A stretch of DNA of 64,000 nucleotides from an uncultured Candidatus Actinomarina sp. (lineage in GTDB: Bacteria; Actinomycetota; Acidimicrobiia; Actinomarinales; Actinomarinaceae). A program made the translations under genes and the position numbers. Below, piece after piece: positions 1 through 64,000 of this stretch; positions within the stretch are counted from its first letter, which is position 1, and the number at the start of each line of letters is the position of its first letter. The DNA is taken from the NCBI GenBank assembly GCA_902613615.1, contig CACMHQ010000002.1, positions 80,028-144,027 of the forward strand, written 5' to 3'. The notes below the pieces were generated by a model, which saw only the letters and a list, made by a program, of their open reading frames with translations, was not told the DNA's origin and ran no database searches.

Positions 1-240
1 GAAAGAAGGATGGGTAGAAAAAAAACAGTAAAATATGGTCCAAGAATTATTGATATTGATATTGTTTTTTTTAATAATCAGATAGTAAATTCAAAAGATT
101 TAGTTATTCCACATTACGATTGGTCAAATAGAGTTTTTGTTGTAAAACCTCTTTGTGAGTTATTCAAAGAATTTAATATGCAAGATTACGAATTAGATGT
201 TCAAAAAATAAATAAAGTTGGTAGGGTAAATACTAATTAG
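1..240 (+). CDS. folK: 2-amino-4-hydroxy-6-hydroxymethyldihydropteridine pyrophosphokinase (HPPK), 3' partial; the gene starts upstream of the window
   Basis: Frame 1 is open from base 1. The C-terminal motif GPRIIDIDIV...VIPHYDW...RVFVVKPL matches the HPPK C-terminus (GPRTIDLDIL...LPHP...R.FVL.PL). Its position directly upstream of panC matches mycobacterial synteny. Confidence 0.7.
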   Translation, partial: ERRMGRKKTVKYGPRIIDIDIVFFNNQIVNSKDLVIPHYDWSNRVFVVKPLCELFKEFNMQDYELDVQKINKVGRVNTN

Positions 241-269
241 TTACGGGCACCTTTAAGGGCACGATAAAT

Positions 270-1097
270 ATGATAATTTTAAAAGATAATGAACATATAT
301 TTAATAATAAAAACCTTTGTCTCGTTCCAACGATGGGAGCTCTGCATGAAGGCCACATTGCATTAATTAATGCCGCAAAAAAAACAGAACAAGAAGTAAT
401 AGTGTCTATATTTGTAAACAGACTTCAGTTCAATGATGATTTAGATTTTAAAAATTATCCAAGAGATTTTGAAAAAGATATTTCAATACTTAATCGATTA
501 AATATAGAATATGCTTTTTTTCCTGATGAGGAGTATATGTTTCCTGAATCAGGTTTTGATAAACTTGATGCAGGTAATTTAGGAAAAAAATATGAAGGAA
601 ATTCTAGACCTGGTCATTTCGATGGAGTAATAACAGTCGTAAATAGATTATTTGAATTGATTGCTCCAAAAACTGCAGTGTTTGGAGCAAAAGATTTTCA
701 ACAATTGTTTTTAATTAACAAGTTGATTTTAGAAAAGAAATACAATATAAAAATTATTGAAAATAAGACAGTAAGAAATAGTTCAGGTCTTGCGTTAAGC
801 AGCCGTAATCAACACCTGTCAAAAAAGGGTATTCATCAGGCAAGTTTTATTTACAAATCATTGAATGCTGCAAAAGATGAATTTATAAAAACTAACAACA
901 CAATAGATGGAGTCAAAGTTGGAACAGATATATTATTTGATAACAATATTGATTTAGATTATTTTGAAATTCTTGATCATAAAACATTTTCACCTCCAAA
1001 AAATACTACAAAAAAATTTATAATCATTACTGCTGCTTATGTTGAGGGTATAAGATTAATTGATAATATTCAGTTTGAAGTTGGAGCTACAAAATGA
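270..1097 (+). CDS. panC: pantoate--beta-alanine ligase
   Basis: Carries the signature VPTMGALHEGHIALI (class I aaRS-like HIGH motif of PanC). Length 275 aa. Confidence 0.93.
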   Translation: MIILKDNEHIFNNKNLCLVPTMGALHEGHIALINAAKKTEQEVIVSIFVNRLQFNDDLDFKNYPRDFEKDISILNRLNIEYAFFPDEEYMFPESGFDKLDAGNLGKKYEGNSRPGHFDGVITVVNRLFELIAPKTAVFGAKDFQQLFLINKLILEKKYNIKIIENKTVRNSSGLALSSRNQHLSKKGIHQASFIYKSLNAAKDEFIKTNNTIDGVKVGTDILFDNNIDLDYFEILDHKTFSPPKNTTKKFIIITAAYVEGIRLIDNIQFEVGATK

Positions 1098-1861
1098 AAA
1101 ATATAGTCGCAATTGATGTTGGAAACAGTGAAACAACTGTTGGTGTCGGAAATAATTTATCTTGGAGGAGCTATAGATATACAACTAGAAAAACAATTAC
1201 TTCTGATGAATTATTTATGATGTTTAAAACAACAATTGACCCTGAGAGTATTAATGACGAAAATCTTGATGGCTCAATTATATGCTCAGTAGTTCCTCAA
1301 ATAACTGAAAGCGTTGTAGAAGCTACCGAGAGATTTACCTCTAAAAAGGTTTATACAGTTGGTCCAGGAATAAAGACAGGTTTAAAAGTAAACATTGACA
1401 ATCCAAAAGAATTGGGACCTGATAGGATTGCAAATTCTGTTGGTGGTTTCAAGATGGCTCAAAAATCTGTAATTATTGTTGATTTGGGTACTGCCACAAC
1501 TTTTGATGTAGTAAATGATAAAAAAGAATATTTAGGTGGATCAATCGCTCCAGGTATCAAAATATCGCTTGAGGCATTAACCACAAAAACATCATCATTA
1601 AAATCAGTAGAAATATTAAGCCCCAAATCAGTAATTGGTAAAAATACCTATGAAGCTATACAAAGTGGTCTTATTTTAGGACATGCTTCGATGATAGATT
1701 CAATGTTGGAAAAAATAATTTTAGAGATAGACACTAATCCAAAAATTGTTATTACTGGTGGCTTAGGTGAGGTAATTCAACCACAATTAAATGTCGAAAC
1801 AGAGTATTCAAAAGATCTAACATTAAATGGACTTGAAGAAATATATTTTTTGAATAATTAG
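1094..1861 (+). CDS. coaX: type III pantothenate kinase
   Basis: IAIDVGNSETTVGV N-terminal acetate/sugar kinase fold and DLGTATTFDVV are typical of CoaX. There is a 4-nt overlap with panC. Confidence 0.9.
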   Translation: MKNIVAIDVGNSETTVGVGNNLSWRSYRYTTRKTITSDELFMMFKTTIDPESINDENLDGSIICSVVPQITESVVEATERFTSKKVYTVGPGIKTGLKVNIDNPKELGPDRIANSVGGFKMAQKSVIIVDLGTATTFDVVNDKKEYLGGSIAPGIKISLEALTTKTSSLKSVEILSPKSVIGKNTYEAIQSGLILGHASMIDSMLEKIILEIDTNPKIVITGGLGEVIQPQLNVETEYSKDLTLNGLEEIYFLNN

Positions 1862-1871
1862 GCTATGAATA

Positions 1872-3356
1872 GTGAGTAATTTTTCAAAATCAGAAAAAGA
1901 AATCTATGAACTTAGAAAGCAGAAAATTGCTTTTCTTAATGATATTAGTAGTGATTCTTTTCCTACAAAATTTAATGAATCAACCAAGATTTCAAATATT
2001 ATCAACGAACATAGAGATATTGAAGAAGGTATTCATACAGGCATATCTGTAACTGTTAGAGGAAGATTATTAAATGCAAGATCGTTTGGCAAATTATTAT
2101 TCTATGACATATTAGATCAATCTGGAAAAATTCAATTACTTGTAAATTCTGGTGAAATTGAGGATGTTTATCTGAGGCTTTTTGAAAATTTTGATATTGG
2201 CGACATAATTGCAGTAAACGGAGAGGTAATTAAAACCAAAAAAGGGGAGCTTTCAATTAAAGTAAACCAGTCAACAATACTATCTAAAAGTTTAAGATCA
2301 TTTCCAGAAAAATGGCATGGATTAAAAGATAAAGAAACAAGATTTAGGCAAAGATACTTGGATTTAATAGTGAACCCCGAGTCAAAAAAAATTCTAGAAA
2401 CTAGATCACAAGTAATAAAGCTTATAAGAGAATATTTACATGAAAATAGTTTTGTAGAGGTGGAAACTCCAATATTGCAAACTAAAGCTGGTGGTGCGAT
2501 AGCAAAGCCGTTTACAACTCACCATAATGCTTTAGGTTTAGACATGTATTTAAGAATTGCACCAGAACTTTATCTAAAAAGACTAATTATTGGTGGATTT
2601 GAAAAAGTATTTGAATTAGGAAAAATTTTCAGAAATGAAGGCATTGATCAAACACATCTACCAGAATTTACGATGTTAGAAAGCTATCAGGCATACGTTG
2701 ATGCAAATTCTGTCATGGACATGGTTGAGGATATGTGTATATATGTCTTTAAAAATTTAGAAACTGATACAAAGTTACATTTTGGTGAAAATACCGCTGA
2801 TTTCTCAGGTCCATGGAAAAGAGTAAGCATGTTTGATATGGTTTCTGAAAAATTAAATATAGACATACAATTTAATTCAGATTTTAAAAAAATTAGTAAG
2901 GAATTAAAAAAGCAAGGAGTTGATTTTGAAGCCAAATCAATTGGATTACTTGTTTACGAACTTTTTGAGAATTTCGTAGAAAAAGAAATCATCGATCCAA
3001 CATTTGTAATTGATTATCCTGTTGAAGTTTCACCCTTTGCAAGGGAAAAGAAAGATGAAAAAGGCATAACAGAGAGGTTCGAACTTTTTGCATTTGGTAG
3101 TGAACTAGCAAATGGTTTTTCAGAACTTATCGACTCAGAAGAACAGGCCAAAAGATTAAAAGAACAAGCGATTAAAAAGAGTAATGGTGATGAAGAAGCC
3201 CATGTTGAAGATCAAGATTATGTTGAAGCTTTACAGTATGGCTTACCTCCAACTGGTGGTTTAGGTTTTGGGGTTGACCGCTTTGTCATGATGCTTATGG
3301 GAGAAACTTCAATACGTGAAGTAATTTCATTTACACATTTAAAACCAGAAAATTAA
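1872..3356 (+). CDS. lysS: lysine--tRNA ligase (class II)
   Basis: RFRQRYLDLIVNPESKK (LysRS motif) and class II motifs 2/3 (FRNEGID..., GLGFGVDRFVMML). Length 494 aa. Confidence 0.95.
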   Translation: MSNFSKSEKEIYELRKQKIAFLNDISSDSFPTKFNESTKISNIINEHRDIEEGIHTGISVTVRGRLLNARSFGKLLFYDILDQSGKIQLLVNSGEIEDVYLRLFENFDIGDIIAVNGEVIKTKKGELSIKVNQSTILSKSLRSFPEKWHGLKDKETRFRQRYLDLIVNPESKKILETRSQVIKLIREYLHENSFVEVETPILQTKAGGAIAKPFTTHHNALGLDMYLRIAPELYLKRLIIGGFEKVFELGKIFRNEGIDQTHLPEFTMLESYQAYVDANSVMDMVEDMCIYVFKNLETDTKLHFGENTADFSGPWKRVSMFDMVSEKLNIDIQFNSDFKKISKELKKQGVDFEAKSIGLLVYELFENFVEKEIIDPTFVIDYPVEVSPFAREKKDEKGITERFELFAFGSELANGFSELIDSEEQAKRLKEQAIKKSNGDEEAHVEDQDYVEALQYGLPPTGGLGFGVDRFVMMLMGETSIREVISFTHLKPEN

Positions 3357-4330
3357 TTACTTCTTTCTATAAGGTATCTGTTTAAATCTAAAAGTATATT
3401 TCGAATAACTTTGTTCTCAATTTTCATTGCAGCATTTTCACTTTTTTCAATATGTGTTTTGAGAAACAATTTTGATTCTGAGATAATCTCGTCATTATTG
3501 AATTCAGAAATTACTTCTTTTAAAATTACTTTTTCATCAGAGACATCTGATAATATTTTTTTAATTTTTTCTGGCTGTTTCTTTAAAGCAATTAAAACTG
3601 GCAATGTGTAAGTACCCTCAAGAATGTCGTTACCTGAAGGCTTACCCAAAGTTTGTTCGTCAGAACTCAAATCCAATATATCATCTGTAATCTGAAAAAT
3701 AATTCCATTGTGCCAAGCCCATTCACTTATAAAATTTACAGACTCTTGATTACTATTTGAAGCCATTGCTCCTAATTTTGCACTTGTCTTTATTAAGCTT
3801 GCCGTTTTGCCTTGGATTATTTTCATGTAATCTTCAGTACCATGATTTGTGTCATATGAAAATTGAACTTCTTTAGTTTGGCCTTCAACAAGCTGAGCAT
3901 ATGTGGAAGCTAATAGCTTTACAGATTCAAGTCCTAATGATTCAGCTGCCAATTCAGAGGACCTTGCAAGAAGGTAATCTCCTGCCAAAATCGCAAGAGT
4001 TGAGTTCCATTGTTTATTTGTACTTACTACCCCTCTTCTCGTTGTTGCATCGTCAATAACATCATCGTGATATAAGCTTCCAAGGTGTATTAGCTCGACT
4101 GAAACACCAGCATCAATTACTTTTTTATTATCTCCCTCACCTAATTTTCCTGCCAGCAGAGCAATCAATGGTCTGAATCTTTTTCCACCAGCTGATATTA
4201 AGTATTGTGATATCTCTGTGAGATATGGATCAGAAGAGCTACTAATTTCTATAAGTCTGTCCTCTAATAAATCAAGATCTTCCCAAATGCTTTGAATAGG
4301 AATTATGTTTTTTAGCTCTTTTGATTCCAT
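3353..4330 (-). CDS. polyprenyl diphosphate synthase (trans-isoprenyl diphosphate synthase family)
   Basis: Two aspartate-rich motifs, LYHDDVIDDATTRRG (FARM) and FQITDDILD (SARM). The chain-length product cannot be deduced. Confidence 0.88.
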   Translation of the reverse strand: MESKELKNIIPIQSIWEDLDLLEDRLIEISSSSDPYLTEISQYLISAGGKRFRPLIALLAGKLGEGDNKKVIDAGVSVELIHLGSLYHDDVIDDATTRRGVVSTNKQWNSTLAILAGDYLLARSSELAAESLGLESVKLLASTYAQLVEGQTKEVQFSYDTNHGTEDYMKIIQGKTASLIKTSAKLGAMASNSNQESVNFISEWAWHNGIIFQITDDILDLSSDEQTLGKPSGNDILEGTYTLPVLIALKKQPEKIKKILSDVSDEKVILKEVISEFNNDEIISESKLFLKTHIEKSENAAMKIENKVIRNILLDLNRYLIERSN

Positions 4331-4410
4331 AAGCTAAAGAATAAGAGGATTTCACAAATAGTTGTAATTTTCGTTTAGAGGTATAAACAGAGCCTTATTA
4401 ATATAAACGT

Positions 4411-6891
4411 ATGTTTGAGAGGTTTACAGATAGAGCTAGAAGAGTTGTCGTTCTTGCACAAGAAGAAGCAAGAAGATTAAACCATAATTATATTGGCACA
4501 GAGCACATCTTACTTGGTTTAATACAAGAAGGTGAAGGTCATGCTGCTAAAGCAATTGAAGAACTTAATATAAGCATTGATAGCGTAAGATCTGAAGTTG
4601 TTGAAATTATAGGAGAAGGCCAGCAATCACCAAGTGGTCACATACCTTTTACACCAAGAGCAAAAAAAGTTTTAGAATTATCCCTCAGAGAAGCATTACA
4701 GTTAGGTCACAACTACATCGGAACAGAACACATTTTATTAGGTTTAATTAGAGAGGGAGAAGGTGTAGCAGCTCAGGTGCTGAAAAAACTTGGAGCTGAA
4801 CTATCACAAGTTAGACAGACTGTTATAAAACTTATTTCAAATTCGGGTGAAGGCAAAAAAGCTCAAGCAGCTTCAACAGGTGGAAGAGAAAGACCGGGAT
4901 CAGGGACTGGATCAGCAATACTTGATCAATTTGGAAGAAATCTTACAAGAATGGGTAAAGAGGGCAAACTAGACCCTGTTATTGGAAGAATGACTGAAAT
5001 CGAAAGAGTGATGCAAATTCTCTCAAGAAGAACAAAAAATAATCCTGTTTTAATTGGCGAACCAGGTGTAGGAAAAACAGCAATCGTCGAAGGGTTAGCG
5101 CAAAAAATTGTTTCAGGAGACGTGCCATCTACATTACAAGGAAAACAAATTTACACATTAGATTTATCAGCTTTGGTTGCAGGCTCAAGATATCGTGGAG
5201 ATTTTGAGGAAAGACTAAAAAAAGTTTTGAAAGAAATAAAAACAAGAGGAGACATCGTATTATTCATCGATGAAATTCATACATTAGTTGGTGCTGGAGC
5301 TGCTGAAGGTGCCATTGATGCTGCATCAATACTAAAACCAATGCTTGCGAGAGGTGAGTTACAAACAGTAGGAGCTACAACATTAGAAGAATTTAGAAAG
5401 CATTTTGAGAAAGATGCAGCATTAGAAAGAAGATTTCAATCAGTAAAAGTTGATGAGCCTAACCTCTCAGACGCAATTGAGATACTTGATGGTTTAAAAG
5501 ATAGATATGAAATTCACCATGGTGTTAGATTCACTGATCAAGCAATTGCTTCAGCAGTTAATATGGCTGACAGGTATATTTCAGACCGCTTTTTACCAGA
5601 TAAAGCTATTGATTTAATTGATGAAGCCGGTAGTCGTATGAGAGTTTACAAAAAGCCTTTAGATGCTGACAAACAAGAACTTTCTGACAAACTTAAGAAC
5701 CTAAGAGAGCAAAAAATTGACGCTGTTCAATCACAATTATTTGAAAAAGCAGCTCAAATTAGAGACCAAGAGAAAGTTTTGCTGGATGAGGTTGATTCAA
5801 TAGAAGGAAGTAGCTCTTCAGATATCGAGATGGTTATAGATGAGGAAGAAATTGCAGAAGTTCTAGCACAATGGACAGGAATTCCAGTACACAGATTAAC
5901 ACAAGAAGAGACTGCGAGACTTCTAGAAATGGAAAATGAACTCCATAAGAGAATTGTTGGCCAAAATGAAGCAATTACAGCTGTTTCAAAGGCTATTAGA
6001 AGAACAAGATCAGGCTTAAAAGATCCTAAAAGACCTTCAGGTTCATTTATTTTCCTTGGACCATCTGGTGTAGGAAAGACCGAAACTGCAAAAGCACTAG
6101 CTGAATTCTTATTTGGCGACGAGGATTCATTAATTCAAATCGATATGTCAGAGTATATGGAGAAGCATACCGTAAGTAGGCTAATTGGATCTCCTCCAGG
6201 CTATGTTGGTTATGATGAGGGTGGACAGTTGACTGAAGCAGTTAGAAGAAAACCTTTTAGTGTTGTTCTTTTAGATGAGGTGGAAAAAGCACATCCAGAT
6301 GTATTTAATACTCTTTTACAAATATTAGAAGACGGAAGATTGACCGACGCACAAGGAAGAACAGTTGATTTTAAAAATACTGTGATAATAATGACCAGCA
6401 ACCTTGGAACAAAAGATTTGTCAAAAAATATTGGCTTCAGCAACCTAACTGACTTGGATTCATATGAAAAAATGAAATCAAAAGTTAACGAAGAACTAAA
6501 AAGATATTTCAAGCCGGAGTTTCTAAACCGTATAGATGAGACTATTGTTTTCCATGAATTAACGCTAGATGAAGTAAAAGAAATTGTTGATTTAATGTTA
6601 GATAGAGTTCACAAACAACTTAAAAATTCAGATTTAGAAATAGTATTATCTGACGAGGCAAAACAATTTCTAGCTACCGAAGGTTATAACAAAGAATTTG
6701 GCGCTAGACCATTAAGAAGATCAATACAAAGACTTTTGGAAGATCCTCTATCAGAAGAATTACTACAAGGTAAGTACAAGGCTGGTTCAACTATAATTGT
6801 ATCTTTGAATGAGGAAGATGGAACACTTGAATTTGAATCCGTCGAAGCTCCTAATGAACCTGAAGTAGACTTTGCAGATTCAGATTCCTAA
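4411..6891 (+). CDS. clpC: ATP-dependent Clp protease ATP-binding subunit ClpC
   Basis: Duplicated N-terminal Clp R-domain ([17 protein letters not shown] x2), two AAA+ modules with GEPGVGKT and GPSGVGKT Walker A, and a UVR-like linker. Length 826 aa. Confidence 0.95.
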
Positions 6892-7022
6892 ATAAAATCT
6901 GTCAAACCGTTATAAAAATTTCACCACTATCAAAAGATAATTAATAAAAAATTGCTACTATAAATTCCAACGGGGTTTTAAAGGTATTCTTATACCTACA
7001 ACTAGTTGGACAAGGAGTAAAC

Positions 7023-8132
7023 GTGACTCGAATGAAGTCAAAATGGCTTATACTTTTCATAGTATTTGGCCTAATATTAACTGCTTGTGGTGGATCCGAT
7101 ACAGCTGAAGAGGTTGAAACAGTAGCCGAAGAAGCTCCAGCAGAAGAGCTGGACTCACCTGCTACTACAGCAGCCCCTACAACTACAACTGGACCAACCG
7201 CAGAAGTATGTATGGTTTATGACATTGGTGGAAGAGGAGACTTATCCTTTAATGACATGGCATACGCTGGGCTTGAAAAAGCTATAGCTGAACTAGGTGT
7301 TAACGGTCAAGATCTTGAACCAAACGAAGGTGGAGAAAATAGAGCTGAACTATTAGGTCTTTGTGCAGAAGATGGCAAAGATGTAATTATTGGAGTTGGG
7401 TTCTTATTTGCTGATTCTATAACTGAAGTTGCAACTGCATATCCTGATGTAAACTTTGGAATTATAGATTCAGCTGTAGAGCCAGGAAATGTTGCTGGCA
7501 TGCTCTTCGCTGAAGAACAAGGTTCTTTCTTGGTTGGAGCAGCAGCAGCTTTAAAAACACAAACTAACAAAGTTGGTTTTATTGGTGGTGTAGAATTTCC
7601 ACTAATCCAAAAATTCGAAGCTGGATTCGTCGCAGGTGTAAAAGCTGTAAATCCTGATATCGAAATAGATATTAAGTATGCAACTGTACCACCTGACTTT
7701 GGAGGCTTTAACTTACCTGATAAAGGTAAAGAAATTGCATTAGCACAATATGAAGCTGGCGCAGATATTATATATCATGCAGCTGGTGGAACAGGTGCTG
7801 GTCTTTTTGAAGCAGCTAAAGAAGTATCTGAATCTACAGGTTCAAAAGTTTGGGCTATTGGTGTAGATGCAGACCAGTACAACACAGTTAGTGCTGAATT
7901 ACAACCTTATATTTTAACTTCCATGTTAAAGAAGGTTGACACTGCAGTGTACTTAACAATTAAGGCAATCGTTGATGGAACATTTGCTGGGGGAGTATCT
8001 GTCTTTGATCTAAGTGTCGATGGCGTAGGATATTCTACATCCGGTGGATATGTTGATGACATTGCTTCACAACTTGATGACTATAAAGCACAAATTGTGA
8101 GCGGTGCAATAACTGTTCCAAGTACACCTTAA
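7023..8132 (+). CDS. BMP-family (PnrA-like) ABC transporter substrate-binding lipoprotein, probable nucleoside binder
   Basis: Signal peptide with lipobox (LILTACGG). The conserved BMP core is GFIGGVEFPLIQKFEAGFVAGVKAVNPDIEIDIKY. A Pro/Thr/Ala-rich linker follows the lipid-modified Cys. Confidence 0.85.
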   Translation: MTRMKSKWLILFIVFGLILTACGGSDTAEEVETVAEEAPAEELDSPATTAAPTTTTGPTAEVCMVYDIGGRGDLSFNDMAYAGLEKAIAELGVNGQDLEPNEGGENRAELLGLCAEDGKDVIIGVGFLFADSITEVATAYPDVNFGIIDSAVEPGNVAGMLFAEEQGSFLVGAAAALKTQTNKVGFIGGVEFPLIQKFEAGFVAGVKAVNPDIEIDIKYATVPPDFGGFNLPDKGKEIALAQYEAGADIIYHAAGGTGAGLFEAAKEVSESTGSKVWAIGVDADQYNTVSAELQPYILTSMLKKVDTAVYLTIKAIVDGTFAGGVSVFDLSVDGVGYSTSGGYVDDIASQLDDYKAQIVSGAITVPSTP

Positions 8133-8147
8133 TTTAAATTATTTTTT

Positions 8148-8172
8148 CTAGGACCCAATTTTTGGGTCCTAG
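8148..8172. other. perfect inverted repeat / RNA stem-loop (11-bp stem CTAGGACCCAA/TTGGGTCCTAG, 3-nt loop) between the SBP and ATPase genes
   Basis: Read directly from the sequence. GC-rich stem in an AT-rich intergenic region; no U-tract on either strand. Confidence 0.6.
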
Positions 8173-8186
8173 AAACAAATATTCTT

Positions 8187-9695
8187 ATGTCATTCGCTTT
8201 AAAAGTTACAGAAATATCAAAATCCTTTCCAGGTGTCCTAGCCAATGACAAAATAAATATAGAAATACCGAAAGGTACAATCCATGCGATTGTAGGTGAA
8301 AACGGTGCTGGAAAATCAACTTTAATGAAAGTAATATATGGAATGATTTCACCTGATTCCGGAACAATTACCGTTGAAGATGAAGAAAAAAAATTTAGTT
8401 CCCCAAAAGATGCAATAAAATCGGGGATTGGAATGGTGCATCAGCATTTTATGCTTGCTGATAATTTGACTGTTTTAGAAAATATAATTTTAGGTATTGA
8501 AAATGCAACTTTAAAAAATATAAAGAAAAAAAAATTTATTAACGAAATCCTCGAAATTTCAAATAAATATGGAATGCCTTTAAATCCAAACGTAACAATA
8601 GATGAATTAGGTGTTGGAGAAAAACAAAGAGTCGAAATACTTAAAGTATTATATAGAGGAGCAAAAATTTTAATTTTGGATGAACCTACTGCCGTTCTAG
8701 TACCACAAGAAGTTAAAGAGCTTTTTGAAAACTTGAATAACCTTAAAAATCAAGGAGTAACAATTTTATTTATATCTCATAAGTTAGACGAAGTGATTGA
8801 GATTGCTGACGGAATCTCAGTGATGAGAGGCGGCAAACATGTAGGTACTGTTGATGCAAAAACAGTTTCAAAATCTGAGCTTGCAGAAATGATGATTGGA
8901 AAATCATTGCCAAAGCCACCTGATAGAACCACATCACCTTTAAATGATAAGTGTTTAGAGGTCAATTCTTTAACTGGTGAGGAAATAGATTCCAAATCTC
9001 CTTTTTTAAACATAACTTTTGAATTAAAAAAGGGTGAGATCCTGGGTATAGCAGGTGTAGAAGGCAACGGTCAACGAGAATTAACTGAGGCGATTCTTGG
9101 AATTTATCCCTTAAAAAGTGGAGAAATATTCGTTGATGGAAATAATATTAACCAAATGGGAACGCGCCAGCGTAGAGAAATGGGAATAAATTTTATACCT
9201 GAAGACAGACAATCTCAGGGGTTAGTAATGGATAATTCTTTGACCGAAAATGCTATGTTAGGAAGGCAAAATAAAAAAAGATATAAAACAAAGATGAAAA
9301 GTGTAAATTTTAAAAATTCCAAAAAATTTTCTGATGCCATAATAAACCAATACGACGTAAGGACCCCAAGCTCTTCAACTCTTGCACTTGCCTTGTCAGG
9401 GGGAAATCAACAAAAATTTGTAGTTGGTAGGGAACTTGAAGATAGTCCAAGCTTACTAGTTGCATCACAACCAACACGAGGAATTGATATAGGAGCACAA
9501 TCTTTGATTTGGGATGAATTAAGGGGCGCTAGAGATGATGGTTTAGGTGTATTATTGATATCTGCAGATTTAGAAGAACTATTAGGTCTATCTGATAGAT
9601 TATTAGTGATGTATGAAGGAAAAGTTGTTAAAGAATTAATCCCAGAAGAGGCAACCCCTGAATTGCTTGGAGCCTATATGACTGGACTCAGTTAG
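8187..9695 (+). CDS. ABC transporter ATP-binding protein with two fused ABC domains (nucleoside/sugar importer type)
   Basis: Two Walker A motifs (GENGAGKST; second degenerate). Two ABC signatures/linkers. Length 502 aa, typical of RbsA/NupA-type ATPases paired with BMP lipoproteins. Confidence 0.88.
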   Translation: MSFALKVTEISKSFPGVLANDKINIEIPKGTIHAIVGENGAGKSTLMKVIYGMISPDSGTITVEDEEKKFSSPKDAIKSGIGMVHQHFMLADNLTVLENIILGIENATLKNIKKKKFINEILEISNKYGMPLNPNVTIDELGVGEKQRVEILKVLYRGAKILILDEPTAVLVPQEVKELFENLNNLKNQGVTILFISHKLDEVIEIADGISVMRGGKHVGTVDAKTVSKSELAEMMIGKSLPKPPDRTTSPLNDKCLEVNSLTGEEIDSKSPFLNITFELKKGEILGIAGVEGNGQRELTEAILGIYPLKSGEIFVDGNNINQMGTRQRREMGINFIPEDRQSQGLVMDNSLTENAMLGRQNKKRYKTKMKSVNFKNSKKFSDAIINQYDVRTPSSSTLALALSGGNQQKFVVGRELEDSPSLLVASQPTRGIDIGAQSLIWDELRGARDDGLGVLLISADLEELLGLSDRLLVMYEGKVVKELIPEEATPELLGAYMTGLS

Positions 9696-9696
9696 C

Positions 9697-10785
9697 ATGA
9701 AAATTCGTATCCGTATATTAAGTATCCTTGCTCCAATTATTGCCTTGTTTACTGCTGTTTTAATTTGTTCAGCAATTTTAAATTTTATTGATAGAGATCC
9801 AATTGAAACATTTAGATCAATGTTCGAATACGGAACTACAGGAAAGTCAATGGTTTCGATAATCAACAGATCAGTCCCACTCTATATTTCTGCAGTTGCA
9901 GTTGCAGTCGGATTTAAGATGGGGTTATTTAATATCGGAGTAGAAGGACAATATTTACTTGGAGCTTTAATTGCAGCTGCAATTGGAGCATACTTTACAC
10001 TTCCACCTGTAATTCATGTACTATTTATCCTATTTATTGCATCTTTGAGTTCTGGATTGTGGGCTGCAATTGCCGGGTATCTTAAAGTAAAGAAAGGAAT
10101 ACATGAAGTAATTTCAACAATCATGTTGAACTACATAGGTACAGGCATCATAGCTTACTTACTTGCTCAAGTTTTTTTTGAAAGGGATGAGAATGACAGT
10201 CTAAAAGTTCCCCAAACAAACTATCTACCTGAATCTGGTCAAATTCCACCTTTAAATAATTTGTTAGGGATAGAAGATCTACCTAATCTTCACGGATTTG
10301 TAATAGGGGCAATATTGATTGGTATATTTTATTACTGGTTAATTTGGAAAACATCTCTTGGTTATGACTTAAGAGCAACTGGTTCAAACCCAATTGCGGC
10401 AAAATTTAGTGGTGCTGATCCAGCAAAACTGATAATTCTGGCAATGTTGATTTCTGGAGCAATCGCCGGAATGGTGGGTATGAGCGGGCTTATGGGATAT
10501 TATCACCGATATACGATAGATTTTACCTCTGGACTTGGCTTTGTGGGTATAGGAGTTGCATTATTAGGCCGTAACCATCCTATAGGCATGGCTTTAGGGG
10601 CAATATTAATTTCCTTTTTAGAAAGATCATCGCAAATTTTAGATTTAAAAGATGTACCTAAAGAAATTGAGAGAATAATGCAGGGCATCATCATTTTATT
10701 TGTAGTGATTGGTTATGAAATCGTAAGAAGATATATTTTGACTTCACAGATAAAAGAAGCCTCTAAAGAGGTATTGAATGAATAG
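9697..10785 (+). CDS. ABC transporter permease (BMP-system, first permease)
   Basis: Polytopic membrane protein located directly after the ATPase. Resembles RbsC/NupB-like permeases. Confidence 0.85.
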   Translation: MKIRIRILSILAPIIALFTAVLICSAILNFIDRDPIETFRSMFEYGTTGKSMVSIINRSVPLYISAVAVAVGFKMGLFNIGVEGQYLLGALIAAAIGAYFTLPPVIHVLFILFIASLSSGLWAAIAGYLKVKKGIHEVISTIMLNYIGTGIIAYLLAQVFFERDENDSLKVPQTNYLPESGQIPPLNNLLGIEDLPNLHGFVIGAILIGIFYYWLIWKTSLGYDLRATGSNPIAAKFSGADPAKLIILAMLISGAIAGMVGMSGLMGYYHRYTIDFTSGLGFVGIGVALLGRNHPIGMALGAILISFLERSSQILDLKDVPKEIERIMQGIIILFVVIGYEIVRRYILTSQIKEASKEVLNE

Positions 10786-12022
10786 ATTATTTCAATTTTT
10801 GAAAATAAGATATTTAGTATTTATACCTATTATCTTATTAATTTTTGTTGCTCAAATAGATAGATATTCTGAGTTAACCTCAAGTGGTACATTTGGTGCG
10901 GCACTAAGACTTTGCATTCCAATCTGTTTGGCTGGTGTAGGAGCAATCTATTCTGAGAGGTGCGGAATTGTAAATATTGGACTAGAAGGAATGATGGTAA
11001 TAGGTACTTGGTTTGGTGCATGGGCAGGTTGGTTTTATGGACCATGGTATGGTGTGTTAGCTGGTCTTCTTGGAGGTGCTTTGTTTGGATTAATTCATGC
11101 AGTTGGAACAATTACTTTTCAAGTTGATCATATAGTTTCAGGTGTAGCAATAAATATACTTGCAGCAGGAGTAGCAAGATTTTTATCTGTTGTTGCTTAT
11201 GCAGATGTTCCTGCTGGAGGTGCAACGCAGTCACCAAGAGTTGATGAGAGAATAGAAAAAATTTCTATACCATATCTTTCTGGTGGGAAAATAAATGAGT
11301 CAGATACCGCAGATGTTTTTGGATCTTTAGAAGCCTTAGATTTATTTTTAATTTCTGATTTATTTGGACTATTGGGAGGATTGACTAGAAATATTTCATA
11401 CTTTTCGATTTTAGCGGTTCTGTTAGTGCCTGTATCTGTATGGATTTTATGGTCGACCAGTTTTGGTCTGCAGCTCAGAAGCGTTGGTGAATACCCTGTA
11501 GGCAGTGAATCAGTTGGAGTAAATGTATATTTAATGAAATATATTGGCGTTACTATTTCAGGAGCATTTGCTGGTCTGGCGGGTGCTTATTTAGTTATAG
11601 AAAGTGCAGGCATTTATAGAGAGGGTCAAACTGGTGGTAGAGGATTTATAGGTCTTGCTGCAATGATTTTTGGTAACTGGAAGCCACTTGGCACATTTTT
11701 AGGTTCAAGTTTATTTGGTTATGCAGACTCTCTGCAATTAAGATCAGAAGAATCAGTCCATGGGCTACTGATAATCATTGTTTGTGTATTATTTATTGTT
11801 GGAATTAGATCATTCATCAAGAAGAATTTGAGAACTGCTATAGTTTCTTTCATTTTTAGTGGTTTATTCTTATTTTGGTTTTTAAATAGCTCGACTATAC
11901 CAAATGAATTTGTATTTTTTACTCCACATATTACGACATTAATTGTCTTATCATTTGCAAGCCAAAGATTAAGAATGCCAAAGTTTATTGGAAAAGCATA
12001 TAAAAAAGGTGAATTAAATTAG
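10778..12022 (+). CDS. ABC transporter permease (BMP-system, second permease)
   Basis: Polytopic membrane protein with an 8-nt overlap with the preceding permease. Resembles NupC-like permeases. Confidence 0.85.
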   Translation: MNRLFQFLKIRYLVFIPIILLIFVAQIDRYSELTSSGTFGAALRLCIPICLAGVGAIYSERCGIVNIGLEGMMVIGTWFGAWAGWFYGPWYGVLAGLLGGALFGLIHAVGTITFQVDHIVSGVAINILAAGVARFLSVVAYADVPAGGATQSPRVDERIEKISIPYLSGGKINESDTADVFGSLEALDLFLISDLFGLLGGLTRNISYFSILAVLLVPVSVWILWSTSFGLQLRSVGEYPVGSESVGVNVYLMKYIGVTISGAFAGLAGAYLVIESAGIYREGQTGGRGFIGLAAMIFGNWKPLGTFLGSSLFGYADSLQLRSEESVHGLLIIIVCVLFIVGIRSFIKKNLRTAIVSFIFSGLFLFWFLNSSTIPNEFVFFTPHITTLIVLSFASQRLRMPKFIGKAYKKGELN

Positions 12023-12837
12023 CTCTTTCCAAAAAATTTAATTTCTTGCATGGCGCATTCTGTAAATGGATTTTGTCCGTTTAATTCCTCACCAGGATAA
12101 GCACTTAAAACTTCTATTTTTATATTGTTGGCATCAGTGTTTAAGTCAATCCACTGTTGAAAATTATCATTTTCAAGTTCTTTTTCAACCTGATAATCAC
12201 TTTGATCCGTCGTAATTCTTATATCTCTAGCCTTAAAATTCCTGATGAATGATGAGCTTTTCTCAGCATTTTGAATCACTATAAATTCAAAATAGATAGT
12301 GTCAGAAAAAGTGAACTCAAGAACAGTATCTTCACATCCAAGGCCATTATCTTGCCACATGGAGTTTGACTCATCGTATAAATTCTCACATGAAAAATCT
12401 TCATTAAAGTTACTTGAAGCTTTGCAAGATATTGGTACTTGGGGTTTTAAATTACTTTGAACAGTAGTGCTGGTAGATGTAATTGTTGTTTGTTCTATAA
12501 CAGCTAGCTCCTCAATAACTTCATCAGCTACTCTACTGTTGTAAAAAAAACTTGCACCTGCAATTAAGGGAACAATTAATGCTAAGAAGAAAACTGCTCT
12601 GATTCCTGGCACTTCTTTTCTATTGGGGAGACTAGTTGCTCCATAACTGCTTAAAGGTTTAACAGGTAGCTCCATGAGCTTTTCGATTCTTTGTTTTTTT
12701 GCTTCTGAAGTATTTTCTGTTGTAACTTCATTAAAAACCTCATCTAATTTTAACCCAAGCCACTCTCCACAACTTGAGCAAAACTCTAGAGTGCTATCAA
12801 CTGTAGCTTGACAGCCTTTACAAGTAATTTTTTCCAA
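12019..12837 (-). CDS. hypothetical membrane-anchored protein with N-terminal double CxxC zinc ribbon
   Basis: N-terminal CKGCQ...CSSCGEW followed by one predicted TM helix (IRAVFFLALIVPLIAGASFFY) and a ~170 aa extracytoplasmic domain. No recognisable family. Confidence 0.55.
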   Translation of the reverse strand: MEKITCKGCQATVDSTLEFCSSCGEWLGLKLDEVFNEVTTENTSEAKKQRIEKLMELPVKPLSSYGATSLPNRKEVPGIRAVFFLALIVPLIAGASFFYNSRVADEVIEELAVIEQTTITSTSTTVQSNLKPQVPISCKASSNFNEDFSCENLYDESNSMWQDNGLGCEDTVLEFTFSDTIYFEFIVIQNAEKSSSFIRNFKARDIRITTDQSDYQVEKELENDNFQQWIDLNTDANNIKIEVLSAYPGEELNGQNPFTECAMQEIKFFGKS

Positions 12838-12916
12838 TTTTTTCCTGTCGATTAATAATAAAATAATACAGTAACATTCGAATAAATAAAATACTCAAAT
12901 AATAAAACGAGTATAT

Positions 12917-13957
12917 ATGAAAAATAATCAACTGATACCAGGACAACCTTTAAGAGAGGGTGTCGACTTAATTGCCGATAAAAAAACTGGAGCATTAATT
13001 GTCGTTGGTAATTCAACAAAATTAGAAAGAATTTCTTCAGGAGGTATCAATCTAACAAATTGTGACTTTACACCAGAAATGTTAGGTGAACTTGCAAAAA
13101 TGGATGGAGCCATTGTAGTTGATCAAAATGTAAATCAGATTTTAAAAGCAAATGTTCATTTAAATCCATCTGACGAAATAGATACTTCTCAAACTGGGAC
13201 AAGGCACAGAACAGCACATAGAGTATCAGTTGAAACGGAGCTAAATGTAATTGCTGTTTCTGATGAATCAGGAATTGTTAAAGTATTTTCAAAAGACGAA
13301 GTTAATGAATTAGAGGAGTCCTCAATGATTCTTGGAAGAGTTAATGAGTCTCTTCAATCTATTGATAGAACCAGAAGAAGATTTGATGATGCTGTATTTG
13401 AGCTAGGTGAATTAGAAGTTGAAAACTCTATAACAAATCAGCAGGTATTGGAGGTTGTTCAAAGGGGGGAATTACTAGGTAGATTATCTGAACAAGTAAG
13501 AAATGAAGCTGAAAACTTGGGTGAGGATTCAGGCTTAGTTATGATTCAGATAGATTCATTAGAGTCAGGTGTTCGACAAACATTAGACCTGGTATTAAAA
13601 GATCATTTACCTACTAGAAAATTTAGGAATATTAACAAAGCTGCTGATGAAATTTCTAACCTAACTTACGAAGAACTTAACTCAATACAAACTTTGGGGA
13701 ACCTTTTGTATATGCAACCATTAGATCAAGTATCAACTCCAAAAGGATATAGAGTTCTTGCAAGATTTCCAGGACTTCCAGATAATTTACATGACTCTTT
13801 AGTGTCAAAATTTAAATCATTACCTAATTTATTATTAGCATCTACTGATAAGCTATTTGAAGTCGATGGAATTGGTAGAAACAGAGCACAACAACTAAGA
13901 GAATATTTTGACACCCTTCTAAAAAACATTGGCTTTAGTTACATAAATGGTAGCTAA
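12917..13957 (+). CDS. disA: DNA integrity scanning protein DisA (diadenylate cyclase)
   Basis: DAC domain motifs DGALIVVGNS, DGAIVVD and TGTRHRTAHRVS. C-terminal helix-hairpin-helix (LFEVDGIGRNRAQQLREYF). Confidence 0.9.
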   Translation: MKNNQLIPGQPLREGVDLIADKKTGALIVVGNSTKLERISSGGINLTNCDFTPEMLGELAKMDGAIVVDQNVNQILKANVHLNPSDEIDTSQTGTRHRTAHRVSVETELNVIAVSDESGIVKVFSKDEVNELEESSMILGRVNESLQSIDRTRRRFDDAVFELGELEVENSITNQQVLEVVQRGELLGRLSEQVRNEAENLGEDSGLVMIQIDSLESGVRQTLDLVLKDHLPTRKFRNINKAADEISNLTYEELNSIQTLGNLLYMQPLDQVSTPKGYRVLARFPGLPDNLHDSLVSKFKSLPNLLLASTDKLFEVDGIGRNRAQQLREYFDTLLKNIGFSYINGS

Positions 13958-13989
13958 ATAGTTTTCAATCTATACTAATGTTTTAATCT

Positions 13990-14544
13990 ATGGCAACAAA
14001 AGCTAAAAAACCAAAGGAAAAATATAAACCAAACACATTTGTTGTTCATCCACATCATGGTGCAGCAAAAGTAATTCGAAAAGTAAATAAAAATGTTGAG
14101 ATTTTTGTTGATGGTGAACCAAAATCAAAAAGAATTCAATATTTTGAAATTGAAGTTTTAATGGATGGTCTAACAGTAATGGTTCCTGTTGAAGCTGTTG
14201 ATGAAGTTATAAGACCAGTAATTTCGAAAAGTGCAGTGTCTAGAAAAGTTTTTCCAATATTTAAGGAAAAACCTGAAGAGGCAGGTACAAACTGGAGTAG
14301 ATGGTACAAAGTTTTAACTGAAAAAATGACATCTGGTGATGTTATACAGGTTGCAGAAGTCGTAAGAGATCTTTCACATGCACAAATTAATAAAGGAATA
14401 TCACCTGCACTTAAAAGAATGCTCGCAAAAGCAAGGATGACTTTAGCAAGTGAAATAGCATGTGCGTTAGAAATAGATGAAGAAGCAGCTGTAGAAAAAA
14501 TTAATCAATATCTTCCAGAGGAAGAGCCAGACGACGGGTTATAA
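13990..14544 (+). CDS. carD: CarD-family transcriptional regulator (RNAP-binding)
   Basis: N-terminal CarD_CdnL_TRCF motif (FKPNTFVVHPHHGAAKVI). Length 184 aa. Sits before ispF/cysS as in Actinobacteria. Confidence 0.88.
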   Translation: MATKAKKPKEKYKPNTFVVHPHHGAAKVIRKVNKNVEIFVDGEPKSKRIQYFEIEVLMDGLTVMVPVEAVDEVIRPVISKSAVSRKVFPIFKEKPEEAGTNWSRWYKVLTEKMTSGDVIQVAEVVRDLSHAQINKGISPALKRMLAKARMTLASEIACALEIDEEAAVEKINQYLPEEEPDDGL

Positions 14545-14567
14545 TCTATTTAAAATACTTTTAGAAA

Positions 14568-15038
14568 ATGTTAATTGGTCATGGTTGGGATTTACACCAA
14601 CATTCAGAAAACAAAACTTTAAAACTTGGTGGTGTCAATTTTGACGAAGAGGGATTTGAAGGACATTCTGATGGAGATATTCTTCTCCATGCACTTTGTG
14701 ATGCACTATTAGGAGCAACAGGAAAAAAAGACTTAGGTCATTATTTTCCATCTAATGAATCTACGCCAAAAGATATTTCAAGTACAGATATTTTTTCAGA
14801 GATTTTAAATGTTGTTGAATATGAGAAATTTTCATTAATAAATGTGGACATAACAATTATCACTCAAAAATTTAACGTACAAGACAAAGCAGTGAAGATT
14901 CAAAATAATTTGTCAAAACTACTTAAGGTTCCTGTAGAAAAAATAAATATTAAAGGAAAATCCTCAGATGATTATGGAATAATTGGAGACCAAAAAGCTT
15001 CATTAGCGATAGTAAGCTTGTTATTAGATGATGCTTAA
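14568..15038 (+). CDS. ispF: 2-C-methyl-D-erythritol 2,4-cyclodiphosphate synthase
   Basis: Motifs GHGWDLH, GHSDGDILLHALCDALLGA. Length 156 aa. Confidence 0.93.
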   Translation: MLIGHGWDLHQHSENKTLKLGGVNFDEEGFEGHSDGDILLHALCDALLGATGKKDLGHYFPSNESTPKDISSTDIFSEILNVVEYEKFSLINVDITIITQKFNVQDKAVKIQNNLSKLLKVPVEKINIKGKSSDDYGIIGDQKASLAIVSLLLDDA

Positions 15039-16428
15039 ATTATATAATTCACTTAGTAAAAAACAGGAAGAAATAAAGATTAATAAAGATGATGTAAGGA
15101 TCTATCTTTGTGGACCAACTGTCCAGTCATCTCCTCATCTAGGACATGGAAGATCAGCTGTAGTATTTGATTTTTTTATAAGGTACCTTAAGTATTTAAA
15201 TTATACTGTACTGTTTGCAAGAAATATCACAGATATAGATGATAAAATAATCGAAAAATCACAGGAAAAAAATATAAGTTATCGTGAACTCGGAGATAAT
15301 GTTTGGAAGGAGTTCGTTTTAGCCCATGAAAACCTTAATTGTTTGGTGCCTGATATTGAACCAAGGGCTACAGCTTACATTCCTGAAATTATCAAATATA
15401 TTCAACAGCTAGTTCATAATGGTTTTGGTTATGTTACAAGTTCAGGGGTTTACTATGATGTTTCAAAATTTGAAGAATATCTTGAGTTATCAGGAAGAAG
15501 TATTGAGGATGTAAGGACTGGTACAAGGGTTGAAACAGAAGATGATAAAAAAAGAGCTGAAGACTTTGCTTTATGGAAATTTTCTAAAGAAAATGAACCA
15601 TCTTGGGATTCTCCTTGGGGAGACGGTCGACCAGGATGGCATATAGAATGCTCAACAATGATTAGTGAAACATTAGGTAAAACAATCGACTTTCACTGTG
15701 GAGGAATAGATCTAATTTTTCCACATCATGAAAATGAGATTGCCCAATCTAAAGGCGTTGATATTAATGAGAATTTTGCAAACTATTGGCTACACAATGG
15801 AATGTTGAACCTGTCAGGAAAAAAAATGTCAAAATCAGATGGAAATGTGAAATTACTAAATGAATATATTGATGAATATGGTGGAGATGTTGTAAGATTC
15901 TTTTTTTTGAGAGCCCACTACAGAGGTCCACAAGAATTTAGTGAGCAGTTGCTTAAAGAGACTAAAAAAACTTTGAGCAATTTAGCTGAATTTACAAAAG
16001 ATGTTGTTGCAGAACCAAATGATGATGATACTGTTGATATTTTTATTAAATGTATGAATGATGACATGAATACTCCAAAGCTTCTTGGAGAAATTTTTGA
16101 AAAAATAAAAGATTCAAATAATTTAGATCAAGAAAATATATTAAAAATTAAACAAACAGTGAAATTTATATTTGAAATACTTGGATTTGAGCTAAATAAC
16201 TCAAAACAAAACAAAATAGAAGAAAAACTATTATCTAAATTTTTTGCAAAATATGATATCCAATTTAATAATATCGAATCTGCAATGAATGAGTTTTCAC
16301 TCAAAAGGGAAGACTTAAGATCAAACAAGAAATATGGTGAAGCTGACAAAATGAGGGAAGATTTATTAGAGATTGGAATAGTCATGAATGATGGTGAAAA
16401 TGTCGGATGGTATTGGAAAAATAGTTGA
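15028..16428 (+). CDS. cysS: cysteine--tRNA ligase
   Basis: HIGH-type motif (PHLGHGRS) and KMSKS (GKKMSKSDGN). Cys-binding CGG...HHENE region present. Length 466 aa. Confidence 0.95.
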   Translation: MMLKLYNSLSKKQEEIKINKDDVRIYLCGPTVQSSPHLGHGRSAVVFDFFIRYLKYLNYTVLFARNITDIDDKIIEKSQEKNISYRELGDNVWKEFVLAHENLNCLVPDIEPRATAYIPEIIKYIQQLVHNGFGYVTSSGVYYDVSKFEEYLELSGRSIEDVRTGTRVETEDDKKRAEDFALWKFSKENEPSWDSPWGDGRPGWHIECSTMISETLGKTIDFHCGGIDLIFPHHENEIAQSKGVDINENFANYWLHNGMLNLSGKKMSKSDGNVKLLNEYIDEYGGDVVRFFFLRAHYRGPQEFSEQLLKETKKTLSNLAEFTKDVVAEPNDDDTVDIFIKCMNDDMNTPKLLGEIFEKIKDSNNLDQENILKIKQTVKFIFEILGFELNNSKQNKIEEKLLSKFFAKYDIQFNNIESAMNEFSLKREDLRSNKKYGEADKMREDLLEIGIVMNDGENVGWYWKNS

Positions 16429-17119
16429 AGGTTATAATTCTGTAATTTCTGCACTAGAAAACAACAGAGTGTTAGAACTTGTAACTCTTGAAAAAAACAT
16501 AGATTCAAAAAAAGTTAAAGACTTAATAGAAATTGCTCAACAAAAAAAAGCAAAAGTTACAAACATCAAAAGTAAAAATGAGTGGAAATTTACCTCAACG
16601 GAGTATGTAGCTGCACTGTGTAAACCCAAAAAAATATATAATGAGTCAGATTTAAAAAAATTTTACACCACAAACTTTATAGTATGTGATCACATTCAAG
16701 ACACAAATAACCTTGGTGCTATTGCTCGTTCAGCTGCATCATTTGATTTCAATGTGATGTGTGTCCCGGAGAGAAGATCAGCCCGATTAAGTGAAAGAAC
16801 ATTTAAGATTTCTTCTGGCGGATTGGAGAAAATAGATATTTTAGAATACAAATCAATTTTTAGTTTATTAAAGAAATTTCAATCTTTGGATATTTGGACA
16901 ATAGGGTTGGATATGTATGGAGAAGTCGATATACAAAGTATAGATTTAGGAAGCCAGAACTTGGCATTTTTTATTGGGTCAGAGGAAAAAGGGTTGAGCG
17001 ATGAAATCAAAAACAAACTTGATAATGTTGTAAGAATCCAAATGTCAAAAGATATAGAGTCTTTAAATGTTTCAGTTGCCGCAGGTATAGCAATGCAACA
17101 TATATTTATAAAAAAATAA
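16388..17119 (+). CDS. rlmB: 23S rRNA (guanosine-2'-O)-methyltransferase, SpoU/TrmH family (RlmB-like)
   Basis: SpoU motifs IVEGYNSV, VCDHIQDTNNLGAIARSAASF and IGSEEKGLS. Follows cysS as in mycobacteria. The start may be a few codons downstream (overlaps cysS). Confidence 0.85.
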   Translation: MMVKMSDGIGKIVEGYNSVISALENNRVLELVTLEKNIDSKKVKDLIEIAQQKKAKVTNIKSKNEWKFTSTEYVAALCKPKKIYNESDLKKFYTTNFIVCDHIQDTNNLGAIARSAASFDFNVMCVPERRSARLSERTFKISSGGLEKIDILEYKSIFSLLKKFQSLDIWTIGLDMYGEVDIQSIDLGSQNLAFFIGSEEKGLSDEIKNKLDNVVRIQMSKDIESLNVSVAAGIAMQHIFIKK

Positions 17120-17157
17120 TTTTTTCAACTTTGATGTTTGCTAATATTTAACTATTC

Positions 17158-17229
17158 GCCGGAGTAGCTCAGTGGTAGAGCAGCCGCCTTGTAAGCGGCA
17201 GGTCAGGGGTTCAACTCCCCTCTCCGGCT
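17158..17229 (+). tRNA. tRNA-Thr (anticodon TGT)
   Basis: Manual cloverleaf: acceptor GCCGGAG/CTCCGGC, D-arm GCTC-AGTGGTA-GAGC, anticodon arm GCCGC-CTTGTAA-GCGGC (UGU), variable loop AGGTC, T-arm AGGGG-TTCAACT-CCCCT, discriminator T. CCA is not encoded. Confidence 0.85.
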
Positions 17230-17233
17230 CAAA

Positions 17234-18079
17234 TTGAATTACTATCAAAATACAATCAGAATCACTTTGTATTTATTGTTGCTCGCACAAGTCACTTTTT
17301 ATTTTTTAGGCTATCTTCGCCCCTCAATAATTTATGACTATATAGATTATTGGCCTATTACGATATTGCCGATTGTGTTAATTACTATTTTTAGAAGAGC
17401 TTCTTTTTTCGAATTGTTAAGAAATATTTTAAATATTTTTTTGATAGTTGTAATTTTAATTTTTTCATTTGGACATTTATTTGATTCAAAATTTTTAACT
17501 ACCTATAAGTTTGATTCTTTTTTTCAAAATAATGAGTTAAGTTCTGATTTTAACTACTCCTTATTGATTGATATTGACGGAAAATTAAATATTAACAGTT
17601 TTCAAGGCAGAGGCTATACAACTGAAATAATTGATGCACCAGGAGATATTGGTTATCCAGAAGCAATAGAGACCGTTCTTGGTGAACCAAGGGCCATAAT
17701 ATTTAGAGAGTTAGAAACTAGTAGTTTATTAAAAGTAAAAGGATGGAACATAAACTTAGGTAATCAAAATATCTGGGAACTAGATATTTTTTCACTTGAT
17801 TCATTTATCAATTTAACAGATCTCAAATTGTTACCCTCAAAACTATCAGGTACTGGTGAAATACTTTTAGGTCCTAATCTTGAAATTGAAGATCTTTCCT
17901 TGAGTGGTAACTATGAAGTAACAGTACCAAAAGACTTATCCATACTTGTAAAAGGTCAGGCACAGGTACCAGATCAATGGCTAAACGCTAGTGTTGGTAA
18001 GCTAAATAACCCTGATAAAACCTATACTGTTGTAATTGAAATTATTGATGGTTCCCAAGTAATATTTAAGGATGGATAA
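17234..18079 (+). CDS. hypothetical membrane protein (3-4 N-terminal TM helices plus a beta-rich C-terminal domain)
   Basis: An 846-nt open frame in a ~1/3-GC genome. It contains no ATG/Met codon, so the start must be TTG or GTG. It is 6 nt upstream of livH. Confidence 0.5.
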   Translation: MNYYQNTIRITLYLLLLAQVTFYFLGYLRPSIIYDYIDYWPITILPIVLITIFRRASFFELLRNILNIFLIVVILIFSFGHLFDSKFLTTYKFDSFFQNNELSSDFNYSLLIDIDGKLNINSFQGRGYTTEIIDAPGDIGYPEAIETVLGEPRAIIFRELETSSLLKVKGWNINLGNQNIWELDIFSLDSFINLTDLKLLPSKLSGTGEILLGPNLEIEDLSLSGNYEVTVPKDLSILVKGQAQVPDQWLNASVGKLNNPDKTYTVVIEIIDGSQVIFKDG

Positions 18080-18085
18080 AACATT

Positions 18086-19003
18086 ATGATCGAACAATTT
18101 GGAAATGGACTATTACTTGGAATAATTATTTCTGTAGCTTCAGTTGCACTTTCTTTACTTTATGGAGTAACTAGGATAGTTAATTTTGCTCATGGAGAAA
18201 TTATTGCATTAGGTGCAATCATGACACTTTTTTTCTCAAACCCTATTGACTCAAGAGTTTTGTTTTTAGATAGATATTCTCCGTTAGGGATGAACTTTAC
18301 ATTTTCAATTATTATTTCAATAATTATTTGTGGTATTTTTGGTGGTTTATTAGAAATATTCTTGTTTAAACCTTTACGTAAATCTGAAGTAGGAAATATT
18401 GCTGTCCTTGTTGTAACAATTGGGCTTTCAATATTTTTTAGACATATATATCTATTATTTGCCACAGGAAAGGTTCAAAACTTTCCCTTAGATCTTGAGA
18501 GAAGACAAACATATCTTTTTTTTGATATGACTCCAAGGAATTTTCAAGTATTAATTGCAGGGTTAGCTGTAATGATCTTTATTGGCTTGTTTCTGTCTTA
18601 CACAAAAATTGGAAAAGCAATGAGAGCAGTAAGAGATTCAAATGAATTAGCAAATATATCGGGTATAAATTCTGACAATATAATTTTATTTACATGGGTT
18701 TCATCGAGTATGCTCGCTGGATTAGCGGGAATTTTTCAAGCAATCATAAATGACGTTAGATACAACATGGGCTTTTTGATTCTTTTATTAATTTTTGCGG
18801 GAACCGTATTGGGTGGTATTGGCACATCTTTTGGTGCAATGGTTGGAGGTTTATTAATAGGAATATTTGTGCAGGTTTCAGTTGCTTTACCTTTCATGGA
18901 AGGACACACTGAGGCAAAAAATGCAGTTGCTCTAGCAATAATGATTTTGATTTTACTTTTTAGACCTCAAGGTATTTTTGGACAGAAGGAAAGAATATCT
19001 TGA
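18086..19003 (+). CDS. livH: branched-chain amino acid ABC transporter permease
   Basis: LivH signature N-terminus (LLLGIIISVASVALSLLYGVTRIVNFAHGE). Confidence 0.9.
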   Translation: MIEQFGNGLLLGIIISVASVALSLLYGVTRIVNFAHGEIIALGAIMTLFFSNPIDSRVLFLDRYSPLGMNFTFSIIISIIICGIFGGLLEIFLFKPLRKSEVGNIAVLVVTIGLSIFFRHIYLLFATGKVQNFPLDLERRQTYLFFDMTPRNFQVLIAGLAVMIFIGLFLSYTKIGKAMRAVRDSNELANISGINSDNIILFTWVSSSMLAGLAGIFQAIINDVRYNMGFLILLLIFAGTVLGGIGTSFGAMVGGLLIGIFVQVSVALPFMEGHTEAKNAVALAIMILILLFRPQGIFGQKERIS

Positions 19004-20061
19004 AAGTTTCTATTAAATTTTTAATCACATTAGCACTTACTGCTGGATCAATTTATCTGGTTTTTGTGTTAAATGAGGAAGGACCGTTTAGGATACTATT
19101 TAATTTATTAACCTTTGCAGGCATATATGGTTTGGCGGCAATTGGATTAAATGTTCACTTTGGTTTAACCGGTTTGTTAAATTTTGGTCATGCATCATTT
19201 ATGGGTGTTGGTGCGTACGTAACTTTATTATTAATTCCTCACGCTGCGGGCAGAGAAGGAGAAATTACCGATACAGGATTAGCTTTTTTCCCTGCATTAA
19301 TTATTGGTATTATCGCAGCCGCACTTTTTGGATTGTTATTAGGATTACCAGCTATCAGGTTAAGAGGAGATTATTTAGCTATCGTTACTATTGCGGCTGC
19401 TGAGATATTCAGATTGCTAGTACGAGACTTAGAATCAATAACTGGTGGTGTCTACGGTATCATAAATTTCTCGGACTCACTTCAAATGTACCGTCCTAAT
19501 TTTGTTGAAAATTTTGCTGAAAATTTTGAATTAAACTCCTCACAGTTATGGGTAGGACTATTATCTTGGATTTCGATTTTTTTTGTTTTGCTTTTACTAA
19601 AGAGATTGACAAACTCTCCATGGGGAAGGGCATTAAGAGCTGTAAGAGAGGACGAGGATGCAGTTAGGGCTTTAGGTAAAAATGCAGTTTGGTTAAAACT
19701 TCAAAGCTTTATGCTTGGGGCAGGTATTGCTGGGTTGGCAGGAGTACTTCTCGCATTTAATTATGGGTCCCTTCAAACAACAACATTTGTTCCTTTATTA
19801 ACATTTTATGTTTGGGCAATTATGATACTTGGAGGAGTTGGAAGTTTGACTGGTCCTATATTTGGTTCAATTATTTTTTGGGTCATTATTTCAGAAACAG
19901 ATAGGTTAGCTTTGCTCATATTTGAAAATGCAAATGGCCAACAATTAGCCGGGGTTCGCTTTGTTTTGGTTGGTTTACTAATTATGCTTTTGATGATTTT
20001 TAGACCTAGCGGATTATTAGGAAAGAAAGAAGAGTTACTTCTAGATGTTAAAAGTTCATAA
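19000..20061 (+). CDS. livM: branched-chain amino acid ABC transporter permease
   Basis: LivM-type permease (GLNVHFGLTGLLNFGHASFMGVGAY). Overlaps livH by 4 nt. Confidence 0.9.
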   Translation: MKVSIKFLITLALTAGSIYLVFVLNEEGPFRILFNLLTFAGIYGLAAIGLNVHFGLTGLLNFGHASFMGVGAYVTLLLIPHAAGREGEITDTGLAFFPALIIGIIAAALFGLLLGLPAIRLRGDYLAIVTIAAAEIFRLLVRDLESITGGVYGIINFSDSLQMYRPNFVENFAENFELNSSQLWVGLLSWISIFFVLLLLKRLTNSPWGRALRAVREDEDAVRALGKNAVWLKLQSFMLGAGIAGLAGVLLAFNYGSLQTTTFVPLLTFYVWAIMILGGVGSLTGPIFGSIIFWVIISETDRLALLIFENANGQQLAGVRFVLVGLLIMLLMIFRPSGLLGKKEELLLDVKSS

Positions 20062-20803
20062 TTTAAAGAAAAGCTTTGGTGGGGTAAAAGCTGTTGATAT
20101 TGATGAAATATTCTTTGAACAAAATCAATTAACATCGATAATTGGTCCTAATGGTGCAGGAAAAACTACATTTTTCGATTTAATTTCTGGATTTATAGAA
20201 GGAGACAAGGGTAAAGTTTTTCTCAATGATAAGAATATAACAAACAGCCAACCATATACAATTGCTCGAGAAGGTATGGTTCGAACATTTCAATTAACTA
20301 AAGTTTTTGACAGAATGACAGTAGTTGAAAATATGATGTTTTCAGGCTCAGATCTAAAAAATGATTCATTATTTAGTTCGTTTATACAACTTCCAGCTCA
20401 AAAAAAGAAAGAAAACTTATTAAGAAAAAAAGCTTTCGATATTATGAAAGACTTGAACATTGATCATATGGCAGATTCTTATGCTAGGGAATTATCTGGT
20501 GGACAGAAAAAGTTATTAGAGTTAGGAAGATCGATTATTTATGAACCAAGCATTCTTCTTTTAGATGAACCATTAGCAGGTGTAAATCCAAAATTAGCAG
20601 AGGAAATATTATCTATAATTCAAAAATTATCAAACAGCGGTATAACAATTTTAATGGTAGAGCACAACATTGAGGCAGTGATGAAAATTTCGGAGCGCGT
20701 CGTAGTTTTGGCAGAAGGAGCTGTAATAGCTGACGGTAGTCCAGAGAATGTTCGCAAAGATGACAAAGTTATCGAAGCTTATCTAGGATCGGGCAATGAA
20801 TAA
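20045..20803 (+). CDS. livG: branched-chain amino acid ABC transporter ATP-binding protein
   Basis: Walker A GPNGAGKTT, signature LSGGQKKLLEL, and the LivG C-terminal extension. Confidence 0.9.
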   Translation: MLKVHNLKKSFGGVKAVDIDEIFFEQNQLTSIIGPNGAGKTTFFDLISGFIEGDKGKVFLNDKNITNSQPYTIAREGMVRTFQLTKVFDRMTVVENMMFSGSDLKNDSLFSSFIQLPAQKKKENLLRKKAFDIMKDLNIDHMADSYARELSGGQKKLLELGRSIIYEPSILLLDEPLAGVNPKLAEEILSIIQKLSNSGITILMVEHNIEAVMKISERVVVLAEGAVIADGSPENVRKDDKVIEAYLGSGNE

Positions 20804-21512
20804 AACTGTTTTAGAATGTAATGGAATTGCAGCAGGATATGTAAAGGGACTGAATATTCTTCAGGGCGTTGATTTAGTAATAAACGAAAAAGAGATTGTA
20901 TCAATCATTGGACCAAACGGTGCAGGTAAATCAACCCTATTAAAAGCAATTATGGGAATAATTAATGTTTCAGCTGGTAGGTTTTTTATCAACGGTGTTG
21001 AAAAAACTGACACACCTACACACAAAATTGTTGAACAGGGTGTTGCATATGTTCCGCAAGTAGAAAATGTATTTCCTTCTTTGACAATTGAGGAAAATAT
21101 TGAAATAGGATCTTGGACAGTAAATAAAAATAAAAAGGAAACAATTTCTCAAACATTAGAACAATTCTCATTATTAAAAGATAGAAGAAAAGAGAAGGCA
21201 GGAAACCTATCAGGTGGGCAAAGACAAATCCTTGCTCTGGCAAGAGCATTAGTTACATCTCCATCGTTGTTGCTTCTTGATGAACCATCAGCAGGTTTAT
21301 CTCCTGTGGCGATAGAAGAAGTGTTTGAAACAGTAAAAGAAATAAACGATAAAGGTGTTGCAATCCTTTTAGTTGAGCAAAATGCAAAAAGAGCACTTAA
21401 TTTTAGCAATCGAGGTTATGTGCTTGATCAAGGAAGAAACGCATATCAAGGTCAAGGAGAAGATCTTCTTAATGACCCAAGAGTAGTTGACTTATATTTA
21501 GGGAAGCTCTAA
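20796..21512 (+). CDS. livF: branched-chain amino acid ABC transporter ATP-binding protein
   Basis: Walker A GPNGAGKST, signature LSGGQRQILALARAL. Length 238 aa. Confidence 0.9.
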   Translation: MNKTVLECNGIAAGYVKGLNILQGVDLVINEKEIVSIIGPNGAGKSTLLKAIMGIINVSAGRFFINGVEKTDTPTHKIVEQGVAYVPQVENVFPSLTIEENIEIGSWTVNKNKKETISQTLEQFSLLKDRRKEKAGNLSGGQRQILALARALVTSPSLLLLDEPSAGLSPVAIEEVFETVKEINDKGVAILLVEQNAKRALNFSNRGYVLDQGRNAYQGQGEDLLNDPRVVDLYLGKL

Positions 21513-21518
21513 AAAAAA

Positions 21519-21541
21519 AGAGCCTGTCAATGACAGGCTCT
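21519..21541. terminator. bidirectional intrinsic terminator (11-bp perfect stem AGAGCCTGTCA/TGACAGGCTCT)
   Basis: Stem-loop flanked by A9 upstream and a T-rich tract downstream. It lies between the convergent livF and livJ genes. Confidence 0.8.
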
Positions 21542-21559
21542 TCTAAAATTTAATTAATT

Positions 21560-22855
21560 TTATGATCCAAAATCTACTGATTTTAGAACTGGGTTAGTGT
21601 CACCATCTGTTGTCCAAATGTCATATGTAGCAGCAGTTGGGTCACCAGCTTGATTTAATTCAATCTCACCGGAAGCTCCAACATAGTCTACATCAACACC
21701 GTCAGCAGCTAGTGCAATACAGCTAACTCCAATACATTTTTCTCCACCAGATGATGCTTCTACTAGTCCTGAAGCAATTTCAGGTCCAGTAACACCATTT
21801 GCAGCAGCAGATATTGCCATCAACATGACAGCATCATATGCTTGCGGAGCAAAAATAAATGTTGGTGATCCATCAGCACTTACTCCTGCATAAGCAGCTT
21901 CAAAAGCATCTTTTGCTTCTCCAGCTGCAGAACCAGGTGCAGTACCTTTAAATCCATCAAGTGCGGTACCAAGTCCACATAATGACGCAAGACCAGCATC
22001 TTTAACACCGTCGGTCATGTACCAAGGTGAATCTAGCAATCCTTGCTCGAAAGCAGGTTGTAATACTCCACAACCAGTTTCAGGGAACAAGATACCAACA
22101 ATAGCGTCAGCAGCACCTTTACCTAAGGCTGTTACTTCTGCACTAAAGTCTGAAGCATCTGTAGCGTGATAAACAATTGTCTTAACTGTTCCACCTGCAT
22201 CTTCAAACGCAGCAGCAGTAGCTTCTGCTAGACCTCTACCATAAGAGTCTGCTCTTGAAATAATTGAAACTGATCCAACACCATCTTCAACAAGTAATGA
22301 AGCTAAAACCTCACCTTGTAAAAGATCTGAAGGAGCAGTTCTTGCATAAAATCCTTTTTTATCCATTTTGGTAAATTGAGGACTTGTATTTGATGGAGAT
22401 ACCATCACAACCTCTGCAGCAATTGCAGTGTCAAGAATTGCTAAAGAAGTACCACTACATGCAGCACCCATAACACCTTGTGCACCTTGTGCAATTACAT
22501 CATTGAGACTTGTTAAGGCTACAGCTCCATCACAACCACTGTCGCCTTCTATTAAGACAACATCTTGGCCGTTAATACCGCCAGCAGCATTTATTTGCTG
22601 TACAGCGAGAGCAGCTCCTAGTGCAATACCAGGTCCTAGAGATGCCAGATCACCAGATAAAGGCATCAATGATGCCAATACAAGTGGGTCACCCGCAGGA
22701 GCAGCTGTAGTAGTAGGAGCGGCTGTTGTTGCAGGAGCTTCAGTAGTTTCAACTACTTCTTCTACATCATCAGATCCGCCAGATCCTGAACCACCACAGG
22801 CAGCAGCGACAAGCGCTAAAACCGCAAACAAAGCTAGAGCTTTGCGATTTCTCAT
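21560..22855 (-). CDS. livJ: branched-chain amino acid ABC transporter substrate-binding lipoprotein (LivJ/LivK family)
   Basis: Signal peptide plus lipobox (LVAAACGGS), a Pro/Thr/Ala-rich linker, then a periplasmic binding protein type I fold (LASLMPLSGDLASLG...). Convergent with livHMGF. Confidence 0.85.
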   Translation of the reverse strand: MRNRKALALFAVLALVAAACGGSGSGGSDDVEEVVETTEAPATTAAPTTTAAPAGDPLVLASLMPLSGDLASLGPGIALGAALAVQQINAAGGINGQDVVLIEGDSGCDGAVALTSLNDVIAQGAQGVMGAACSGTSLAILDTAIAAEVVMVSPSNTSPQFTKMDKKGFYARTAPSDLLQGEVLASLLVEDGVGSVSIISRADSYGRGLAEATAAAFEDAGGTVKTIVYHATDASDFSAEVTALGKGAADAIVGILFPETGCGVLQPAFEQGLLDSPWYMTDGVKDAGLASLCGLGTALDGFKGTAPGSAAGEAKDAFEAAYAGVSADGSPTFIFAPQAYDAVMLMAISAAANGVTGPEIASGLVEASSGGEKCIGVSCIALAADGVDVDYVGASGEIELNQAGDPTAATYDIWTTDGDTNPVLKSVDFGS

Positions 22856-22864
22856 ATAATTTCC

Positions 22865-22879
22865 TTTCAGTCACTGAAA
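22865..22879. promoter_or_regulatory. palindrome TTTCAGT-C-ACTGAAA in the livJ / CAP-protein divergent intergenic region
   Basis: Perfect 7-bp inverted repeat read from the sequence. Candidate operator. Confidence 0.3.
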
Positions 22880-22886
22880 TTAAAAA

Positions 22887-22908
22887 ATTCCTACATATTT
22901 GTAGGAAT
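22887..22908. promoter_or_regulatory. palindrome ATTCCTACA-TATT-TGTAGGAAT in the same intergenic region
   Basis: Perfect 9-bp inverted repeat with a 4-bp spacer. It overlaps the annotated ATG of the downstream CDS, so the real start is probably the Met at 22970. Confidence 0.35.
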
Positions 22909-23983
22909 GTATAACAACAATAGCGTAATTTGTGTACTCTTCAATAGCAGAAGCAAAAAATTTAAAAAAATGGTTGAAAATTTAGAAAATTTGTTAACTT
23001 TTCTTAATAATTTAGATTATTTAGACATATTCATATATATCTTTATTGTTTATCTTATTTATTTCGGATGGAAAAAAGGCTCTGTATTAATAATTTATTA
23101 TTTGATAGCTTTTCTTATATCAATCTATTTAAGTTTCACTTATTCCTTTTCGATTGGTGAATATATAAGTGGCTGGCTTAATTCCAACCAGCAAACTTCA
23201 CAAATTTTTGCAGGTGTCGCAATATTCATTACAATCTTGACATTAAGTTCAATTTTTCAAAATTTAATTTATAGGGAGGGATCTAAAAAAGATATAGGAA
23301 ATAAGCTATTGGGAAGCATTACCTCTATTGTTTTGAGCAATTTAGTTCTTACATTTATGTTTACAATTTTATCTCTTCTTTCCTTACCAAAATATGTACA
23401 GGAAAATATTGATCAGTCAAATATTGTATCGTTTTATCTGAATTCTGAAGGAGTTCCCCAACAAACACTCGAAGTAATTACAGGTACAGATTTATTAAAA
23501 GTTACTTCAAGAATTAAGGAACTAACAGGCAGCACCTCTATTTCGTTAGATGAATCAGGATGTCTTGAAATCCCTTCTTTTACTCAATCAAAATTAATGT
23601 CCAAAACAAGTGAAACTAAAGAGTTGTTTGAAATGGTTAATATCGAAAGAATAAATGTAAATTCTGATCCATTGGAGTTCTCTCAAACATTATCGAATAT
23701 TGCAGAAAATTATGCAAAAAAAATGTACACAGAGGGTTTCTGGTGTCACAAAGATCCAAACAATGGATATTTAGTTACTGAAAGACTTTTAGAAGTAGGT
23801 TATCCACCACCAAAATTTATTGGCGAAAATTTAGCAATGGCATCAACAATTTATTCTGGTCATCAGAGCCTAATGAATTCTGAATCACATAGAGCGACAA
23901 TAGTAGATAATGAATTTAAACGTATCGGTCTTGGAATAGTGTCTGGTCCAAATGGTTTAATTATTGTTCAAATATTTGCATGA
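22907..23983 (+). CDS. membrane protein with C-terminal CAP (SCP/PR-1-like, YkwD-type) domain
   Basis: N-terminal polytopic region (4-5 TM). The C-terminal sequence YAKKMYTEGFWCHKDPNNGY...GENLA...HRATIVDNEFKRIGLGIV matches the CAP domain. The start may be the internal Met (MVENLEN, 22970). Confidence 0.75.
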   Translation: MYNNNSVICVLFNSRSKKFKKMVENLENLLTFLNNLDYLDIFIYIFIVYLIYFGWKKGSVLIIYYLIAFLISIYLSFTYSFSIGEYISGWLNSNQQTSQIFAGVAIFITILTLSSIFQNLIYREGSKKDIGNKLLGSITSIVLSNLVLTFMFTILSLLSLPKYVQENIDQSNIVSFYLNSEGVPQQTLEVITGTDLLKVTSRIKELTGSTSISLDESGCLEIPSFTQSKLMSKTSETKELFEMVNIERINVNSDPLEFSQTLSNIAENYAKKMYTEGFWCHKDPNNGYLVTERLLEVGYPPPKFIGENLAMASTIYSGHQSLMNSESHRATIVDNEFKRIGLGIVSGPNGLIIVQIFA

Positions 23984-24279
23984 TAAATTTAGAAATGACT
24001 TCTTTTGCAAAAATTCTCTGTAAAGGTTTAAAACAGTATTTAAAAAATGAGAATATCAAAATCAATGACGTAGATTTTCAAGAATTAGAAAATAAATTAA
24101 TTAATGAGTTTAATCTTCCTTATTCTGATCAAACACAAACTCCAACTCAATTATTAAACAACTTTACCAAAACAATTTACAAATTTGAAAAAGTTATTAC
24201 TCCTCAAGATTTAGGCGTTGAAGCTCATGAGCAGATTATGGTTTGGGGTGTTTTAAAAGCTCAAAATTACAATGATTAA
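23980..24279 (+). CDS. hypothetical protein (99 aa)
   Basis: ATGA-coupled to both neighbours, so presumably co-transcribed. No recognisable family. Confidence 0.5.
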   Translation: MINLEMTSFAKILCKGLKQYLKNENIKINDVDFQELENKLINEFNLPYSDQTQTPTQLLNNFTKTIYKFEKVITPQDLGVEAHEQIMVWGVLKAQNYND

Positions 24280-25552
24280 TACTGTTAGAAAAGATATCTG
24301 GATTAATTCTTATCCTATTTTTTTGTGGCTAGCCCTAGAACCGATAGTAGGCTTAATTGATTCAAAGATAGCTAGTGTTATAAATTTAGATACGCTTTCT
24401 GCAATTGGTATAGGAGAAACGATTTATTTTGTTTTTATTTGGGTTTTTATTTTTCTAGCATACGGAACAACACCACTTGTTTCCTCTCTCAATACTAAAA
24501 ATGAAATCAATAAATTGAATTACTTTATAAATTTTGGAAGAAATGTTTCTATATTGCTAGGTTTAGGATCATTTTTAATTTTGTACGTAAGTAGTGGTAA
24601 TTTAATTTCAACTTTTCAACCAACTCCAAATATCCAGCTACTTTCCTCTGATTATTTAGTCTTTCGATGTATTGGACTACCATTTTATTTGGTAAATATG
24701 CACTCCACTGCAGTACTTAGGGGTTTAAAGTATGCAAAAATTACTTTTTATAGCGCATTAATAGTATCAATCTCAAATATATTTTTTAGCTTATTTTTTG
24801 GACTGTTTCTAGGATTTGGTGCTGGTGGGATTGGGTTTGCTAGTTCTCTTGCTTTTTTTTGTGCTTCAATTTATTCAACAATAATTTTAAAAAAACAGTT
24901 AAACAATATTCCCTCCTCTAAAGAGGCAATAGACAAACCTAGTTTGCGAAAAAAATTTTTTAGCGTCGGAATATATATTTTGATTAGATCACTATTTCTT
25001 ACCTTGTTCATGGCATATTTAAGAAATAGAGCTTCCCTAATGTCTATGGAGGAAATAGCCTTGCAACACATTTTGCTTCAGTTATGGTCAGTAGGTTATA
25101 TTTTTGTTGATGCAATTGCGATTGCTTCTCAAACATTAATCTCTGAACTTGTTTCAAAAAAAGAAAAATACCAAAATTCCGGATTACAAAAAGAACTAGT
25201 GTCGGTAACGACAGCGATATCTTTCATCCTTGCAATAATAACTGTTTTATTTTTAGACAATTTTGTTGAAATGTTTGGGGATGACAAATTTGATTTATAC
25301 ATCGATTTACAATTAACAGTTCTTGTTGCTTTAAGTCTATTTATAGGTTGTTACGCATTTCTTTGGGACGGAGTTCTTCTAGGGCTTGATAGGGCTAAAG
25401 AATTTTCTTTTCTTACTGTGGCTTCTTCAGTTTCTGGATTTTTAGTTTGCACTTATCTATTAAGAACACAGAATATAATATCAACACTATGGATTGGTTT
25501 AAATGTTAGTTTGCTATTTAGATCTTTACTTGGATATAAATATCAGAAATAA
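24272..25552 (+). CDS. MATE-family efflux transporter
   Basis: 12-TM protein with a MATE N-terminus (IWINSYPIFLWLALEPIVGLIDSKIASVINLDTLSAIGIG). Confidence 0.75.
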   Translation: MINTVRKDIWINSYPIFLWLALEPIVGLIDSKIASVINLDTLSAIGIGETIYFVFIWVFIFLAYGTTPLVSSLNTKNEINKLNYFINFGRNVSILLGLGSFLILYVSSGNLISTFQPTPNIQLLSSDYLVFRCIGLPFYLVNMHSTAVLRGLKYAKITFYSALIVSISNIFFSLFFGLFLGFGAGGIGFASSLAFFCASIYSTIILKKQLNNIPSSKEAIDKPSLRKKFFSVGIYILIRSLFLTLFMAYLRNRASLMSMEEIALQHILLQLWSVGYIFVDAIAIASQTLISELVSKKEKYQNSGLQKELVSVTTAISFILAIITVLFLDNFVEMFGDDKFDLYIDLQLTVLVALSLFIGCYAFLWDGVLLGLDRAKEFSFLTVASSVSGFLVCTYLLRTQNIISTLWIGLNVSLLFRSLLGYKYQK

Positions 25553-25553
25553 A

Positions 25554-26219
25554 TTATTTGACTGCTTTAAGAACAGGTCTTTCTAAGTAGTAACTTAGTA
25601 TTTGTAATTCTTGTGAGAGGTCGACAGATCTAATTTGAACATCTGGAATATTCTTTAACAATACCGGAGCGAAATTTAAAATTGACTTTACCCCACAGTC
25701 AACTAACTGATCTGCAATTTCTTGAGCAACTTTTCCAGGTGTTGCAATAATGCCAATCGCAACATTGTACTTTTCACAAACACTTTTAACATCAGATGTT
25801 GGTTTAACTACAAGGCCAGCTATTTGTTTATTGATTTTTTTTGGATCATCATCAAATAGTCCCACAACACCAAATCCTCGTTCTTGAAATCCTCCATAAT
25901 GTGCAAGTGCTGATCCAAGGTTACCAACTCCAACTATTACAGCGCTCCATCCTTCGACTAAACCAAGTTCTAATTGAATCTGATTTCTCAATGTTGAAAT
26001 ATCATATCCTACACCTCTAGTTCCTAGTGTGCCTAAATATGATAAATCTCTACGAACTTGAGCATCATTAACTTTTGCAATTTCTGCTAATTTTTTGGAA
26101 GAAATACCAATATTTTGTTCATCAATTTGTTCTAAGCATTGAAGATATAGAGGTAATCTCTTTACTGTTGCTGGTGGTATATTGCTATTTTCTTTCACTA
26201 ATGCACAATCTAATAACAA
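25554..26219 (-). CDS. rex: redox-sensing transcriptional repressor Rex
   Basis: N-terminal wHTH (RLPLYLQCLEQ...SSKKLAEIAKVNDAQVRRDLSYLG), GTRGVGYD, and a Rossmann NADH-binding motif (VIVGVGNLGSAL). Confidence 0.92.
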   Translation of the reverse strand: MLLDCALVKENSNIPPATVKRLPLYLQCLEQIDEQNIGISSKKLAEIAKVNDAQVRRDLSYLGTLGTRGVGYDISTLRNQIQLELGLVEGWSAVIVGVGNLGSALAHYGGFQERGFGVVGLFDDDPKKINKQIAGLVVKPTSDVKSVCEKYNVAIGIIATPGKVAQEIADQLVDCGVKSILNFAPVLLKNIPDVQIRSVDLSQELQILSYYLERPVLKAVK

Positions 26220-26310
26220 TATAAAAATAAGGTAAATTACATTAAAAATATTTTATTTTTACTTAAATTTATGATTTATTAATAAATAAGGTATTTTTAG
26301 GTCATAAATC

Positions 26311-27600
26311 ATGAAAAATAAGGAAATATTCGATGTTTTAATTGTAGGGGCAGGTCCTTCTGGTTCTAATACTGCAATTTCTTACAAAAATTTAAATCCT
26401 GATTTAAAAGTTGGAATTGTTGACAAAGCTATTTTTCCAAGAGATAAATCTTGTGGTGATGCAATTGGTCCTGGGGTCATTAATGCTTTAAAAAGATTTA
26501 ACAATGAACATATACTTGACGGTGAACCTGAGGTTATCTCAACATCTTTATTTGGTCCCGATAATATAGGAATCCAAAATTATATTCCAAAAGTTAAAAA
26601 CAAAGATGATTCCGTTGTTTACGTTATTCCAAGATATGAACTCGATAATAGAATTTTTGAAATTGCAAAAAATCTCGACGTACATTCATATGAGGGTGTT
26701 AGGTACTTAAATTATGAACAAACTGAAAATGAAGATATTTTAAAAGTAGAGATCGAAAATAGTGATAAAGAAAAAAACTTCTTATTCACAAAATTGTTGG
26801 TAGGTGCAGATGGTGCAAATTCAAGAGTTAGAAAAAGTTTAGATTTAAAACAAAATAGTGACATACACAAAGCAATTGCTATTAGAGCCTATATTGACAG
26901 TCCAAATTATTTAGAAATATTTAAAGAAAGAACACTTATGTTTGAAATCAATGTTTCAGCATTAAAAGGTTATGCTTGGGCATTCCCTAGTAAAGGTAAT
27001 TTAATAAATATTGGTATTGGTATGCCATTAAATTTATTTAAAAAAGACAAAATGGATATTAATGAAATGCTTGATAGCTTTATAAGTACATTGGAATCCA
27101 AAGGAGTAATTGTTGATAACCTAAGGATGGAAAAAAGTTATATGCTTCCATTTGCATCCTCTAGACCAAAACTTGCGCATGATAAAGTAGCTCTTGTCGG
27201 AGATGCCGGTTCAATGATCAACCCCATGAGTGGAGAAGGTATTTTTTACGGTATGGAGGCAGGATATTTACTTGCAAAAGAAACATTCGGTTCATTAAAT
27301 TCCAACAAAAAAAATAATTTAAATAATAATTTAAAAAAATATGAAAGAGCCTTAAATAAAAGATTTGGAATGCATTTTCTTAGCTGTACGGTTGCTCGAC
27401 TAGTTTTGCAAAGTCCATTTATGACAAAGAGATTACTTAAAATTGCATCTGTTGATAAAAACACTATTAATTTTGTTGTTGAACTCTTGTTTGATGAGGC
27501 AAGATTGACAATTAAAGAGACTTTTTCGCTAGCTTTTAAATTCATTTTACCCTTTAGAACAGTAAGGTTTTTTAGTAAATCTCCAGCCTTTTCCCTATAA
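26311..27600 (+). CDS. geranylgeranyl reductase family FAD-dependent oxidoreductase (possibly a menaquinone side-chain reductase, MenJ-like)
   Basis: FAD motif VLIVGAGPSGS, DKAIFPRDKSCGD, and VGADGANSRVRK, typical of the geranylgeranyl reductase family. The MenJ-like function is a guess based on actinobacterial context. Confidence 0.75.
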   Translation: MKNKEIFDVLIVGAGPSGSNTAISYKNLNPDLKVGIVDKAIFPRDKSCGDAIGPGVINALKRFNNEHILDGEPEVISTSLFGPDNIGIQNYIPKVKNKDDSVVYVIPRYELDNRIFEIAKNLDVHSYEGVRYLNYEQTENEDILKVEIENSDKEKNFLFTKLLVGADGANSRVRKSLDLKQNSDIHKAIAIRAYIDSPNYLEIFKERTLMFEINVSALKGYAWAFPSKGNLINIGIGMPLNLFKKDKMDINEMLDSFISTLESKGVIVDNLRMEKSYMLPFASSRPKLAHDKVALVGDAGSMINPMSGEGIFYGMEAGYLLAKETFGSLNSNKKNNLNNNLKKYERALNKRFGMHFLSCTVARLVLQSPFMTKRLLKIASVDKNTINFVVELLFDEARLTIKETFSLAFKFILPFRTVRFFSKSPAFSL

Positions 27601-27636
27601 CAAAAAGCAAAATCAGTACTAAAATGAAATAGTACA

Positions 27637-27654
27637 TTGTGAAATATTTCACAA
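27637..27654. promoter_or_regulatory. Rex operator TTGTGAAATATTTCACAA (perfect TTGTGAA-N4-TTCACAA palindrome)
   Basis: Exact match to the Rex-box consensus. It lies 13 nt upstream of the nuoA GTG and just upstream of the SD GGGAGGG. rex is encoded 1.4 kb upstream. Confidence 0.8.
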
Positions 27655-27667
27655 ATAGGGAGGGAAT

Positions 27668-28078
27668 GTGATTAATTGGTTACCAATTTTGGTAATGCTA
27701 TTTATTGGTATTGGTTTTGCAATTGCTTCACTTGGGGTCAGCTATCTTTTATCTCCTAAAAACCCAACACCTGAAAAATTAACACCTTATGAGTCTGGCA
27801 TTTTCCCCGAAGAAGAGCCCTCACAGAGATTTCCAGTCAAATTTTATATGGTCGCTATGTTGTATATTGTTTTCGATATTGAAATAATATTTCTTTTAGC
27901 CTGGGCAACACGATTTGAGCAACTTGGCTGGTACGGAATAGTTGTTATTTTCATATTTACATTCTTTGTACTTGAGACACTTTATTATGTCTGGAAAAGA
28001 AATGTTCTTGATTGGAATGTTCCAAGAAGACAAAGATATCATGATCCAGTTTCTAACTATGAAGGAGGAAATGAATAA
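27668..28078 (+). CDS. nuoA: NADH-quinone oxidoreductase subunit A (operon 1)
   Basis: GTG start with strong SD. NuoA motif YESGI...[18 protein letters not shown]. Confidence 0.9.
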
Positions 28079-28539
28079 TGTTTTCTCCTGATAATATTTT
28101 CACAACAACTATTGATAAAGCCGTGCGTTGGTCAAGAACACAATCCATGTGGCCTGTTACTTTTGGACTTGCATGCTGCGCTATTGAAATGATGGCTGCA
28201 GGATCTGCAAAATACGATTTGGCAAGATATGGAATGGAGGTATTTAGGGCATCACCAAGACAGGCTGATTTAATGATAGTTGCTGGTAGAGTTTCTCAAA
28301 AAATGGCACCAGTATTGAGACAAGTTTATGACCAAATGGCAGAGCCAAAGTGGGTAATAGCAATGGGTGCTTGCTCTTCTACTGGGGGGATGTTTAATAA
28401 CTATGCCCTTGTACAAGGTGTTGACCACATAGTTCCTGTAGATATATATGTACCTGGATGTCCACCTGGACCACAATCATTAATGCACGGAATCCTAACA
28501 CTTCATCAAAAAATTATGGATAGAGAGATAAATAGATAA
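28078..28539 (+). CDS. nuoB: NADH-quinone oxidoreductase subunit B
   Basis: N2-cluster ligands [26 protein letters not shown]. Confidence 0.93.
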
Positions 28540-28946
28540 TGAAAGAAAATTTAGATATATCAATTGAAGATTATTTTCAAAAAGTCGAAGAGCTGAAAAA
28601 TGATGGATATGAAATGATGGTCGATTTAACTGCTATTGATTGGTTCAGAAAAAAAGAACCTAGGTTTGAAGTAGTTGTAAACTTTCTCTCCGTTTCAAAA
28701 AATAAAAGAATCTCTATCAAAGTCAAATTGAATGATGAGTTAACAATTCCTTCAATCACAAGTCTTTATCCAAGTGCAAATTTTTATGAAAGAGAAGTAT
28801 TTGATATGTTTGGAATTAATTTTGAAAATCATCCTGATTTAACAAGAATTCTCATGCCAGATGATTGGGTTGGACACCCTTTAAGAAAAGATTATGGGAC
28901 AGGAAGAATTCCAGTTCAATTCAAAAATGCACCAAAGGTTGATTAA
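28539..28946 (+). CDS. nuoC: NADH-quinone oxidoreductase subunit C (short form, 135 aa)
   Basis: [40 protein letters not shown]. Confidence 0.88.
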
Positions 28947-30304
28947 TGATGGAAGAAAATAAAGATACTGTAAAAGATGTAGACTTCTGGGCTACAAACT
29001 CAGAAGAAGGTGGATGGAACATTTCTTCAACTGATGAAGGATCTCAAAAAATGTTGGAACAAGAAGATGAAGTAACTACAAAAATTCAAATGGGTTCTGA
29101 AGTTATAGATGACTATTTTATTGACGATGATATTTCTGATGATGAAAGAATGATTTTAAATATGGGGCCTCAGCATCCATCAACACATGGTGTTTTAAGG
29201 TTACAAGTAGAACTTGAAGGAGAAGTGGTAAGAAGAGTACAGCCTGTAATTGGATATCTTCATACTGGAATGGAAAAGACAGGAGAAGAGTTAAATTACT
29301 TTCAAGGACCTACTAACACTACAAGGATGGATTATCTCTCTCCTTTTTTCAATGAACTTGTTTTTTCATTAGCGACTGAAAAATTATTAGATATTGAAGT
29401 CCCTGATAGAGCATCAACAATAAGAATATTAATGACAGAACTAAACCGAATTTCCTCACACCTTGTTGCATTAGCAACTGGTGGAATGGATATTGGAGCA
29501 TTATCAATGATGATTTTTGGGTTTAGAGAAAGAGAATTAATTCTTGATTTTTTCGAAAAGACAACAGGTCTTAGAATGAATCATAACTTTATAAGACCGG
29601 GTGGTGTCGCAGCAGATTTACCAGATAATTGGCAAAAAGATATTGAAAAGATATTGAAAGTTATACCTGAAAAACTAAAAGACTACGATGAAATGCTTTT
29701 AGACAATCCTATTTGGCAGGGAAGACTTAAGAATGTTGGAATATTAACGACTGAAGAATGTTTGGCATACGGAATAACTGGTCCAAGTCTTAGAGCTAGC
29801 GGATATGCATGGGATTTAAGAAAAATGCAACCTTATTCAGGTATAGAAAAATATGAGTTTGATATTCCGGTTTTTGAAGAAGGAGATGTCTTTGCAAGGT
29901 GGAGAATCAAAGTTTTAGAAATTTTTGAAAGTTTAAAGATTGTTGAACAAGCTATGGGAAATATGCCTAAAGGCCCCTTCAAAATTCAAGATAAAAAAAT
30001 AACCCCTCCCCCAAGAAAAAGACTTGATGAGTCAATGGAAGCTTTGATCCACCATTTCAAAATATATACAGAAGGTTTTAAAGTTCCAGAAGGAGAAGTA
30101 TATACGACAGTTGAATCTCCTAGAGGAGAGTTAGGCTGTTTTATTGTTTCAGACGGATCATCAAAACCTTATAGAATGCATGTAAGAGGACCATCCTTCT
30201 GTAATCTTCAAGCTTTACCAGTAGTAATGTCAGACAGTCCAATTGCGGACGCAGTTGCAGCAATAGCCTCTTTAGATCCAGTTTTAGGAGATGTTGACAG
30301 ATGA
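28946..30304 (+). CDS. nuoD: NADH-quinone oxidoreductase subunit D (with an acidic ~40-70 aa N-terminal extension)
   Basis: MILNMGPQHPSTHGVLRL, ...RASGYAWDLRK, and a C-terminal DPVLGDVDR. An alternative start is possible at the internal Met at 29051. Confidence 0.9.
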   Translation: MMEENKDTVKDVDFWATNSEEGGWNISSTDEGSQKMLEQEDEVTTKIQMGSEVIDDYFIDDDISDDERMILNMGPQHPSTHGVLRLQVELEGEVVRRVQPVIGYLHTGMEKTGEELNYFQGPTNTTRMDYLSPFFNELVFSLATEKLLDIEVPDRASTIRILMTELNRISSHLVALATGGMDIGALSMMIFGFRERELILDFFEKTTGLRMNHNFIRPGGVAADLPDNWQKDIEKILKVIPEKLKDYDEMLLDNPIWQGRLKNVGILTTEECLAYGITGPSLRASGYAWDLRKMQPYSGIEKYEFDIPVFEEGDVFARWRIKVLEIFESLKIVEQAMGNMPKGPFKIQDKKITPPPRKRLDESMEALIHHFKIYTEGFKVPEGEVYTTVESPRGELGCFIVSDGSSKPYRMHVRGPSFCNLQALPVVMSDSPIADAVAAIASLDPVLGDVDR

Positions 30305-30915
30305 GTTGGGAAAAAGCATTGATTGATAAAGCAAAAGAAATTATTGATATGTACCCTCAAAAAAGATCTGCTTTAGGGCCACTTTTATATCTAGCACAAG
30401 AAAAAGACGGCTATATATCAAATGATTCAATTGTTGAGATTAGTAATCTTATTGGCATTACTGAAGTTCAAGTAAAGTCAGTAGCATCCTTTTACTCTAT
30501 GTACAAAGAAGAGCAAACTGGAAAGTATTTACTAAGTGTATGTAAATCAATATCTTGCGAAATAAATGACTCAAGAAGCGTGATAGATTCTGTCAAAAAC
30601 TTTACAGGCTTAGAAAATTATGAAACAGATACTGATAAGGTTTTTACTTTTGAGGAAGTTGAGTGCATCGGTGCTTGCGGAGGAGCGCCAGCTGTTCAGG
30701 TTAATTATGAAACAGTTGAAGGATTAACACCTGAAAAGTCACTCAAAATGTGCGAATGGCTTAAAGAAGAACGACCAGAAATAATTGTAGCTGAAGAACT
30801 TCAAGAGAAATTTGGAGGTGTAAAATCATTTGACTGGGCAATTGCAGACAATACAGGTTCATCTTATTCTGTTCCAGGATTCCAAAAAATCGGCACTGCT
30901 AAGGAAAAAAACTAA
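30301..30915 (+). CDS. nuoE: NADH-quinone oxidoreductase subunit E (24 kDa, 2Fe-2S)
   Basis: Thioredoxin-like fold with Cys ligands CKSISC...ECIGACGGAP. Confidence 0.9.
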   Translation: MSWEKALIDKAKEIIDMYPQKRSALGPLLYLAQEKDGYISNDSIVEISNLIGITEVQVKSVASFYSMYKEEQTGKYLLSVCKSISCEINDSRSVIDSVKNFTGLENYETDTDKVFTFEEVECIGACGGAPAVQVNYETVEGLTPEKSLKMCEWLKEERPEIIVAEELQEKFGGVKSFDWAIADNTGSSYSVPGFQKIGTAKEKN

Positions 30916-32210
30916 TGAAAGAAACTTTATTACTTACAAAGCATATGCGTGAATTTCCTGAAGATAGCCATCAGATTGAAATTTATGAGAAAAATAATGG
31001 TTATAGTGCACTCAAAAAAGTTTTAAAAGAAGACAATCCTGAGAATGTTATTAATGAGATTAAAGATTCGAACATTAGAGGTCGTGGAGGAGCAGGTTTT
31101 CCAACAGGAGTAAAGTGGGGTTTTTTAGCAGAAAATGAGGATAGGTATCTTGTAATTAATGGTGATGAATCCGAACCCGGTACATTCAAAGATAGAATTT
31201 TACTTGAAAGAGATCCACACCAACTAATTGAAGGTGTAATAATTACATGCTTTGCTTCAAACATCAAAAAAGCATTTATCTACATAAGAGGCGAGTATGC
31301 GAAGCCAGCAAGAAGAGTACAGGATGCAGTTGAGCAAGCATATGAAAAAGGATATTTGGGAAATAATATATTAGGAACAAATTTTTCCTTGGATGTTGTA
31401 GTTCATCTTGGAGCAGGAGCGTACATATGTGGTGAAGAAACAGCTCTTTTGAATTCTCTTGAAGGAAAAAGAGGAGAGCCAAGACTAAAACCACCTTATT
31501 TTCCTGCAGTAATGGGACTATATAACAAACCAACACTAGTAAATAATGTAGAAACAATATCTTCAGTTCCTTGGATAATTCAAAATTCGGGAAAAGAGTA
31601 TTCAAAACTTGGTGTTGAAGGATCAACAGGAACAAGAATTTTTAGCTTGTCAGGCCACGTAAATAATCCTGGAAATTTTGAAATTGAAATGGGTCAGAGC
31701 TTTGGTGAATTTATAGATACATTTGGAAAAGGAATCAAAAATAACAAAAATGTAAAAGCTTACATTCCCGGAGGTGCTTCAGCGCCATGGTTCACCGGTG
31801 ATCAATTAGATATAAAAATGACAATTGATGATGTTGCAAATGCAGGATCAATGTTGGGTTCTGGGGCGGTAGTTGTGATGGATGAAGATACTAATTTAGT
31901 TTATGCGGCAAAGAGTATCGTAAGTTTTTTTGCTCATGAATCATGTGGTCAATGTACTCCTTGCAGAGAAGGGACAACTTGGCTAGAAATGATTTTAGAA
32001 AGAATTGCAAGCGGCAGAGGTAGATTGTCTGACATTAGTTTGTTGATTGATATTTGCGACAATATTTCACCTGGATTGGATTGGCCACCAAAAATGACAA
32101 CAATATGTCCACTAGGTCCTTCAGCTGTATCTCCAATAACATCATTATTAAATAACTTTTCTGAGGAGATAACAAATATGCTTCCAACAAAAATTCCAAT
32201 TACACAATGA
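30915..32210 (+). CDS. nuoF: NADH-quinone oxidoreductase subunit F (NADH/FMN-binding, 4Fe-4S)
   Basis: GRGGAGFPTGVKW, ESEPGTFKDR, and the N3 cluster ESCGQCTPCREG. Confidence 0.93.
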   Translation: MKETLLLTKHMREFPEDSHQIEIYEKNNGYSALKKVLKEDNPENVINEIKDSNIRGRGGAGFPTGVKWGFLAENEDRYLVINGDESEPGTFKDRILLERDPHQLIEGVIITCFASNIKKAFIYIRGEYAKPARRVQDAVEQAYEKGYLGNNILGTNFSLDVVVHLGAGAYICGEETALLNSLEGKRGEPRLKPPYFPAVMGLYNKPTLVNNVETISSVPWIIQNSGKEYSKLGVEGSTGTRIFSLSGHVNNPGNFEIEMGQSFGEFIDTFGKGIKNNKNVKAYIPGGASAPWFTGDQLDIKMTIDDVANAGSMLGSGAVVVMDEDTNLVYAAKSIVSFFAHESCGQCTPCREGTTWLEMILERIASGRGRLSDISLLIDICDNISPGLDWPPKMTTICPLGPSAVSPITSLLNNFSEEITNMLPTKIPITQ

Positions 32211-34543
32211 CGGATCAAATAAAGATAAATGTTAATGGTTCTGAAATAAGTTCAAAACCCGACCAGCTAATAATTGAAGCTTGTGAAGACTCTGGTATTC
32301 ACATACCAAGGTTCTGCTGGCATAAACGTATGGATCCTGTTGGCATGTGTCGTATGTGCTTGGTTGAGATTGAAACTCCAAGAGGTAAAGCTCTTGTTCC
32401 ATCCTGTACAACCAAAGTCTCAGAGGATTTAGTCGTAGATACCGAATCTGATGTTGTAAAAAAAGCCCAAGAAGGAGTCTTAGAGTTTTTATTGATTAAT
32501 CATCCTTTAGACTGCCCCGTTTGTGATAAGGCTGGAGAATGTCCTTTACAAGATCAAACAATGGCTTATGGACCAGGAGAATCAAGATTTGTCGAAGACA
32601 AAAGACATTTTGAAAAACCTATCCCAATTTCAGAAATAATTTTACTTGATAGGGAGAGATGTATTTTATGTGCCCGATGTACTCGATTTTCGGATGAAAT
32701 ATCTGGAGACCCACTTATTGAATTTATACAAAGAGGAAATAAGACACAAGTAAATACTTTTCCTGATGAGCCTTTTAGATCATACTTCTCAGGCAATACA
32801 GTACAAATTTGTCCAGTTGGCGCTTTAACATCATCTTCTTATAGATTCAAAGCTCGTCCTTGGGATTTAAAGAAAGTTTCATCAACCTCTAATTGTTCTT
32901 CAGTTGGTGACTCGGTTGAATTAAATGTCTCACAGAACAAGATGCTTAGGATTTTAGGTGAGGACAATGAATTTACAAATCAAGGATGGCTTTCTGATAA
33001 AGGGCGATACAACTTTGAATATTTACATTCGGACAAGAGAATCGAAGCACCATTACTTGTTAAAAATTCAAACAAGGAATTAACCATTAATGAAACTATG
33101 GAGTTAATTAGTAATGAAATACTTACAAGCGACAATCCGAACATAAGTTTTATTGTTGGACACAACTCTACTAATGAAGAGTATTATGCATTAAATAAAT
33201 TTGCAGAAAACCTTAATAAAGTTGAAAATGAAAATACAGTTAGCAATATAAATTTTTATCTGAGTGATGATTATTTACACAACGGTTTTTTCAATGATGA
33301 TTACTCACTTGGAGAAATTAAAGATTTAGATTCGGCTGATACCATAATTTTGTGGGCACAAGATATTAAAGACAATCTTCCAACTCTTTATCTAAGGATT
33401 AAACAGGCCGTCAGAAATGGAAAAAAATTATTAATATTTGGCCACACAAATACTGCAATCAAACAACTTTCGGAAGAATATTATGGTGAAAATATTGTCA
33501 CAAATAATTTTGAATTCAATGTCGAAATATCAGATATACCAAATTTATCCAAGTATATTGACGGAAAAGATGTTTTAGCTATTGTAGGAAAAGCTTCTCC
33601 ACTTCAAAATGTTAATCCAATTTTCCAATTGGTTAAACATTTAGATCAAAATTCCAATTTAAAAATACTTAATTGTTTTTCAAAAGGCAACACACTTGGA
33701 GCATTACAAAATTTAGATATTGTAAAAGGTCTAAATGAGTTTATAACAGAATTTGATAGTAGTAAAAGAAATATTGTCTTTACAGTAGGCTCCAACCCTG
33801 TAAATAATTCAATTTATAGTCTTAAAATAAAGGAAACTTTAATTGATGCCGATTTTGTAGTTTCTCTTGATTTATTTAAAAATGAAACAACCGAACTATC
33901 AGATATTATTCTTCCGACAACAACATTCGGTGAAAAGGAAGGTACATTCACAAATATTGAAATGAGAACCCTAATGCAAAATAAAATATTGCCTACTCCT
34001 GGTTCTGCATTGAATGAATGGGAATATTGGTTGATTCTCTCAAACAAAATGAATTTATTAGAATCTTATGGAACCGAAGCAGAGTTAAATTCCATGTTGT
34101 GTAAAGACTACATTGATAGTGATAATATTCCATCTTTTGATAATTTGAATAAACCATCTAATCTTGATGGAATTTTAAACTCAAAGACAATCAATATTGA
34201 AATAGAAAATGTTGATTCTACAAATCTTGAAATATTATTTGTTCATAGACTTTATGGAGATTCTTCATCACAAATCAACTCTCCCTCAATTTCTATGCTA
34301 GGTTCTGAAAGATTCATTGAAATGAATTCAGCAACTTACTTTGGATCCTATATGCTAAATAGCGACGTAGTGACTTTAATACAAGACAATAACTCGATTC
34401 AAGTTAACGTCAACATTAACGAAAATCTTCCTGATAATCTCTTAGTAGTTCCAATAAACAGAAGGGGATTCCAAGATCTTAATCCTGAGAAAAAAGTGGA
34501 ATTGGAGGCAGCAAAAAGTCGGGAGCAATTAAGTGTCACCTGA
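32207..34543 (+). CDS. nuoG: NADH-quinone oxidoreductase subunit G (75 kDa)
   Basis: N-terminal 2Fe-2S/4Fe-4S motifs (CWHKRMDPVGMCRMCLVEI, HPLDCPVCDKAGECPLQ, CILCARCTRF). Long Asn/Ile-rich molybdopterin-like C-terminal domain. Confidence 0.9.
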   Translation: MTDQIKINVNGSEISSKPDQLIIEACEDSGIHIPRFCWHKRMDPVGMCRMCLVEIETPRGKALVPSCTTKVSEDLVVDTESDVVKKAQEGVLEFLLINHPLDCPVCDKAGECPLQDQTMAYGPGESRFVEDKRHFEKPIPISEIILLDRERCILCARCTRFSDEISGDPLIEFIQRGNKTQVNTFPDEPFRSYFSGNTVQICPVGALTSSSYRFKARPWDLKKVSSTSNCSSVGDSVELNVSQNKMLRILGEDNEFTNQGWLSDKGRYNFEYLHSDKRIEAPLLVKNSNKELTINETMELISNEILTSDNPNISFIVGHNSTNEEYYALNKFAENLNKVENENTVSNINFYLSDDYLHNGFFNDDYSLGEIKDLDSADTIILWAQDIKDNLPTLYLRIKQAVRNGKKLLIFGHTNTAIKQLSEEYYGENIVTNNFEFNVEISDIPNLSKYIDGKDVLAIVGKASPLQNVNPIFQLVKHLDQNSNLKILNCFSKGNTLGALQNLDIVKGLNEFITEFDSSKRNIVFTVGSNPVNNSIYSLKIKETLIDADFVVSLDLFKNETTELSDIILPTTTFGEKEGTFTNIEMRTLMQNKILPTPGSALNEWEYWLILSNKMNLLESYGTEAELNSMLCKDYIDSDNIPSFDNLNKPSNLDGILNSKTINIEIENVDSTNLEILFVHRLYGDSSSQINSPSISMLGSERFIEMNSATYFGSYMLNSDVVTLIQDNNSIQVNVNINENLPDNLLVVPINRRGFQDLNPEKKVELEAAKSREQLSVT

Positions 34544-35630
34544 AATTATTCTTGCATTAATTAAGCCACTTCTAGTTTTAGGACTTTTACTAACCAATAC
34601 AATTATTCTTATTTGGTTAGAAAGAAAAGTTGTTGCGGGGATGCAATCAAGAGTTGGTCCCGATAGAGCTGGTCCATTTGGAATATTACAAACTTTAGCA
34701 GATGCGATAAAACTTTTGTTAAAAGAGCAAATCTTACCAATGAAAGCCGATAAAGCTATGTATCTATTAGCTCCAATTATTGCGTTGGTTCCATCTTTTT
34801 TAATATTTATGATAATTCCATTGGGCCCTGGTTTTGAGTTAACAATTGGTGAGGAATCTCAATTTATTAATATGGTGGGTGCAGATATTAATGTCGGCGT
34901 TTTATTTTTTCTTGCAGTTAGTTCATTGGCAGTTTATAGCGTAGTTTTAGCTGGATGGTCCTCCGGATCAAAATATCCGTTGCTAGGCGGTGTAAGAGCT
35001 TCTGCCCAAATGATTTCATACGAAGCTGCAATGGGTCTTTCATTAGTACCAGTTATTTTGTACTCAGGATCTATGTCAATGTCGAAAATTGTTGAGAGTC
35101 AATCAGGATATTTATCTAGCCCCATTCCCATACTTGATTCAATAATTGGATTTATTCCGAACTGGAACATTTTTCCACAATTTTTAGCTTTTGGAATATT
35201 TTTCATAGCCTCGATTGCTGAAGTAAACCGAGCTCCTTTTGATCTTGTAGAAGCAGAACAAGAATTAGTTGGTGGGTTTCATACAGAATATTCAGGTTTT
35301 AGGTTTGCAATGTTTTTTTTAGCTGAATATATAAATATGTTTAATATGTGCGCAATAACAGCAACTTTCTTCTTGGGTGGATGGTTAGGCCCAACGTTTG
35401 CTGGAGTTTTACCACCGTTTCTATCAGCAATAATGCCAACAATCTGGTTGGGTGTTAAAACTTTTGGTCTATTATTTGTTTACTTTTGGATAAGAGCAAC
35501 ACTCCCAAGACTAAGATATGACCAACTAATGGAGTTAGGATGGAAGAGACTTATACCTCTCTCACTAATATGGCTAATGATTTCATCAATTGTGCTAGGT
35601 ATTAGAGAGTTTGGACTACCTTGGAGTTAG
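34533..35630 (+). CDS. nuoH: NADH-quinone oxidoreductase subunit H
   Basis: Conserved NuoH/ND1 motifs (ERKVVAGMQSRVGP..., FLAEYINMF). Confidence 0.92.
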   Translation: MSPEIILALIKPLLVLGLLLTNTIILIWLERKVVAGMQSRVGPDRAGPFGILQTLADAIKLLLKEQILPMKADKAMYLLAPIIALVPSFLIFMIIPLGPGFELTIGEESQFINMVGADINVGVLFFLAVSSLAVYSVVLAGWSSGSKYPLLGGVRASAQMISYEAAMGLSLVPVILYSGSMSMSKIVESQSGYLSSPIPILDSIIGFIPNWNIFPQFLAFGIFFIASIAEVNRAPFDLVEAEQELVGGFHTEYSGFRFAMFFLAEYINMFNMCAITATFFLGGWLGPTFAGVLPPFLSAIMPTIWLGVKTFGLLFVYFWIRATLPRLRYDQLMELGWKRLIPLSLIWLMISSIVLGIREFGLPWS

Positions 35631-35637
35631 GAAAATT

Positions 35638-36252
35638 ATGAGTGCAGGTTATGACTTAGTTAAAGGATTAAAGGTAACTTTTAAAGAGCTATTCAAAAAA
35701 TCTGTAACTGATAAATACCCAAAAGAGTTTAGAAATAAACCACAAAGATTCCATGGAAGGCATGTTTTAAATAAATATGAAGATGGAATGGAAAAATGTA
35801 TAGGGTGTGAACTATGTGCTGGAGTATGTCCCGCCCAGTGTATTTACGTCAGAGGTGAGGACAATCCTGAAGAACAACCAGTAAGCCCAGGTGAGAGATA
35901 CGGTTTTATCTATGAAATAAATATGCTTAGATGTATTTATTGTGGTTTATGCGTTGAAGCATGTCCTACTGAAGCTATAACTATGACATCTTTATTTGAG
36001 ATGAGTGTTGGTTCTCGAGATGAAGCAGTATTTGATAAAGAGGTCTTATTGGTAGGAGATGATGGAAATCCAAATGTTCATGAGGAGCAAACACAATTAA
36101 CAAATTTTAATGAATTAAAAACAGCTGATGGATGGATGAGAGCAACATCATCGAATGGTAATCCAGACTATCAAAATATTATAAGCTGGACAGGGTCCCT
36201 AGGAGTTGGAAAAAGAGATCCTGAAAAGGGTCAATTTTTAGAAGAAGAATAG
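35638..36252 (+). CDS. nuoI: NADH-quinone oxidoreductase subunit I (2x[4Fe-4S])
   Basis: Two ferredoxin motifs, CIGCELCAGVCP and CIYCGLCVEACP. The longest ORF starts at 35611; the Met at 35638 has a better SD (AGGAAA) and matches the usual NuoI N-terminus. Confidence 0.88.
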   Translation: MSAGYDLVKGLKVTFKELFKKSVTDKYPKEFRNKPQRFHGRHVLNKYEDGMEKCIGCELCAGVCPAQCIYVRGEDNPEEQPVSPGERYGFIYEINMLRCIYCGLCVEACPTEAITMTSLFEMSVGSRDEAVFDKEVLLVGDDGNPNVHEEQTQLTNFNELKTADGWMRATSSNGNPDYQNIISWTGSLGVGKRDPEKGQFLEEE

Positions 36253-36253
36253 T

Positions 36254-36781
36254 GTGACAGATTTACTGCTATTTGCGATTCCTGGATTGTTTATAATTCT
36301 AGGAGCACTCATAGTAATTTTTGCCAGAAATCCAGTTCATAATGCAATGGGACTAGTGCTAACACTTACATCGCTAGCAATTTTATATATCTCTCTTAAT
36401 GCAACTTTCGTTGCTATGGTTCAAATGCTAGTTTATGCAGGCGCTGTAATGACATTATTTTTGTTTGTCATAATGATGATTGGTGTTGACAAACCAGAAC
36501 AAACTAAAGAGGAAATAAAAGGACAAAAATTATTAATATCTGGAACTTTAATTTTGTTAGTCTCGGTTATTGTCTTTATTGGTTTAGAAAATGGTTTAGA
36601 TTGGAATTTGTTACTTCCTCAATCTCAAAATACATTAGAAGGCACACCGTCACGTATAGCATCAGCAATGTTTACGTCGTGGGTCTTTCCCTTTGAAGTT
36701 ATATCAATACTTCTGATCGTTGCTACAACTGCAGCATTAGCTTTAGCTTATGAGTTTAGAAAAAGAGAGACTAATGATTGA
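36254..36781 (+). CDS. nuoJ: NADH-quinone oxidoreductase subunit J
   Basis: GTG start right after the nuoI stop. 5-TM ND6-like protein. Confidence 0.85.
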
Positions 36782-37082
36782 AGTAACCTCTGATTGGTAC
36801 CTAACTCTATCAGCCATACTTTTTTCAATTGGCTTCCTCGGTATTATGATTCGTAAAAATGCATTGATTATGTTTATGTGTATTGAGCTTATGCTTAATG
36901 CTGTTAATTTGACATTTATCACAGCTTCAAACCATTTGGGATTAGTTGATGGTCAGATTGCTGTCTTTTTTGTACTAGTCGTTGCTGCTGCCGAAGTTGT
37001 AGTTGGTCTAGCAATAATTGTTTCAATATTTAAAAAACAAGAATCAGCGTCTGTAGACATGTTAAGTTCTTCGAAGGGATAA
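36774..37082 (+). CDS. nuoK: NADH-quinone oxidoreductase subunit K
   Basis: ND4L-like 3-TM protein ([23 protein letters not shown]..., E residues in TM2/3). Probable start is the ATG at 36774 (ATGATTGA overlap); the longest ORF starts at 36750. Confidence 0.85.
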
Positions 37083-37084
37083 GT

Positions 37085-38974
37085 TTGGAAATTTTAATTC
37101 TAGGAGTATTACTAATTCCGTTTCTTACATCATTACTTTTAAAAGCTGCAGGTAAATACATGAATGAGTTACTTACAAATTTTGTAACTTTGAATGCCTC
37201 CCTTTTGTCTGTTGCAATATCTTTTTTCTTATTTGGATATATTTTTTTGGATAAATTCAAACCACTTAAGTTCGAGCTCTTTGAGTGGTTTCCTGATCCA
37301 CAAATAGTATTTGAATTTTATTTAGATGGACTATCTGGTGTAATGATGGTTTTAATTTCTACTCTAAGTCTTGTAATTCAACTTTTTTCAACCTCATATA
37401 TGAGCAAAGATGAAAAATACACAAAATACTTTGAATATTTCAATTTTTTTGTTTTTTCAATGTTACTCCTTGTGATGTCTGGAAATTTTTTAGTAATGTT
37501 TTTTGGATGGGAACTAGTTGGATTAAGCTCTTATCTCTTAATATCTTTTTGGTCAGAAAAGAAATCAGCATCAAAAGCAGGAAACAAAGCGTTTATTTTG
37601 AATAGGATAGGAGACTTTGGATTCCTTATTGGTCTCATGATGATTTTAAATTATTTTGAAACCTTTAACTTTTTGAGTATATTTGAAGACACTCTAAATA
37701 CAAGACCTGAAAATTTAGATCTTATGATTTTGTTTTTACTTTTAGGTGCTTTCGGAAAATCTGCTCAGTTTCCTTTATTCAGCTGGTTACCAGATGCAAT
37801 GGAAGGACCAACACCTGCAAGCGCATTGATTCATGCCGCAACAATGGTTACAGCTGGTGTGTTTATGCTGGTTAGAATTTCACCATTATTACAATTTTCA
37901 GAAATAGGAAGTATCACAATTATAAGTCTTGGACTTTTAACAGCTCTAATTTCTGCTTTCGCTGCGATAAATCAAGATGACATAAAAAAAGTTTTGGCTT
38001 ACTCAACAATTTCACAACTTGGATTTATGTTCATTGCTATTGGAGCAGGAGCCTATGTTGCAGCAATATTTCATCTTGTAACACATGCGTTTTTTAAAGC
38101 ATTGCTATTTCTCGGAGCAGGGGCTGTAATTCATGAAATGCATCACGAACAAAATATTTATAAAATGGGCGGACTTAGAAAAAAAATGCCAGTAACTGCT
38201 GCAATGATGGGAATTGGAACTTTAGCAATATCTGGTATTCCACCGCTAGCAGGATTTTGGTCAAAGGATGAAATACTAGCCTCGGTATTTGCTAGAGGAG
38301 GAATTTATTATGGATTCTGGGCTTTGTCTCTTTTAGCTGCATTAATGACTGCTTTTTATATGGGAAGGCACTGGCTGTTAATTTTTGTTAAAGAGCCATC
38401 CAATGAATTAGACAGTATAAATGAAGCACCAAAAAATATGACAAGACCTTTGATTTTACTTGGCCTTTTTTCTATTTTTATTGGATTTATAAATACACCT
38501 TTTTTTCATGGTTTAGAAAAAGTGTTACATGAAACTCTTTACAACGTAGAAGTTACGCACCTTCCAAAAGGTATAACACTAGCAGTTTTGGCATTTCTAT
38601 CAATTGGAGCAGGTTTTACAGGCCTTGCACTCGCGTACTTGATTTATATCTTTGATATTTTTACCTACTTTAAAATAAAAATACCTTTTTTAAAACAATT
38701 CAAAAAGCTTTCAAAAGATGTCCTTTATTTAAATAAAATTGGAAATCTAATTTTTGTAAAAGGCATGAAATCATTATCAAGAAAAGTAGCTGTAAGTGTT
38801 GATGGTATGACCATTGATGGATTTATAAATGGAGTAGCAAGGTCATTTTTAAAATCATCCCAACAAATTTCCTTTTCACAAACGGGTCTTGTTAGAAGCT
38901 ACGTTGTATATTTTGGACTTTTCATGTTGGCACTTATTCTTGTATTTTTATTATCTCCTGGAGTCTTATCATGA
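37085..38974 (+). CDS. nuoL: NADH-quinone oxidoreductase subunit L
   Basis: TTG start. Antiporter-like core (WLPDAMEGPTPASALIHAATMVTAGV) plus a C-terminal long helix region. Length 629 aa. Confidence 0.9.
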   Translation: MEILILGVLLIPFLTSLLLKAAGKYMNELLTNFVTLNASLLSVAISFFLFGYIFLDKFKPLKFELFEWFPDPQIVFEFYLDGLSGVMMVLISTLSLVIQLFSTSYMSKDEKYTKYFEYFNFFVFSMLLLVMSGNFLVMFFGWELVGLSSYLLISFWSEKKSASKAGNKAFILNRIGDFGFLIGLMMILNYFETFNFLSIFEDTLNTRPENLDLMILFLLLGAFGKSAQFPLFSWLPDAMEGPTPASALIHAATMVTAGVFMLVRISPLLQFSEIGSITIISLGLLTALISAFAAINQDDIKKVLAYSTISQLGFMFIAIGAGAYVAAIFHLVTHAFFKALLFLGAGAVIHEMHHEQNIYKMGGLRKKMPVTAAMMGIGTLAISGIPPLAGFWSKDEILASVFARGGIYYGFWALSLLAALMTAFYMGRHWLLIFVKEPSNELDSINEAPKNMTRPLILLGLFSIFIGFINTPFFHGLEKVLHETLYNVEVTHLPKGITLAVLAFLSIGAGFTGLALAYLIYIFDIFTYFKIKIPFLKQFKKLSKDVLYLNKIGNLIFVKGMKSLSRKVAVSVDGMTIDGFINGVARSFLKSSQQISFSQTGLVRSYVVYFGLFMLALILVFLLSPGVLS

Positions 38975-40461
38975 CAAGTTTGATTTATAGCTTTATATTG
39001 CTTCCAGTAATTAATTCAATATTAGTTTTTCTTATTCCAGATAGAAGGAAAGAACTCTTCAGGCCTTTAACAGTTTATTTAAGCTTGATCCCATTAGGTC
39101 TCTGTTTGTATATGTTTGTAAACCAAAATTTAAAAACAAGCTTTTTAGAAGTTGACTCAACACCTTGGATTACAGCATATGGAATAGATTTGATTATTGG
39201 ATTTTCTGGAATGTCATTTTTATTAATTACATTGAATTGTTTGCTTGTATTATTGTCAATTCTTTCACTAAATCAAGAATATGCAGAAAGTAAAGGATTT
39301 CTTGGATCAATCATGCTCTTACAAGCTGCTGTAAATGGAGTATTCTTGGCAGGTGATTTAGTTTCACTATTCATATTTTTTGAAGCCTTGCTAATTCCCA
39401 TGTATTTCTTAATGGGTATCTGGGGTGGAAGTAATAAAAGATATGCAACAATTAAATTTATTTTATATACAGTCTTTGGTTCAATTTTTATACTCGCTGG
39501 AACAATATATACAGGAGTTTTAAGTTACATTTCATCTGGAAAATTTGCGTTAGATTTTGAATCAATAGCATCTATGTCAATTTCGACCAGCCAGTCAGAA
39601 ATATTATTTTTATTATTCACATTTGGTTTCCTTATAAAAGTACCTTTATTTCCACTTCACACCTGGTTACCAGATGCTCACGTGGAAGCACCAACCGCGG
39701 GCAGTATTTTGTTGGCTGGAGTTCTTTTAAAAGTTGGAGCCTATGGAATATTAAGAGTTTCAATTCCTTTTTTTACAGAAGGATTTCTTAGGTACCAATT
39801 CATAATTGCATTTTTATCTGTTGTAGGGATAATTTACGGTGCAATCGTAGCAATTGTTCAAATAGACATTAAAAAACTGATTGCATATTCCTCAATAAGC
39901 CACATGGGATTTGTAATGCTTGGTATTTCAGCAGGAAGATACTTAAGTCTGGAAGGTGCTGTAATTCAAATGATAAATCACGGTATAACTTCTGGTGCAT
40001 TATTTATGCTTGTTGGATTTTTATATGATCGAAGACACACAAGGAGAATATCAGATTTTGGGGGTTTGAGAAAATCAATGCCTATATATGCATCAATATT
40101 TTTATTTTCCTCATTTGCTTCAATAGGATTACCAGGACTTAATGGATTTGTTGGTGAGTTTATGATTTTAATGGGAAGCTATCCGACTTTTAAAGTTCTG
40201 ACCTCTGTTGCAGCATTTGGTGTTGTCCTTGCAGCAATTTATATGCTTTGGGCTTATCAAAGGATGTTTAATGGACAATTAGATAATGATGAAAATTCTG
40301 TGTTAACAGATCTAAATACAAAAGAACTGGTAGCTGTAGGTCCATTACTTGCTTTAATGTTGTTCATTGGCATATATCCGAGCTTTATAGAAAGCTACGT
40401 CGTTCAAGATGTATCAGTAATTTATGAATCAATTAGCAATCTCTTAGGAGCTTCACAATGA
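38971..40461 (+). CDS. nuoM: NADH-quinone oxidoreductase subunit M
   Basis: ND4-like motif TWLPDAHVEAPTAGSILLAGVLLK. Confidence 0.9.
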   Translation: MTSLIYSFILLPVINSILVFLIPDRRKELFRPLTVYLSLIPLGLCLYMFVNQNLKTSFLEVDSTPWITAYGIDLIIGFSGMSFLLITLNCLLVLLSILSLNQEYAESKGFLGSIMLLQAAVNGVFLAGDLVSLFIFFEALLIPMYFLMGIWGGSNKRYATIKFILYTVFGSIFILAGTIYTGVLSYISSGKFALDFESIASMSISTSQSEILFLLFTFGFLIKVPLFPLHTWLPDAHVEAPTAGSILLAGVLLKVGAYGILRVSIPFFTEGFLRYQFIIAFLSVVGIIYGAIVAIVQIDIKKLIAYSSISHMGFVMLGISAGRYLSLEGAVIQMINHGITSGALFMLVGFLYDRRHTRRISDFGGLRKSMPIYASIFLFSSFASIGLPGLNGFVGEFMILMGSYPTFKVLTSVAAFGVVLAAIYMLWAYQRMFNGQLDNDENSVLTDLNTKELVAVGPLLALMLFIGIYPSFIESYVVQDVSVIYESISNLLGASQ

Positions 40462-41930
40462 GTGAAATTAGTGCAGCAATAGGTTTTAATTTAATTGTAA
40501 TTTCTCCAACCATTGCTTTAGTTGGTACAGCCTTGGTTCTTCTATTTTTTACAATCACTATTGAATCTAATGAAATTGTAAAAAAATCAATTACGTTTAT
40601 GGGAATGCTTATTACTTCTTTTTGTGTATTTTTAAAGTTTGGATTGTTTTTAGAGAATGGAGTAAGTTCATATTTCACTCAAAAAATATTATTAGACGAA
40701 TTTTCTCTGTTTGGTAATGTCTTAATTTCGCTTATTTTATTATTTAATTTTTTACCTATTTGGGACTCATCAAAACAATTAAAAGAAAAAACAACGGAGG
40801 CAATAATTCTCACTCTGATGAGTGCTTCTGGCTTTATGTTAATGGTGGACTCTGAAAATTTAATAATGTTATTTATTGGTTTGGAGATTGGTTCTATTAG
40901 TTTATATGCTCTGGCTGGTCTTAATAGAGGTGACAAGCTTAGTAACGAGGCTTCCCTAAAGTATTTCCTATTAGGATCACTCGCATCTTGTATATTGATT
41001 TATGGTGTCTCTTTAGTCTACGTATCTTTTTCAGTTTTTAGTGTTTACAACTTTGCCTTAGGTATCGCTTATGTTGGACCTGATTCTGTACCACTTACAA
41101 CATCAATTGGTGTTTTACTTATTTTTGTTGGTTTACTATTTAAAATTGCTGCTGCACCTTTTCAATCCTGGGCTCCTGATGTTTATCAAGGTTCACCAAC
41201 GGGATATGTTGGATTTATGTCTTCAATAGCTAAAGTTTCATCATTTATTGTTATTGCAAGACTTTGTTTGGTATCAATAAACTTTATTATCGAAGATTTC
41301 AATACCTTCTTTTTAATAGTTATTATTTCTTCTGCTCTCATTGGTTCTTTATTTGCATCTATACAAGAAGATTTAAAAAGGCTTTTAGCTTATAGTGGTG
41401 TAGTCCAGTCTGGATTTATTTTATCTGGAATTGTATCAGGTATAAATGGAACAAGCGCATCTATGTTTTATCTATTTACTTATATACTCCAATTAATCGG
41501 AATATTTATGATTTTTTCAATTATAAATGGAAAACTATCATCAGAATTTAACATTCAAAGTATTCAAGGATTATTTATAAATAATCGTTTTCTTGCCACT
41601 TCATTTTGTGTATTTATGTTTGGTTTAGCCGGAATTCCTCTAACAAGCGGATTCGTGTCGAAATTTATTTTGTTAACAAACTTATGGGCTTATGAAAAAT
41701 ATCTCCTTGTTTCAATTCTTTTATTGTCAACAGTTGCAGGATTTTATTTTTACTTGAGACCAATTTGGATAGCAACTATTGAAAAGACAGAAGCACCTAT
41801 AGAGACATTGAAATTAAAAAAATCAGAATATTTTGTAATTACAACTTTAGCGACACTGACTATATTTTTTGGCCTTGTTCCTAGCTCATTGATAAATATT
41901 TCAAGATGGATAGTACAGAGTTATCTATGA
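40458..41930 (+). CDS. nuoN: NADH-quinone oxidoreductase subunit N
   Basis: ND2-like motif SWAPDVYQGSPTGYVGFMSS. Last gene of operon 1. Confidence 0.9.
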   Translation: MSEISAAIGFNLIVISPTIALVGTALVLLFFTITIESNEIVKKSITFMGMLITSFCVFLKFGLFLENGVSSYFTQKILLDEFSLFGNVLISLILLFNFLPIWDSSKQLKEKTTEAIILTLMSASGFMLMVDSENLIMLFIGLEIGSISLYALAGLNRGDKLSNEASLKYFLLGSLASCILIYGVSLVYVSFSVFSVYNFALGIAYVGPDSVPLTTSIGVLLIFVGLLFKIAAAPFQSWAPDVYQGSPTGYVGFMSSIAKVSSFIVIARLCLVSINFIIEDFNTFFLIVIISSALIGSLFASIQEDLKRLLAYSGVVQSGFILSGIVSGINGTSASMFYLFTYILQLIGIFMIFSIINGKLSSEFNIQSIQGLFINNRFLATSFCVFMFGLAGIPLTSGFVSKFILLTNLWAYEKYLLVSILLLSTVAGFYFYLRPIWIATIEKTEAPIETLKLKKSEYFVITTLATLTIFFGLVPSSLINISRWIVQSYL

Positions 41931-41986
41931 ACCTAATTTTTACAAATAGTCCACCAGTTTTTCATCATCAAGGCGGATGGGATGAG

Positions 41987-42067
41987 ATGCTTATGTTTTT
42001 AATTCCAGCTCTTTTACTTACATGGCTAAGAAAAAAGCAGAATACTGATAGTAATAAAAATGAATAA
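41987..42067 (+). CDS. candidate small hydrophobic peptide (26 aa, MLMFLIPALLLTWLRKKQNTDSNKNE)
   Basis: Unannotated mini-ORF 56 nt after nuoN-1, with a purine-rich stretch (GGCGGATGGGATGAG) upstream. It encodes a single TM helix followed by a basic tail. Speculative. Confidence 0.2.
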   Translation: MLMFLIPALLLTWLRKKQNTDSNKNE

Positions 42068-42085
42068 ATTATATATAATAATTTT

Positions 42086-42805
42086 ATGATTGAAATTCAA
42101 AACCTAACAATGAAATACAAAAACGGTAAAGGTGTCTCAGATATTAGTATTTCTGTTGATAATGGTGAAGTAAAAGGGTTACTTGGTCCAAACGGTGCAG
42201 GAAAATCAACGACGATGAGAAGTTTAATGGGTTTTTTGAAACCCTCAGAAGGCTCTCTTTCAGTAGAGGGAATTGACACAATCGAAAATCCTGTTGAAGC
42301 AAAAAAAATAATTGGATATTTACCTGGAGATCCCCAACTTCCACAAAATCTTAGTCCTAAATCATTGTTTAAACTTGGTGCTGACATGAGAGGTCAAACT
42401 ACTGAATATGCAATGGAATTAGCAGAGAAGTTCGAACTTGAAGTAGATCAATCTTTAAAAGAACTATCTAAAGGAAACAGACAAAAAGTTGCCATAATCT
42501 TAGCTGTTCAGCATAAACCGAAGGCTTTAATTTTGGATGAGCCAACTTCTGGTTTAGACCCCTTCCACCAAAGGTCATTTTTTGAAATAGTTGAAGAATT
42601 TTCTAATAATGGCGCATCCATACTTTTGTCATCCCATATAATCTCTGAAGTTGAAAAAGTTGCTAAGTCAATGGCGGTTTTGAGAGATGGAGCCAAAGTT
42701 TATGATGAAATGTATGAAACATTTTTAAATAAGGCAAAAGAAGATGGAAAAGATTTAGAAGATGCTTTCTTTTCGTTTTATGACAGAAAGGAATCAAATG
42801 CTTAA
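42086..42805 (+). CDS. ABC transporter ATP-binding protein (ABC-2 exporter type)
   Basis: Walker A GPNGAGKST, signature LSKGNRQKVAI, Walker B LILDEPTSGLD. Confidence 0.88.
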   Translation: MIEIQNLTMKYKNGKGVSDISISVDNGEVKGLLGPNGAGKSTTMRSLMGFLKPSEGSLSVEGIDTIENPVEAKKIIGYLPGDPQLPQNLSPKSLFKLGADMRGQTTEYAMELAEKFELEVDQSLKELSKGNRQKVAIILAVQHKPKALILDEPTSGLDPFHQRSFFEIVEEFSNNGASILLSSHIISEVEKVAKSMAVLRDGAKVYDEMYETFLNKAKEDGKDLEDAFFSFYDRKESNA

Positions 42806-43622
42806 TTATCTTAAATATATGATCACTGTACCAAGAAAATTCATCTTAAATTGGGCAATATCAGGAGGGGCGTATCTATTGATACTTCCATTGGCTTTTG
42901 CAAATTCAAGCGTAGAGAGCCTCCTTATAGATACACAAAGAGAAGCTTTTAGAGGCATGTCTGAGAATGATACAGTTATGAATTTGCTCGGAATACAAGA
43001 TTGGGATAATGTTTTTACGCTAGAGGGAATGGTAACAACTTATTTCCTAGTTCCATTCGTACCGCTTTTAATTGGTACAGCTACGATCATACTTTTAAAT
43101 AAACTAGGTTCAAAAGCTGAAGAAGATGGAACGTTTGAATTTGTTGCAGCATTACCAATGACAAGATCAACTGTTTATTTATCACAAGCCATTCTTACAG
43201 TCCTCTTTGGTTTATTTGTTACTTTTGCATGGACAAACATTATGTTTATTCCAATAGCAACCATGGAACTTAGCCAGACACTTGATTATGGACCTCTAAT
43301 GAAAGCAACGCTACAAGCTGCATTAGCTGGTGTTAGTTTTGGAGCATTAGGATTTGCTCTTGGAACTTTCACAGGTAAGTCCTCAATGGCATGGGCTTTT
43401 GGAGGTGGCTTAATGGCATTTGAATATTTAACAAACTCATTAGCTGGGACAAATGATTTCTTTCAATGGTTCGATGATAATCTCTCATCGTTTGGAGCAT
43501 ACGGAAATCCTTATCAAGATGGTTTAATTGGTGAAGATATATTTCTTGTAGTTGGAAAAACTTTAATATTTTTGGCAATTGGATTTATTGGTTTTAGAAA
43601 TAGGTCGTTAAATCTTCGATAA
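42798..43622 (+). CDS. ABC-2 family transporter permease
   Basis: 6-TM permease. The probable start is the ATG overlapping the ATPase stop (ATGCTTAA); the longest ORF starts at 42762. Confidence 0.75.
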   Translation: MLNYLKYMITVPRKFILNWAISGGAYLLILPLAFANSSVESLLIDTQREAFRGMSENDTVMNLLGIQDWDNVFTLEGMVTTYFLVPFVPLLIGTATIILLNKLGSKAEEDGTFEFVAALPMTRSTVYLSQAILTVLFGLFVTFAWTNIMFIPIATMELSQTLDYGPLMKATLQAALAGVSFGALGFALGTFTGKSSMAWAFGGGLMAFEYLTNSLAGTNDFFQWFDDNLSSFGAYGNPYQDGLIGEDIFLVVGKTLIFLAIGFIGFRNRSLNLR

Positions 43623-43662
43623 ATTTTTACATACTAAACTTTCAATAGCTTAAAATAAAAAT

Positions 43663-44094
43663 ATGCCGATTTATTCAAGAACAATTACTGTAAAAGGAGA
43701 TATTGAGTCTGCTTTCAATTTTGTTGCTGATTTTAGAAATCTTGATCAATGGGATACAGCTAGTACAGCTCAGCTAATTACTAATGAGCCAATTAGAGAA
43801 GGATCGATATTCAAAGCAAAAACATCTTTTAATGATAGAGAAATGATTATCGATTACGAGGTAATTGAATGGGGCGCACCATTGAGAGCCTCATTAAAAG
43901 CAGATACTAAAAACTTTACGCTAATCGATACAATATTTTTATCAGCAAACTCAAGAGGTACTGAACTTACTTATACTGTGAACGTTAAATATAAAGGGAT
44001 TTTTATAATAGTTGGATTATTTTTTGGTCCTATATGGACAAAATTAATGAATACACAAATCAAAAACCTTGAGGCAGTTCTTGGTCAGGCCTAA
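43663..44094 (+). CDS. SRPBCC-family (polyketide cyclase/dehydrase-like, START/Bet v1 fold) protein
   Basis: 143 aa. N-terminal IYSRTITVKGDIESAFNFVADFRNLDQWD is typical of SRPBCC ligand-binding proteins. Confidence 0.65.
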   Translation: MPIYSRTITVKGDIESAFNFVADFRNLDQWDTASTAQLITNEPIREGSIFKAKTSFNDREMIIDYEVIEWGAPLRASLKADTKNFTLIDTIFLSANSRGTELTYTVNVKYKGIFIIVGLFFGPIWTKLMNTQIKNLEAVLGQA

Positions 44095-44611
44095 ATTAGT
44101 TTTTTTAATAGTATTTCTTCTTACAATAAGCTGTCAATCAAGCGAGAATATGTATATGAGTGGAGAAATTAATGAATTTCCTTCAATTGAAGGAAACAAT
44201 TTAAATAAAGAAAAAAAAGTTGTTCCAGACGATTTTGTGGATAAAGATCTAATAATCATTGTTGCCTTTCAACAATGGCATCAAGGCCTAGTTGATGAAT
44301 CAATTAATCTTCTTGAAAATAATAAAATGGATTTAACTCACAATATTATTGAAGTTCCAACAATTAGAAAAACAAATAAGTTAAACGAAATATATTTAGA
44401 TGGTGTAATGAGAGCTGGTATTAGAGACGATAGAATTAGAAATCGCACGATAACTGCTTATTTAAATAAAGAAGAATTTAAGGAAGATCTTGATATACCA
44501 AATGAAGAAACAATTTATTGGTTTTTAATAAAAGAGGGAACCAGCAAAATTTTGATCCAAGGTGAAGGGATTATCACTGAGAAAGAATTAGAACTAATTC
44601 AATCTTATTAG
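44069..44611 (+). CDS. hypothetical secreted protein / lipoprotein
   Basis: N-terminal signal peptide with Cys (KLVFLIVFLLTISCQSS). No recognisable domain. Confidence 0.5.
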   Translation: MRQFLVRPKLVFLIVFLLTISCQSSENMYMSGEINEFPSIEGNNLNKEKKVVPDDFVDKDLIIIVAFQQWHQGLVDESINLLENNKMDLTHNIIEVPTIRKTNKLNEIYLDGVMRAGIRDDRIRNRTITAYLNKEEFKEDLDIPNEETIYWFLIKEGTSKILIQGEGIITEKELELIQSY

Positions 44612-44988
44612 ATATTAATTGTTGCCAAATAAATAACTACTAAAGCACTTAATAACATTACCCCATTCAACATACCTCTTAATGCAGAACTTAATTTTGA
44701 AGCAAAGCTATGTAGCCCTATAACAATTCCTGCAAAAATAAGAACTAATAGTTCAGTTCCCCACGTTGACATATCATTGTCAATGATTAGAAAAATTCCT
44801 ACACCACTTAATAAAGAAAAAGAATAAGAGCTCCAAGAAAGAGTGCTAAATGTTTTTCTTAAGGTATTAGTTGTATTTTTTGTTGGATCAATTTTGTATA
44901 ATTTTGGCGCAAACATTGCCCACATTACCATTGACCCTAACCATATTGAGAGTCCAAGCATGTGAGAAAATTTTAAAATATTTTCCAT
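44608..44988 (-). CDS. hypothetical 4-TM membrane protein
   Basis: 126 aa hydrophobic ORF, tail-to-tail with the previous gene. Confidence 0.5.
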   Translation of the reverse strand: MENILKFSHMLGLSIWLGSMVMWAMFAPKLYKIDPTKNTTNTLRKTFSTLSWSSYSFSLLSGVGIFLIIDNDMSTWGTELLVLIFAGIVIGLHSFASKLSSALRGMLNGVMLLSALVVIYLATINI

Positions 44989-45040
44989 ATTTATATCTTA
45001 CAAAAGGATAAAGATAAAAATAAAAAGGTAATATAAAAAT

Positions 45041-45643
45041 ATGGCAAAACTTTATTTTTATTACGCAGCAATGAATGCCGGAAAAAGTACAAACCTTCTT
45101 CAATCAGCTCATAACTACGAAGAAAGAAACATGAAAACATTAATTTTTACCCCTAAATTAGATGATCGATTTGGAGAAGGCAAAGTTACATCAAGAATTG
45201 GTCTAGAAAGAGATGTTGAGAGATTCGAGGGTGAAGATGATTTATATGTTTGGACCGCACATGAACATCAGAGAGAAAAAGTTTCATGCATTTTAGTTGA
45301 TGAAGCCCAGTTCTTAACACCTAAACAAGTATTACAGTTATCTCTTGTTGTTGATAAATTGAAAATACCCGTTCTTTGTTATGGTTTAAGAACTGATTTT
45401 AGGGGAGAGCCATTTCCCGGTAGTATCTATCTTCTTGGGTGGGCCGATGAGTTAATCGAACTAAAAACTATTTGTAAATCAGGAAAGAAAGCAACGTTTA
45501 ACGCTCGTCTTGATGAAAATGGAAATAGAGTAACTGAAGGTGATCAAATTTCTATTGGTTTGAACTATGAGGCACAGGCAAGAGACGTTTTTGAACTAGA
45601 TAAAGTTTCACCAATAGATTATCAAATTCCAGAAGCTAATTAA
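45041..45643 (+). CDS. tdk: thymidine kinase
   Basis: P-loop [17 protein letters not shown], Zn-ribbon region, [14 protein letters not shown]. Length 200 aa. Confidence 0.92.
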
Positions 45644-45644
45644 T

Positions 45645-46124
45645 TTAATTTTGTTCTAGTGGGGGTTCAGGTCTTGTTGCCAACCATACACAAAGAGCAA
45701 TTCCAAAAGATCCAAATATTAAGTCCCCAACTAATGAAAATACTAAAAATATAGTTAAGACAAAAGTAGGAATTATCATCAAAATAGCAAGTTTTTTAGC
45801 TCTTCTTGACAGTCCTCTATAAGTCTTCCAATTTAATATCATTGGTCCAAAAAGTCTGTGATTTTCAAGCCAAGCAGTAAATCTATCAGAACATTTTGAA
45901 AATGCCCATGCTGCAATAAGAATAAATACAGTTGTTGGAAGGCCAGGAATTAAAATCCCTACATATCCTAGAGATAAAGACAAAATTCCTAAAGTAAAAA
46001 AGAAAGGTTTGTGAATTTTCAAGAATACTTTTGGAAAGAACCTATAAGTAATAATTAATGCAAATATACCAGCACCTATATAGAGAAATAGATTTCTTGG
46101 TAATTGTTGTAAAAAATCTTCCAT
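45645..46124 (-). CDS. DUF454 (YbaN-like) inner membrane protein
   Basis: GILIPGLPTTVFILIAAWAFSKCSDRF...WL.NHRLFGP is the YbaN/DUF454 signature. Confidence 0.7.
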   Translation of the reverse strand: MEDFLQQLPRNLFLYIGAGIFALIITYRFFPKVFLKIHKPFFFTLGILSLSLGYVGILIPGLPTTVFILIAAWAFSKCSDRFTAWLENHRLFGPMILNWKTYRGLSRRAKKLAILMIIPTFVLTIFLVFSLVGDLIFGSFGIALCVWLATRPEPPLEQN

Positions 46125-46152
46125 ACTTAATTATTGAATATATTTAAATTAA

Positions 46153-46863
46153 TCATAAATTGGTAGAGCTTACAAAGACTCTTTTTGCTAGAAATTTATC
46201 TATTCCAAAATATTTTTTGTCGTCAGTACTTATCGTTATTGAATAATCTCCAGAATCTGCGACCTTTATTTTTTTCCCTGGTGTCATATCGTGGTTTTGT
46301 AAAAAAGAGATTGTTTCATTATCTCTTTTTAATTCCTCTGTAATCTTTTCAATAAAGTAATTGTTATCTGCTTTAGCATCTAAGATTGGATACATTTTTT
46401 TTTCTTTGTAATTTGAGTAAGGAATTGGATTCCCAAAGGGACCTGTAGTTGGATTTCCCAAGATTTCTAGCATAGCTTTTTCAGTAAGAGGACTAAGCAC
46501 ATTTTCCCATTTGGATGCTTCTTTATAAACATCTGCCCAAGGAAGATTTAAAACCTCTGATAAGAATCTTTCAGTAATTCGATGTCGTCTAATAACAATC
46601 TTTGCAAGACAATCTCCGCTTTCAGTAAGCTTTAAATTTTCTCCAAAATCTACCAAACCACTATTTTGCATTCTTCCAATGACTTGAGAAACATTTGCAC
46701 GACTAGTTTGCAGCCAGTCAGCCACCCTAGTCTTTTTTAAATCTATACCAACTTCTTGTAAATGATAGATTGCTTCAGCATGAGAAAAAAATGAAACTGG
46801 GAAGTTTTCAATTAGCTCTTGACCTTCTCGTTCATGAGATAGTATGTTATGAGGTTTACCCAT
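46153..46863 (-). CDS. DtxR/IdeR/MntR-family metal-dependent transcriptional regulator with C-terminal SH3-like domain
   Basis: RRHRITERFL...EASKWENVLSPLTEKAMLEILGNPTTGPFGNPIP aligns with DtxR (RKHRLAERLL...EACRWEHVMS...SPFGNPIP). Confidence 0.85.
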   Translation of the reverse strand: MGKPHNILSHEREGQELIENFPVSFFSHAEAIYHLQEVGIDLKKTRVADWLQTSRANVSQVIGRMQNSGLVDFGENLKLTESGDCLAKIVIRRHRITERFLSEVLNLPWADVYKEASKWENVLSPLTEKAMLEILGNPTTGPFGNPIPYSNYKEKKMYPILDAKADNNYFIEKITEELKRDNETISFLQNHDMTPGKKIKVADSGDYSITISTDDKKYFGIDKFLAKRVFVSSTNL

Positions 46864-46866
46864 ATA

Positions 46867-46892
46867 AATATGTTAACAGGTGTTAACATATT
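46867..46892. promoter_or_regulatory. 26-bp palindrome AATATGTTAACA-GG-TGTTAACATATT, 4 nt upstream of the DtxR-family gene start
   Basis: Perfect 12-bp arms read from the sequence, containing two HpaI (GTTAAC) cores. Candidate autoregulatory operator. Confidence 0.45.
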
Positions 46893-46909
46893 AGCTATTT
46901 AATAATATT

Positions 46910-47155
46910 TCAAAAAATTGGACAACCGACTACAGCAGTTAATGCTACAAATGCAATCCAAAGCAGAGGTTCAAATTTTGTTATAATTTTTGGATTATTG
47001 TTAATTTCTTTTATGTTATTATCCATTTCTTTTATTTTAACATTGCTGTAAAATAAAAATATGGCATGTCCTTTCGCATATTTATTAGTTGCCTTTATGT
47101 GGGTTGTGCGTAACGGTGGAAAAATATTCCCTCGTGCATTAATTAAGCAGTTCAC
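46910..47155 (-). CDS. hypothetical small membrane protein (81 aa ORF; the real product may be the 38-aa C-terminal part from the internal Met)
   Basis: ORF with a C-terminal TM helix (LLWIAFVALTAVVGCPIF), located upstream of the regulator on the same strand. Weak support. Confidence 0.3.
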   Translation of the reverse strand: MNCLINARGNIFPPLRTTHIKATNKYAKGHAIFLFYSNVKIKEMDNNIKEINNNPKIITKFEPLLWIAFVALTAVVGCPIF

Positions 47156-47294
47156 AAAAGCTTAAGTCTTAAATTTCTTACGCCTTATATTTTAAAGTTA
47201 AATTCTTAAAAGTTTTTAAATCTGATCTATAGAAAAAAATATTAAAAATTTTTTTATGATTACAGTTTATATTTTTAACTTTACTTAACGAATT

Positions 47295-47314
47295 TTGTTA
47301 ACTACTATTAACAA
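47295..47314. promoter_or_regulatory. TTGTTAAC-N5-TTAACAA inverted repeat 22 nt upstream of the Fe3+ ABC operon start
   Basis: Shares the TGTTAAC half-site with the palindrome in front of the DtxR-family gene. Candidate metalloregulator operator. Confidence 0.35.
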
Positions 47315-47335
47315 CATATTTAAGAAGGGTAAAAA

Positions 47336-48436
47336 ATGAAAAAACAATCTGTTGCATTATTTTCTTTACTTGTGTTGGTATTTATAGGGTGTGCTGGTCA
47401 AGATGGAGAACAAGGTCCACCAGGCGAAGCAGGTCCACCAGGTGAAGTATCTCAAGAGAATATTGACTCTGCTGTAGAGGCAGCTCTAGCAGAACCAGAG
47501 GCAGAAGTCGGTGGAACGCTTGTGGTATACAGTGGTAGAAAAGAAAGCTTAGTTTCTGATTTAATCGCAGAATTTGAATCTAAATTTGGTGTTGATGTTG
47601 AAGTTAGATATGCAAAGAGTACTGCCCTTGCCGGAACATTAGAACTTGAAGGAGCAATTAGCCCAGCTGACGTATTCTTTTCACAAGATCCGGTAAGCCT
47701 TGGTGTTGTTGCAAAAGCAGGCCTATTTGATAAATTACCAGCTGACATACTAGACAATGTTCCAACTTGGGCTATTGATAAAAATAGTTTTTGGGTTGGT
47801 ACATCAGGAAGATCAAGATCATTAGTAATTGATACTAGAGATGTAAGTGATGCAGAGATGCCAAGTGATATTTATGGTCTTGCAGATGAAAAGTTTAGAA
47901 ATAGATTAGGACTAGCACCAACAAACTCATCATTCATTGCAATGATTGCTTGCATGATTGAATCTGATGGTGAAGAAAAAGTTCTAGAGTGGCTAACCGC
48001 TATTAATGGACTTGGATATACAGAATATCCAAAGAACTCTCCACAAGTTGCTGCAGCAGATGCTGGTGAATTAGACATTGGAATGATTAATCACTATTAC
48101 ACATTGAGGGTAGTTGCTGAAAACGGAGATAGTCCTGTTAAAAATGTCTACTTAGATGGTGGTTGTGGTGCTATGGTTATGCCAGCGGGTGCAGGTATTT
48201 TGTCTACAAGTCAAAACAAACCTGCTGCTTTAGCATTTATTGAGTTTTTACACTCAACAAGTGCCCAAGAGCATTTTACTAATTCTGTTTATGAGTTCCC
48301 TCTCGCTGCAGGTGTAACACCAAACGTTTTACTCCCAGATATTGACAGTTTAAATTCTCCATCAAATTTGAACTGGTCAGCGCTATCACTTTGGCAGGAA
48401 AAAGCTGTCGAGTTGATTGCGCAAGCAGGTTTCTAG
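47336..48436 (+). CDS. Fe3+ ABC transporter substrate-binding lipoprotein (FbpA/FutA/AfuA family)
   Basis: Lipobox (FIGCAG), short collagen-like GPPGEAGPPGE linker, and VVYSGRKESL...DVFFSQDP as in ferric-binding proteins. Followed by a fused two-domain permease and an ATPase. Confidence 0.75.
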   Translation: MKKQSVALFSLLVLVFIGCAGQDGEQGPPGEAGPPGEVSQENIDSAVEAALAEPEAEVGGTLVVYSGRKESLVSDLIAEFESKFGVDVEVRYAKSTALAGTLELEGAISPADVFFSQDPVSLGVVAKAGLFDKLPADILDNVPTWAIDKNSFWVGTSGRSRSLVIDTRDVSDAEMPSDIYGLADEKFRNRLGLAPTNSSFIAMIACMIESDGEEKVLEWLTAINGLGYTEYPKNSPQVAAADAGELDIGMINHYYTLRVVAENGDSPVKNVYLDGGCGAMVMPAGAGILSTSQNKPAALAFIEFLHSTSAQEHFTNSVYEFPLAAGVTPNVLLPDIDSLNSPSNLNWSALSLWQEKAVELIAQAGF

Positions 48437-48546
48437 TCAGTCATTAATTAACTAGTAAGCTCGAAACAAAATAGAATTCTGGCCAAGGGTTTCTTTGGCC
48501 AGAATTTTTCTTTTAATAAGTCAAAATCAAAGATATTCTTAGTATT

Positions 48547-50103
48547 GTGAAGATCCCAAAAAGTCTAATTTCGATAAATTCGTTTATTTTAATTACTTTT
48601 CTAATGCCTGTAATTTATATGCTTTGGCGATTTATTAATTTTTCAAGATCACTGTCAAGTTTCTTTCAATCATGGGATGTTTTTGGATTACTATTTAATA
48701 CAATTGCAGTATTTATTGCAGTTGTAATTTCAAGTCTTATTGTTGGTTTATTGATATCGATTGTGACAATTAGGTTTGAGTTTGCAGGGTCAAAAATTTT
48801 ATTTACCCTATGTGCACTACCGTTAGTAATTCCATCATATATAGGAGCATTAACTTATATTTCTGCATTCTCTCCAAAAGGGTTATTTGTACAACTTTTT
48901 AATAGTTTCGGATTAGAAGAAATCGCAGGTATAGATGGATTTTTAGGTAGTTGGCTAGTTCTAACTTTATTCACATATCCATATGTTCAACTAATTTGTA
49001 GTAGCGCACTGAGAAATCTTGACTCAACAGTTGAAGATGCTGCTAGATCACTAGGAGTGAGTCAGCTCAAAGTCTATACAAATGTTGTAATACCGAGGTT
49101 AAAGAAACCGATAATTTATTCAGGTCTGTTAGTAGGCCTTTATGTCATATCTGATTTTGGTGCTGTTTCTTTGATGAGATATTCAACTGTAACAAAAGCA
49201 ATATATGCATATTACGAATTTAGTATTCTAGGAGATCCTGTTATTTTTTACTCAAGTCTTCTTATTGTGTTGGCCTTGATTATCAGTTTTGTTCAAAGAG
49301 GTTCAGCAACCTCTAGATCTGCGAAAGTATCGGGAACACCAAAAGTTCCAAAAAAAATAAAATTAGAGCGTGGTGGAAAAATGCTTACATATGGCTTTCT
49401 TGGCTTTGTGATCATGCTTGGACTGATTATTCCAATATCTGTATTAAGTTTTTGGTTATTACGTGGAATCTATTACGGAAATGATGTCAGCTCATCGTTG
49501 CCCGGAATATTTGGTTCATTTTCTGCGGCGATAGTAACTTCCATATTTGCCATCATTATTTCAATGCCAATTGTGATTTTGATTTCTCAATATAAATCAA
49601 AATTTGGAGACATTATTGAAAAATTAATGTTATCACTTTATGGGTTGCCACATATTGCTGTTGGAGTTTCAATACTGTTTATTTCTGTAAAAATATTTCC
49701 AAGTATATATCAAAGTTTTTTCGCACTGGTTGTTTCCTATTTAATTGTATTTATTCCACAAGCGATAGGAGGTGGCCAGGCCTCAATGGAACAAGTAAAA
49801 TCGTCATATATTGAGGCAAGTCTTGGCCTGGGCTTGTCTAGAATTGAAACTTTTCAAAAGATTACATTTCCATTAATTTATAAAGGATTATTTGCTGGTG
49901 GAGCACTGGTATTTCTTTCAACTATGAAAGAACTTCCACAAACACTTTTATTAAGACCAACAGAATTTAGTACAATGGCTGTTGATGTATGGTCTTTTGC
50001 TTCAGAAGCACTCTTTACACAAGCTGCATTTTCTGCCTTTATATTGTTGGCAATAAGTGCAATCCCTACTTATATATTAAGTACAAGGAATTTAACAGTA
50101 TAA
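48547..50103 (+). CDS. iron ABC transporter permease (fused two-domain, FbpB-like)
   Basis: 518 aa with two ABC TM-domain repeats, each containing an EAA-like loop (EDAARSLGVSQ, IEASLGLGLSR). Confidence 0.8.
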   Translation: MKIPKSLISINSFILITFLMPVIYMLWRFINFSRSLSSFFQSWDVFGLLFNTIAVFIAVVISSLIVGLLISIVTIRFEFAGSKILFTLCALPLVIPSYIGALTYISAFSPKGLFVQLFNSFGLEEIAGIDGFLGSWLVLTLFTYPYVQLICSSALRNLDSTVEDAARSLGVSQLKVYTNVVIPRLKKPIIYSGLLVGLYVISDFGAVSLMRYSTVTKAIYAYYEFSILGDPVIFYSSLLIVLALIISFVQRGSATSRSAKVSGTPKVPKKIKLERGGKMLTYGFLGFVIMLGLIIPISVLSFWLLRGIYYGNDVSSSLPGIFGSFSAAIVTSIFAIIISMPIVILISQYKSKFGDIIEKLMLSLYGLPHIAVGVSILFISVKIFPSIYQSFFALVVSYLIVFIPQAIGGGQASMEQVKSSYIEASLGLGLSRIETFQKITFPLIYKGLFAGGALVFLSTMKELPQTLLLRPTEFSTMAVDVWSFASEALFTQAAFSAFILLAISAIPTYILSTRNLTV

Positions 50104-50105
50104 AT

Positions 50106-51131
50106 ATGGTATTCGATAATTTAATTATAAGAGCAAGATCCCTTTCAAAATCTTATGGCAGTGAAGATGTTTTAACGGATTTCAATATTGACATTTGGTA
50201 CGGATCAATATTTGGAATTTTAGGTGTCTCTGGTTCTGGTAAAACAACAGCATTAAGACTTCTAGCTGGTTTTGAAAACCCAGATCAAGGAACAATCGAA
50301 ATGCATAACAAAGTTATATTTGATGAGAAAACTAACGTACCACCTGAAAAAAGAAAAATTGGTATGGTATTTCAAGATTATGCACTATTCCCTCATTTAA
50401 CAGTTGAAAAAAATATTGCTTTTGGTTTAAGTAAAGAAGAAATTAAAAACGGAAGACTCGATGAGGTAATAAGTATGACAAACTTAAGTTCATACAGAAA
50501 AAAATTTCCACAGGATATATCAGGAGGTCAACAACAAAGGGTAGCCCTAGCAAGAGCATTGGCTCCAAATCCAGAAGTGGTTTTGCTAGACGAACCTTTC
50601 ACAAGTTTAGATGCACAGATGGCACGAGACTTAAGAGAAGAAGTTGTTTCATTATTAAGAGCCACTAAAACAACTGGAATCATAGTTACTCATGATCAGG
50701 AAGAAGCACTATCAGTTTGTGATATTGTGAGTGTTCTTGAAAATGGTAAAGTGATCCAAAGTGCTACTCCTCAGGAAATATATCTCAATCCAATAAGTCA
50801 AACTGTTGCAAACTCTGTTGGAGATCCAAATATCATAAAAGGAGTATCAACAAACGGAAGAGTTAAAACATCATTAGGAACATTCAATTCTGCTTATGAT
50901 GGAGAATTAGATGTTTCGATAAGACCTGAATGTATTGAAGTCAACCTAGATTCCAATGGGGATTATGTCGTTAAAGAATGTATTTTTTATGGGCATGATC
51001 AAGTAATTTCATTTGAAAACAAAAACGGTGAGATATTTAGAGCAAGATCTTTGCCATCTATGATTTTTGAACCAGGTGACAAAGTTTGTATAGATGTGAC
51101 TGAAGTCACTACCTTTCCTTCAAAGAACTGA
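50106..51131 (+). CDS. iron(III)/polyamine-type ABC transporter ATP-binding protein (FbpC-like)
   Basis: Walker A GVSGSGKTT, signature ISGGQQQRVALARAL, C-terminal TOBE-like domain. The start is set at the ATG 3 nt after the permease stop; the longest ORF starts at 49989 inside the permease. Confidence 0.85.
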   Translation: MVFDNLIIRARSLSKSYGSEDVLTDFNIDIWYGSIFGILGVSGSGKTTALRLLAGFENPDQGTIEMHNKVIFDEKTNVPPEKRKIGMVFQDYALFPHLTVEKNIAFGLSKEEIKNGRLDEVISMTNLSSYRKKFPQDISGGQQQRVALARALAPNPEVVLLDEPFTSLDAQMARDLREEVVSLLRATKTTGIIVTHDQEEALSVCDIVSVLENGKVIQSATPQEIYLNPISQTVANSVGDPNIIKGVSTNGRVKTSLGTFNSAYDGELDVSIRPECIEVNLDSNGDYVVKECIFYGHDQVISFENKNGEIFRARSLPSMIFEPGDKVCIDVTEVTTFPSKN

Positions 51132-51314
51132 ATTAATTTTTGCTATTCTTCCAGCAATAGTTTGCAAGTCACTCTCGATCTCTGCCAGTCTTACTTGAGC
51201 TCTTTTATTTGAATCTTCAGATATAAACTCTCTTGAAGAAGATAAAGACTTTGAAATATCGTTAATTTCATGAAGAATTTTTTGAATTTCTTGATAAATT
51301 TCTTGTTTATTCAT
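51120..51314 (-). CDS. hypothetical small coiled-coil protein (64 aa)
   Basis: An ORF divergent from the heliorhodopsin gene and overlapping the ATPase stop by 12 nt, with heptad-like charge periodicity. Uncertain. Confidence 0.3.
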   Translation of the reverse strand: MNKQEIYQEIQKILHEINDISKSLSSSREFISEDSNKRAQVRLAEIESDLQTIAGRIAKINSVL

Positions 51315-51352
51315 TTTTGGTAGATGTTTGTAAATTCCATATTAATATATGA

Positions 51353-52177
51353 GTGTCAAAGGGGGGAAATTTGATATCTGAAAAAATCCGAAAATTAAGG
51401 CGTTTTAATATCATTATGGGCTTTATGCACCTTGTCCAAGGATCAGCATTATTTTGGTTAGGAACTGTAGTAAATTCTGATTTTGTAGTCCCAATAACTC
51501 TTACACAATTGGTTGGAGAGGGCAGTCCAAATGATCCATCATCATTCGCTTTAGTACCAAAATTAGAAATATGGAGAGAAGTAACAAACTTTGGACCTGC
51601 TGTTGCAACCTTCTTGTTAGCATCCGCAGTTGCACATTTTTTGATATCAGGTCCTTTTTACAATAAATACCAAGAAGACCTTGGAAAAGGAATCAATAAA
51701 GTTCGTTGGATTGAATACTCTATAAGTGCTTCTGTCATGATAGTTTTAATTGCCTTACTAGTTGGAATTTATGATATCTGGGCATTACTTGGTATATTTT
51801 TTATGAATGCTGCAATGTGTTGGTTTGGGTGGATGATGGAAGTCAATAATCAATATACTGAAAAAGTCGACTGGACAAGTTACATTATGGGTTGTCTTGT
51901 AGGTGTTGCACCATGGATTTTCATATTTATTAATTTAATTGGGGATGGTGTTGCAACAGATTCAAACCCACAAGGTGTACCTCAGTTTGTTGTCTGGATT
52001 TTTGTAAGTATATTTATATTCTTTAACACTTTTTCAATAAACATGGTTCTCCAATATAAAGGTGTAGGCAAATGGAAAGATTATCTTTACGGTGAGAGGG
52101 CATATATATGGCTTAGCTTATTAGCAAAGACTGCTCTTGCCTGGCAAGTCTTCTTTGGGACTTACCAACCAAACTAA
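51353..52177 (+). CDS. heliorhodopsin
   Basis: 7-TM protein with strong identity by eye to heliorhodopsin 48C12: RWIEYSISASVMIVLIA versus RWVEYSLSSSVMIVLIA, and YKGVGKWKDYLYGERAYIWLSLLAKTALAWQVFFGT versus YKGKGKWSNYLRGERAYIVLSLVAKSALAWQIFSGT. The Schiff-base Lys is retained in LLAKTALAW and the counterion Glu in RWIEYS. Confidence 0.9.
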   Translation: MSKGGNLISEKIRKLRRFNIIMGFMHLVQGSALFWLGTVVNSDFVVPITLTQLVGEGSPNDPSSFALVPKLEIWREVTNFGPAVATFLLASAVAHFLISGPFYNKYQEDLGKGINKVRWIEYSISASVMIVLIALLVGIYDIWALLGIFFMNAAMCWFGWMMEVNNQYTEKVDWTSYIMGCLVGVAPWIFIFINLIGDGVATDSNPQGVPQFVVWIFVSIFIFFNTFSINMVLQYKGVGKWKDYLYGERAYIWLSLLAKTALAWQVFFGTYQPN

Positions 52178-52251
52178 TTACTTTATTTTTCTAAATAGAA
52201 AAATCATCATAATTAAGACAAACACCATACCTATATAAGACAAGACCATAA

Positions 52252-53337
52252 TTAATTTAATATTTCAATCAAAGGTATAGAGACCTCTGTCTTAGAAATT
52301 CCTCCGTGATAGCCTTTTAAGTTTGCACTTAGATGATTTGGAAAAATTATGTTTCCATCATCAAGAAGAAAAATTTGCTCTGGATAAAAATTCTCTATAT
52401 GTTCATTAGTAGGTGTACCTAATAAAGAGATTATTTCTTCTTTTTCTAAAAAATACCCTGGAACGTTCTTGAATACTTTTTCAATTTTTTCAACCTCTCC
52501 ATTTATATACACTGCTCTTTGATCGCCATAAATTTTTACAGATTCATCATATTCAAGTCTAAATTTGTTTTGGTCTTCAATATTAACCACTCCATGGTCA
52601 GCAGTTATACACGTATATCTATTTGAATCTATTTTTATCATTCTTGATAAAAATTCTGAAAAGATATTTACTTCATTTTGCCATTCGTCACTATTTGTTC
52701 CATATACGTGTGCTGCAACATCAATCACTGGATAATATATGTAATTAAAGTGATTATCTAATATTTCGGGTAAAGATAAAATATTTTCAAGTTCATTTAA
52801 ATTTTCATAGCCTATTTCATTCGCACCCATATATATATGATCCGATAGAGGGCTACCAATCAAATTTTTTGGTTGAATAACATTGAAACCAATTTTATTT
52901 TGACTCAATATATTCCAAATAGTTTTTTGGGAAGAGAAAAAGTCAATATTTTTTAAGTAAGTTTCAGAACCTTTCCAATTTAAGGTATTGATTAATTTAT
53001 TTTCCTTTTTAGCAAAATGAAAATAGCCAATCAAACCATTATCTATTGGTTTGGAAGCAAAATTAATTGAACTTAAGGCAACACTTGTAGAACTGGGAAA
53101 TGTAGAGACTATCTCATCGGTTTGATTATTGGTAAATAAATTATCTAAATTCTGGATATTTTTACTACCTAAGCCATCAACTAAAATAAAGTTTATTTTT
53201 TTGATTGATTGATCGTACTTTTTTAGAACTAATTTTTGGTTAACATTGAATAACTCTTCTGAACAAATGTTATTGATTAATACCTGAACAAGATCTGTTA
53301 AATTTGGAGAATCTAGAAAAAAATTATTTTTATCCAT
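52252..53337 (-). CDS. alkaline-phosphatase-superfamily type I phosphodiesterase / nucleotide pyrophosphatase family protein
   Basis: Metal-site motifs FILVDGLG, STFPSSTSVALSS (nucleophile Thr/Ser region of PF01663), ITADHGVV. No signal peptide. Confidence 0.7.
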   Translation of the reverse strand: MDKNNFFLDSPNLTDLVQVLINNICSEELFNVNQKLVLKKYDQSIKKINFILVDGLGSKNIQNLDNLFTNNQTDEIVSTFPSSTSVALSSINFASKPIDNGLIGYFHFAKKENKLINTLNWKGSETYLKNIDFFSSQKTIWNILSQNKIGFNVIQPKNLIGSPLSDHIYMGANEIGYENLNELENILSLPEILDNHFNYIYYPVIDVAAHVYGTNSDEWQNEVNIFSEFLSRMIKIDSNRYTCITADHGVVNIEDQNKFRLEYDESVKIYGDQRAVYINGEVEKIEKVFKNVPGYFLEKEEIISLLGTPTNEHIENFYPEQIFLLDDGNIIFPNHLSANLKGYHGGISKTEVSIPLIEILN

Positions 53338-53413
53338 AAAAAAATATTACAAAAGAATTCCTCTGAAGTTTGAAATAAAACTAAACTTTTTAAGAGCATA
53401 CTAAAGTTATTAT

Positions 53414-53779
53414 ATGATTTCTTATTTTCAGGATTACGTTACTGTTGGGGCGATGATAGGTCTCGGACTTGTCTTGTTTCTAGTTTTTATTTCTGTGTCT
53501 GCATTACTAAGCCCCAAAAAACCAACTCCAGAAAAAGTTAAAACATACGAGTGCGGAGTAGATCCAGTAGGTGGTGGATGGAGCCAAACTTATGTTAGAT
53601 ACTATATATTTGGTTTATTATTTGTAATTTTTGACGTTGAGGCAGTATTTATTTTTCCATGGGCACTAAATCTTGAAAATCTTGGATACTTTGGCTTGGT
53701 TGAAATGTTTATCTTTATTTTTATTCTCTTACTTGGTTTGATATATGCCATTAGAAAGGATGTCCTCAAATGGGAGTAA
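53414..53779 (+). CDS. nuoA: complex I-like subunit A (operon 2)
   Basis: [11 protein letters not shown]...[23 protein letters not shown]. Confidence 0.88.
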
Positions 53780-54267
53780 TTGAAAAGTTTGGTATCCCCA
53801 AGCCTATTTCTAAAATATTGAATTGGGCAAGAGCATATGATATGTGGTATTTCCAATTTGGTTTAGCATGCTGTGCCATTGAAGTTATGGCAGCAAGTGG
53901 ACCAAGACATGATTTTATGAGATTAGGTATAATTCCACTTCCTGCATCGCCAAGGCAAGCTGACCTAATGGTTGTAGCAGGTACTGTGACCGATAAAATG
54001 GCCCCGGCAGTTAAAAGATTATATGATCAAATGCCGGAACCAAAGTATGTAATTTCAATGGGTTCATGTTCAAACAGTGGGGGACCGTATTGGGATTCTT
54101 ACTCTGTTACAAAAGGAGTAGATCAATTAATTCCAGTTGACGTTTATGTTCCCGGATGTCCTCCAAGACCGGAAGCTTTGCAAGAAGGAATAGTTTTATT
54201 ACAGAAAAAAATAAAAGGTGAAGATATGAAAGAAAAGTGGAGAGAAAAAGACATTGAACCAGTCTGA
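53770..54267 (+). CDS. nuoB: complex I-like subunit B (operon 2)
   Basis: All four N2 ligands present: [30 protein letters not shown]. Confidence 0.9.
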
Positions 54268-54814
54268 TCAAAACGAATTCGTAAATTCAATTCAAAGTAA
54301 ATTTCAAAATTCATCAGTTGAATTTGATACATTAAAAATTGAAGTAGATTCTCAGTCTTGGGTTGATACGCATAAAACATTGAAATCAGAATTTGATTTA
54401 AAATTTTTTAATTGGCTATCTGCTGTTGACTGGGATAACGATGTAAAAATTGGTGACGCACCAAAAGAACCAGTAACCCCAAGTTTTGAAATAATAAGTT
54501 GTTTATCAAAAACAAATTCTGACGACTTAGTTATATCATCTACAAAGATTTCAAAAGAGGATCCGCAGATTGATTCATTAGTTGAAGTTTTTGGTGGAGC
54601 GAACTGGCATGAAAGAGAAGCTTATGAAATGTTTGGTATAAATTTCTTGAACCATCCAAATTTAAAGAAACTTTATCTTCCTGATGCTTATGAAGGGAAT
54701 CCTCTACTTAAATCATTTGAGTTAATAAGTAGAGAAGTTAAACCTTGGCCAGGTGAAGTTGATGTAGAAGGTATGCCAGAAGATAACATCGTGGTCTCAG
54801 AAGAGGGTAGCTAA
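54254..54814 (+). CDS. nuoC: complex I-like subunit C (operon 2)
   Basis: [31 protein letters not shown]. Length 186 aa. Confidence 0.88.
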
Positions 54815-56010
54815 TGGCTCAAACAATGGATCCAAACAATATGCCAATTTTATCTGAAGCATCAGTTTCTGTTGAAATAGAAACAGAAGATATGACTTTA
54901 AATATTGGTCCTCAACATCCATCGACTCACGGTGTTTTGAGGTTAGTAGCTAAAATTAATGGAGAAAAAATATCCAGTGTTGAACCTGTACTTGGATATA
55001 TGCACAGAGGATATGAGAAACTTGCAGAGGTCAGAACTTATCCACAAGTAACAACATTAGTAAATAGAATTGACTGGGTTTCAGGATTTGCGAATGAGAT
55101 TCCATTTATCGCTGGTGCTGAAAAATTAATGGAAATCGAAGTACCTGAAAGAGCACAATACATCAGACTGATTTTGACAGAAATGGCAAGAATAAGCTCC
55201 CACTTTGTTTTTAATGGTGCTTTCCCCCTCGAAATTGGTGCACTAACACCTATATTTTTAGCTATGGAAGATCGAGAAAGAGTTCTTGATTTACTTGAAT
55301 CAGTTACCGGTGGAAGATTTCATCCAAACTTTAATCGAATTGGTGGGGTAAAACCTGCCGCAGGTGCTGGGCCAACAACAAAAAAAGACATACAGGATTT
55401 ACCGGCAGGATTTTATCACGATACCAAAGTTGCAATGCAAAAAGTTCTTGAAGCTGTTGATAGATTTGAAGATTTAATAGGCGGAAATGAAGTATTTCAA
55501 CTTAGAACAAAGAATGTTGGTGTATTACCAAAAGAAGTTGCCGAAGATTATGGAGTATCTGGTCCAATATTGAGAGCATCAGGTGTTGAGTTTGATTTGA
55601 GAAAACAATCAAACTACTTACCATATGACAAATTTGATTTCGAAATACCAATAGGTGAAAATGGTGACTGTTTTGATAGATGGTCTGTAAGAACATCCGA
55701 AATGAGAGAATCTGCAAAAATTATTTTACAAGCAATTGAAGACATGCCTTCTGGACCAATCCAGGCAAAGGTACCAAAAGTTATAAAAGTTCCTAAAGGG
55801 CAAACATATGTAAGAGCAGAAAACCCAAAGGGTGAAATGGGATATTATATTATTTCTGAAGGTGGTTTAGGACCTTATAGGTTAAAAATAAGAACAGCTT
55901 CATTTAGTAACATTTCAATTTTGCCAATCATGCTTGAGGGGGCCTTGCTTCCTGACTTGATAGCAATAATGGGTAGTTTAGATTTTGTTCTTGGAGATGT
56001 AGACAGATGA
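54814..56010 (+). CDS. nuoD: complex I-like subunit D (operon 2)
   Basis: NIGPQHPSTHGVLRL, RASGVEFDLRK, C-terminal DFVLGDVDR. There are no NiFe-hydrogenase CxxC motifs, so this is a genuine complex I type. Confidence 0.9.
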   Translation: MAQTMDPNNMPILSEASVSVEIETEDMTLNIGPQHPSTHGVLRLVAKINGEKISSVEPVLGYMHRGYEKLAEVRTYPQVTTLVNRIDWVSGFANEIPFIAGAEKLMEIEVPERAQYIRLILTEMARISSHFVFNGAFPLEIGALTPIFLAMEDRERVLDLLESVTGGRFHPNFNRIGGVKPAAGAGPTTKKDIQDLPAGFYHDTKVAMQKVLEAVDRFEDLIGGNEVFQLRTKNVGVLPKEVAEDYGVSGPILRASGVEFDLRKQSNYLPYDKFDFEIPIGENGDCFDRWSVRTSEMRESAKIILQAIEDMPSGPIQAKVPKVIKVPKGQTYVRAENPKGEMGYYIISEGGLGPYRLKIRTASFSNISILPIMLEGALLPDLIAIMGSLDFVLGDVDR

Positions 56011-56987
56011 GTTTTAGTACCGAGTTACTTATCAAAGTTTTGGTTGTTTTAGCTACAGCTCCAGTTATGGCCTTAGGACTTACATTGCTAGAGGTTAAAG
56101 GTTCTGCCTGGATGCAAAGGCGACCAGGTCCTCTTCATGTTGGTTTAAGAGGTTTTATATTTCCACTAGCAACAGCTGCAAAATATTTACAAAAGGAAAC
56201 AATCATTCCAAATGATGTTGACGAACCCGTATTTAAGTGGGCGCCAGCTTGGGTTATAGCTGCTGTAGTAGGCCTATTCACAATTATTCCATTAAGCCCT
56301 ACATTAATTGTTCGTGATCTGGAACTGGGTGTTTTCTTTTTACTTGCAATTAGCTCCATTTCCACCATTGGAGTCCTTACCGCTGGATGGTCTTCTGCAA
56401 ACAAATTTTCTCTAATGGGTGGCTTAAGAGCAGCAGGTCAACTTATTGCTTATGAATTGCCACTTATTTTATCTGTAGTTGGTGTCGTTATACAAGCTGA
56501 AACAATGTCAACAGTTGGAATAGTTGAAAAACAGATTGAATTTGGTTTTCCTTTTGTAATAGCAGGACAGGGTATTGCTTTTATTATTTTTATGATTGCT
56601 GCAACTGCTGAAATGATGAGAACACCATTTGATATGCCAATTGGCGAATCTGAATTAACCATGGGCTTTTTTACAGAATATTCTGGCATTAGATTTCTTA
56701 TTTTTTATATTTCTGAATATATAAATTTATTTGTAATGTGTGCGATTGCCTCAACTCTTTTTTTGGGGGGTTATCATGTCCCACTTTTACCGACAGAATG
56801 GGTTAATTTTTATGGTCCATTGGTTCTAATTGGAAAGACATTTTTACTAGCATTTATCCTCATTGCTATTAGATGGTCTTTTCCACGATTTAGGGAGGAT
56901 CAACTTCAGACTCTTGCTTGGAAAATCCTTATACCTCTATCTCTTTTGAATATAATGGCTACAGCAATCATGAAAGTTGTTTTTTAA
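56007..56987 (+). CDS. nuoH: complex I-like subunit H (operon 2)
   Basis: ND1 motifs (WMQRRPGP..., TEYSGIRFLIFYISEYINLF). It directly follows nuoD; there is no nuoEFG. Confidence 0.9.
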   Translation: MSFSTELLIKVLVVLATAPVMALGLTLLEVKGSAWMQRRPGPLHVGLRGFIFPLATAAKYLQKETIIPNDVDEPVFKWAPAWVIAAVVGLFTIIPLSPTLIVRDLELGVFFLLAISSISTIGVLTAGWSSANKFSLMGGLRAAGQLIAYELPLILSVVGVVIQAETMSTVGIVEKQIEFGFPFVIAGQGIAFIIFMIAATAEMMRTPFDMPIGESELTMGFFTEYSGIRFLIFYISEYINLFVMCAIASTLFLGGYHVPLLPTEWVNFYGPLVLIGKTFLLAFILIAIRWSFPRFREDQLQTLAWKILIPLSLLNIMATAIMKVVF

Positions 56988-57472
56988 TGCAAAAATTCAA
57001 ACCAAAGATTCCTGGATTTTTAACTGGACTAAAAATTGTTATTGGCAATATGTTTAAAACCCTTCTTCCTTTTTTTGAAAATCCTAACGTTAATTATCCA
57101 TTTGAAAAAGAAATACTCGCACCGAGAACTAGGGGTGTCATTGCTTTAGATTCTGAAGCATGTACAAGTTGCATGTTGTGTGCAAGATCTTGTCCCGACT
57201 GGTGTATTTACATAGAGGGTCACAAAGAACTACAACCTCCCTCAAAACCAGGAGGACGTCAGAGAAGCAGGGCAGTACTCGATCGGTTTGATATTGATTA
57301 TGCACTTTGTATGTATTGTGGGATATGCGTTGAAGTATGTCCATTTGATGCATTGTTCTGGTCACCGGAATACGAATATTCAGAATTTTCTATGGGTGAT
57401 ATGCTCCATGATAAAGACAGGCTTGACGAATGGTTAAAGACAGTTCCTGAAGGTCCAGGTTTAGAGAGCTAA
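56987..57472 (+). CDS. nuoI: complex I-like subunit I (operon 2)
   Basis: CTSCMLCARSCP and CMYCGICVEVCP. The start is set at the ATG overlapping the nuoH stop (TAATG); the longest ORF starts at 56918. Confidence 0.88.
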   Translation: MQKFKPKIPGFLTGLKIVIGNMFKTLLPFFENPNVNYPFEKEILAPRTRGVIALDSEACTSCMLCARSCPDWCIYIEGHKELQPPSKPGGRQRSRAVLDRFDIDYALCMYCGICVEVCPFDALFWSPEYEYSEFSMGDMLHDKDRLDEWLKTVPEGPGLES

Positions 57473-57990
57473 TGGAAGCAATAGACATATTTTCATATTT
57501 TCTTTTGCTGTTGCTATTACTTAGTGGAGTAAAAGTTGTTACCACTTCAAATGTTATCCACGCTGCAATATTTTTAGTATTTACTCTTGCTACTACTGCT
57601 GTTTTATTCATTTTATTATCTGCTGAATTTGTAGCTTTAGTCCTAATACTTGTATATATAGGAGCAGTTATTGTTCTATTTTTATTTGGTGTGATGATCA
57701 CTAGAGCTCCTTTAGGTCCAAACGCTGAACTAGATAATGATCAAAATAAATTAATGGCTGCTGTAATATCACTATCAATTTTTGGAATATTTACATATAT
57801 TCTTCTACAAACATTTGACTCAACAGTTGTTATTAGTGAAGGAACATCTACTAAATTATTAGGAGAAATTTTGTTGAGTAGATTTGTCTTTCCTTTTGAG
57901 CTAGTTTCATTTGTTTTGTTGGGAGCTTTAATTGGAGGCATTACACTAGCAAGAAAAGATAATGCATTAATGGACGAAGACCAAATATGA
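57472..57990 (+). CDS. nuoJ: complex I-like subunit J (operon 2)
   Basis: ND6-like 5-TM protein. Confidence 0.85.
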   Translation: MEAIDIFSYFLLLLLLLSGVKVVTTSNVIHAAIFLVFTLATTAVLFILLSAEFVALVLILVYIGAVIVLFLFGVMITRAPLGPNAELDNDQNKLMAAVISLSIFGIFTYILLQTFDSTVVISEGTSTKLLGEILLSRFVFPFELVSFVLLGALIGGITLARKDNALMDEDQI

Positions 57991-58292
57991 GCATTCAACC
58001 ATTGCTAATTGCAGCAGCAGCATTGTTCTCGATAGGCATTTATGGAATTCTTGTCCGAAGAAACGCAGTAATGGTTTTACTTTCAATTGAGCTGATTCTC
58101 AATTCAGTAAATATAAATTTTGTTGCATTCAATGCTATGCTTTCAGATGTTTTTTTAAATGGCCAGATTTTTTCAATATTTATTATCACAATTGCAGCAG
58201 CAGAAGTTGGTATTGGATTAGCTATTGTTCTAATGCTTTTCAGAAATCGAGAAACAGCCAATATTAATGAATTTGATTTAATGAAATGGTGA
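57987..58292 (+). CDS. nuoK: complex I-like subunit K (operon 2)
   Basis: ND4L-like, 101 aa (LLSIELILNSVNINFVAF). Confidence 0.88.
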   Translation: MSIQPLLIAAAALFSIGIYGILVRRNAVMVLLSIELILNSVNINFVAFNAMLSDVFLNGQIFSIFIITIAAAEVGIGLAIVLMLFRNRETANINEFDLMKW

Positions 58293-60304
58293 ATCAGAAT
58301 TTTATAAATTTACTCGCTGAGGGTAAGCCAGAATATACTGATGGTGGTGTACTCGCTGAATTTACTTGGTTGATCGTTGTACTTCCTTTTTTAGCTGCAA
58401 TTTTGATTACTTTTCTTGGAAAATATCTCCCATTACAAGGTGCAGAACTAGCTTTAGGAACAGTTTTATTCATATTTTCATATAGCGCAGCTTTGCTTTA
58501 TGAGCATGCGACAAAAGGAATCGCCAATGAATTTTTTATCAACGTAGGAAGTATTGGTTCTTATGATCTTGAGTTTGGCTGGGTCGTAGATGGATTGTCT
58601 ATTATGATGTACTTCGTAGTTGGTACTGTTTCATCTTTAGTTTTTATATATGCAACAAATTATATGCAAGGTGAAATAAGATATACTTTCTTTTTCACAT
58701 CACTCACATTATTTGCGGGGAGTATGTTAGTTTTAGTCTCTTCTCCAACACTTTTGCAATTGTTGATTGGTTGGGAATTAGTTGGAGTTTGTTCTTATCT
58801 ACTAATTGGCCATTACTGGGAAAAAAAGGAAAATTCTTCCGCAGCGATGAAAGCATTTATAACTAATAAAATTGCTGATGTTGGGTTAATGATTGGAATC
58901 ATTGTTCTTGCTTTATCAACAAAAACCTTGAGAATTTCTGAGATATTGTATCAATCAACTCATGATTATGTTGATATCAAAACCGTAGCATATTTGGGCG
59001 GAGTACTTCTTTTCATAGGTGCAATGGGAAAGAGTGCCCAATTTCCACTTCATGTATGGTTACCTGATGCAATGGCAGGACCAACACCAGTATCTGCTTT
59101 AATGCATGCAGCAACCATGGTAACCGCGGGTGTCTATCTTCTTGGCCGCATGTTTCCTTTCTACCAAGGAATGGCCTCACAAGCCCTAGATATAGTTCTT
59201 TTATTTGGAGTAATAACACTTCTTGGAGCAGGATTAGTTGCCGTAGTTCAGGATGATCTCAAAAAAGTTCTTGCATATTCAACAGTAAGTCAACTTGGTT
59301 ATATGGTTACAGCAATGGGTTCAGGTGCATACACTGCAGGTCTTTTTCATCTATGGACTCATGCATTTTTTAAAGCTTTATTATTTTTAGGTGCTGGCTC
59401 GGTAATTCATGCAGTGCACACAAATAACATGTCTGAAATGGGTGGACTAAGGAAAGAAATGCCCAGAACATTTTCAACTTTCATTATTGGAACGGTAGCC
59501 CTTGCTGGACTTCCTCCATTAGCTGGATTTTTCTCAAAAGATGAAATACTCGCATCACTGAATCACGAAGGGCATAATTTATATTTTATTATTTCAGTTC
59601 TTGGAGCCTTTATTACTGCGTTTTATATGACAAGAGCAGTTCTTTTAACATTTTTTGGTGATTATCGGGGCGATGGACACCCTCACGAATCTGACAAAAT
59701 GATGACAATTCCTTTGATAATATTATCAGGCTTTGCCATTGTTGCAGGATGGGCAAACATACCTGGTGTTTATACAGGATTTACAAAATGGGTTACAACC
59801 AGGAAAAATTATATTGTAGAATATCATCCTGAATCATTTGATTTGGTTGCTATGTTCAGTGGTCTTACATCTGGACTTTTGGGTATTGGACTTGCCTACT
59901 ACGTCTATCAAATGTCAGGAAATGCAACTGACGGCGATGAAAAAATTAAAATAAAACCAATATGGAATTTATTGGAAAATAAATACTACTTAGATTTTTT
60001 CTACTTCAAATTCATAATTGATCCTGTAAAAATAACTTTTGCTAAATTTGTTGACTCATTTAATTCAAATGTCCTTGATCGGTTTGTTAATGGTGTTGGG
60101 ACAACTGCTTCAAAAGCAGGAGGAATTGTATATACAAATCTTGACCAAGGAGGTATTGACAAGGTACTTAATTTATCCTCAACAGGTACAGACACTATTG
60201 GTAGTAAAGTCAAATTAATTCAAACTGGTAAAACTCAACAGTACTTAATGTATTTTTTAATAGGAGTGATAGTTATTAGCTTAATAATTTTGTTAGTGTT
60301 ATGA
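58286..60304 (+). CDS. nuoL: complex I-like subunit L (operon 2)
   Basis: 672 aa with VWLPDAMAGPTPVSALMHAATMVTAGV and a long C-terminal helix. Confidence 0.9.
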   Translation: MVNQNFINLLAEGKPEYTDGGVLAEFTWLIVVLPFLAAILITFLGKYLPLQGAELALGTVLFIFSYSAALLYEHATKGIANEFFINVGSIGSYDLEFGWVVDGLSIMMYFVVGTVSSLVFIYATNYMQGEIRYTFFFTSLTLFAGSMLVLVSSPTLLQLLIGWELVGVCSYLLIGHYWEKKENSSAAMKAFITNKIADVGLMIGIIVLALSTKTLRISEILYQSTHDYVDIKTVAYLGGVLLFIGAMGKSAQFPLHVWLPDAMAGPTPVSALMHAATMVTAGVYLLGRMFPFYQGMASQALDIVLLFGVITLLGAGLVAVVQDDLKKVLAYSTVSQLGYMVTAMGSGAYTAGLFHLWTHAFFKALLFLGAGSVIHAVHTNNMSEMGGLRKEMPRTFSTFIIGTVALAGLPPLAGFFSKDEILASLNHEGHNLYFIISVLGAFITAFYMTRAVLLTFFGDYRGDGHPHESDKMMTIPLIILSGFAIVAGWANIPGVYTGFTKWVTTRKNYIVEYHPESFDLVAMFSGLTSGLLGIGLAYYVYQMSGNATDGDEKIKIKPIWNLLENKYYLDFFYFKFIIDPVKITFAKFVDSFNSNVLDRFVNGVGTTASKAGGIVYTNLDQGGIDKVLNLSSTGTDTIGSKVKLIQTGKTQQYLMYFLIGVIVISLIILLVL

Positions 60305-60320
60305 GAGAGAGTGGTAAATA

Positions 60321-61898
60321 TTGAGTAGTTTTTCTTTTTTGGAGAGTGGATTAGGTTTAACCGTAGTAGTTTTTCTTCCGCTTGTATCCGCAATATTTAT
60401 ATTCTTAATACCTAAGAAACAAGAGATGCTAATTAAATTAGTAACTCTTGGATCTGCACTACTTACTTTTGGAGTAAGTTTAATTGTTGCCTTACAATTT
60501 GATTTTAATAATGCTGGTGACCTTCAGCTTGGTACTAAGGTCTCATGGATTAGTAGTATTAATTCAAATTATGAAATAGGCATAGACGGTATTTCTTTAC
60601 CTTTATTACTTTTATCTACTTTCATTTCTGTATTAGCAATTATTTATTCTTTTGAACATTTACCTGAACCAAAAAATGCAAAAGGAATGATGTCTTTGAT
60701 TTTAATTTTAGAAACTGGAATGAATGGTACATTTGTGGCATTAGATCTAATTTTATTTTTTGTGTTCTTTGAACTTGTTTTACTACCAATGTATTTCATG
60801 ATTGGTATTTGGGGAGATAAAACTGTCAGAAGTGTTTCTGGACTTAAGAATGATATTGAAACAAGACTTTATGCAAGTATTAAGTTTTTTGTATTTACTT
60901 TATTTGGATCTGCTTTCATGCTTTTAGGATTCCTAGGTTTATATTTCAGGGGAAATAGAACATTTAGTATTCCCGAACTAATTGAGCTTGGCTCTAGTGG
61001 AGCATTTACAGGTACATTTGCAACGTTAGTTTTTGCTGTTTTATTTTTGGGCTTTGCAGTAAAAGTACCAATGTGGCCACTACATACATGGTTGCCTGAT
61101 GCACACACAGCTGCACCAACTGTTGGATCTGTTTTATTAGCTGCGATTTTATTAAAACTTGGATCCTATGGTTTTGTAAGAATTGCTTTACCTATTCTTC
61201 CAGAACAGGCTGTTGCTTGGGCTCCAGCTATTGCAGTGCTATCAGCAATTGGAATAATATACGGCTCTCTTGCTTGCTTGGCACAAACAGACCTTAAAAG
61301 ATTGATTGCATTTTCTTCAGTAGGACATATGGGCTTTGTAATGCTTGGGATATCTTCACTCACCTCAATAGGTATTAATGCTGCAATGATTGGAATGGTT
61401 GCCCACGGAATAATTACTGGTTTATTGTTTTTTGTTTCTGGTTCTATGGCACATACTTATCACACCAGAGACATGGGAAGACTAGGTGGAAATATGAAAC
61501 TTCTTCCAAAGACTGGAGCCATTTTAGCTTTTACAGCTATGGCGTCACTTGGCTTACCCGGATTGGCAGGATTTTGGGGAGAATTTATGGCTCTCCTTGG
61601 AGCATATAATCCATTACCTGGTTTAAATATTACAATTTTTAGATCCTCCATGGTTGCAGGTGCAATTGGAACTGTTTTAACAGCAGGTTATTTATTATGG
61701 ATGCTTCAAAGAGTTAATCTTGGTGAACCTAAAGAAGAATGGTTAGATAAAGAGCTTCATGATGCGGATAATTATGAGCTTGTTGCTTGGATACCTTTAG
61801 TAATACTTACTGTTCTAATCGGAGTATTTCCAAAGCTTATATTTGGAGCAACTAATGATGCAGTTATTGCTTTGGTATCTAAAGCGTTCGGAGGCTAA
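60321..61898 (+). CDS. nuoM: complex I-like subunit M (operon 2)
   Basis: TWLPDAHTAAPTVGSVLLAAILLK. Confidence 0.9.
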   Translation: MSSFSFLESGLGLTVVVFLPLVSAIFIFLIPKKQEMLIKLVTLGSALLTFGVSLIVALQFDFNNAGDLQLGTKVSWISSINSNYEIGIDGISLPLLLLSTFISVLAIIYSFEHLPEPKNAKGMMSLILILETGMNGTFVALDLILFFVFFELVLLPMYFMIGIWGDKTVRSVSGLKNDIETRLYASIKFFVFTLFGSAFMLLGFLGLYFRGNRTFSIPELIELGSSGAFTGTFATLVFAVLFLGFAVKVPMWPLHTWLPDAHTAAPTVGSVLLAAILLKLGSYGFVRIALPILPEQAVAWAPAIAVLSAIGIIYGSLACLAQTDLKRLIAFSSVGHMGFVMLGISSLTSIGINAAMIGMVAHGIITGLLFFVSGSMAHTYHTRDMGRLGGNMKLLPKTGAILAFTAMASLGLPGLAGFWGEFMALLGAYNPLPGLNITIFRSSMVAGAIGTVLTAGYLLWMLQRVNLGEPKEEWLDKELHDADNYELVAWIPLVILTVLIGVFPKLIFGATNDAVIALVSKAFGG

Positions 61899-62011
61899 AA
61901 ATTAATATTAATTATTTCGCTATATCAAGTGAATTAATAGTAATCCTAACGATTGTCGCTGCTATAACATTAGATATACTTTTACCAAGAAAATTTAAAT
62001 TCATCATTGCA

Positions 62012-63382
62012 ATGGTTTCAATTCTTGGATCGCTATTTGCATTCCTTCCAATTATTTTTCAATTTGCCAACTATACAACTCCAGAAATTATGTTTGAGGG
62101 AAGTTATGTAATTGATAAATTTTCCTTGATTCTAAAAGGCCTATTTATATTGGTTACGTATCTGACATTTTTATTGTCCGTAAATTTTGTAGAAAGTGAT
62201 GAATATTACCAGGGAGAATATTATTTTCTTCTGTTAAGTTCTCTCCTTGGAGCATTAGTAGTAACCTCTTCAAGAGATTTACTAACAATGTTTATTGGAA
62301 TTGAATTAGCTTCAACGCCAATGTTTCTATTATCTGGCTGGAAAAAAGGCGATCAAAAATCAAATGAAGGTTCAATTAAATTCTTTTTATTGGGAGTACT
62401 ATCAGCATCTTTAATTCTTTATGGTTTTTCACTACTTTATGGAGTAACTGGAAAGTTAGTTTTTTCAGATATAGCTAATATTTTAATTCAGCAAGATCTT
62501 GCCCAATCACCTGTTGCTTTATTAAGCGCAATACTTATTTTGGCGGGTATAGGCTTCAAGATATCGATAGTTCCATTTCACTCTTGGGCACCTGATACTT
62601 ATGAAGGTGCACCTTTACCAGTAACGGCTTATCTATCTGTTAGCTCCAAAGCGACTGGCTTTGTTGCATTAATTATTTTGATGTCAAAAATATTTTTTGA
62701 ATCTGGAGATGGATTGGGGATAATACTTGTATTCATTTCTGGAATAACAATGTTTGTTGGTAATTTATCAGCTTTACAACAAACAAATCCAGTAAGACTT
62801 CTAGCATATTCATCGATTGCACAGGCAGGGTTTATTATTGCCCCGATAGCTGTTGCAAACATAACAAATAATTTTGAAGATGGTGTCTATGCAAGTGTTA
62901 CGTATCTAATTATTTATGCATTTATGAATATAGGTGCATTTTTAGTGATTAATTTGTTACAAAGAAATATTGACTCAGAAAACATGTATGACTGGGGAGG
63001 TCTTGCAAAAGAAACACCATTAGCAGGAATCTTTGCAGTAATATTTTTCTTCTCTCTTGCAGGGATTCCACCTCTTGGAGGATGGTTCGCAAAATTTGTA
63101 GTTTTCAGAAGCTTACTAAGCACAGGTGAAATTTTTGGATTATCTCTAGCTATAGTTGGTGCTATTAATGCTGTAATAGGCTTGGTGTATTATTCAAGAA
63201 TTTCAAAAATTATATGGATGGATAGTCCAAAAGAAGATGTTCAAAAGACCGAAAATTCGATCATCCCAAGCCCACTAAAAGTTGTTGGTTTTGTAAGTTT
63301 AATTTTGACAATTGTATCTGGAATTTTTCCAGGCATATTCAGCAATCTAGGTGAAGCTTCATCAATATTTTTTAATAGCTAA
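62012..63382 (+). CDS. nuoN: complex I-like subunit N (operon 2)
   Basis: ND2-like motif SWAPDTYEGAPLPVTAYLS. Coordinates are for the canonical ATG ORF. The conserved first TM helix continues in-frame upstream to about 61901 (a possible ATT start behind a GGAGG SD). Confidence 0.85.
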   Translation: MVSILGSLFAFLPIIFQFANYTTPEIMFEGSYVIDKFSLILKGLFILVTYLTFLLSVNFVESDEYYQGEYYFLLLSSLLGALVVTSSRDLLTMFIGIELASTPMFLLSGWKKGDQKSNEGSIKFFLLGVLSASLILYGFSLLYGVTGKLVFSDIANILIQQDLAQSPVALLSAILILAGIGFKISIVPFHSWAPDTYEGAPLPVTAYLSVSSKATGFVALIILMSKIFFESGDGLGIILVFISGITMFVGNLSALQQTNPVRLLAYSSIAQAGFIIAPIAVANITNNFEDGVYASVTYLIIYAFMNIGAFLVINLLQRNIDSENMYDWGGLAKETPLAGIFAVIFFFSLAGIPPLGGWFAKFVVFRSLLSTGEIFGLSLAIVGAINAVIGLVYYSRISKIIWMDSPKEDVQKTENSIIPSPLKVVGFVSLILTIVSGIFPGIFSNLGEASSIFFNS

Positions 63383-63386
63383 TTAA

Positions 63387-64000
63387 GTGGTAGAAAAAAA
63401 ATTTATTGATTACCTCAAAAATAAATACAGTAAAAACTATTTATACTTTGATGAATTCATGCAGGAATGTCTTTATTCTGATTATGGATTTTTTGCAAAG
63501 GGCGAAGTCCGCTCCAGTAAATCTGGTGATTTTTTAACCTCACCAGAAGTATCTAATTATTTTGGATTATTTATTTCAAACTGGATTAAAGAAAATAGAA
63601 TCAATAGCGATTCAAATATACTTGAAGTTGGAGCAGGAACAGGTTCACTTGCGAATCAGGTGTCAAAGTATCTTGAAAAAGAAATCTATGTTTCCGAAAT
63701 TTCGTTAAATGCCTTAAAAGCACTTAAAAGTAAAAATTTTTTGGTTGATAGCAATTTAGACAACTATGGTTCATCTCAGATAAAAACTATTTATATGAAT
63801 GAAGTGTTAGATAATATACCTTGTTCTGTCGGTATAGAAGTAGACAATACTTGGTATGAAAAAACAATTGAATTTACAAAAGATAATGAACTTAGATATG
63901 GAAAAGTAGAAATGCGTGAATCAAATCTTAAATGGATTAAAAAATATAATTGTTTAGATAACCAAGATAATGAGCTTGAAATTCAACACAATACAGAACA
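63387..64000 (+). CDS. MidA/NDUFAF7-family (DUF185) class I SAM-dependent methyltransferase, 5' part; the gene runs off the window
   Basis: GTG start 4 nt after the nuoN-2 stop. LYFDEFMQECLYSDYGFFAKG and GDFLTSPEVSNYFGLFISNWI match the MidA signature (FM...LY.P..GYY; DFxT(A/S)PE(I/L)SxxFGE...W). The SAM motif is LEVGAGTGSL. Confidence 0.75.
   Translation, partial: MVEKKFIDYLKNKYSKNYLYFDEFMQECLYSDYGFFAKGEVRSSKSGDFLTSPEVSNYFGLFISNWIKENRINSDSNILEVGAGTGSLANQVSKYLEKEIYVSEISLNALKALKSKNFLVDSNLDNYGSSQIKTIYMNEVLDNIPCSVGIEVDNTWYEKTIEFTKDNELRYGKVEMRESNLKWIKKYNCLDNQDNELEIQHNTE

Follow-up and report, generated by a model that had tools for sequence, protein, structure and literature searches.

Candidatus Actinomarina, a very small marine actinobacterium, carries, beside a canonical complex I, a second set of eleven complex I genes, nuoA, B, C, D, H, I, J, K, L, M and N, encoded at 53414-63382 of the window (the whole 64,000-nucleotide stretch of DNA that was analysed). 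On balance, we favour the view that in this operon 2 Actinomarina has its ortholog of the actinobacterial "Nuo2", an ancient and vertically inherited complex I paralog, whose electrons would most likely come from a soluble carrier of low potential that docks on NuoI2, reduced ferredoxin being our first choice. NuoB2, C2, D2 and I2 make up its Q-module and NuoA2, H2, J2, K2, L2, M2 and N2 its membrane arm; it has no NADH-oxidising module of its own. The features of the locus are the following:

27668..41930, + strand: operon 1, canonical nuoA-N including nuoE, F and G; Pfam matches for 14/14 genes
51353..52177, + strand: heliorhodopsin gene, between both nuo operons; PF18761, E 7e-90; NF038020, 313 bits (cut-off 100)
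52252..53337, - strand: phosphodiesterase/PglZ-like gene, divergent from nuoA2; PF01663, E 8e-10
53414..53779, + strand: nuoA2 (121 aa); PF00507, E 6.5e-36; equivalents of E. coli D79 and E81 kept
53770..54267, + strand: nuoB2 (165 aa), carrier of cluster N2; PF01058; NF005012, 230 bits (cut-off 116)
54254..54814, + strand: nuoC2 (186 aa, TTG start); PF00329, E 9.9e-30
54814..56010, + strand: nuoD2 (398 aa), short-type NuoD with an altered quinone site; PF00346; NF004739, 417 bits (cut-off 360)
56007..56987, + strand: nuoH2 (326 aa); PF00146, E 1.1e-95; E-channel residues kept
56987..57472, + strand: nuoI2 (161 aa from ATG), carrier of N6a/N6b; Fer4 families; two CxxCxxCxxxCP motifs
57472..57990, + strand: nuoJ2 (172 aa); PF00499; Tyr59 equivalent kept
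57987..58292, + strand: nuoK2 (101 aa); PF00420; NF004320, 102 bits (cut-off 57); E36 and E72 equivalents kept
58286..60304, + strand: nuoL2 (672 aa), antiporter-like subunit; NF005141, 607 bits (cut-off 556)
60321..61898, + strand: nuoM2 (525 aa, TTG start); TIGR01972, 533 bits (cut-off 264)
61901..63382, + strand: nuoN2; PF00361; TIGR01770, 353 bits (cut-off 333), match from model position 43 only
63387..64000, + strand, cut by the window end: MidA/NDUFAF7-family SAM-dependent methyltransferase gene, 4 nt after nuoN2; PF02636

Both operons were found as originally predicted, the window thus holding two complete membrane-arm and Q-module sets. The eleven operon 2 ORFs all lie on the + strand, score far above the gathering threshold of the Pfam family expected for each and are free of frameshifts and stops within the window; neighbouring genes overlap or abut (spacing of -14 to +16 nt, the M/N junction excepted), and nuoD2 runs straight into nuoH2 with a 4-nt overlap. 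The sole N-module within the window is that of operon 1, with NuoE (PF01257), NuoF (PF01512, PF10589) and NuoG. None was found within 10 kb of operon 2 in relatives, nor do nuoE, F or G, the finding that the original prediction had named as fatal to it, lie downstream of nuoN2 in three contigs whose NuoD2 is about 99% identical to that of the window; here nuoN2 is followed by the MidA-family methyltransferase, an M48 peptidase, a rhodanese and a PfkB kinase. Gene boundaries deserve comment in two cases. The nuoI2 ORF reaches upstream to TTG 56918, the 161-aa form being the gene call in these three contigs. In nuoN2, no canonical start precedes ATG 62012 (456 aa), but translation probably begins at ATT 61901 (493 aa): the peptide encoded 5' of the ATG is kept in six related loci that have no canonical start codon there, and GGAGG stands 6 nt upstream of the ATT. 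The NuoL family model covers most of NuoL2, including its C-terminal part. Upstream, the phosphodiesterase/PglZ-like neighbour occupies the same place in 23 Acidimicrobiia loci.

The ancestry of operon 2 was followed through NuoD2. Its best 80 matches among 185,579 species genomes come throughout from Actinomycetota, with identities that fall from 83-99% within Actinomarinales to 54-76% in the remaining Acidimicrobiia and 44-52% in further classes, and in neighbour-joining trees the Actinomycetota-only NuoD2 clade is monophyletic in 99/100 bootstraps. NuoD1, whose closest solved relative is M. smegmatis NuoD, falls outside this clade and groups with T. thermophilus Nqo4 and long-type NuoD representatives (support 24/100). 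Counterpart proteins of the two operons show 32-52% identity, and each operon has a GC3 of 22%. Horizontal acquisition, for which a check of GC and codon usage had been proposed, found no support: identity tracks taxonomy and the codon composition is native, which argues for vertical inheritance with no recent transfer.

The expectation that all key residues are intact was borne out except at the quinone site. NuoB2 keeps the N2 ligands (a tandem CC and two more Cys), NuoI2 the eight Cys ligands of its clusters in both motifs, and NuoD2 the THGVLRL motif. The charged residues of the pump are equally kept in NuoH2 (E157, D213, E218, E220, E228), NuoL2 (equivalents of E144, K229, H334, H338, K342, K399 and D400), NuoM2 (E144, K234, K265, E407) and NuoN2 (E133, K217, K247, K395); all Fe-S ligands and charged pump residues of operon 2 are therefore intact. 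Comparison of the window genes with two other Actinomarinales species indicates strong purifying selection on 11/11 genes, with pN of 0.06-0.24 against a saturated pS of 0.66-0.84. 

The quinone chamber, on the other hand, departs from that of canonical complex I in a manner constant across the clade: in NuoD2, Trp replaces Tyr and Glu or Gln replaces Asp, and in the NuoH2 loop Ile or Val replaces Glu. NuoD2 keeps His39 and Arg65 (HRGYE), but the quinone-ligand Tyr87 of T. thermophilus Nqo4 is replaced by Trp88 and Asp139 by Glu140 (T. thermophilus numbering for the originals); NuoD1 has Tyr, Asp and an HTGME motif. His, Arg and Trp are present in 84/84 members of the NuoD2 clade, the Trp and Arg being partly imposed by the pattern used in the clade search, and the fourth position is Glu in 73 and Gln in 11. 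An unbiased search of representatives puts Trp in 32 and Tyr in 100 of 152 aligned NuoD sequences (149 representatives, one further sequence and the two copies of the window), so that Trp is the minority state overall. In NuoH2, the TM5-6 loop reads PFDMPIGESEL against the canonical PFDLxEAExEL, with Ile at the position of E. coli E216, and PFDMP[IV][AG][ED]SE[LI] is found in 30/30 operon-2-type NuoH sequences. With Trp88 in place of Tyr, the quinone site is not fully canonical. In canonical complex I, this Tyr is described as giving a proton to the quinone, and engineered Tyr-to-Trp mutants, in the summary given by the same source, lose most decylubiquinone activity (PMC4758237); it is therefore an assumption that Nuo2 reduces its quinone at the usual site.

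In three distinct arrangements of genes, nuoD2 or nuoN2 has a MidA/NDUFAF7-family gene as a recurrent neighbour. It lies immediately 3' of nuoN2 in 8/8 Actinomarinales loci and in 6 other Acidimicrobiia, and it adjoins an orphan nuoD2 in 10 other Actinomycetota genomes; six of these MidA-type neighbours were confirmed as PF02636. The truncated window copy scores 27.9 bits with this model and a full-length ortholog 82.9 bits, the protein having 344 aa where it is complete in one of the three contigs, with weak similarity to PDB 1zkd and 5ztz (E 7e-7 to 1e-4), the latter an NDUFAF7 homolog. The target of NDUFAF7 is the HRGxE Arg (PMC3829151; PMC8042128), which is present in NuoD2 only, NuoD1 having Thr there. 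Gene linkage and the eukaryotic precedent lead us to infer that NuoD2 is methylated by the MidA homolog, which would dimethylate Arg65, the HRGxE arginine beside N2.

How might such an enzyme work? We propose that a carrier docking directly on NuoI2 would deliver electrons to the two [4Fe-4S] clusters of this subunit, from which they would pass through N2 in NuoB2 to a quinone of the membrane, presumably menaquinone, in the altered pocket; quinone reduction would power the export of protons by way of the E-channel and the three antiporter-like subunits. On this reading, Nuo2 would act as a ferredoxin:quinone oxidoreductase alongside the NADH-dependent enzyme of operon 1. Eleven-subunit enzymes elsewhere are thought to accept electrons from ferredoxin-type donors (PMC11238625; PMC3144371), Actinomarina lacks the 2-oxoglutarate dehydrogenase E1 (preprint 10.64898/2026.04.03.716425) and its sister order has a ferredoxin-dependent 2-oxoglutarate oxidoreductase instead (PMC12008989). 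As originally noted, no donor module is evident: ferredoxin, flavodoxin, FpoF or NdhS-like genes are linked to operon 2 neither in the window nor in the best 80 related loci. Our own ranking of donors places ferredoxin before a shared NuoEFG, and this before F420H2.

The original prediction had excluded NADH via NuoF as the donor, which does not follow because the NuoEFG of operon 1 could be shared. If NuoE, F and G could dock on both Q-modules, the cell would have two NADH:quinone oxidoreductase isozymes, Nuo2 being set apart only by its membrane arm and quinone pocket, with possible effects on pumping, resistance to inhibitors or affinity for quinone. The window does hold a single nuoEFG set and two copies of all else; Spero et al. 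mention a genome of this constitution that "could potentially" give two isozymes (PMC4453560). In addition, nuo2 lies directly downstream of nuo1, at 0.09-7.5 kb, in 11 loci of several Actinomycetota classes, and Streptomyces nuo2 has its nuoD2 elsewhere and lacks nuoC, so that at least one subunit must be borrowed and a hybrid with at least NuoC1 seems needed (PMC8388888; PMC3765725); hybrid assemblies with operon 1 subunits are thus possible. Nevertheless, we consider a shared N-module unlikely, if still the most serious alternative. The subunits that would contact NuoG have diverged between the operons (identities of 33% for NuoI2, 34% for NuoC2, which is longer than NuoC1 by about 50 aa, and 40% for NuoD2). 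NuoD2 is moreover of the short type, like the Fpo/Mbh NuoD homologues and short NuoD (PRK12322): a ~24-aa segment present in long NuoD is missing from it and its residues 181-194 form a 14-aa insert, and short-type NuoD align with it as a single stretch, long NuoD split in two. Finally, eleven-subunit enzymes work in organisms without any NuoEFG (PMC3144371; PMC11238625).

The published suggestion that Nuo2 oxidises reduced F420 like archaeal Fpo, with an input subunit encoded elsewhere, appears improbable to us. Ca. Actinomarinales have F420 biosynthesis genes and F420-dependent oxidoreductases (Lopez-Perez et al. 2020, PMC7771536), and the Fpo of Methanosarcina mazei shows up to 35% identity and a similar gene order (PMC7771536), but such an order is common to all eleven-subunit enzymes. 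FpoF and FpoO are absent from the operon and from the 10 kb around it in relatives, all Fpo-specific NCBIfam models score far under their cut-offs (FpoD 338/600, FpoH 235/475, FpoL 373/1050, FpoI 47/180, FpoC 73/220) and are outscored by the general NuoD, NuoB, NuoL and NuoM models, and FpoF-containing enzymes are confined to Euryarchaeota according to Moparthi and Hagerhall (PMC3144371). More doubtful still is a reverse operation, in which Nuo2 would spend proton-motive force, suppliable in the light by the cell's proton-pumping rhodopsin, to drive the electrons of quinol uphill onto an acceptor of low potential, for instance ferredoxin, for use in biosynthesis. Complex I chemistry is described as reversible (PMC8357420), the organism is a rhodopsin photoheterotroph and the exchange of the proton-donating Tyr for Trp would make quinone reduction in the forward direction less favourable; yet the proposal is purely inferential, the Trp-type enzyme is also found in soil Streptomyces and many non-phototrophic Actinomycetota, and the heliorhodopsin gene adjoins nuo2 in Actinomarinales loci only. 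There is next to no chance that operon 2 is a decaying, functionless duplicate: the canonical quinone-ligand Tyr is gone and nuoM2 is split in one 1.08-Mb contig, but the intact ORFs and the retention of the operon order-wide in streamlined genomes of ~1.1 Mb (PMC7771536) speak against decay, and it is effectively refuted by the intact catalytic and pump residues, a Trp that is invariant throughout the phylum-wide clade and a pN well under pS in every gene.

Operon 2, which the original prediction had likened to Fpo and cyanobacterial NDH-1, is a member of neither family: all Fpo and Ndh equivalog models stay far under their cut-offs, and the NuoD phylogeny leads to an Actinomycetota-specific clade. 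Cyanobacterial and chloroplast NDH-1, which takes its electrons from ferredoxin, is likewise built on 11 homologous core subunits and without NuoEFG. The Actinomarina locus, however, has no NdhS/NdhV/NdhO-type gene, NdhH and NdhI models reach 354 (cut-off 583) and 57 (cut-off 302), and NdhH retains both the Tyr and the ~24-aa segment that NuoD2 lacks. Archaeal Fpo matches operon 2 in its 11 core genes, in much of their order and in having a short NuoD-type subunit, but FpoD keeps Tyr87 and lacks His38 and Asp139 (PMC4758237), a pattern opposite to that of NuoD2. The NUO11 of Bacillota, Bacteroidota, Chlorobi and others (e.g. Desulfitobacterium hafniense), whose donor is unknown or ferredoxin-like, has the same nuoABCDHIJKLMN order, no N-module and a short-type NuoD; in contrast, the Actinomarina set belongs to an aerobe that also has a canonical complex I, its NuoD2 has Trp where most relatives have Tyr, and the best short-NuoD equivalog model (NF008974) gives 452 bits for a cut-off of 522. 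Mitochondrial NDUFS2 and NDUFAF7 (MidA) similarly pair a NuoD homolog bearing the HRGxE arginine with a PF02636 methyltransferase, although the bacterial pairing is known from gene linkage alone and the similarity to solved MidA is weak. The nuo2 of Streptomyces is likewise a second complex I set without N-module beside a complete nuoA-N (PMC3765725; PMC8388888). Identity is just 44-48%, and its layout differs: a nuoA2, B2, H2-N2 cluster with nuoD2 separate and nuoC2 absent, all 11 genes being in one operon in Actinomarina and other Acidimicrobiia. Still, the orphan nuoD2 of Streptomyces, Actinomadura and Streptosporangium belong to the NuoD2 clade (99/100), with His, Arg, Trp and Glu common to all. 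Within the lineage, the same locus was described in Ca. Actinomarinales (Lopez-Perez et al. 2020, mSystems, PMC7771536) as a complete nuo operon, an iron-uptake cluster, heliorhodopsin and a nuo cluster "missing the subunits EFG", and NuoD2 of an OCS155 single-cell genome is 99% identical to ours. As the arrangement in Candidatus Actinomarina (OCS155) is published and Streptomyces "nuo2" is known, the finding itself is not new. That paper proposed F420 as donor; the Trp signature, the MidA linkage and the phylum-wide clade are not in it, and what we add is that this actinobacterial paralog spans the phylum, has a changed quinone pocket and is linked to a methyltransferase gene.

ORF listing and scans with Pfam and NCBIfam place eleven contiguous, same-strand genes at 53414-63382, one each for NuoA, B, C, D, H, I, J, K, L, M and N and each with a Pfam match; they stand beside an operon 1 that holds the full 14 genes, NuoE, F and G included, as the original prediction proposed. 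The features of the locus are:

27668-41930, + strand, operon 1, the complete nuoA-N
51353-52177, + strand, heliorhodopsin gene, between both nuo operons
52252-53337, - strand, phosphodiesterase/PglZ-like gene (alkaline-phosphatase superfamily), divergent from nuoA2
53414-63382, + strand, operon 2, nuoABCDHIJKLMN
63387-64000, + strand, cut by the window end, MidA/NDUFAF7-family methyltransferase gene (PF02636), full length at 18574-19608 of L001, a contig with a ~99%-identical nuoD2 product

Operon 2 has a NUO11-type architecture: its eleven core genes are clustered, the Fe-S and pump residues are present and the NADH-oxidising N-module (NuoE/F/G) is absent. Neither operon 2 nor its flanks were found to hold NuoE/F/G of their own, the sole N-module of the window being that of operon 1. 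Neighbouring genes overlap by up to 14 nt or stand at most 16 nt apart (nuoD2 and nuoH2 overlap by 4 nt), except for an apparent gap of 113 nt before the ATG start of nuoN2. This gap is probably an artefact and the true start a non-canonical ATT at 61901, which lies 2 nt past the nuoM2 stop and has a GGAGG 6 nt upstream: the peptide upstream of ATG 62012 is kept in six relatives without any ATG, GTG or TTG there, the ATG itself is not conserved among relatives, and the match of the NuoN family model to the ATG form begins only at model position 43. The ATT start likely gives NuoN2 a further 37 residues (61901-62012), its first transmembrane helix. In this window of ~33% G+C, a promoter scan returned 37 promoter-like sites where 58 were expected, and Rfam has no RNA element in operon 2, its only match in the window being a tRNA gene (17158-17229, + strand).

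A second, EFG-less nuo operon in Actinomarina is already known. Lopez-Perez et al. 2020 (PMC7771536) described the same locus in Ca. Actinomarinales, with heliorhodopsin and an iron-uptake cluster between two nuo clusters, one of them 'truncated, missing the subunits EFG'; Streptomyces carry an N-module-less 'nuo2' (nuoA2, B2, H2-N2, with nuoD2 elsewhere) alongside a full operon (PMC8388888, PMC3765725); and Moparthi and Hagerhall (PMC3144371) listed actinobacteria among the owners of 11-subunit enzymes. Given these reports, the observation is confirmed rather than new and its interpretation proves largely right; what this analysis adds is a phylum-wide Nuo2 clade, an invariant Trp-type quinone pocket and a recurrent linkage to MidA. 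These three together make the enzyme testable in Streptomyces, genetically tractable members of the clade for whose nuo2 no published function was found in our literature search.

Operon 2 has the marks of a working enzyme. All checked proton-translocation residues are kept in alignments with E. coli NuoA, H, J, K, L, M and N, the conserved Lys, Glu and His of the antiporter-like subunits and E-channel being present. The alignments also uphold the earlier reading of the iron-sulfur ligands, NuoB2 keeping the four N2 Cys and NuoI2 eight Cys in two CxxCxxCxxxCP motifs (N6a/N6b ligands). Against two other Actinomarinales species, non-synonymous differences amount to 6-24% and synonymous ones, which are saturated, to 66-84% in 11/11 genes; operon 2 is under strong purifying selection and not a relic, and pseudogene status is rejected by the intact residues together with the low non-synonymous relative to synonymous differences. 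That ~10 kb is kept for it in a ~1.1-Mb genome argues for an important role. In one relative, the long-read 1.08-Mb contig ERZ28548087 contig_2990 (L002), nuoM2 is split at 15508-17086 into ORFs of 212 and 331 aa; nuoM2 is whole (525 aa) in other contigs that share this NuoD2, and the split is probably an assembly frameshift.

It is in the quinone pocket that operon 2 departs from the canonical enzyme. The HGVLRL motif of the NuoD quinone site had been noted as intact. In the alignment, NuoD2 keeps the equivalent of His38 (T. thermophilus Nqo4 numbering) but replaces Tyr87 by Trp88 and Asp139 by Glu140, so that it lacks the canonical trio His38, Tyr87 and Asp139, while NuoD1 has canonical quinone-site residues. 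Throughout the clade of 84 NuoD2-type sequences, His, Arg and Trp occur in 84/84, a Trp count that is partly ascertained because one of the two scan patterns demanded Trp, and the fourth position is Glu in 73/84 and Gln in 11/84. Among 152 sequences aligned without this bias (149 representatives, one further relative and both window NuoD copies), 32 have Trp and 100 have Tyr. Trp also takes the Tyr87 position in the archaeal fused NuoCD proteins P0127 and P0166 (Methanofastidiosia, Methanonatronarchaeales); these branch away from the actinobacterial clade, and hence their Trp arose independently. The TM5-6 loop of NuoH2, which faces the same chamber, reads PFDMP[IV][AG][ED]SE[LI] in 30/30 operon-2-type NuoH, against the canonical PFDLxEAExEL. 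Degli Esposti (PMC4758237) reported Tyr87Trp in piericidin-producing Streptomyces, termed it rare and tied it to self-resistance, recalling that engineered Tyr87Trp severely cuts decylubiquinone activity and gives inhibitor resistance. The clade-invariant Tyr-to-Trp pocket contradicts this reading as a rare piericidin-resistance trait of producers: the alignments indicate that a widespread paralog normally has Trp here, also in marine bacteria whose genomes measure 1.1 Mb. The altered pocket could shift quinone position or specificity, reaction direction, or inhibitor sensitivity.

Horizontal acquisition, which the original prediction proposed to test by GC and codon usage, is rejected on an equal GC3 (22% in both operons, at an overall GC of 35.0% vs 33.5%, values that are native) and on an identity gradient that follows taxonomy. 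Hundreds of marine-metagenome relatives are 81-99% identical to NuoD2, the named ones being Candidatus Actinomarina, Acidimicrobiaceae or the OCS155 cluster, and among 1.84 billion cluster representatives no full-length relative above 48% identity was found outside the Actinomarina group. A species scan (one genome per species, 185,579 species) gave at least 600 matches, of which the best 80 are all Actinomycetota:

Identity to NuoD2 by group
Actinomarinales, 83-99%
Other Acidimicrobiia, 54-76%
Nitriliruptoraceae, Nocardioidaceae, Streptomyces, Actinomadura, Streptosporangium, Nonomuraea, 44-52%

In a distance-based neighbour-joining tree built on NuoD alone (133 sequences), NuoD2 and Streptomyces-type nuoD2 form one clade excluding other NuoD in 99/100 bootstraps, with an Acidimicrobiia subclade at 98/100; NuoD1 falls outside it, with T. 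thermophilus Nqo4 and long-type NuoD representatives, a grouping found in 24/100 bootstraps. Among solved structures, NuoD1 is closest to Mycobacterium smegmatis NuoD and NuoD2 to T. thermophilus Nqo4, with M. smegmatis ranking far lower for NuoD2. NuoD1 itself (28946-30304, + strand, 452 aa) has an acidic N-terminal extension of ~65 residues before its conserved domain. Counterpart proteins of the two operons are 32-52% identical, and a repeat search found DNA similarity between them in short conserved coding motifs only, so recent gene conversion is rejected. The same 11-gene operon recurs in Acidimicrobiia and some other Actinomycetota, and in 11 further loci of several Actinomycetota classes a 14-gene operon is followed by the nuo2 operon after 0.09-7.5 kb (tandem loci L013, L021, L026, L033, L035, L036, L038, L041, L045, L050 and L084). 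Orphan nuoD2 genes, which have no nuo neighbour within 10 kb, occur among L042-L083 (for example L075 Streptomyces, L058 Actinomadura and L079 Streptosporangium, with the match at ~10001-11100), all with His, Arg, Trp and Glu; such stand-alone genes imply a complex put together from scattered genes that borrows its NuoC, consistent with the Streptomyces literature. Judged from composition, identity and tree, operon 2 is an old, vertically inherited actinobacterial paralog and not a recent import.

An exact look-up of the window NuoD2 sequence gave no match, and the flanks were taken from a 99%-identical relative (P0005). Beyond nuoN2, the three contigs with a ~99%-identical nuoD2 product (L001-L003) encode a 344-aa methyltransferase, an M48 peptidase, a rhodanese and a PfkB kinase; their flanks, which reach past the window end, hold no nuoEFG downstream of nuoN2, so the prediction survives its proposed refutation by nuoE/F/G just beyond the window, and no NuoE/F/G match lies near nuo2 across 80 loci. 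Between the operons, Actinomarina has an 11.5-kb insert of an iron ABC transporter, a DtxR-like repressor, thymidine kinase and heliorhodopsin. Heliorhodopsin adjoins nuo2 in all Actinomarinales loci and in 0 of the other 70; with the adjacency confined to this order, it is probably lineage-specific synteny and not part of the system. The phosphodiesterase/PglZ-like gene, without an NCBIfam match, keeps its position in 23 Acidimicrobiia loci (among L001-L029). Neighbour clustering across the 80 loci returned mostly spurious high-GC ORFs, the recurrent real neighbours being MidA and the phosphodiesterase-like gene and, within Actinomarinales, also M48, rhodanese and heliorhodopsin. By Pfam, the rest of the window consists of housekeeping and transporter genes. 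Directly upstream of operon 1 is a geranylgeranyl reductase family gene (26311-27600, + strand; TIGR02032 at 167 bits vs a cut-off of 159), whose role in menaquinone saturation is unproven, since the MenJ equivalog model reaches only 120 vs a cut-off of 700.

The methyltransferase gene begins 4 nt after nuoN2, with no terminator found between the two in a terminator scan. Against a PF02636 cut-off of 23.3 bits, the window fragment scores 27.9 bits and the full-length ortholog 82.9 bits; solved MidA-type proteins resemble the enzyme only weakly. A PF02636 gene directly follows nuoN2 in 8/8 Actinomarinales loci reaching that far (4-6 nt) and in 6 other Acidimicrobiia (8-182 nt), and stands beside an orphan nuoD2, convergent or tandem, in 10 further Actinomycetota genomes (4-2785 nt); six of these neighbouring methyltransferases were confirmed by Pfam PF02636. 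This persistence through three arrangements is good evidence for a functional tie between MidA and nuoD2. NDUFAF7 dimethylates the arginine of the HRGxE motif (defined in PMC8042128) of NDUFS2, the NuoD homolog, beside cluster N2 (PMC3829151, PMC8042128); mammals, yeasts and Paracoccus carry this methylation, E. coli does not, and the T. thermophilus residue is Thr (PMC3829151, PMC8042128). NuoD2 reads HRGYE (Arg65), whereas NuoD1 reads HTGME, Thermus-like, with Thr at the target. From the gene linkage and the eukaryotic precedent we infer that the MidA homolog would methylate Arg65 of NuoD2. No published report of the linkage was found in our literature search, and it offers a bacterial system for asking why the arginine next to N2 is methylated.

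Which donor feeds complex I enzymes that have no N-module has long been asked, and the question arises here in a marine photoheterotroph that ranks among the most abundant. In 80 loci, nuo2 has no linked ferredoxin, flavodoxin, FpoF or NdhS-like gene, and by Pfam the rest of the window is also free of donor genes of the ferredoxin, flavodoxin, F420 or hydrogenase type; the donor module noted as absent from the locus is thus missing from the related loci as well. We infer that ferredoxin ranks first, since it is the assumed or shown donor of N-module-less relatives (PMC11238625, PMC3144371) and since Actinomarina genomes are without 2-oxoglutarate dehydrogenase E1 (preprint 10.64898/2026.04.03.716425). 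The sister order uses a ferredoxin-dependent 2-oxoglutarate oxidoreductase (PMC12008989); E1 loss with such an oxidoreductase would leave an aerobe with ferredoxin to re-oxidise. A serious rival to ferredoxin is that the NuoEFG of operon 1 serves Nuo2 too, as might be expected from the tandem operons, from the Streptomyces nuo2 without nuoC (PMC8388888) and from the shared-EFG isozymes raised by Spero et al. (PMC4453560); the earlier claim that the donor cannot be NADH via NuoF is accordingly not established. F420H2, proposed by analogy with Methanosarcina Fpo (Lopez-Perez et al., PMC7771536), is speculation with the presence of the cofactor pathway as its sole support, and the Fpo-specific model tests fail. 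It is rather improbable that Nuo2 is a mechanistically distinct complex I class, its Trp, Glu/Gln, hydrophobic NuoH loop residue and MidA-methylated Arg tuned for something else than plain forward reduction of quinone and bacterial MidA proteins acting as dedicated maturation factors; were this true, one option would be pmf-driven ferredoxin reduction from menaquinol (rhodopsin-powered in Actinomarina) and another a non-quinone acceptor.

Set against known systems, the likeness to cyanobacterial NDH-1 and archaeal Fpo suggested at the outset holds in part. Operon 2 shares with them eleven core subunits without an N-module, and NuoD2 is without the ~24-aa segment found in T. thermophilus Nqo4, NuoD1 and cyanobacterial NdhH; the Fpo and Mbh NuoD homologues, as well as short NuoD (PRK12322), align with it end to end, which marks it as a 'short' NuoD, a type to which the NuoD proteins of N-module-less enzymes such as Fpo belong. 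The likeness fails on the family models, and membership of Fpo or NDH-1 is rejected on their scores: against the cut-offs, FpoC reaches 73/220, FpoD 338/600, FpoH 235/475, FpoI 47/180, FpoJ 29/110, FpoK 98/145 and FpoL 373/1050, and NdhH 354/583, NdhI 57/302 and NdhJ 64/175. Neither FpoF nor FpoO turned up in the window or, in relatives, within 10 kb of the locus, and related loci show no conserved small extra ORF family (NdhS/V/O-like) in the nuo2 operon. The NuoD phylogeny, proposed to see whether operon 2 clusters with an ancestral 11-subunit clade, places it in a clade specific to Actinomycetota; its NuoD is of the short type, and it belongs to neither the Fpo nor the Ndh family. With no NuoE/F/G of its own, operon 2 is not a canonical 14-subunit NADH:quinone oxidoreductase; in lacking the N-module while coexisting with a complete nuoA-N, it matches the actinobacterial Nuo2.

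Follow-up and report, generated by a model that had tools for sequence, protein, structure and literature searches.

The stretch of DNA analyzed here (64,000 nucleotides from an uncultured Candidatus Actinomarina sp., hereafter the window) ends within a gene of the MidA/NDUFAF7 family of SAM-dependent methyltransferases, located directly downstream of an 11-gene nuo operon (nuo-2). The encoded protein would act as a protein arginine methyltransferase, its gene is most likely co-transcribed with nuo-2, and its most probable role would be the methylation of Arg65 of NuoD-2, the arginine of an HRGxE motif, during maturation of a complex-I-like enzyme devoid of NuoEFG. Taken as a whole, we consider this course of events on balance probable. 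The canonical 14-subunit enzyme, encoded by a second operon (nuo-1) in the same window, is not available as a substrate at this site, having a threonine in NuoD-1 and the arginine in NuoB-1 instead. The genes concerned are the following:

27668-41930, forward strand: nuo-1, canonical 14-gene operon (A to N including E, F and G), by Pfam; internal comparison for nuo-2
53414-53779, forward strand: nuoA-2 (PF00507, 122.9 bits)
53770-54267, forward strand: nuoB-2 (PF01058; tandem CC and other cluster N2 cysteine motifs)
54254-54814, forward strand: nuoC-2 (PF00329)
54814-56010, forward strand: nuoD-2, encoding the predicted methyltransferase substrate (PF00346, 282 bits; aligned to T. thermophilus Nqo4)
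56007-56987, forward strand: nuoH-2 (PF00146)
56918-57472, forward strand: nuoI-2 (Fer4 families)
57472-57990, forward strand: nuoJ-2 (PF00499)
57987-58292, forward strand: nuoK-2 (PF00420)
58286-60304, forward strand: nuoL-2 (PF00361 and PF00662)
60321-61898, forward strand: nuoM-2 (PF00361)
62012-63382, forward strand: nuoN-2, open reading frame from the first canonical start (PF00361)
63380-63386, forward strand: junction of the nuoN-2 stop TAA (63380-63382) and the 4 nt TTAA that lead to a GTG, read from the sequence
63387-64000, forward strand: 5' part of the MidA/NDUFAF7-family (PF02636, COG1565) SAM-dependent methyltransferase gene, by Pfam, PDB matches and motifs

The nuo-2 operon comprises the genes A, B, C, D, H, I, J, K, L, M, and N, with E, F, and G absent according to Pfam, and the same 11-gene set was found in loci L084-L088. 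Downstream of nuo-1, an ABC transporter gene comes next, and no MidA gene is located there. In comparison with locus L001, the nuoN-2 frame is conserved upstream of 62012 to ~61901; hence, translation probably initiates at an ATT (61901 or 61907) preceded by a GGAGG at 61890-61894.

The original prediction had located the methylated arginine in the HGVLRL region of NuoD. The arginines of this region are indeed found where it had put them (R43 of NuoD-2 at 54940-54942 and R85 of NuoD-1 at 29198-29200, compared with 29201 in the prediction), but the region itself was wrong. In the mature bovine 49-kDa subunit, Carroll et al. 2013 assigned the symmetric dimethylation to Arg-85 (peptide KCDPHIGLLHRGTEK), which lies in the HRGxE motif of NDUFS2 (KCDPHIGLLH-R-GTEK); on this basis, the HGVLRL arginine was rejected as methylation target. 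Since the dimethylated arginine belongs to HRGxE, the observation that both NuoD copies keep the HGVLRL arginine is correct and irrelevant; at the true site, Arg65 of NuoD-2 stands versus Thr107 of NuoD-1. The residues considered are as follows:

28288-28290, forward strand: Arg71 of NuoB-1 (codon AGA), aligned with Arg83 of T. thermophilus Nqo6
29264-29266, forward strand: Thr107 of NuoD-1 (codon ACT), motif GYLH-T-GMEK, by alignment
53983-53985, forward strand: Thr72 of NuoB-2, aligned with Arg83 of T. thermophilus Nqo6
54940-54942, forward strand: Arg43 of NuoD-2 in HGVLRL, not the known methylation site, read from the sequence
55006-55008, forward strand: Arg65 of NuoD-2 (codon AGA), motif GYMH-R-GYEK, by alignment to Nqo4
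55075-55077, forward strand: Trp88 of NuoD-2 (codon TGG), aligned with the quinone-ligating Tyr87 of T. thermophilus Nqo4

By alignment, Arg65 of NuoD-2 (peptide PVLGYMHRGYEKLAE, with PVIGYLHTGMEKTGE as the NuoD-1 counterpart) is the homologue of Arg-85 of bovine/human NDUFS2 and of Arg-65 of Nqo4 from Paracoccus denitrificans, whose complex I is symmetrically dimethylated at this homologous site. The HRGxE arginine is located a few angstroms from the Fe-S cluster N2 in homologous enzymes. Its presence is not sufficient for methylation, as the equivalent Arg-249 of E. coli NuoCD is unmodified. All 45 NuoD-2 orthologues examined, including 41 from an earlier tally, carry arginine at the Arg65 position, and threonine occupies the Thr72 position in 34 of 34 NuoB-2 orthologues. 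The two operons thereby differ in their residue pairs, Arg65 of NuoD-2 being combined with Thr72 of NuoB-2 in nuo-2 and Thr107 of NuoD-1 with Arg71 of NuoB-1 in nuo-1, which reproduces the published inter-subunit Arg/Thr switch of Thermus versus mitochondria. Judged from the aligned sequences, Arg71 of NuoB-1 is the predicted compensating arginine of this switch. Because NuoD-2 has Arg65 and NuoD-1 has Thr107, the canonical substrate is offered only by the complex whose operon adjoins MidA. Thus, correction of the target residue renders the link of MidA to nuo-2 more specific, even if methylation is not shown by it. As for the mechanism of arginine methylation, the MidA family, the position on nuo-2, and the conserved linkage stood, while the named target arginine had to be replaced.

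A further difference concerns the quinone site. The canonical pair (His38 and Tyr87 in T. thermophilus) is only partly maintained in NuoD-2, which keeps the histidine (H39), not the tyrosine; tryptophan was found at the Trp88 position in 45 of 45 NuoD-2 orthologues, and NuoD-1 retains Tyr130 at the quinone-ligating position. Consequently, the active-site chemistry of NuoD-2 may differ from that of the enzymes in which methylation was studied.

The location of the MidA gene on the 11-subunit rather than the canonical operon, 4 nt after the nuoN-2 stop, was borne out by the sequence. No Shine-Dalgarno-like sequence is visible ahead of GTG 63387 (63380-63386), and a scan of 51000-64000 detected no terminator-like site at the nuoN-2/MidA junction, although promoter and terminator counts in this region did not exceed chance expectation, which makes the scan uninformative. 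The spacing itself is not informative, since such gaps are ordinary in a streamlined genome: gaps of ≤10 nt occur at 15 of the 26 same-strand junctions outside the nuo operons in the window, and the published median intergenic distance of this genome is 2 bp. The 4-nt spacing was consequently rejected as evidence of coupling; translational coupling of MidA to nuoN-2 is putative.

Conservation of the arrangement was assessed on orthologous loci identified by a genome scan with the narrow alignment A3. Wherever an Actinomarinales locus includes upstream sequence, the MidA gene begins 2-8 nt after nuoN-2, with an identical start position in all orthologous loci. Among distant Acidimicrobiia, whose MidA proteins are ~30% identical, 27 of 39 informative loci are nuo-linked (15 directly adjacent, 12 on the same strand at a distance of 0.5-7 kb) and 12 are without nuo within 5-10 kb upstream of MidA; these neighborhoods are not independent of each other, as Acidimicrobiia share a long-range synteny of phosphodiesterase, nuo-2, MidA, M48 peptidase, and then the secE-nusG-rplKA region. 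The reverse test, starting from nuoN-2-type genes, revealed a PF02636 gene downstream on all five contigs, being the next gene in four of them. The link of nuo-2 to MidA is conserved across the class Acidimicrobiia, and with both this linkage and the MidA family supported, the original prediction was not refuted by its own criteria. The genes separating nuoN-2 from MidA in the “gap” loci are heterogeneous (e.g., a cation-chloride cotransporter) and were rejected as a recurring extra operon member. NuoF/G-like matches upstream of MidA in L053, L058, and L062 were rejected as a missing input module as well, being of the formate-dehydrogenase type in L053, the Pfam-annotated locus.

The same neighborhoods bear on the rival explanation that survives best, namely a MidA-family methyltransferase acting on another substrate (protein, nucleic acid, or small molecule) and owing its position to common descent and tight gene packing. 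The synteny extends far past any plausible operon, this genome generally has short gaps, unrelated genes separate nuoN-2 from MidA in 12 loci, and the pair of MidA and M48 peptidase is kept in loci without upstream nuo genes, e.g., L042, L053, L054, L058, and L074. No nuo gene was found within 6 kb of three homologues from Gammaproteobacteria (Legionella, Nitrosococcus, and a metagenome contig), which adjoin pterin/folate genes instead (folB-folK or PTPS). Moreover, the Wolbachia MidA expressed in E. coli was reported to methylate DNA, which counts against NuoD-2 as the substrate. Set against these observations, the NuoD homologue is the substrate of those family members for which experimental characterization was found in the literature, the exact target motif occurs in the adjacent NuoD-2 but not in NuoD-1, and the linkage outlasts divergence to ~30% MidA identity as well as holding in every reverse test. 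We regard another substrate as unlikely, albeit a serious competitor, and Arg65 of NuoD-2 as the predicted one.

Assignment of the methyltransferase itself was based on sequence profiles, motifs, and predicted structure. GTG 63387, immediately preceded by an in-frame TAA codon, opens a frame of 204 codons that is still open at the window end at 64000; such a frame has a computed chance of ~9e-8 at 32% GC. Orthologues 97-99% identical to this fragment have a full length of 344 aa, and hundreds of conserved homologues exist. The top Pfam match of the 204-aa fragment is PF02636 Methyltransf_28 (27.9 bits, cut-off 23.3), previously known as the DUF185/MidA family. PF05219 barely exceeds its cut-off (26.7 bits vs 26), and weak sub-threshold matches to many methyltransferase families were obtained in addition. 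The Pfam assignment originally suggested for the full-length gene was carried out on the 98%-identical orthologue P0001 (344 aa), for which PF02636 is the sole family over cut-off, with 81.7 bits covering profile positions 7-242 of 249. A PDB sequence search with the fragment retrieved Dictyostelium MidA (5ZTZ) as best match, followed by 1ZKD and 4F3N. With the clade profile, only MidA-family structures (4F3N, 3e-48; 1ZKD, 4e-36; 5ZTZ, 7.6e-30) were obtained before the next match at 8.5e-4. In this search, the Burkholderia COG1565 protein outscored the alphaproteobacterial and eukaryotic MidA proteins, which we counted against the reading with NuoD-2 Arg65 as target.

On the motif level, the protein carries GDFLTSPEVS at residue 47, the SAM-binding motif I (E-x-G-x-G-x-G) as EVGAGTGSL at residue 80, and the NE-x-x-D-x-x-P motif as MNEVLDNIP at residue 137, the positions of the latter two being invariant in alignments A2 and A3. 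The segment SGDFLTSPEVSNYFG (residues 46-60), the family-specific N-terminal part located upstream of the Rossmann fold, aligns with the GDF-x-T-(S/A)-PE-x-S...FG segment of 5ZTZ, 1ZKD, and 4F3N, and D48, T51, and P53 are invariant among distant homologues. The C-terminal motifs DYG, PG-x-x-DIT, and Q-x-x-FL are present in loci of 96.8-98.1% DNA identity and would lie beyond the window end here. As the window carries 204 of the 344 residues, an AF2 model was built on orthologue P0001 (pLDDT 85.3, pTM 0.86). Its six best Foldseek matches against the PDB (1ZKD, 4F3N, 5ZU0, 5ZTZ, and 4G67) reached E values of 1e-13 to 3e-16 and TM scores of 0.70-0.76, followed after the MidA/COG1565 structures by other methyltransferases at 4e-7 and TM <0.45. 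In combination, Pfam, PDB profile search, and predicted fold identify the gene product as a MidA/NDUFAF7-type methyltransferase, confirming the family originally proposed.

Catalytic competence was judged by family-invariant positions rather than by named catalytic residues. D48, T51, E80, G82/84/86, E104, N138, E139, and D142, and likewise D223/Y224/D260 in the numbering of the full-length orthologue, are retained throughout the clade. These residues speak against a second rival, according to which the protein mainly assists assembly of the NuoB/C/D module in the 11-subunit enzyme as a non-catalytic chaperone, binding NuoD-2 with methylation not being the essential step. NDUFAF7 has been described as an assembly factor binding NDUFS2 directly, and a helper needed in stoichiometric amounts could be encoded at this operon position; however, retention of the SAM-binding glycine motif and of the acidic and polar residues invariant in the family argues for a working enzyme, making a chaperone improbable. 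A chance open frame or a mislabeled generic class I methyltransferase, to which the weak fragment matches to many methyltransferase families might point, is refuted by the open-frame probability, the conserved homologues, the MidA-specific N-terminal motif ahead of the Rossmann fold, PF02636 as sole family for P0001 (even with the fragment just clearing PF05219), and the clean separation of MidA structures from other methyltransferases by Foldseek. The enzyme predicted to methylate NuoD-2 is expected to be catalytically active and may be specific for arginine.

Parts of this picture have been described before. Already known are MidA homologues from bacteria, the occurrence of dimethylarginine in a bacterial complex I, and the present gene order in Ca. 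Actinomarinales; the finding as first noted adds little. A 2021 bioRxiv preprint (heliorhodopsin paper) notes for Ca. Actinomarinales that NDUFAF7 follows this operon, and the prior description rests on this version, as the main text of the mSphere version (PMC8612252) is without mention of NDUFAF7 or complex I. New as far as we found are the corrected target residue together with the Arg/Thr switch that distinguishes the operons, the linkage of nuo-2 and MidA throughout the class, and the tryptophan at the quinone-site position of NuoD-2. For the symmetric dimethylarginine near N2, roles in assembly, N2 redox potential, and quinone-site ordering are under discussion, and its formation in NuoD-2 might likewise influence assembly or the N2 potential. 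More tentatively, Acidimicrobiia could harbor two complex I isoforms per cell with the N2-adjacent arginine supplied in two ways, the canonical isoform possibly from NuoB without modification and the NuoEFG-less, Trp-type isoform from NuoD with a dedicated, operon-encoded MidA. If true, arginine dimethylation of complex I would not be confined to proteobacteria and mitochondria but extend to Actinomycetota, the modification would co-vary with the “Arg in NuoD” configuration, and the methyltransferase-linked isoform versus the unmodified Thermus-type isoform would provide a useful comparative system for the role of the modification.

Compared with known systems, the protein shares PF02636, the N-terminal GDFxT(S/A)PExS motif, and the class I SAM fold with human NDUFAF7 and Dictyostelium MidA (5ZTZ/5ZU0), the predicted structure of the orthologue being similar (TM ~0.72) at an identity of only ~20%, and the HRGxE arginine they dimethylate is also present in the adjacent NuoD-2. 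NDUFAF7 is a nuclear gene with a mitochondrial protein, whereas the gene described here is bacterial and located within a nuo operon or at its end; unlike theirs, the partner enzyme, whose methylation is predicted, has 11 subunits, lacks NuoEFG, and carries tryptophan in place of the quinone-site tyrosine. Complex I of Paracoccus denitrificans is likewise bacterial and modified at the same motif as NuoD-2 Arg65, but is a canonical 14-subunit, NADH-oxidizing, proteobacterial enzyme in contrast to the 11-subunit nuo-2 product. The MidA gene of Paracoccus and other alphaproteobacteria is not known to be part of a nuo operon. The alphaproteobacterial MidA homologue of R. palustris (1ZKD) is the best structural match to the orthologue model, and among solved structures the sequence profile places the COG1565 protein of Burkholderia thailandensis (4F3N/4G67) closest (3e-48); bacterial MidA homologues have been proposed in the literature to catalyze arginine dimethylation of complex I. 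The three gammaproteobacterial homologues with their folB-folK or PTPS neighbors differ from the nuo-adjoining gene. With 11-subunit “ancestral” complex I and Fpo-like enzymes, nuo-2 shares the gene set without the NADH-oxidizing module; unlike in the latter, neither FpoF nor another input-module gene was seen in the nuo-2 operon, and published work suggests F420 or another electron donor for the Actinomarinales enzyme. Finally, complex I of Thermus thermophilus and Mycobacterium smegmatis combines threonine in NuoD with arginine in NuoB as nuo-1 does, so that this Thermus-type arrangement, not linked to MidA, represents a within-genome control for nuo-2.

The gene following nuoN-2 belongs to the MidA (NDUFAF7) family and, as the original prediction had proposed, lies on the 11-gene nuo-2 operon and not on the canonical nuo-1 operon, where an ABC transporter gene comes next after nuoN-1. 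The relevant features are:

27668–41930, + strand: nuo-1, 14 genes (Pfam)
47336–52177: iron(III) ABC transporter (binding protein, permease, ATPase), then the heliorhodopsin gene, just upstream of nuo-2
51353–52177: heliorhodopsin gene (PF18761, 301 bits)
52252–53337, − strand: PF01663 phosphodiesterase/nucleotide pyrophosphatase gene, divergent, upstream of nuoA-2
53414–63382, + strand: nuo-2, nuoA B C D H I J K L M N without E, F and G (Pfam)
55075–55077, + strand: codon of NuoD-2 Trp88, aligned with Tyr87 of T. thermophilus Nqo4
63380–63382, + strand: nuoN-2 stop codon TAA, end of nuo-2

The MidA frame starts with GTG at 63387, 4 bases past the nuoN-2 stop, has an in-frame stop just ahead of it and stays open for 204 codons up to the window end. 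Orthologues begin at the same position, some using ATG, and share a conserved N-terminus of 24 residues including an invariant Phe21; therefore, the start is considered real. Their full length is 344 aa. The window has a G+C content of ~33%, and 53387–64000 matches single-cell genomes that carry the label Candidatus Actinomarina at 96.8–98.1% identity. Upstream, the order of iron transporter and heliorhodopsin genes agrees with the published Actinomarinales arrangement, and the PF01663 gene is equally placed in four distant Acidimicrobiia contigs (L084–L087, positions 1–943), thus being part of a conserved block. Ahead of its first ATG (62012), the nuoN-2 frame is open for ~37 codons that are conserved at protein level. 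No ATG, GTG or TTG occurs in this conserved stretch, a TTG of the relative L001 being TTC in the window; a GGAGG (61890–61894) precedes two ATT codons (61901 and 61907), and a non-canonical ATT is probably the nuoN-2 start. In nuo-1, the N-terminus of NuoD-1 is extended by ~65 strongly acidic residues (residues 1–65, 28946–29140), unaligned with any solved NuoD, with matches beginning at residue 64–71, and the neighboring NuoC-1 is short (135 aa).

The family assignment is supported by three lines of evidence. PF02636 (Methyltransf_28, formerly the DUF185/MidA family) was the top Pfam match of the fragment, above the curated threshold, with PF05219 barely passing its cut-off (26.7 versus 26 bits); NCBIfam gave only generic methyltransferase matches, all sub-threshold. 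A full-length, 98%-identical orthologue (P0001) scored 81.7 bits against PF02636. The closest PDB sequences were Dictyostelium MidA (5ZTZ), the R. palustris DUF185 protein (1ZKD) and a Burkholderia COG1565 protein (4F3N), in alignments spanning the family-specific GDFxT(S/A)PExS motif N-terminal of the SAM-binding fold. With a profile of the clade, these three structure families were retrieved at 1e-30 to 1e-48, and no other structure scored better than 8.5e-4. Among the three, the Burkholderia protein gave the Acidimicrobiia clade a higher score than did the alphaproteobacterial or eukaryotic MidA. With the AlphaFold model of P0001 (pLDDT 85, pTM 0.86), the six top Foldseek matches were all MidA/COG1565 structures, separated by a wide gap from other methyltransferases. 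Because of these Pfam, PDB profile and fold results, the protein is not just a generic class I methyltransferase.

The target residue required correction. The arginine of the HGVLRL region, to which methylation had been attributed, is indeed kept in both NuoD copies, but it is not the known site. Carroll et al. (2013) located symmetric dimethylarginine in the mature bovine 49-kDa subunit at Arg-85 (peptide KCDPHIGLLHRGTEK) and detected it likewise in complex I from human, Pichia and Paracoccus denitrificans (Nqo4 Arg-65); in E. coli the corresponding arginine was unmodified, and T. thermophilus has threonine at this position. Later work named the site the HRGxE motif, placed its arginine 3.7 Å from cluster N2 and described an “inter-subunit residue switch”, in which the Thermus NuoD position is Thr and a NuoB arginine (Nqo6 Arg83) occupies the same space. 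NuoD-2 reads GYMH-R65-GYEK and NuoB-2 VVAG-T72-VTDKMAP; NuoD-1 reads GYLH-T107-GMEK and NuoB-1 IVAG-R71-VSQKMAP, the correspondence being confirmed by HMMER alignments to the T. thermophilus and M. smegmatis subunits. Therefore, both published solutions are embodied here, one per operon. The arginine is present in 45/45 linked NuoD-2 orthologues (including 41 from an earlier count) and the threonine in 34/34 NuoB-2 orthologues. Judged by sequence, the canonical methylation substrate is offered only by the enzyme encoded beside MidA, and the correction makes the methylation hypothesis more specific.

Gene order, residue pattern, family and fold are observed here, and activity, substrate and effect of MidA are inferred. 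We lean modestly toward the following: MidA would be produced together with the nuo-2 subunits and, with SAM, would methylate NuoD-2 Arg65 before or during the joining of NuoD-2 to NuoB-2. In the 11-subunit enzyme, the methylated arginine would shape the second coordination sphere around cluster N2. Overall, the original observation is confirmed and its interpretation partly supported.

Linkage was examined in the 80 loci obtained by scanning one genome per GTDB species. All Actinomarinales loci with upstream sequence have the 11 nuo-2 genes and then MidA after 2–8 nt. Among 47 loci from other Acidimicrobiia, whose MidA is ~30% identical to that of the window, the gene lies directly behind a nuoN-2-type gene in 15 and 0.5–7 kb downstream on the same strand in a further 12; nuo was absent within 5–10 kb in 12, and 8 were too short to judge. 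Conversely, five nuoN-2-type proteins, picked solely for long contigs, all stood in an 11-gene nuo operon with a downstream PF02636 gene, which was the next gene in 4/5. The expected linkage in related genomes was thus found.

It is conceivable, at a clearly lower probability, that MidA has a different substrate and that its adjacency to nuo-2 is inherited by descent. What these loci have in common extends beyond nuo-2 and MidA to the upstream phosphodiesterase gene, an M48 (HtpX-like) peptidase gene behind MidA and, farther on, secE-nusG-rplKA. Synteny in Acidimicrobiia is therefore long-range, and the loci do not count as independent observations. The M48 gene (L001, 7365–8204) stands behind MidA in Actinomarinales and many other Acidimicrobiia (L042, L048, L052–L054, L058, L060, L069, L073–L075, L080, L086 and others), the pair being retained even in loci without upstream nuo; rhodanese and PfkB genes follow further downstream in Actinomarinales loci only. 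Genes inserted between nuoN-2 and MidA have no relation to respiration. The 4-nt gap says little, since gaps of ≤10 nt occur at 15/26 same-strand junctions outside the nuo operons of the window and the published median intergenic distance of the order is 2 bp. In three gammaproteobacterial loci (L089, Legionella birminghamensis; L090, Nitrosococcus halophilus; L091, a metagenome contig), nuo does not adjoin MidA; a PTPS (PF01242) gene directly follows in two and folB-folK precedes in the third, a pterin or folate and not a respiratory neighborhood. For a Wolbachia MidA, DNA methylation has been reported. On the other side stands the conserved arginine of the neighboring NuoD-2. In some Acidimicrobiia (L053, 3178–7301; L058; L062), a formate-dehydrogenase-type cluster lies a few kb upstream of MidA; it combines a NuoE-NuoF fusion with a molybdopterin oxidoreductase and a NuoG-like Fe-S protein (Pfam on L053 only) and does not belong to a nuo operon.

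Heliorhodopsin between two nuo clusters, one lacking EFG and possibly F420-linked, was described for Ca. Actinomarinales (López-Pérez et al. 2020). The gene series of the window (afuABC, heliorhodopsin, 11-subunit nuo operon, NDUFAF7 as K18164/PF02636, htpX, rhodanese, adenosine kinase) already appears as a unit in the bioRxiv preprint of Bulzu et al. (2021), which names NDUFAF7, htpX and pspE accessory components for complex assembly, a passage gone from the journal version. A mainly non-catalytic chaperone role seems unlikely. A chance or generic ORF can practically be dismissed, the calculated probability of a frame this long at the base composition of the window being ~9e-8. As the bacterial dimethylarginine and the proposal of bacterial MidA homologues as its makers are published as well as the gene order, the finding as originally stated was already known; our literature search found no prior report of the Arg/Thr switch that sets nuo-2 apart from nuo-1, of the class-wide nuo-2–MidA linkage or of Trp at the quinone-site position of NuoD-2.

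In canonical complex I, the quinone head group is ligated by Tyr (T. thermophilus Tyr87, Yarrowia Tyr144). NuoD-1 retains this residue as Tyr130; NuoD-2 and 45/45 orthologues (among L003–L088) have Trp, which hints that the acceptor site of the 11-subunit enzyme is unusual. NuoD-2 (54814–56010) also lacks ~22 residues at Nqo4 positions 315–336, has a 13-residue insert around residues 180–193 and can be aligned over its full length to the large subunits of archaeal (Pyrococcus) MBS and MBH. Taken together, these traits indicate that the enzyme may not be an ordinary quinone reductase, and such possible non-standard chemistry limits the transfer of the mitochondrial precedent. At the switch position, nuo-1 resembles Thermus, with Thr in NuoD and Arg in NuoB, whereas nuo-2, with Arg at the HRGxE motif of NuoD, resembles the bovine and Paracoccus enzymes.
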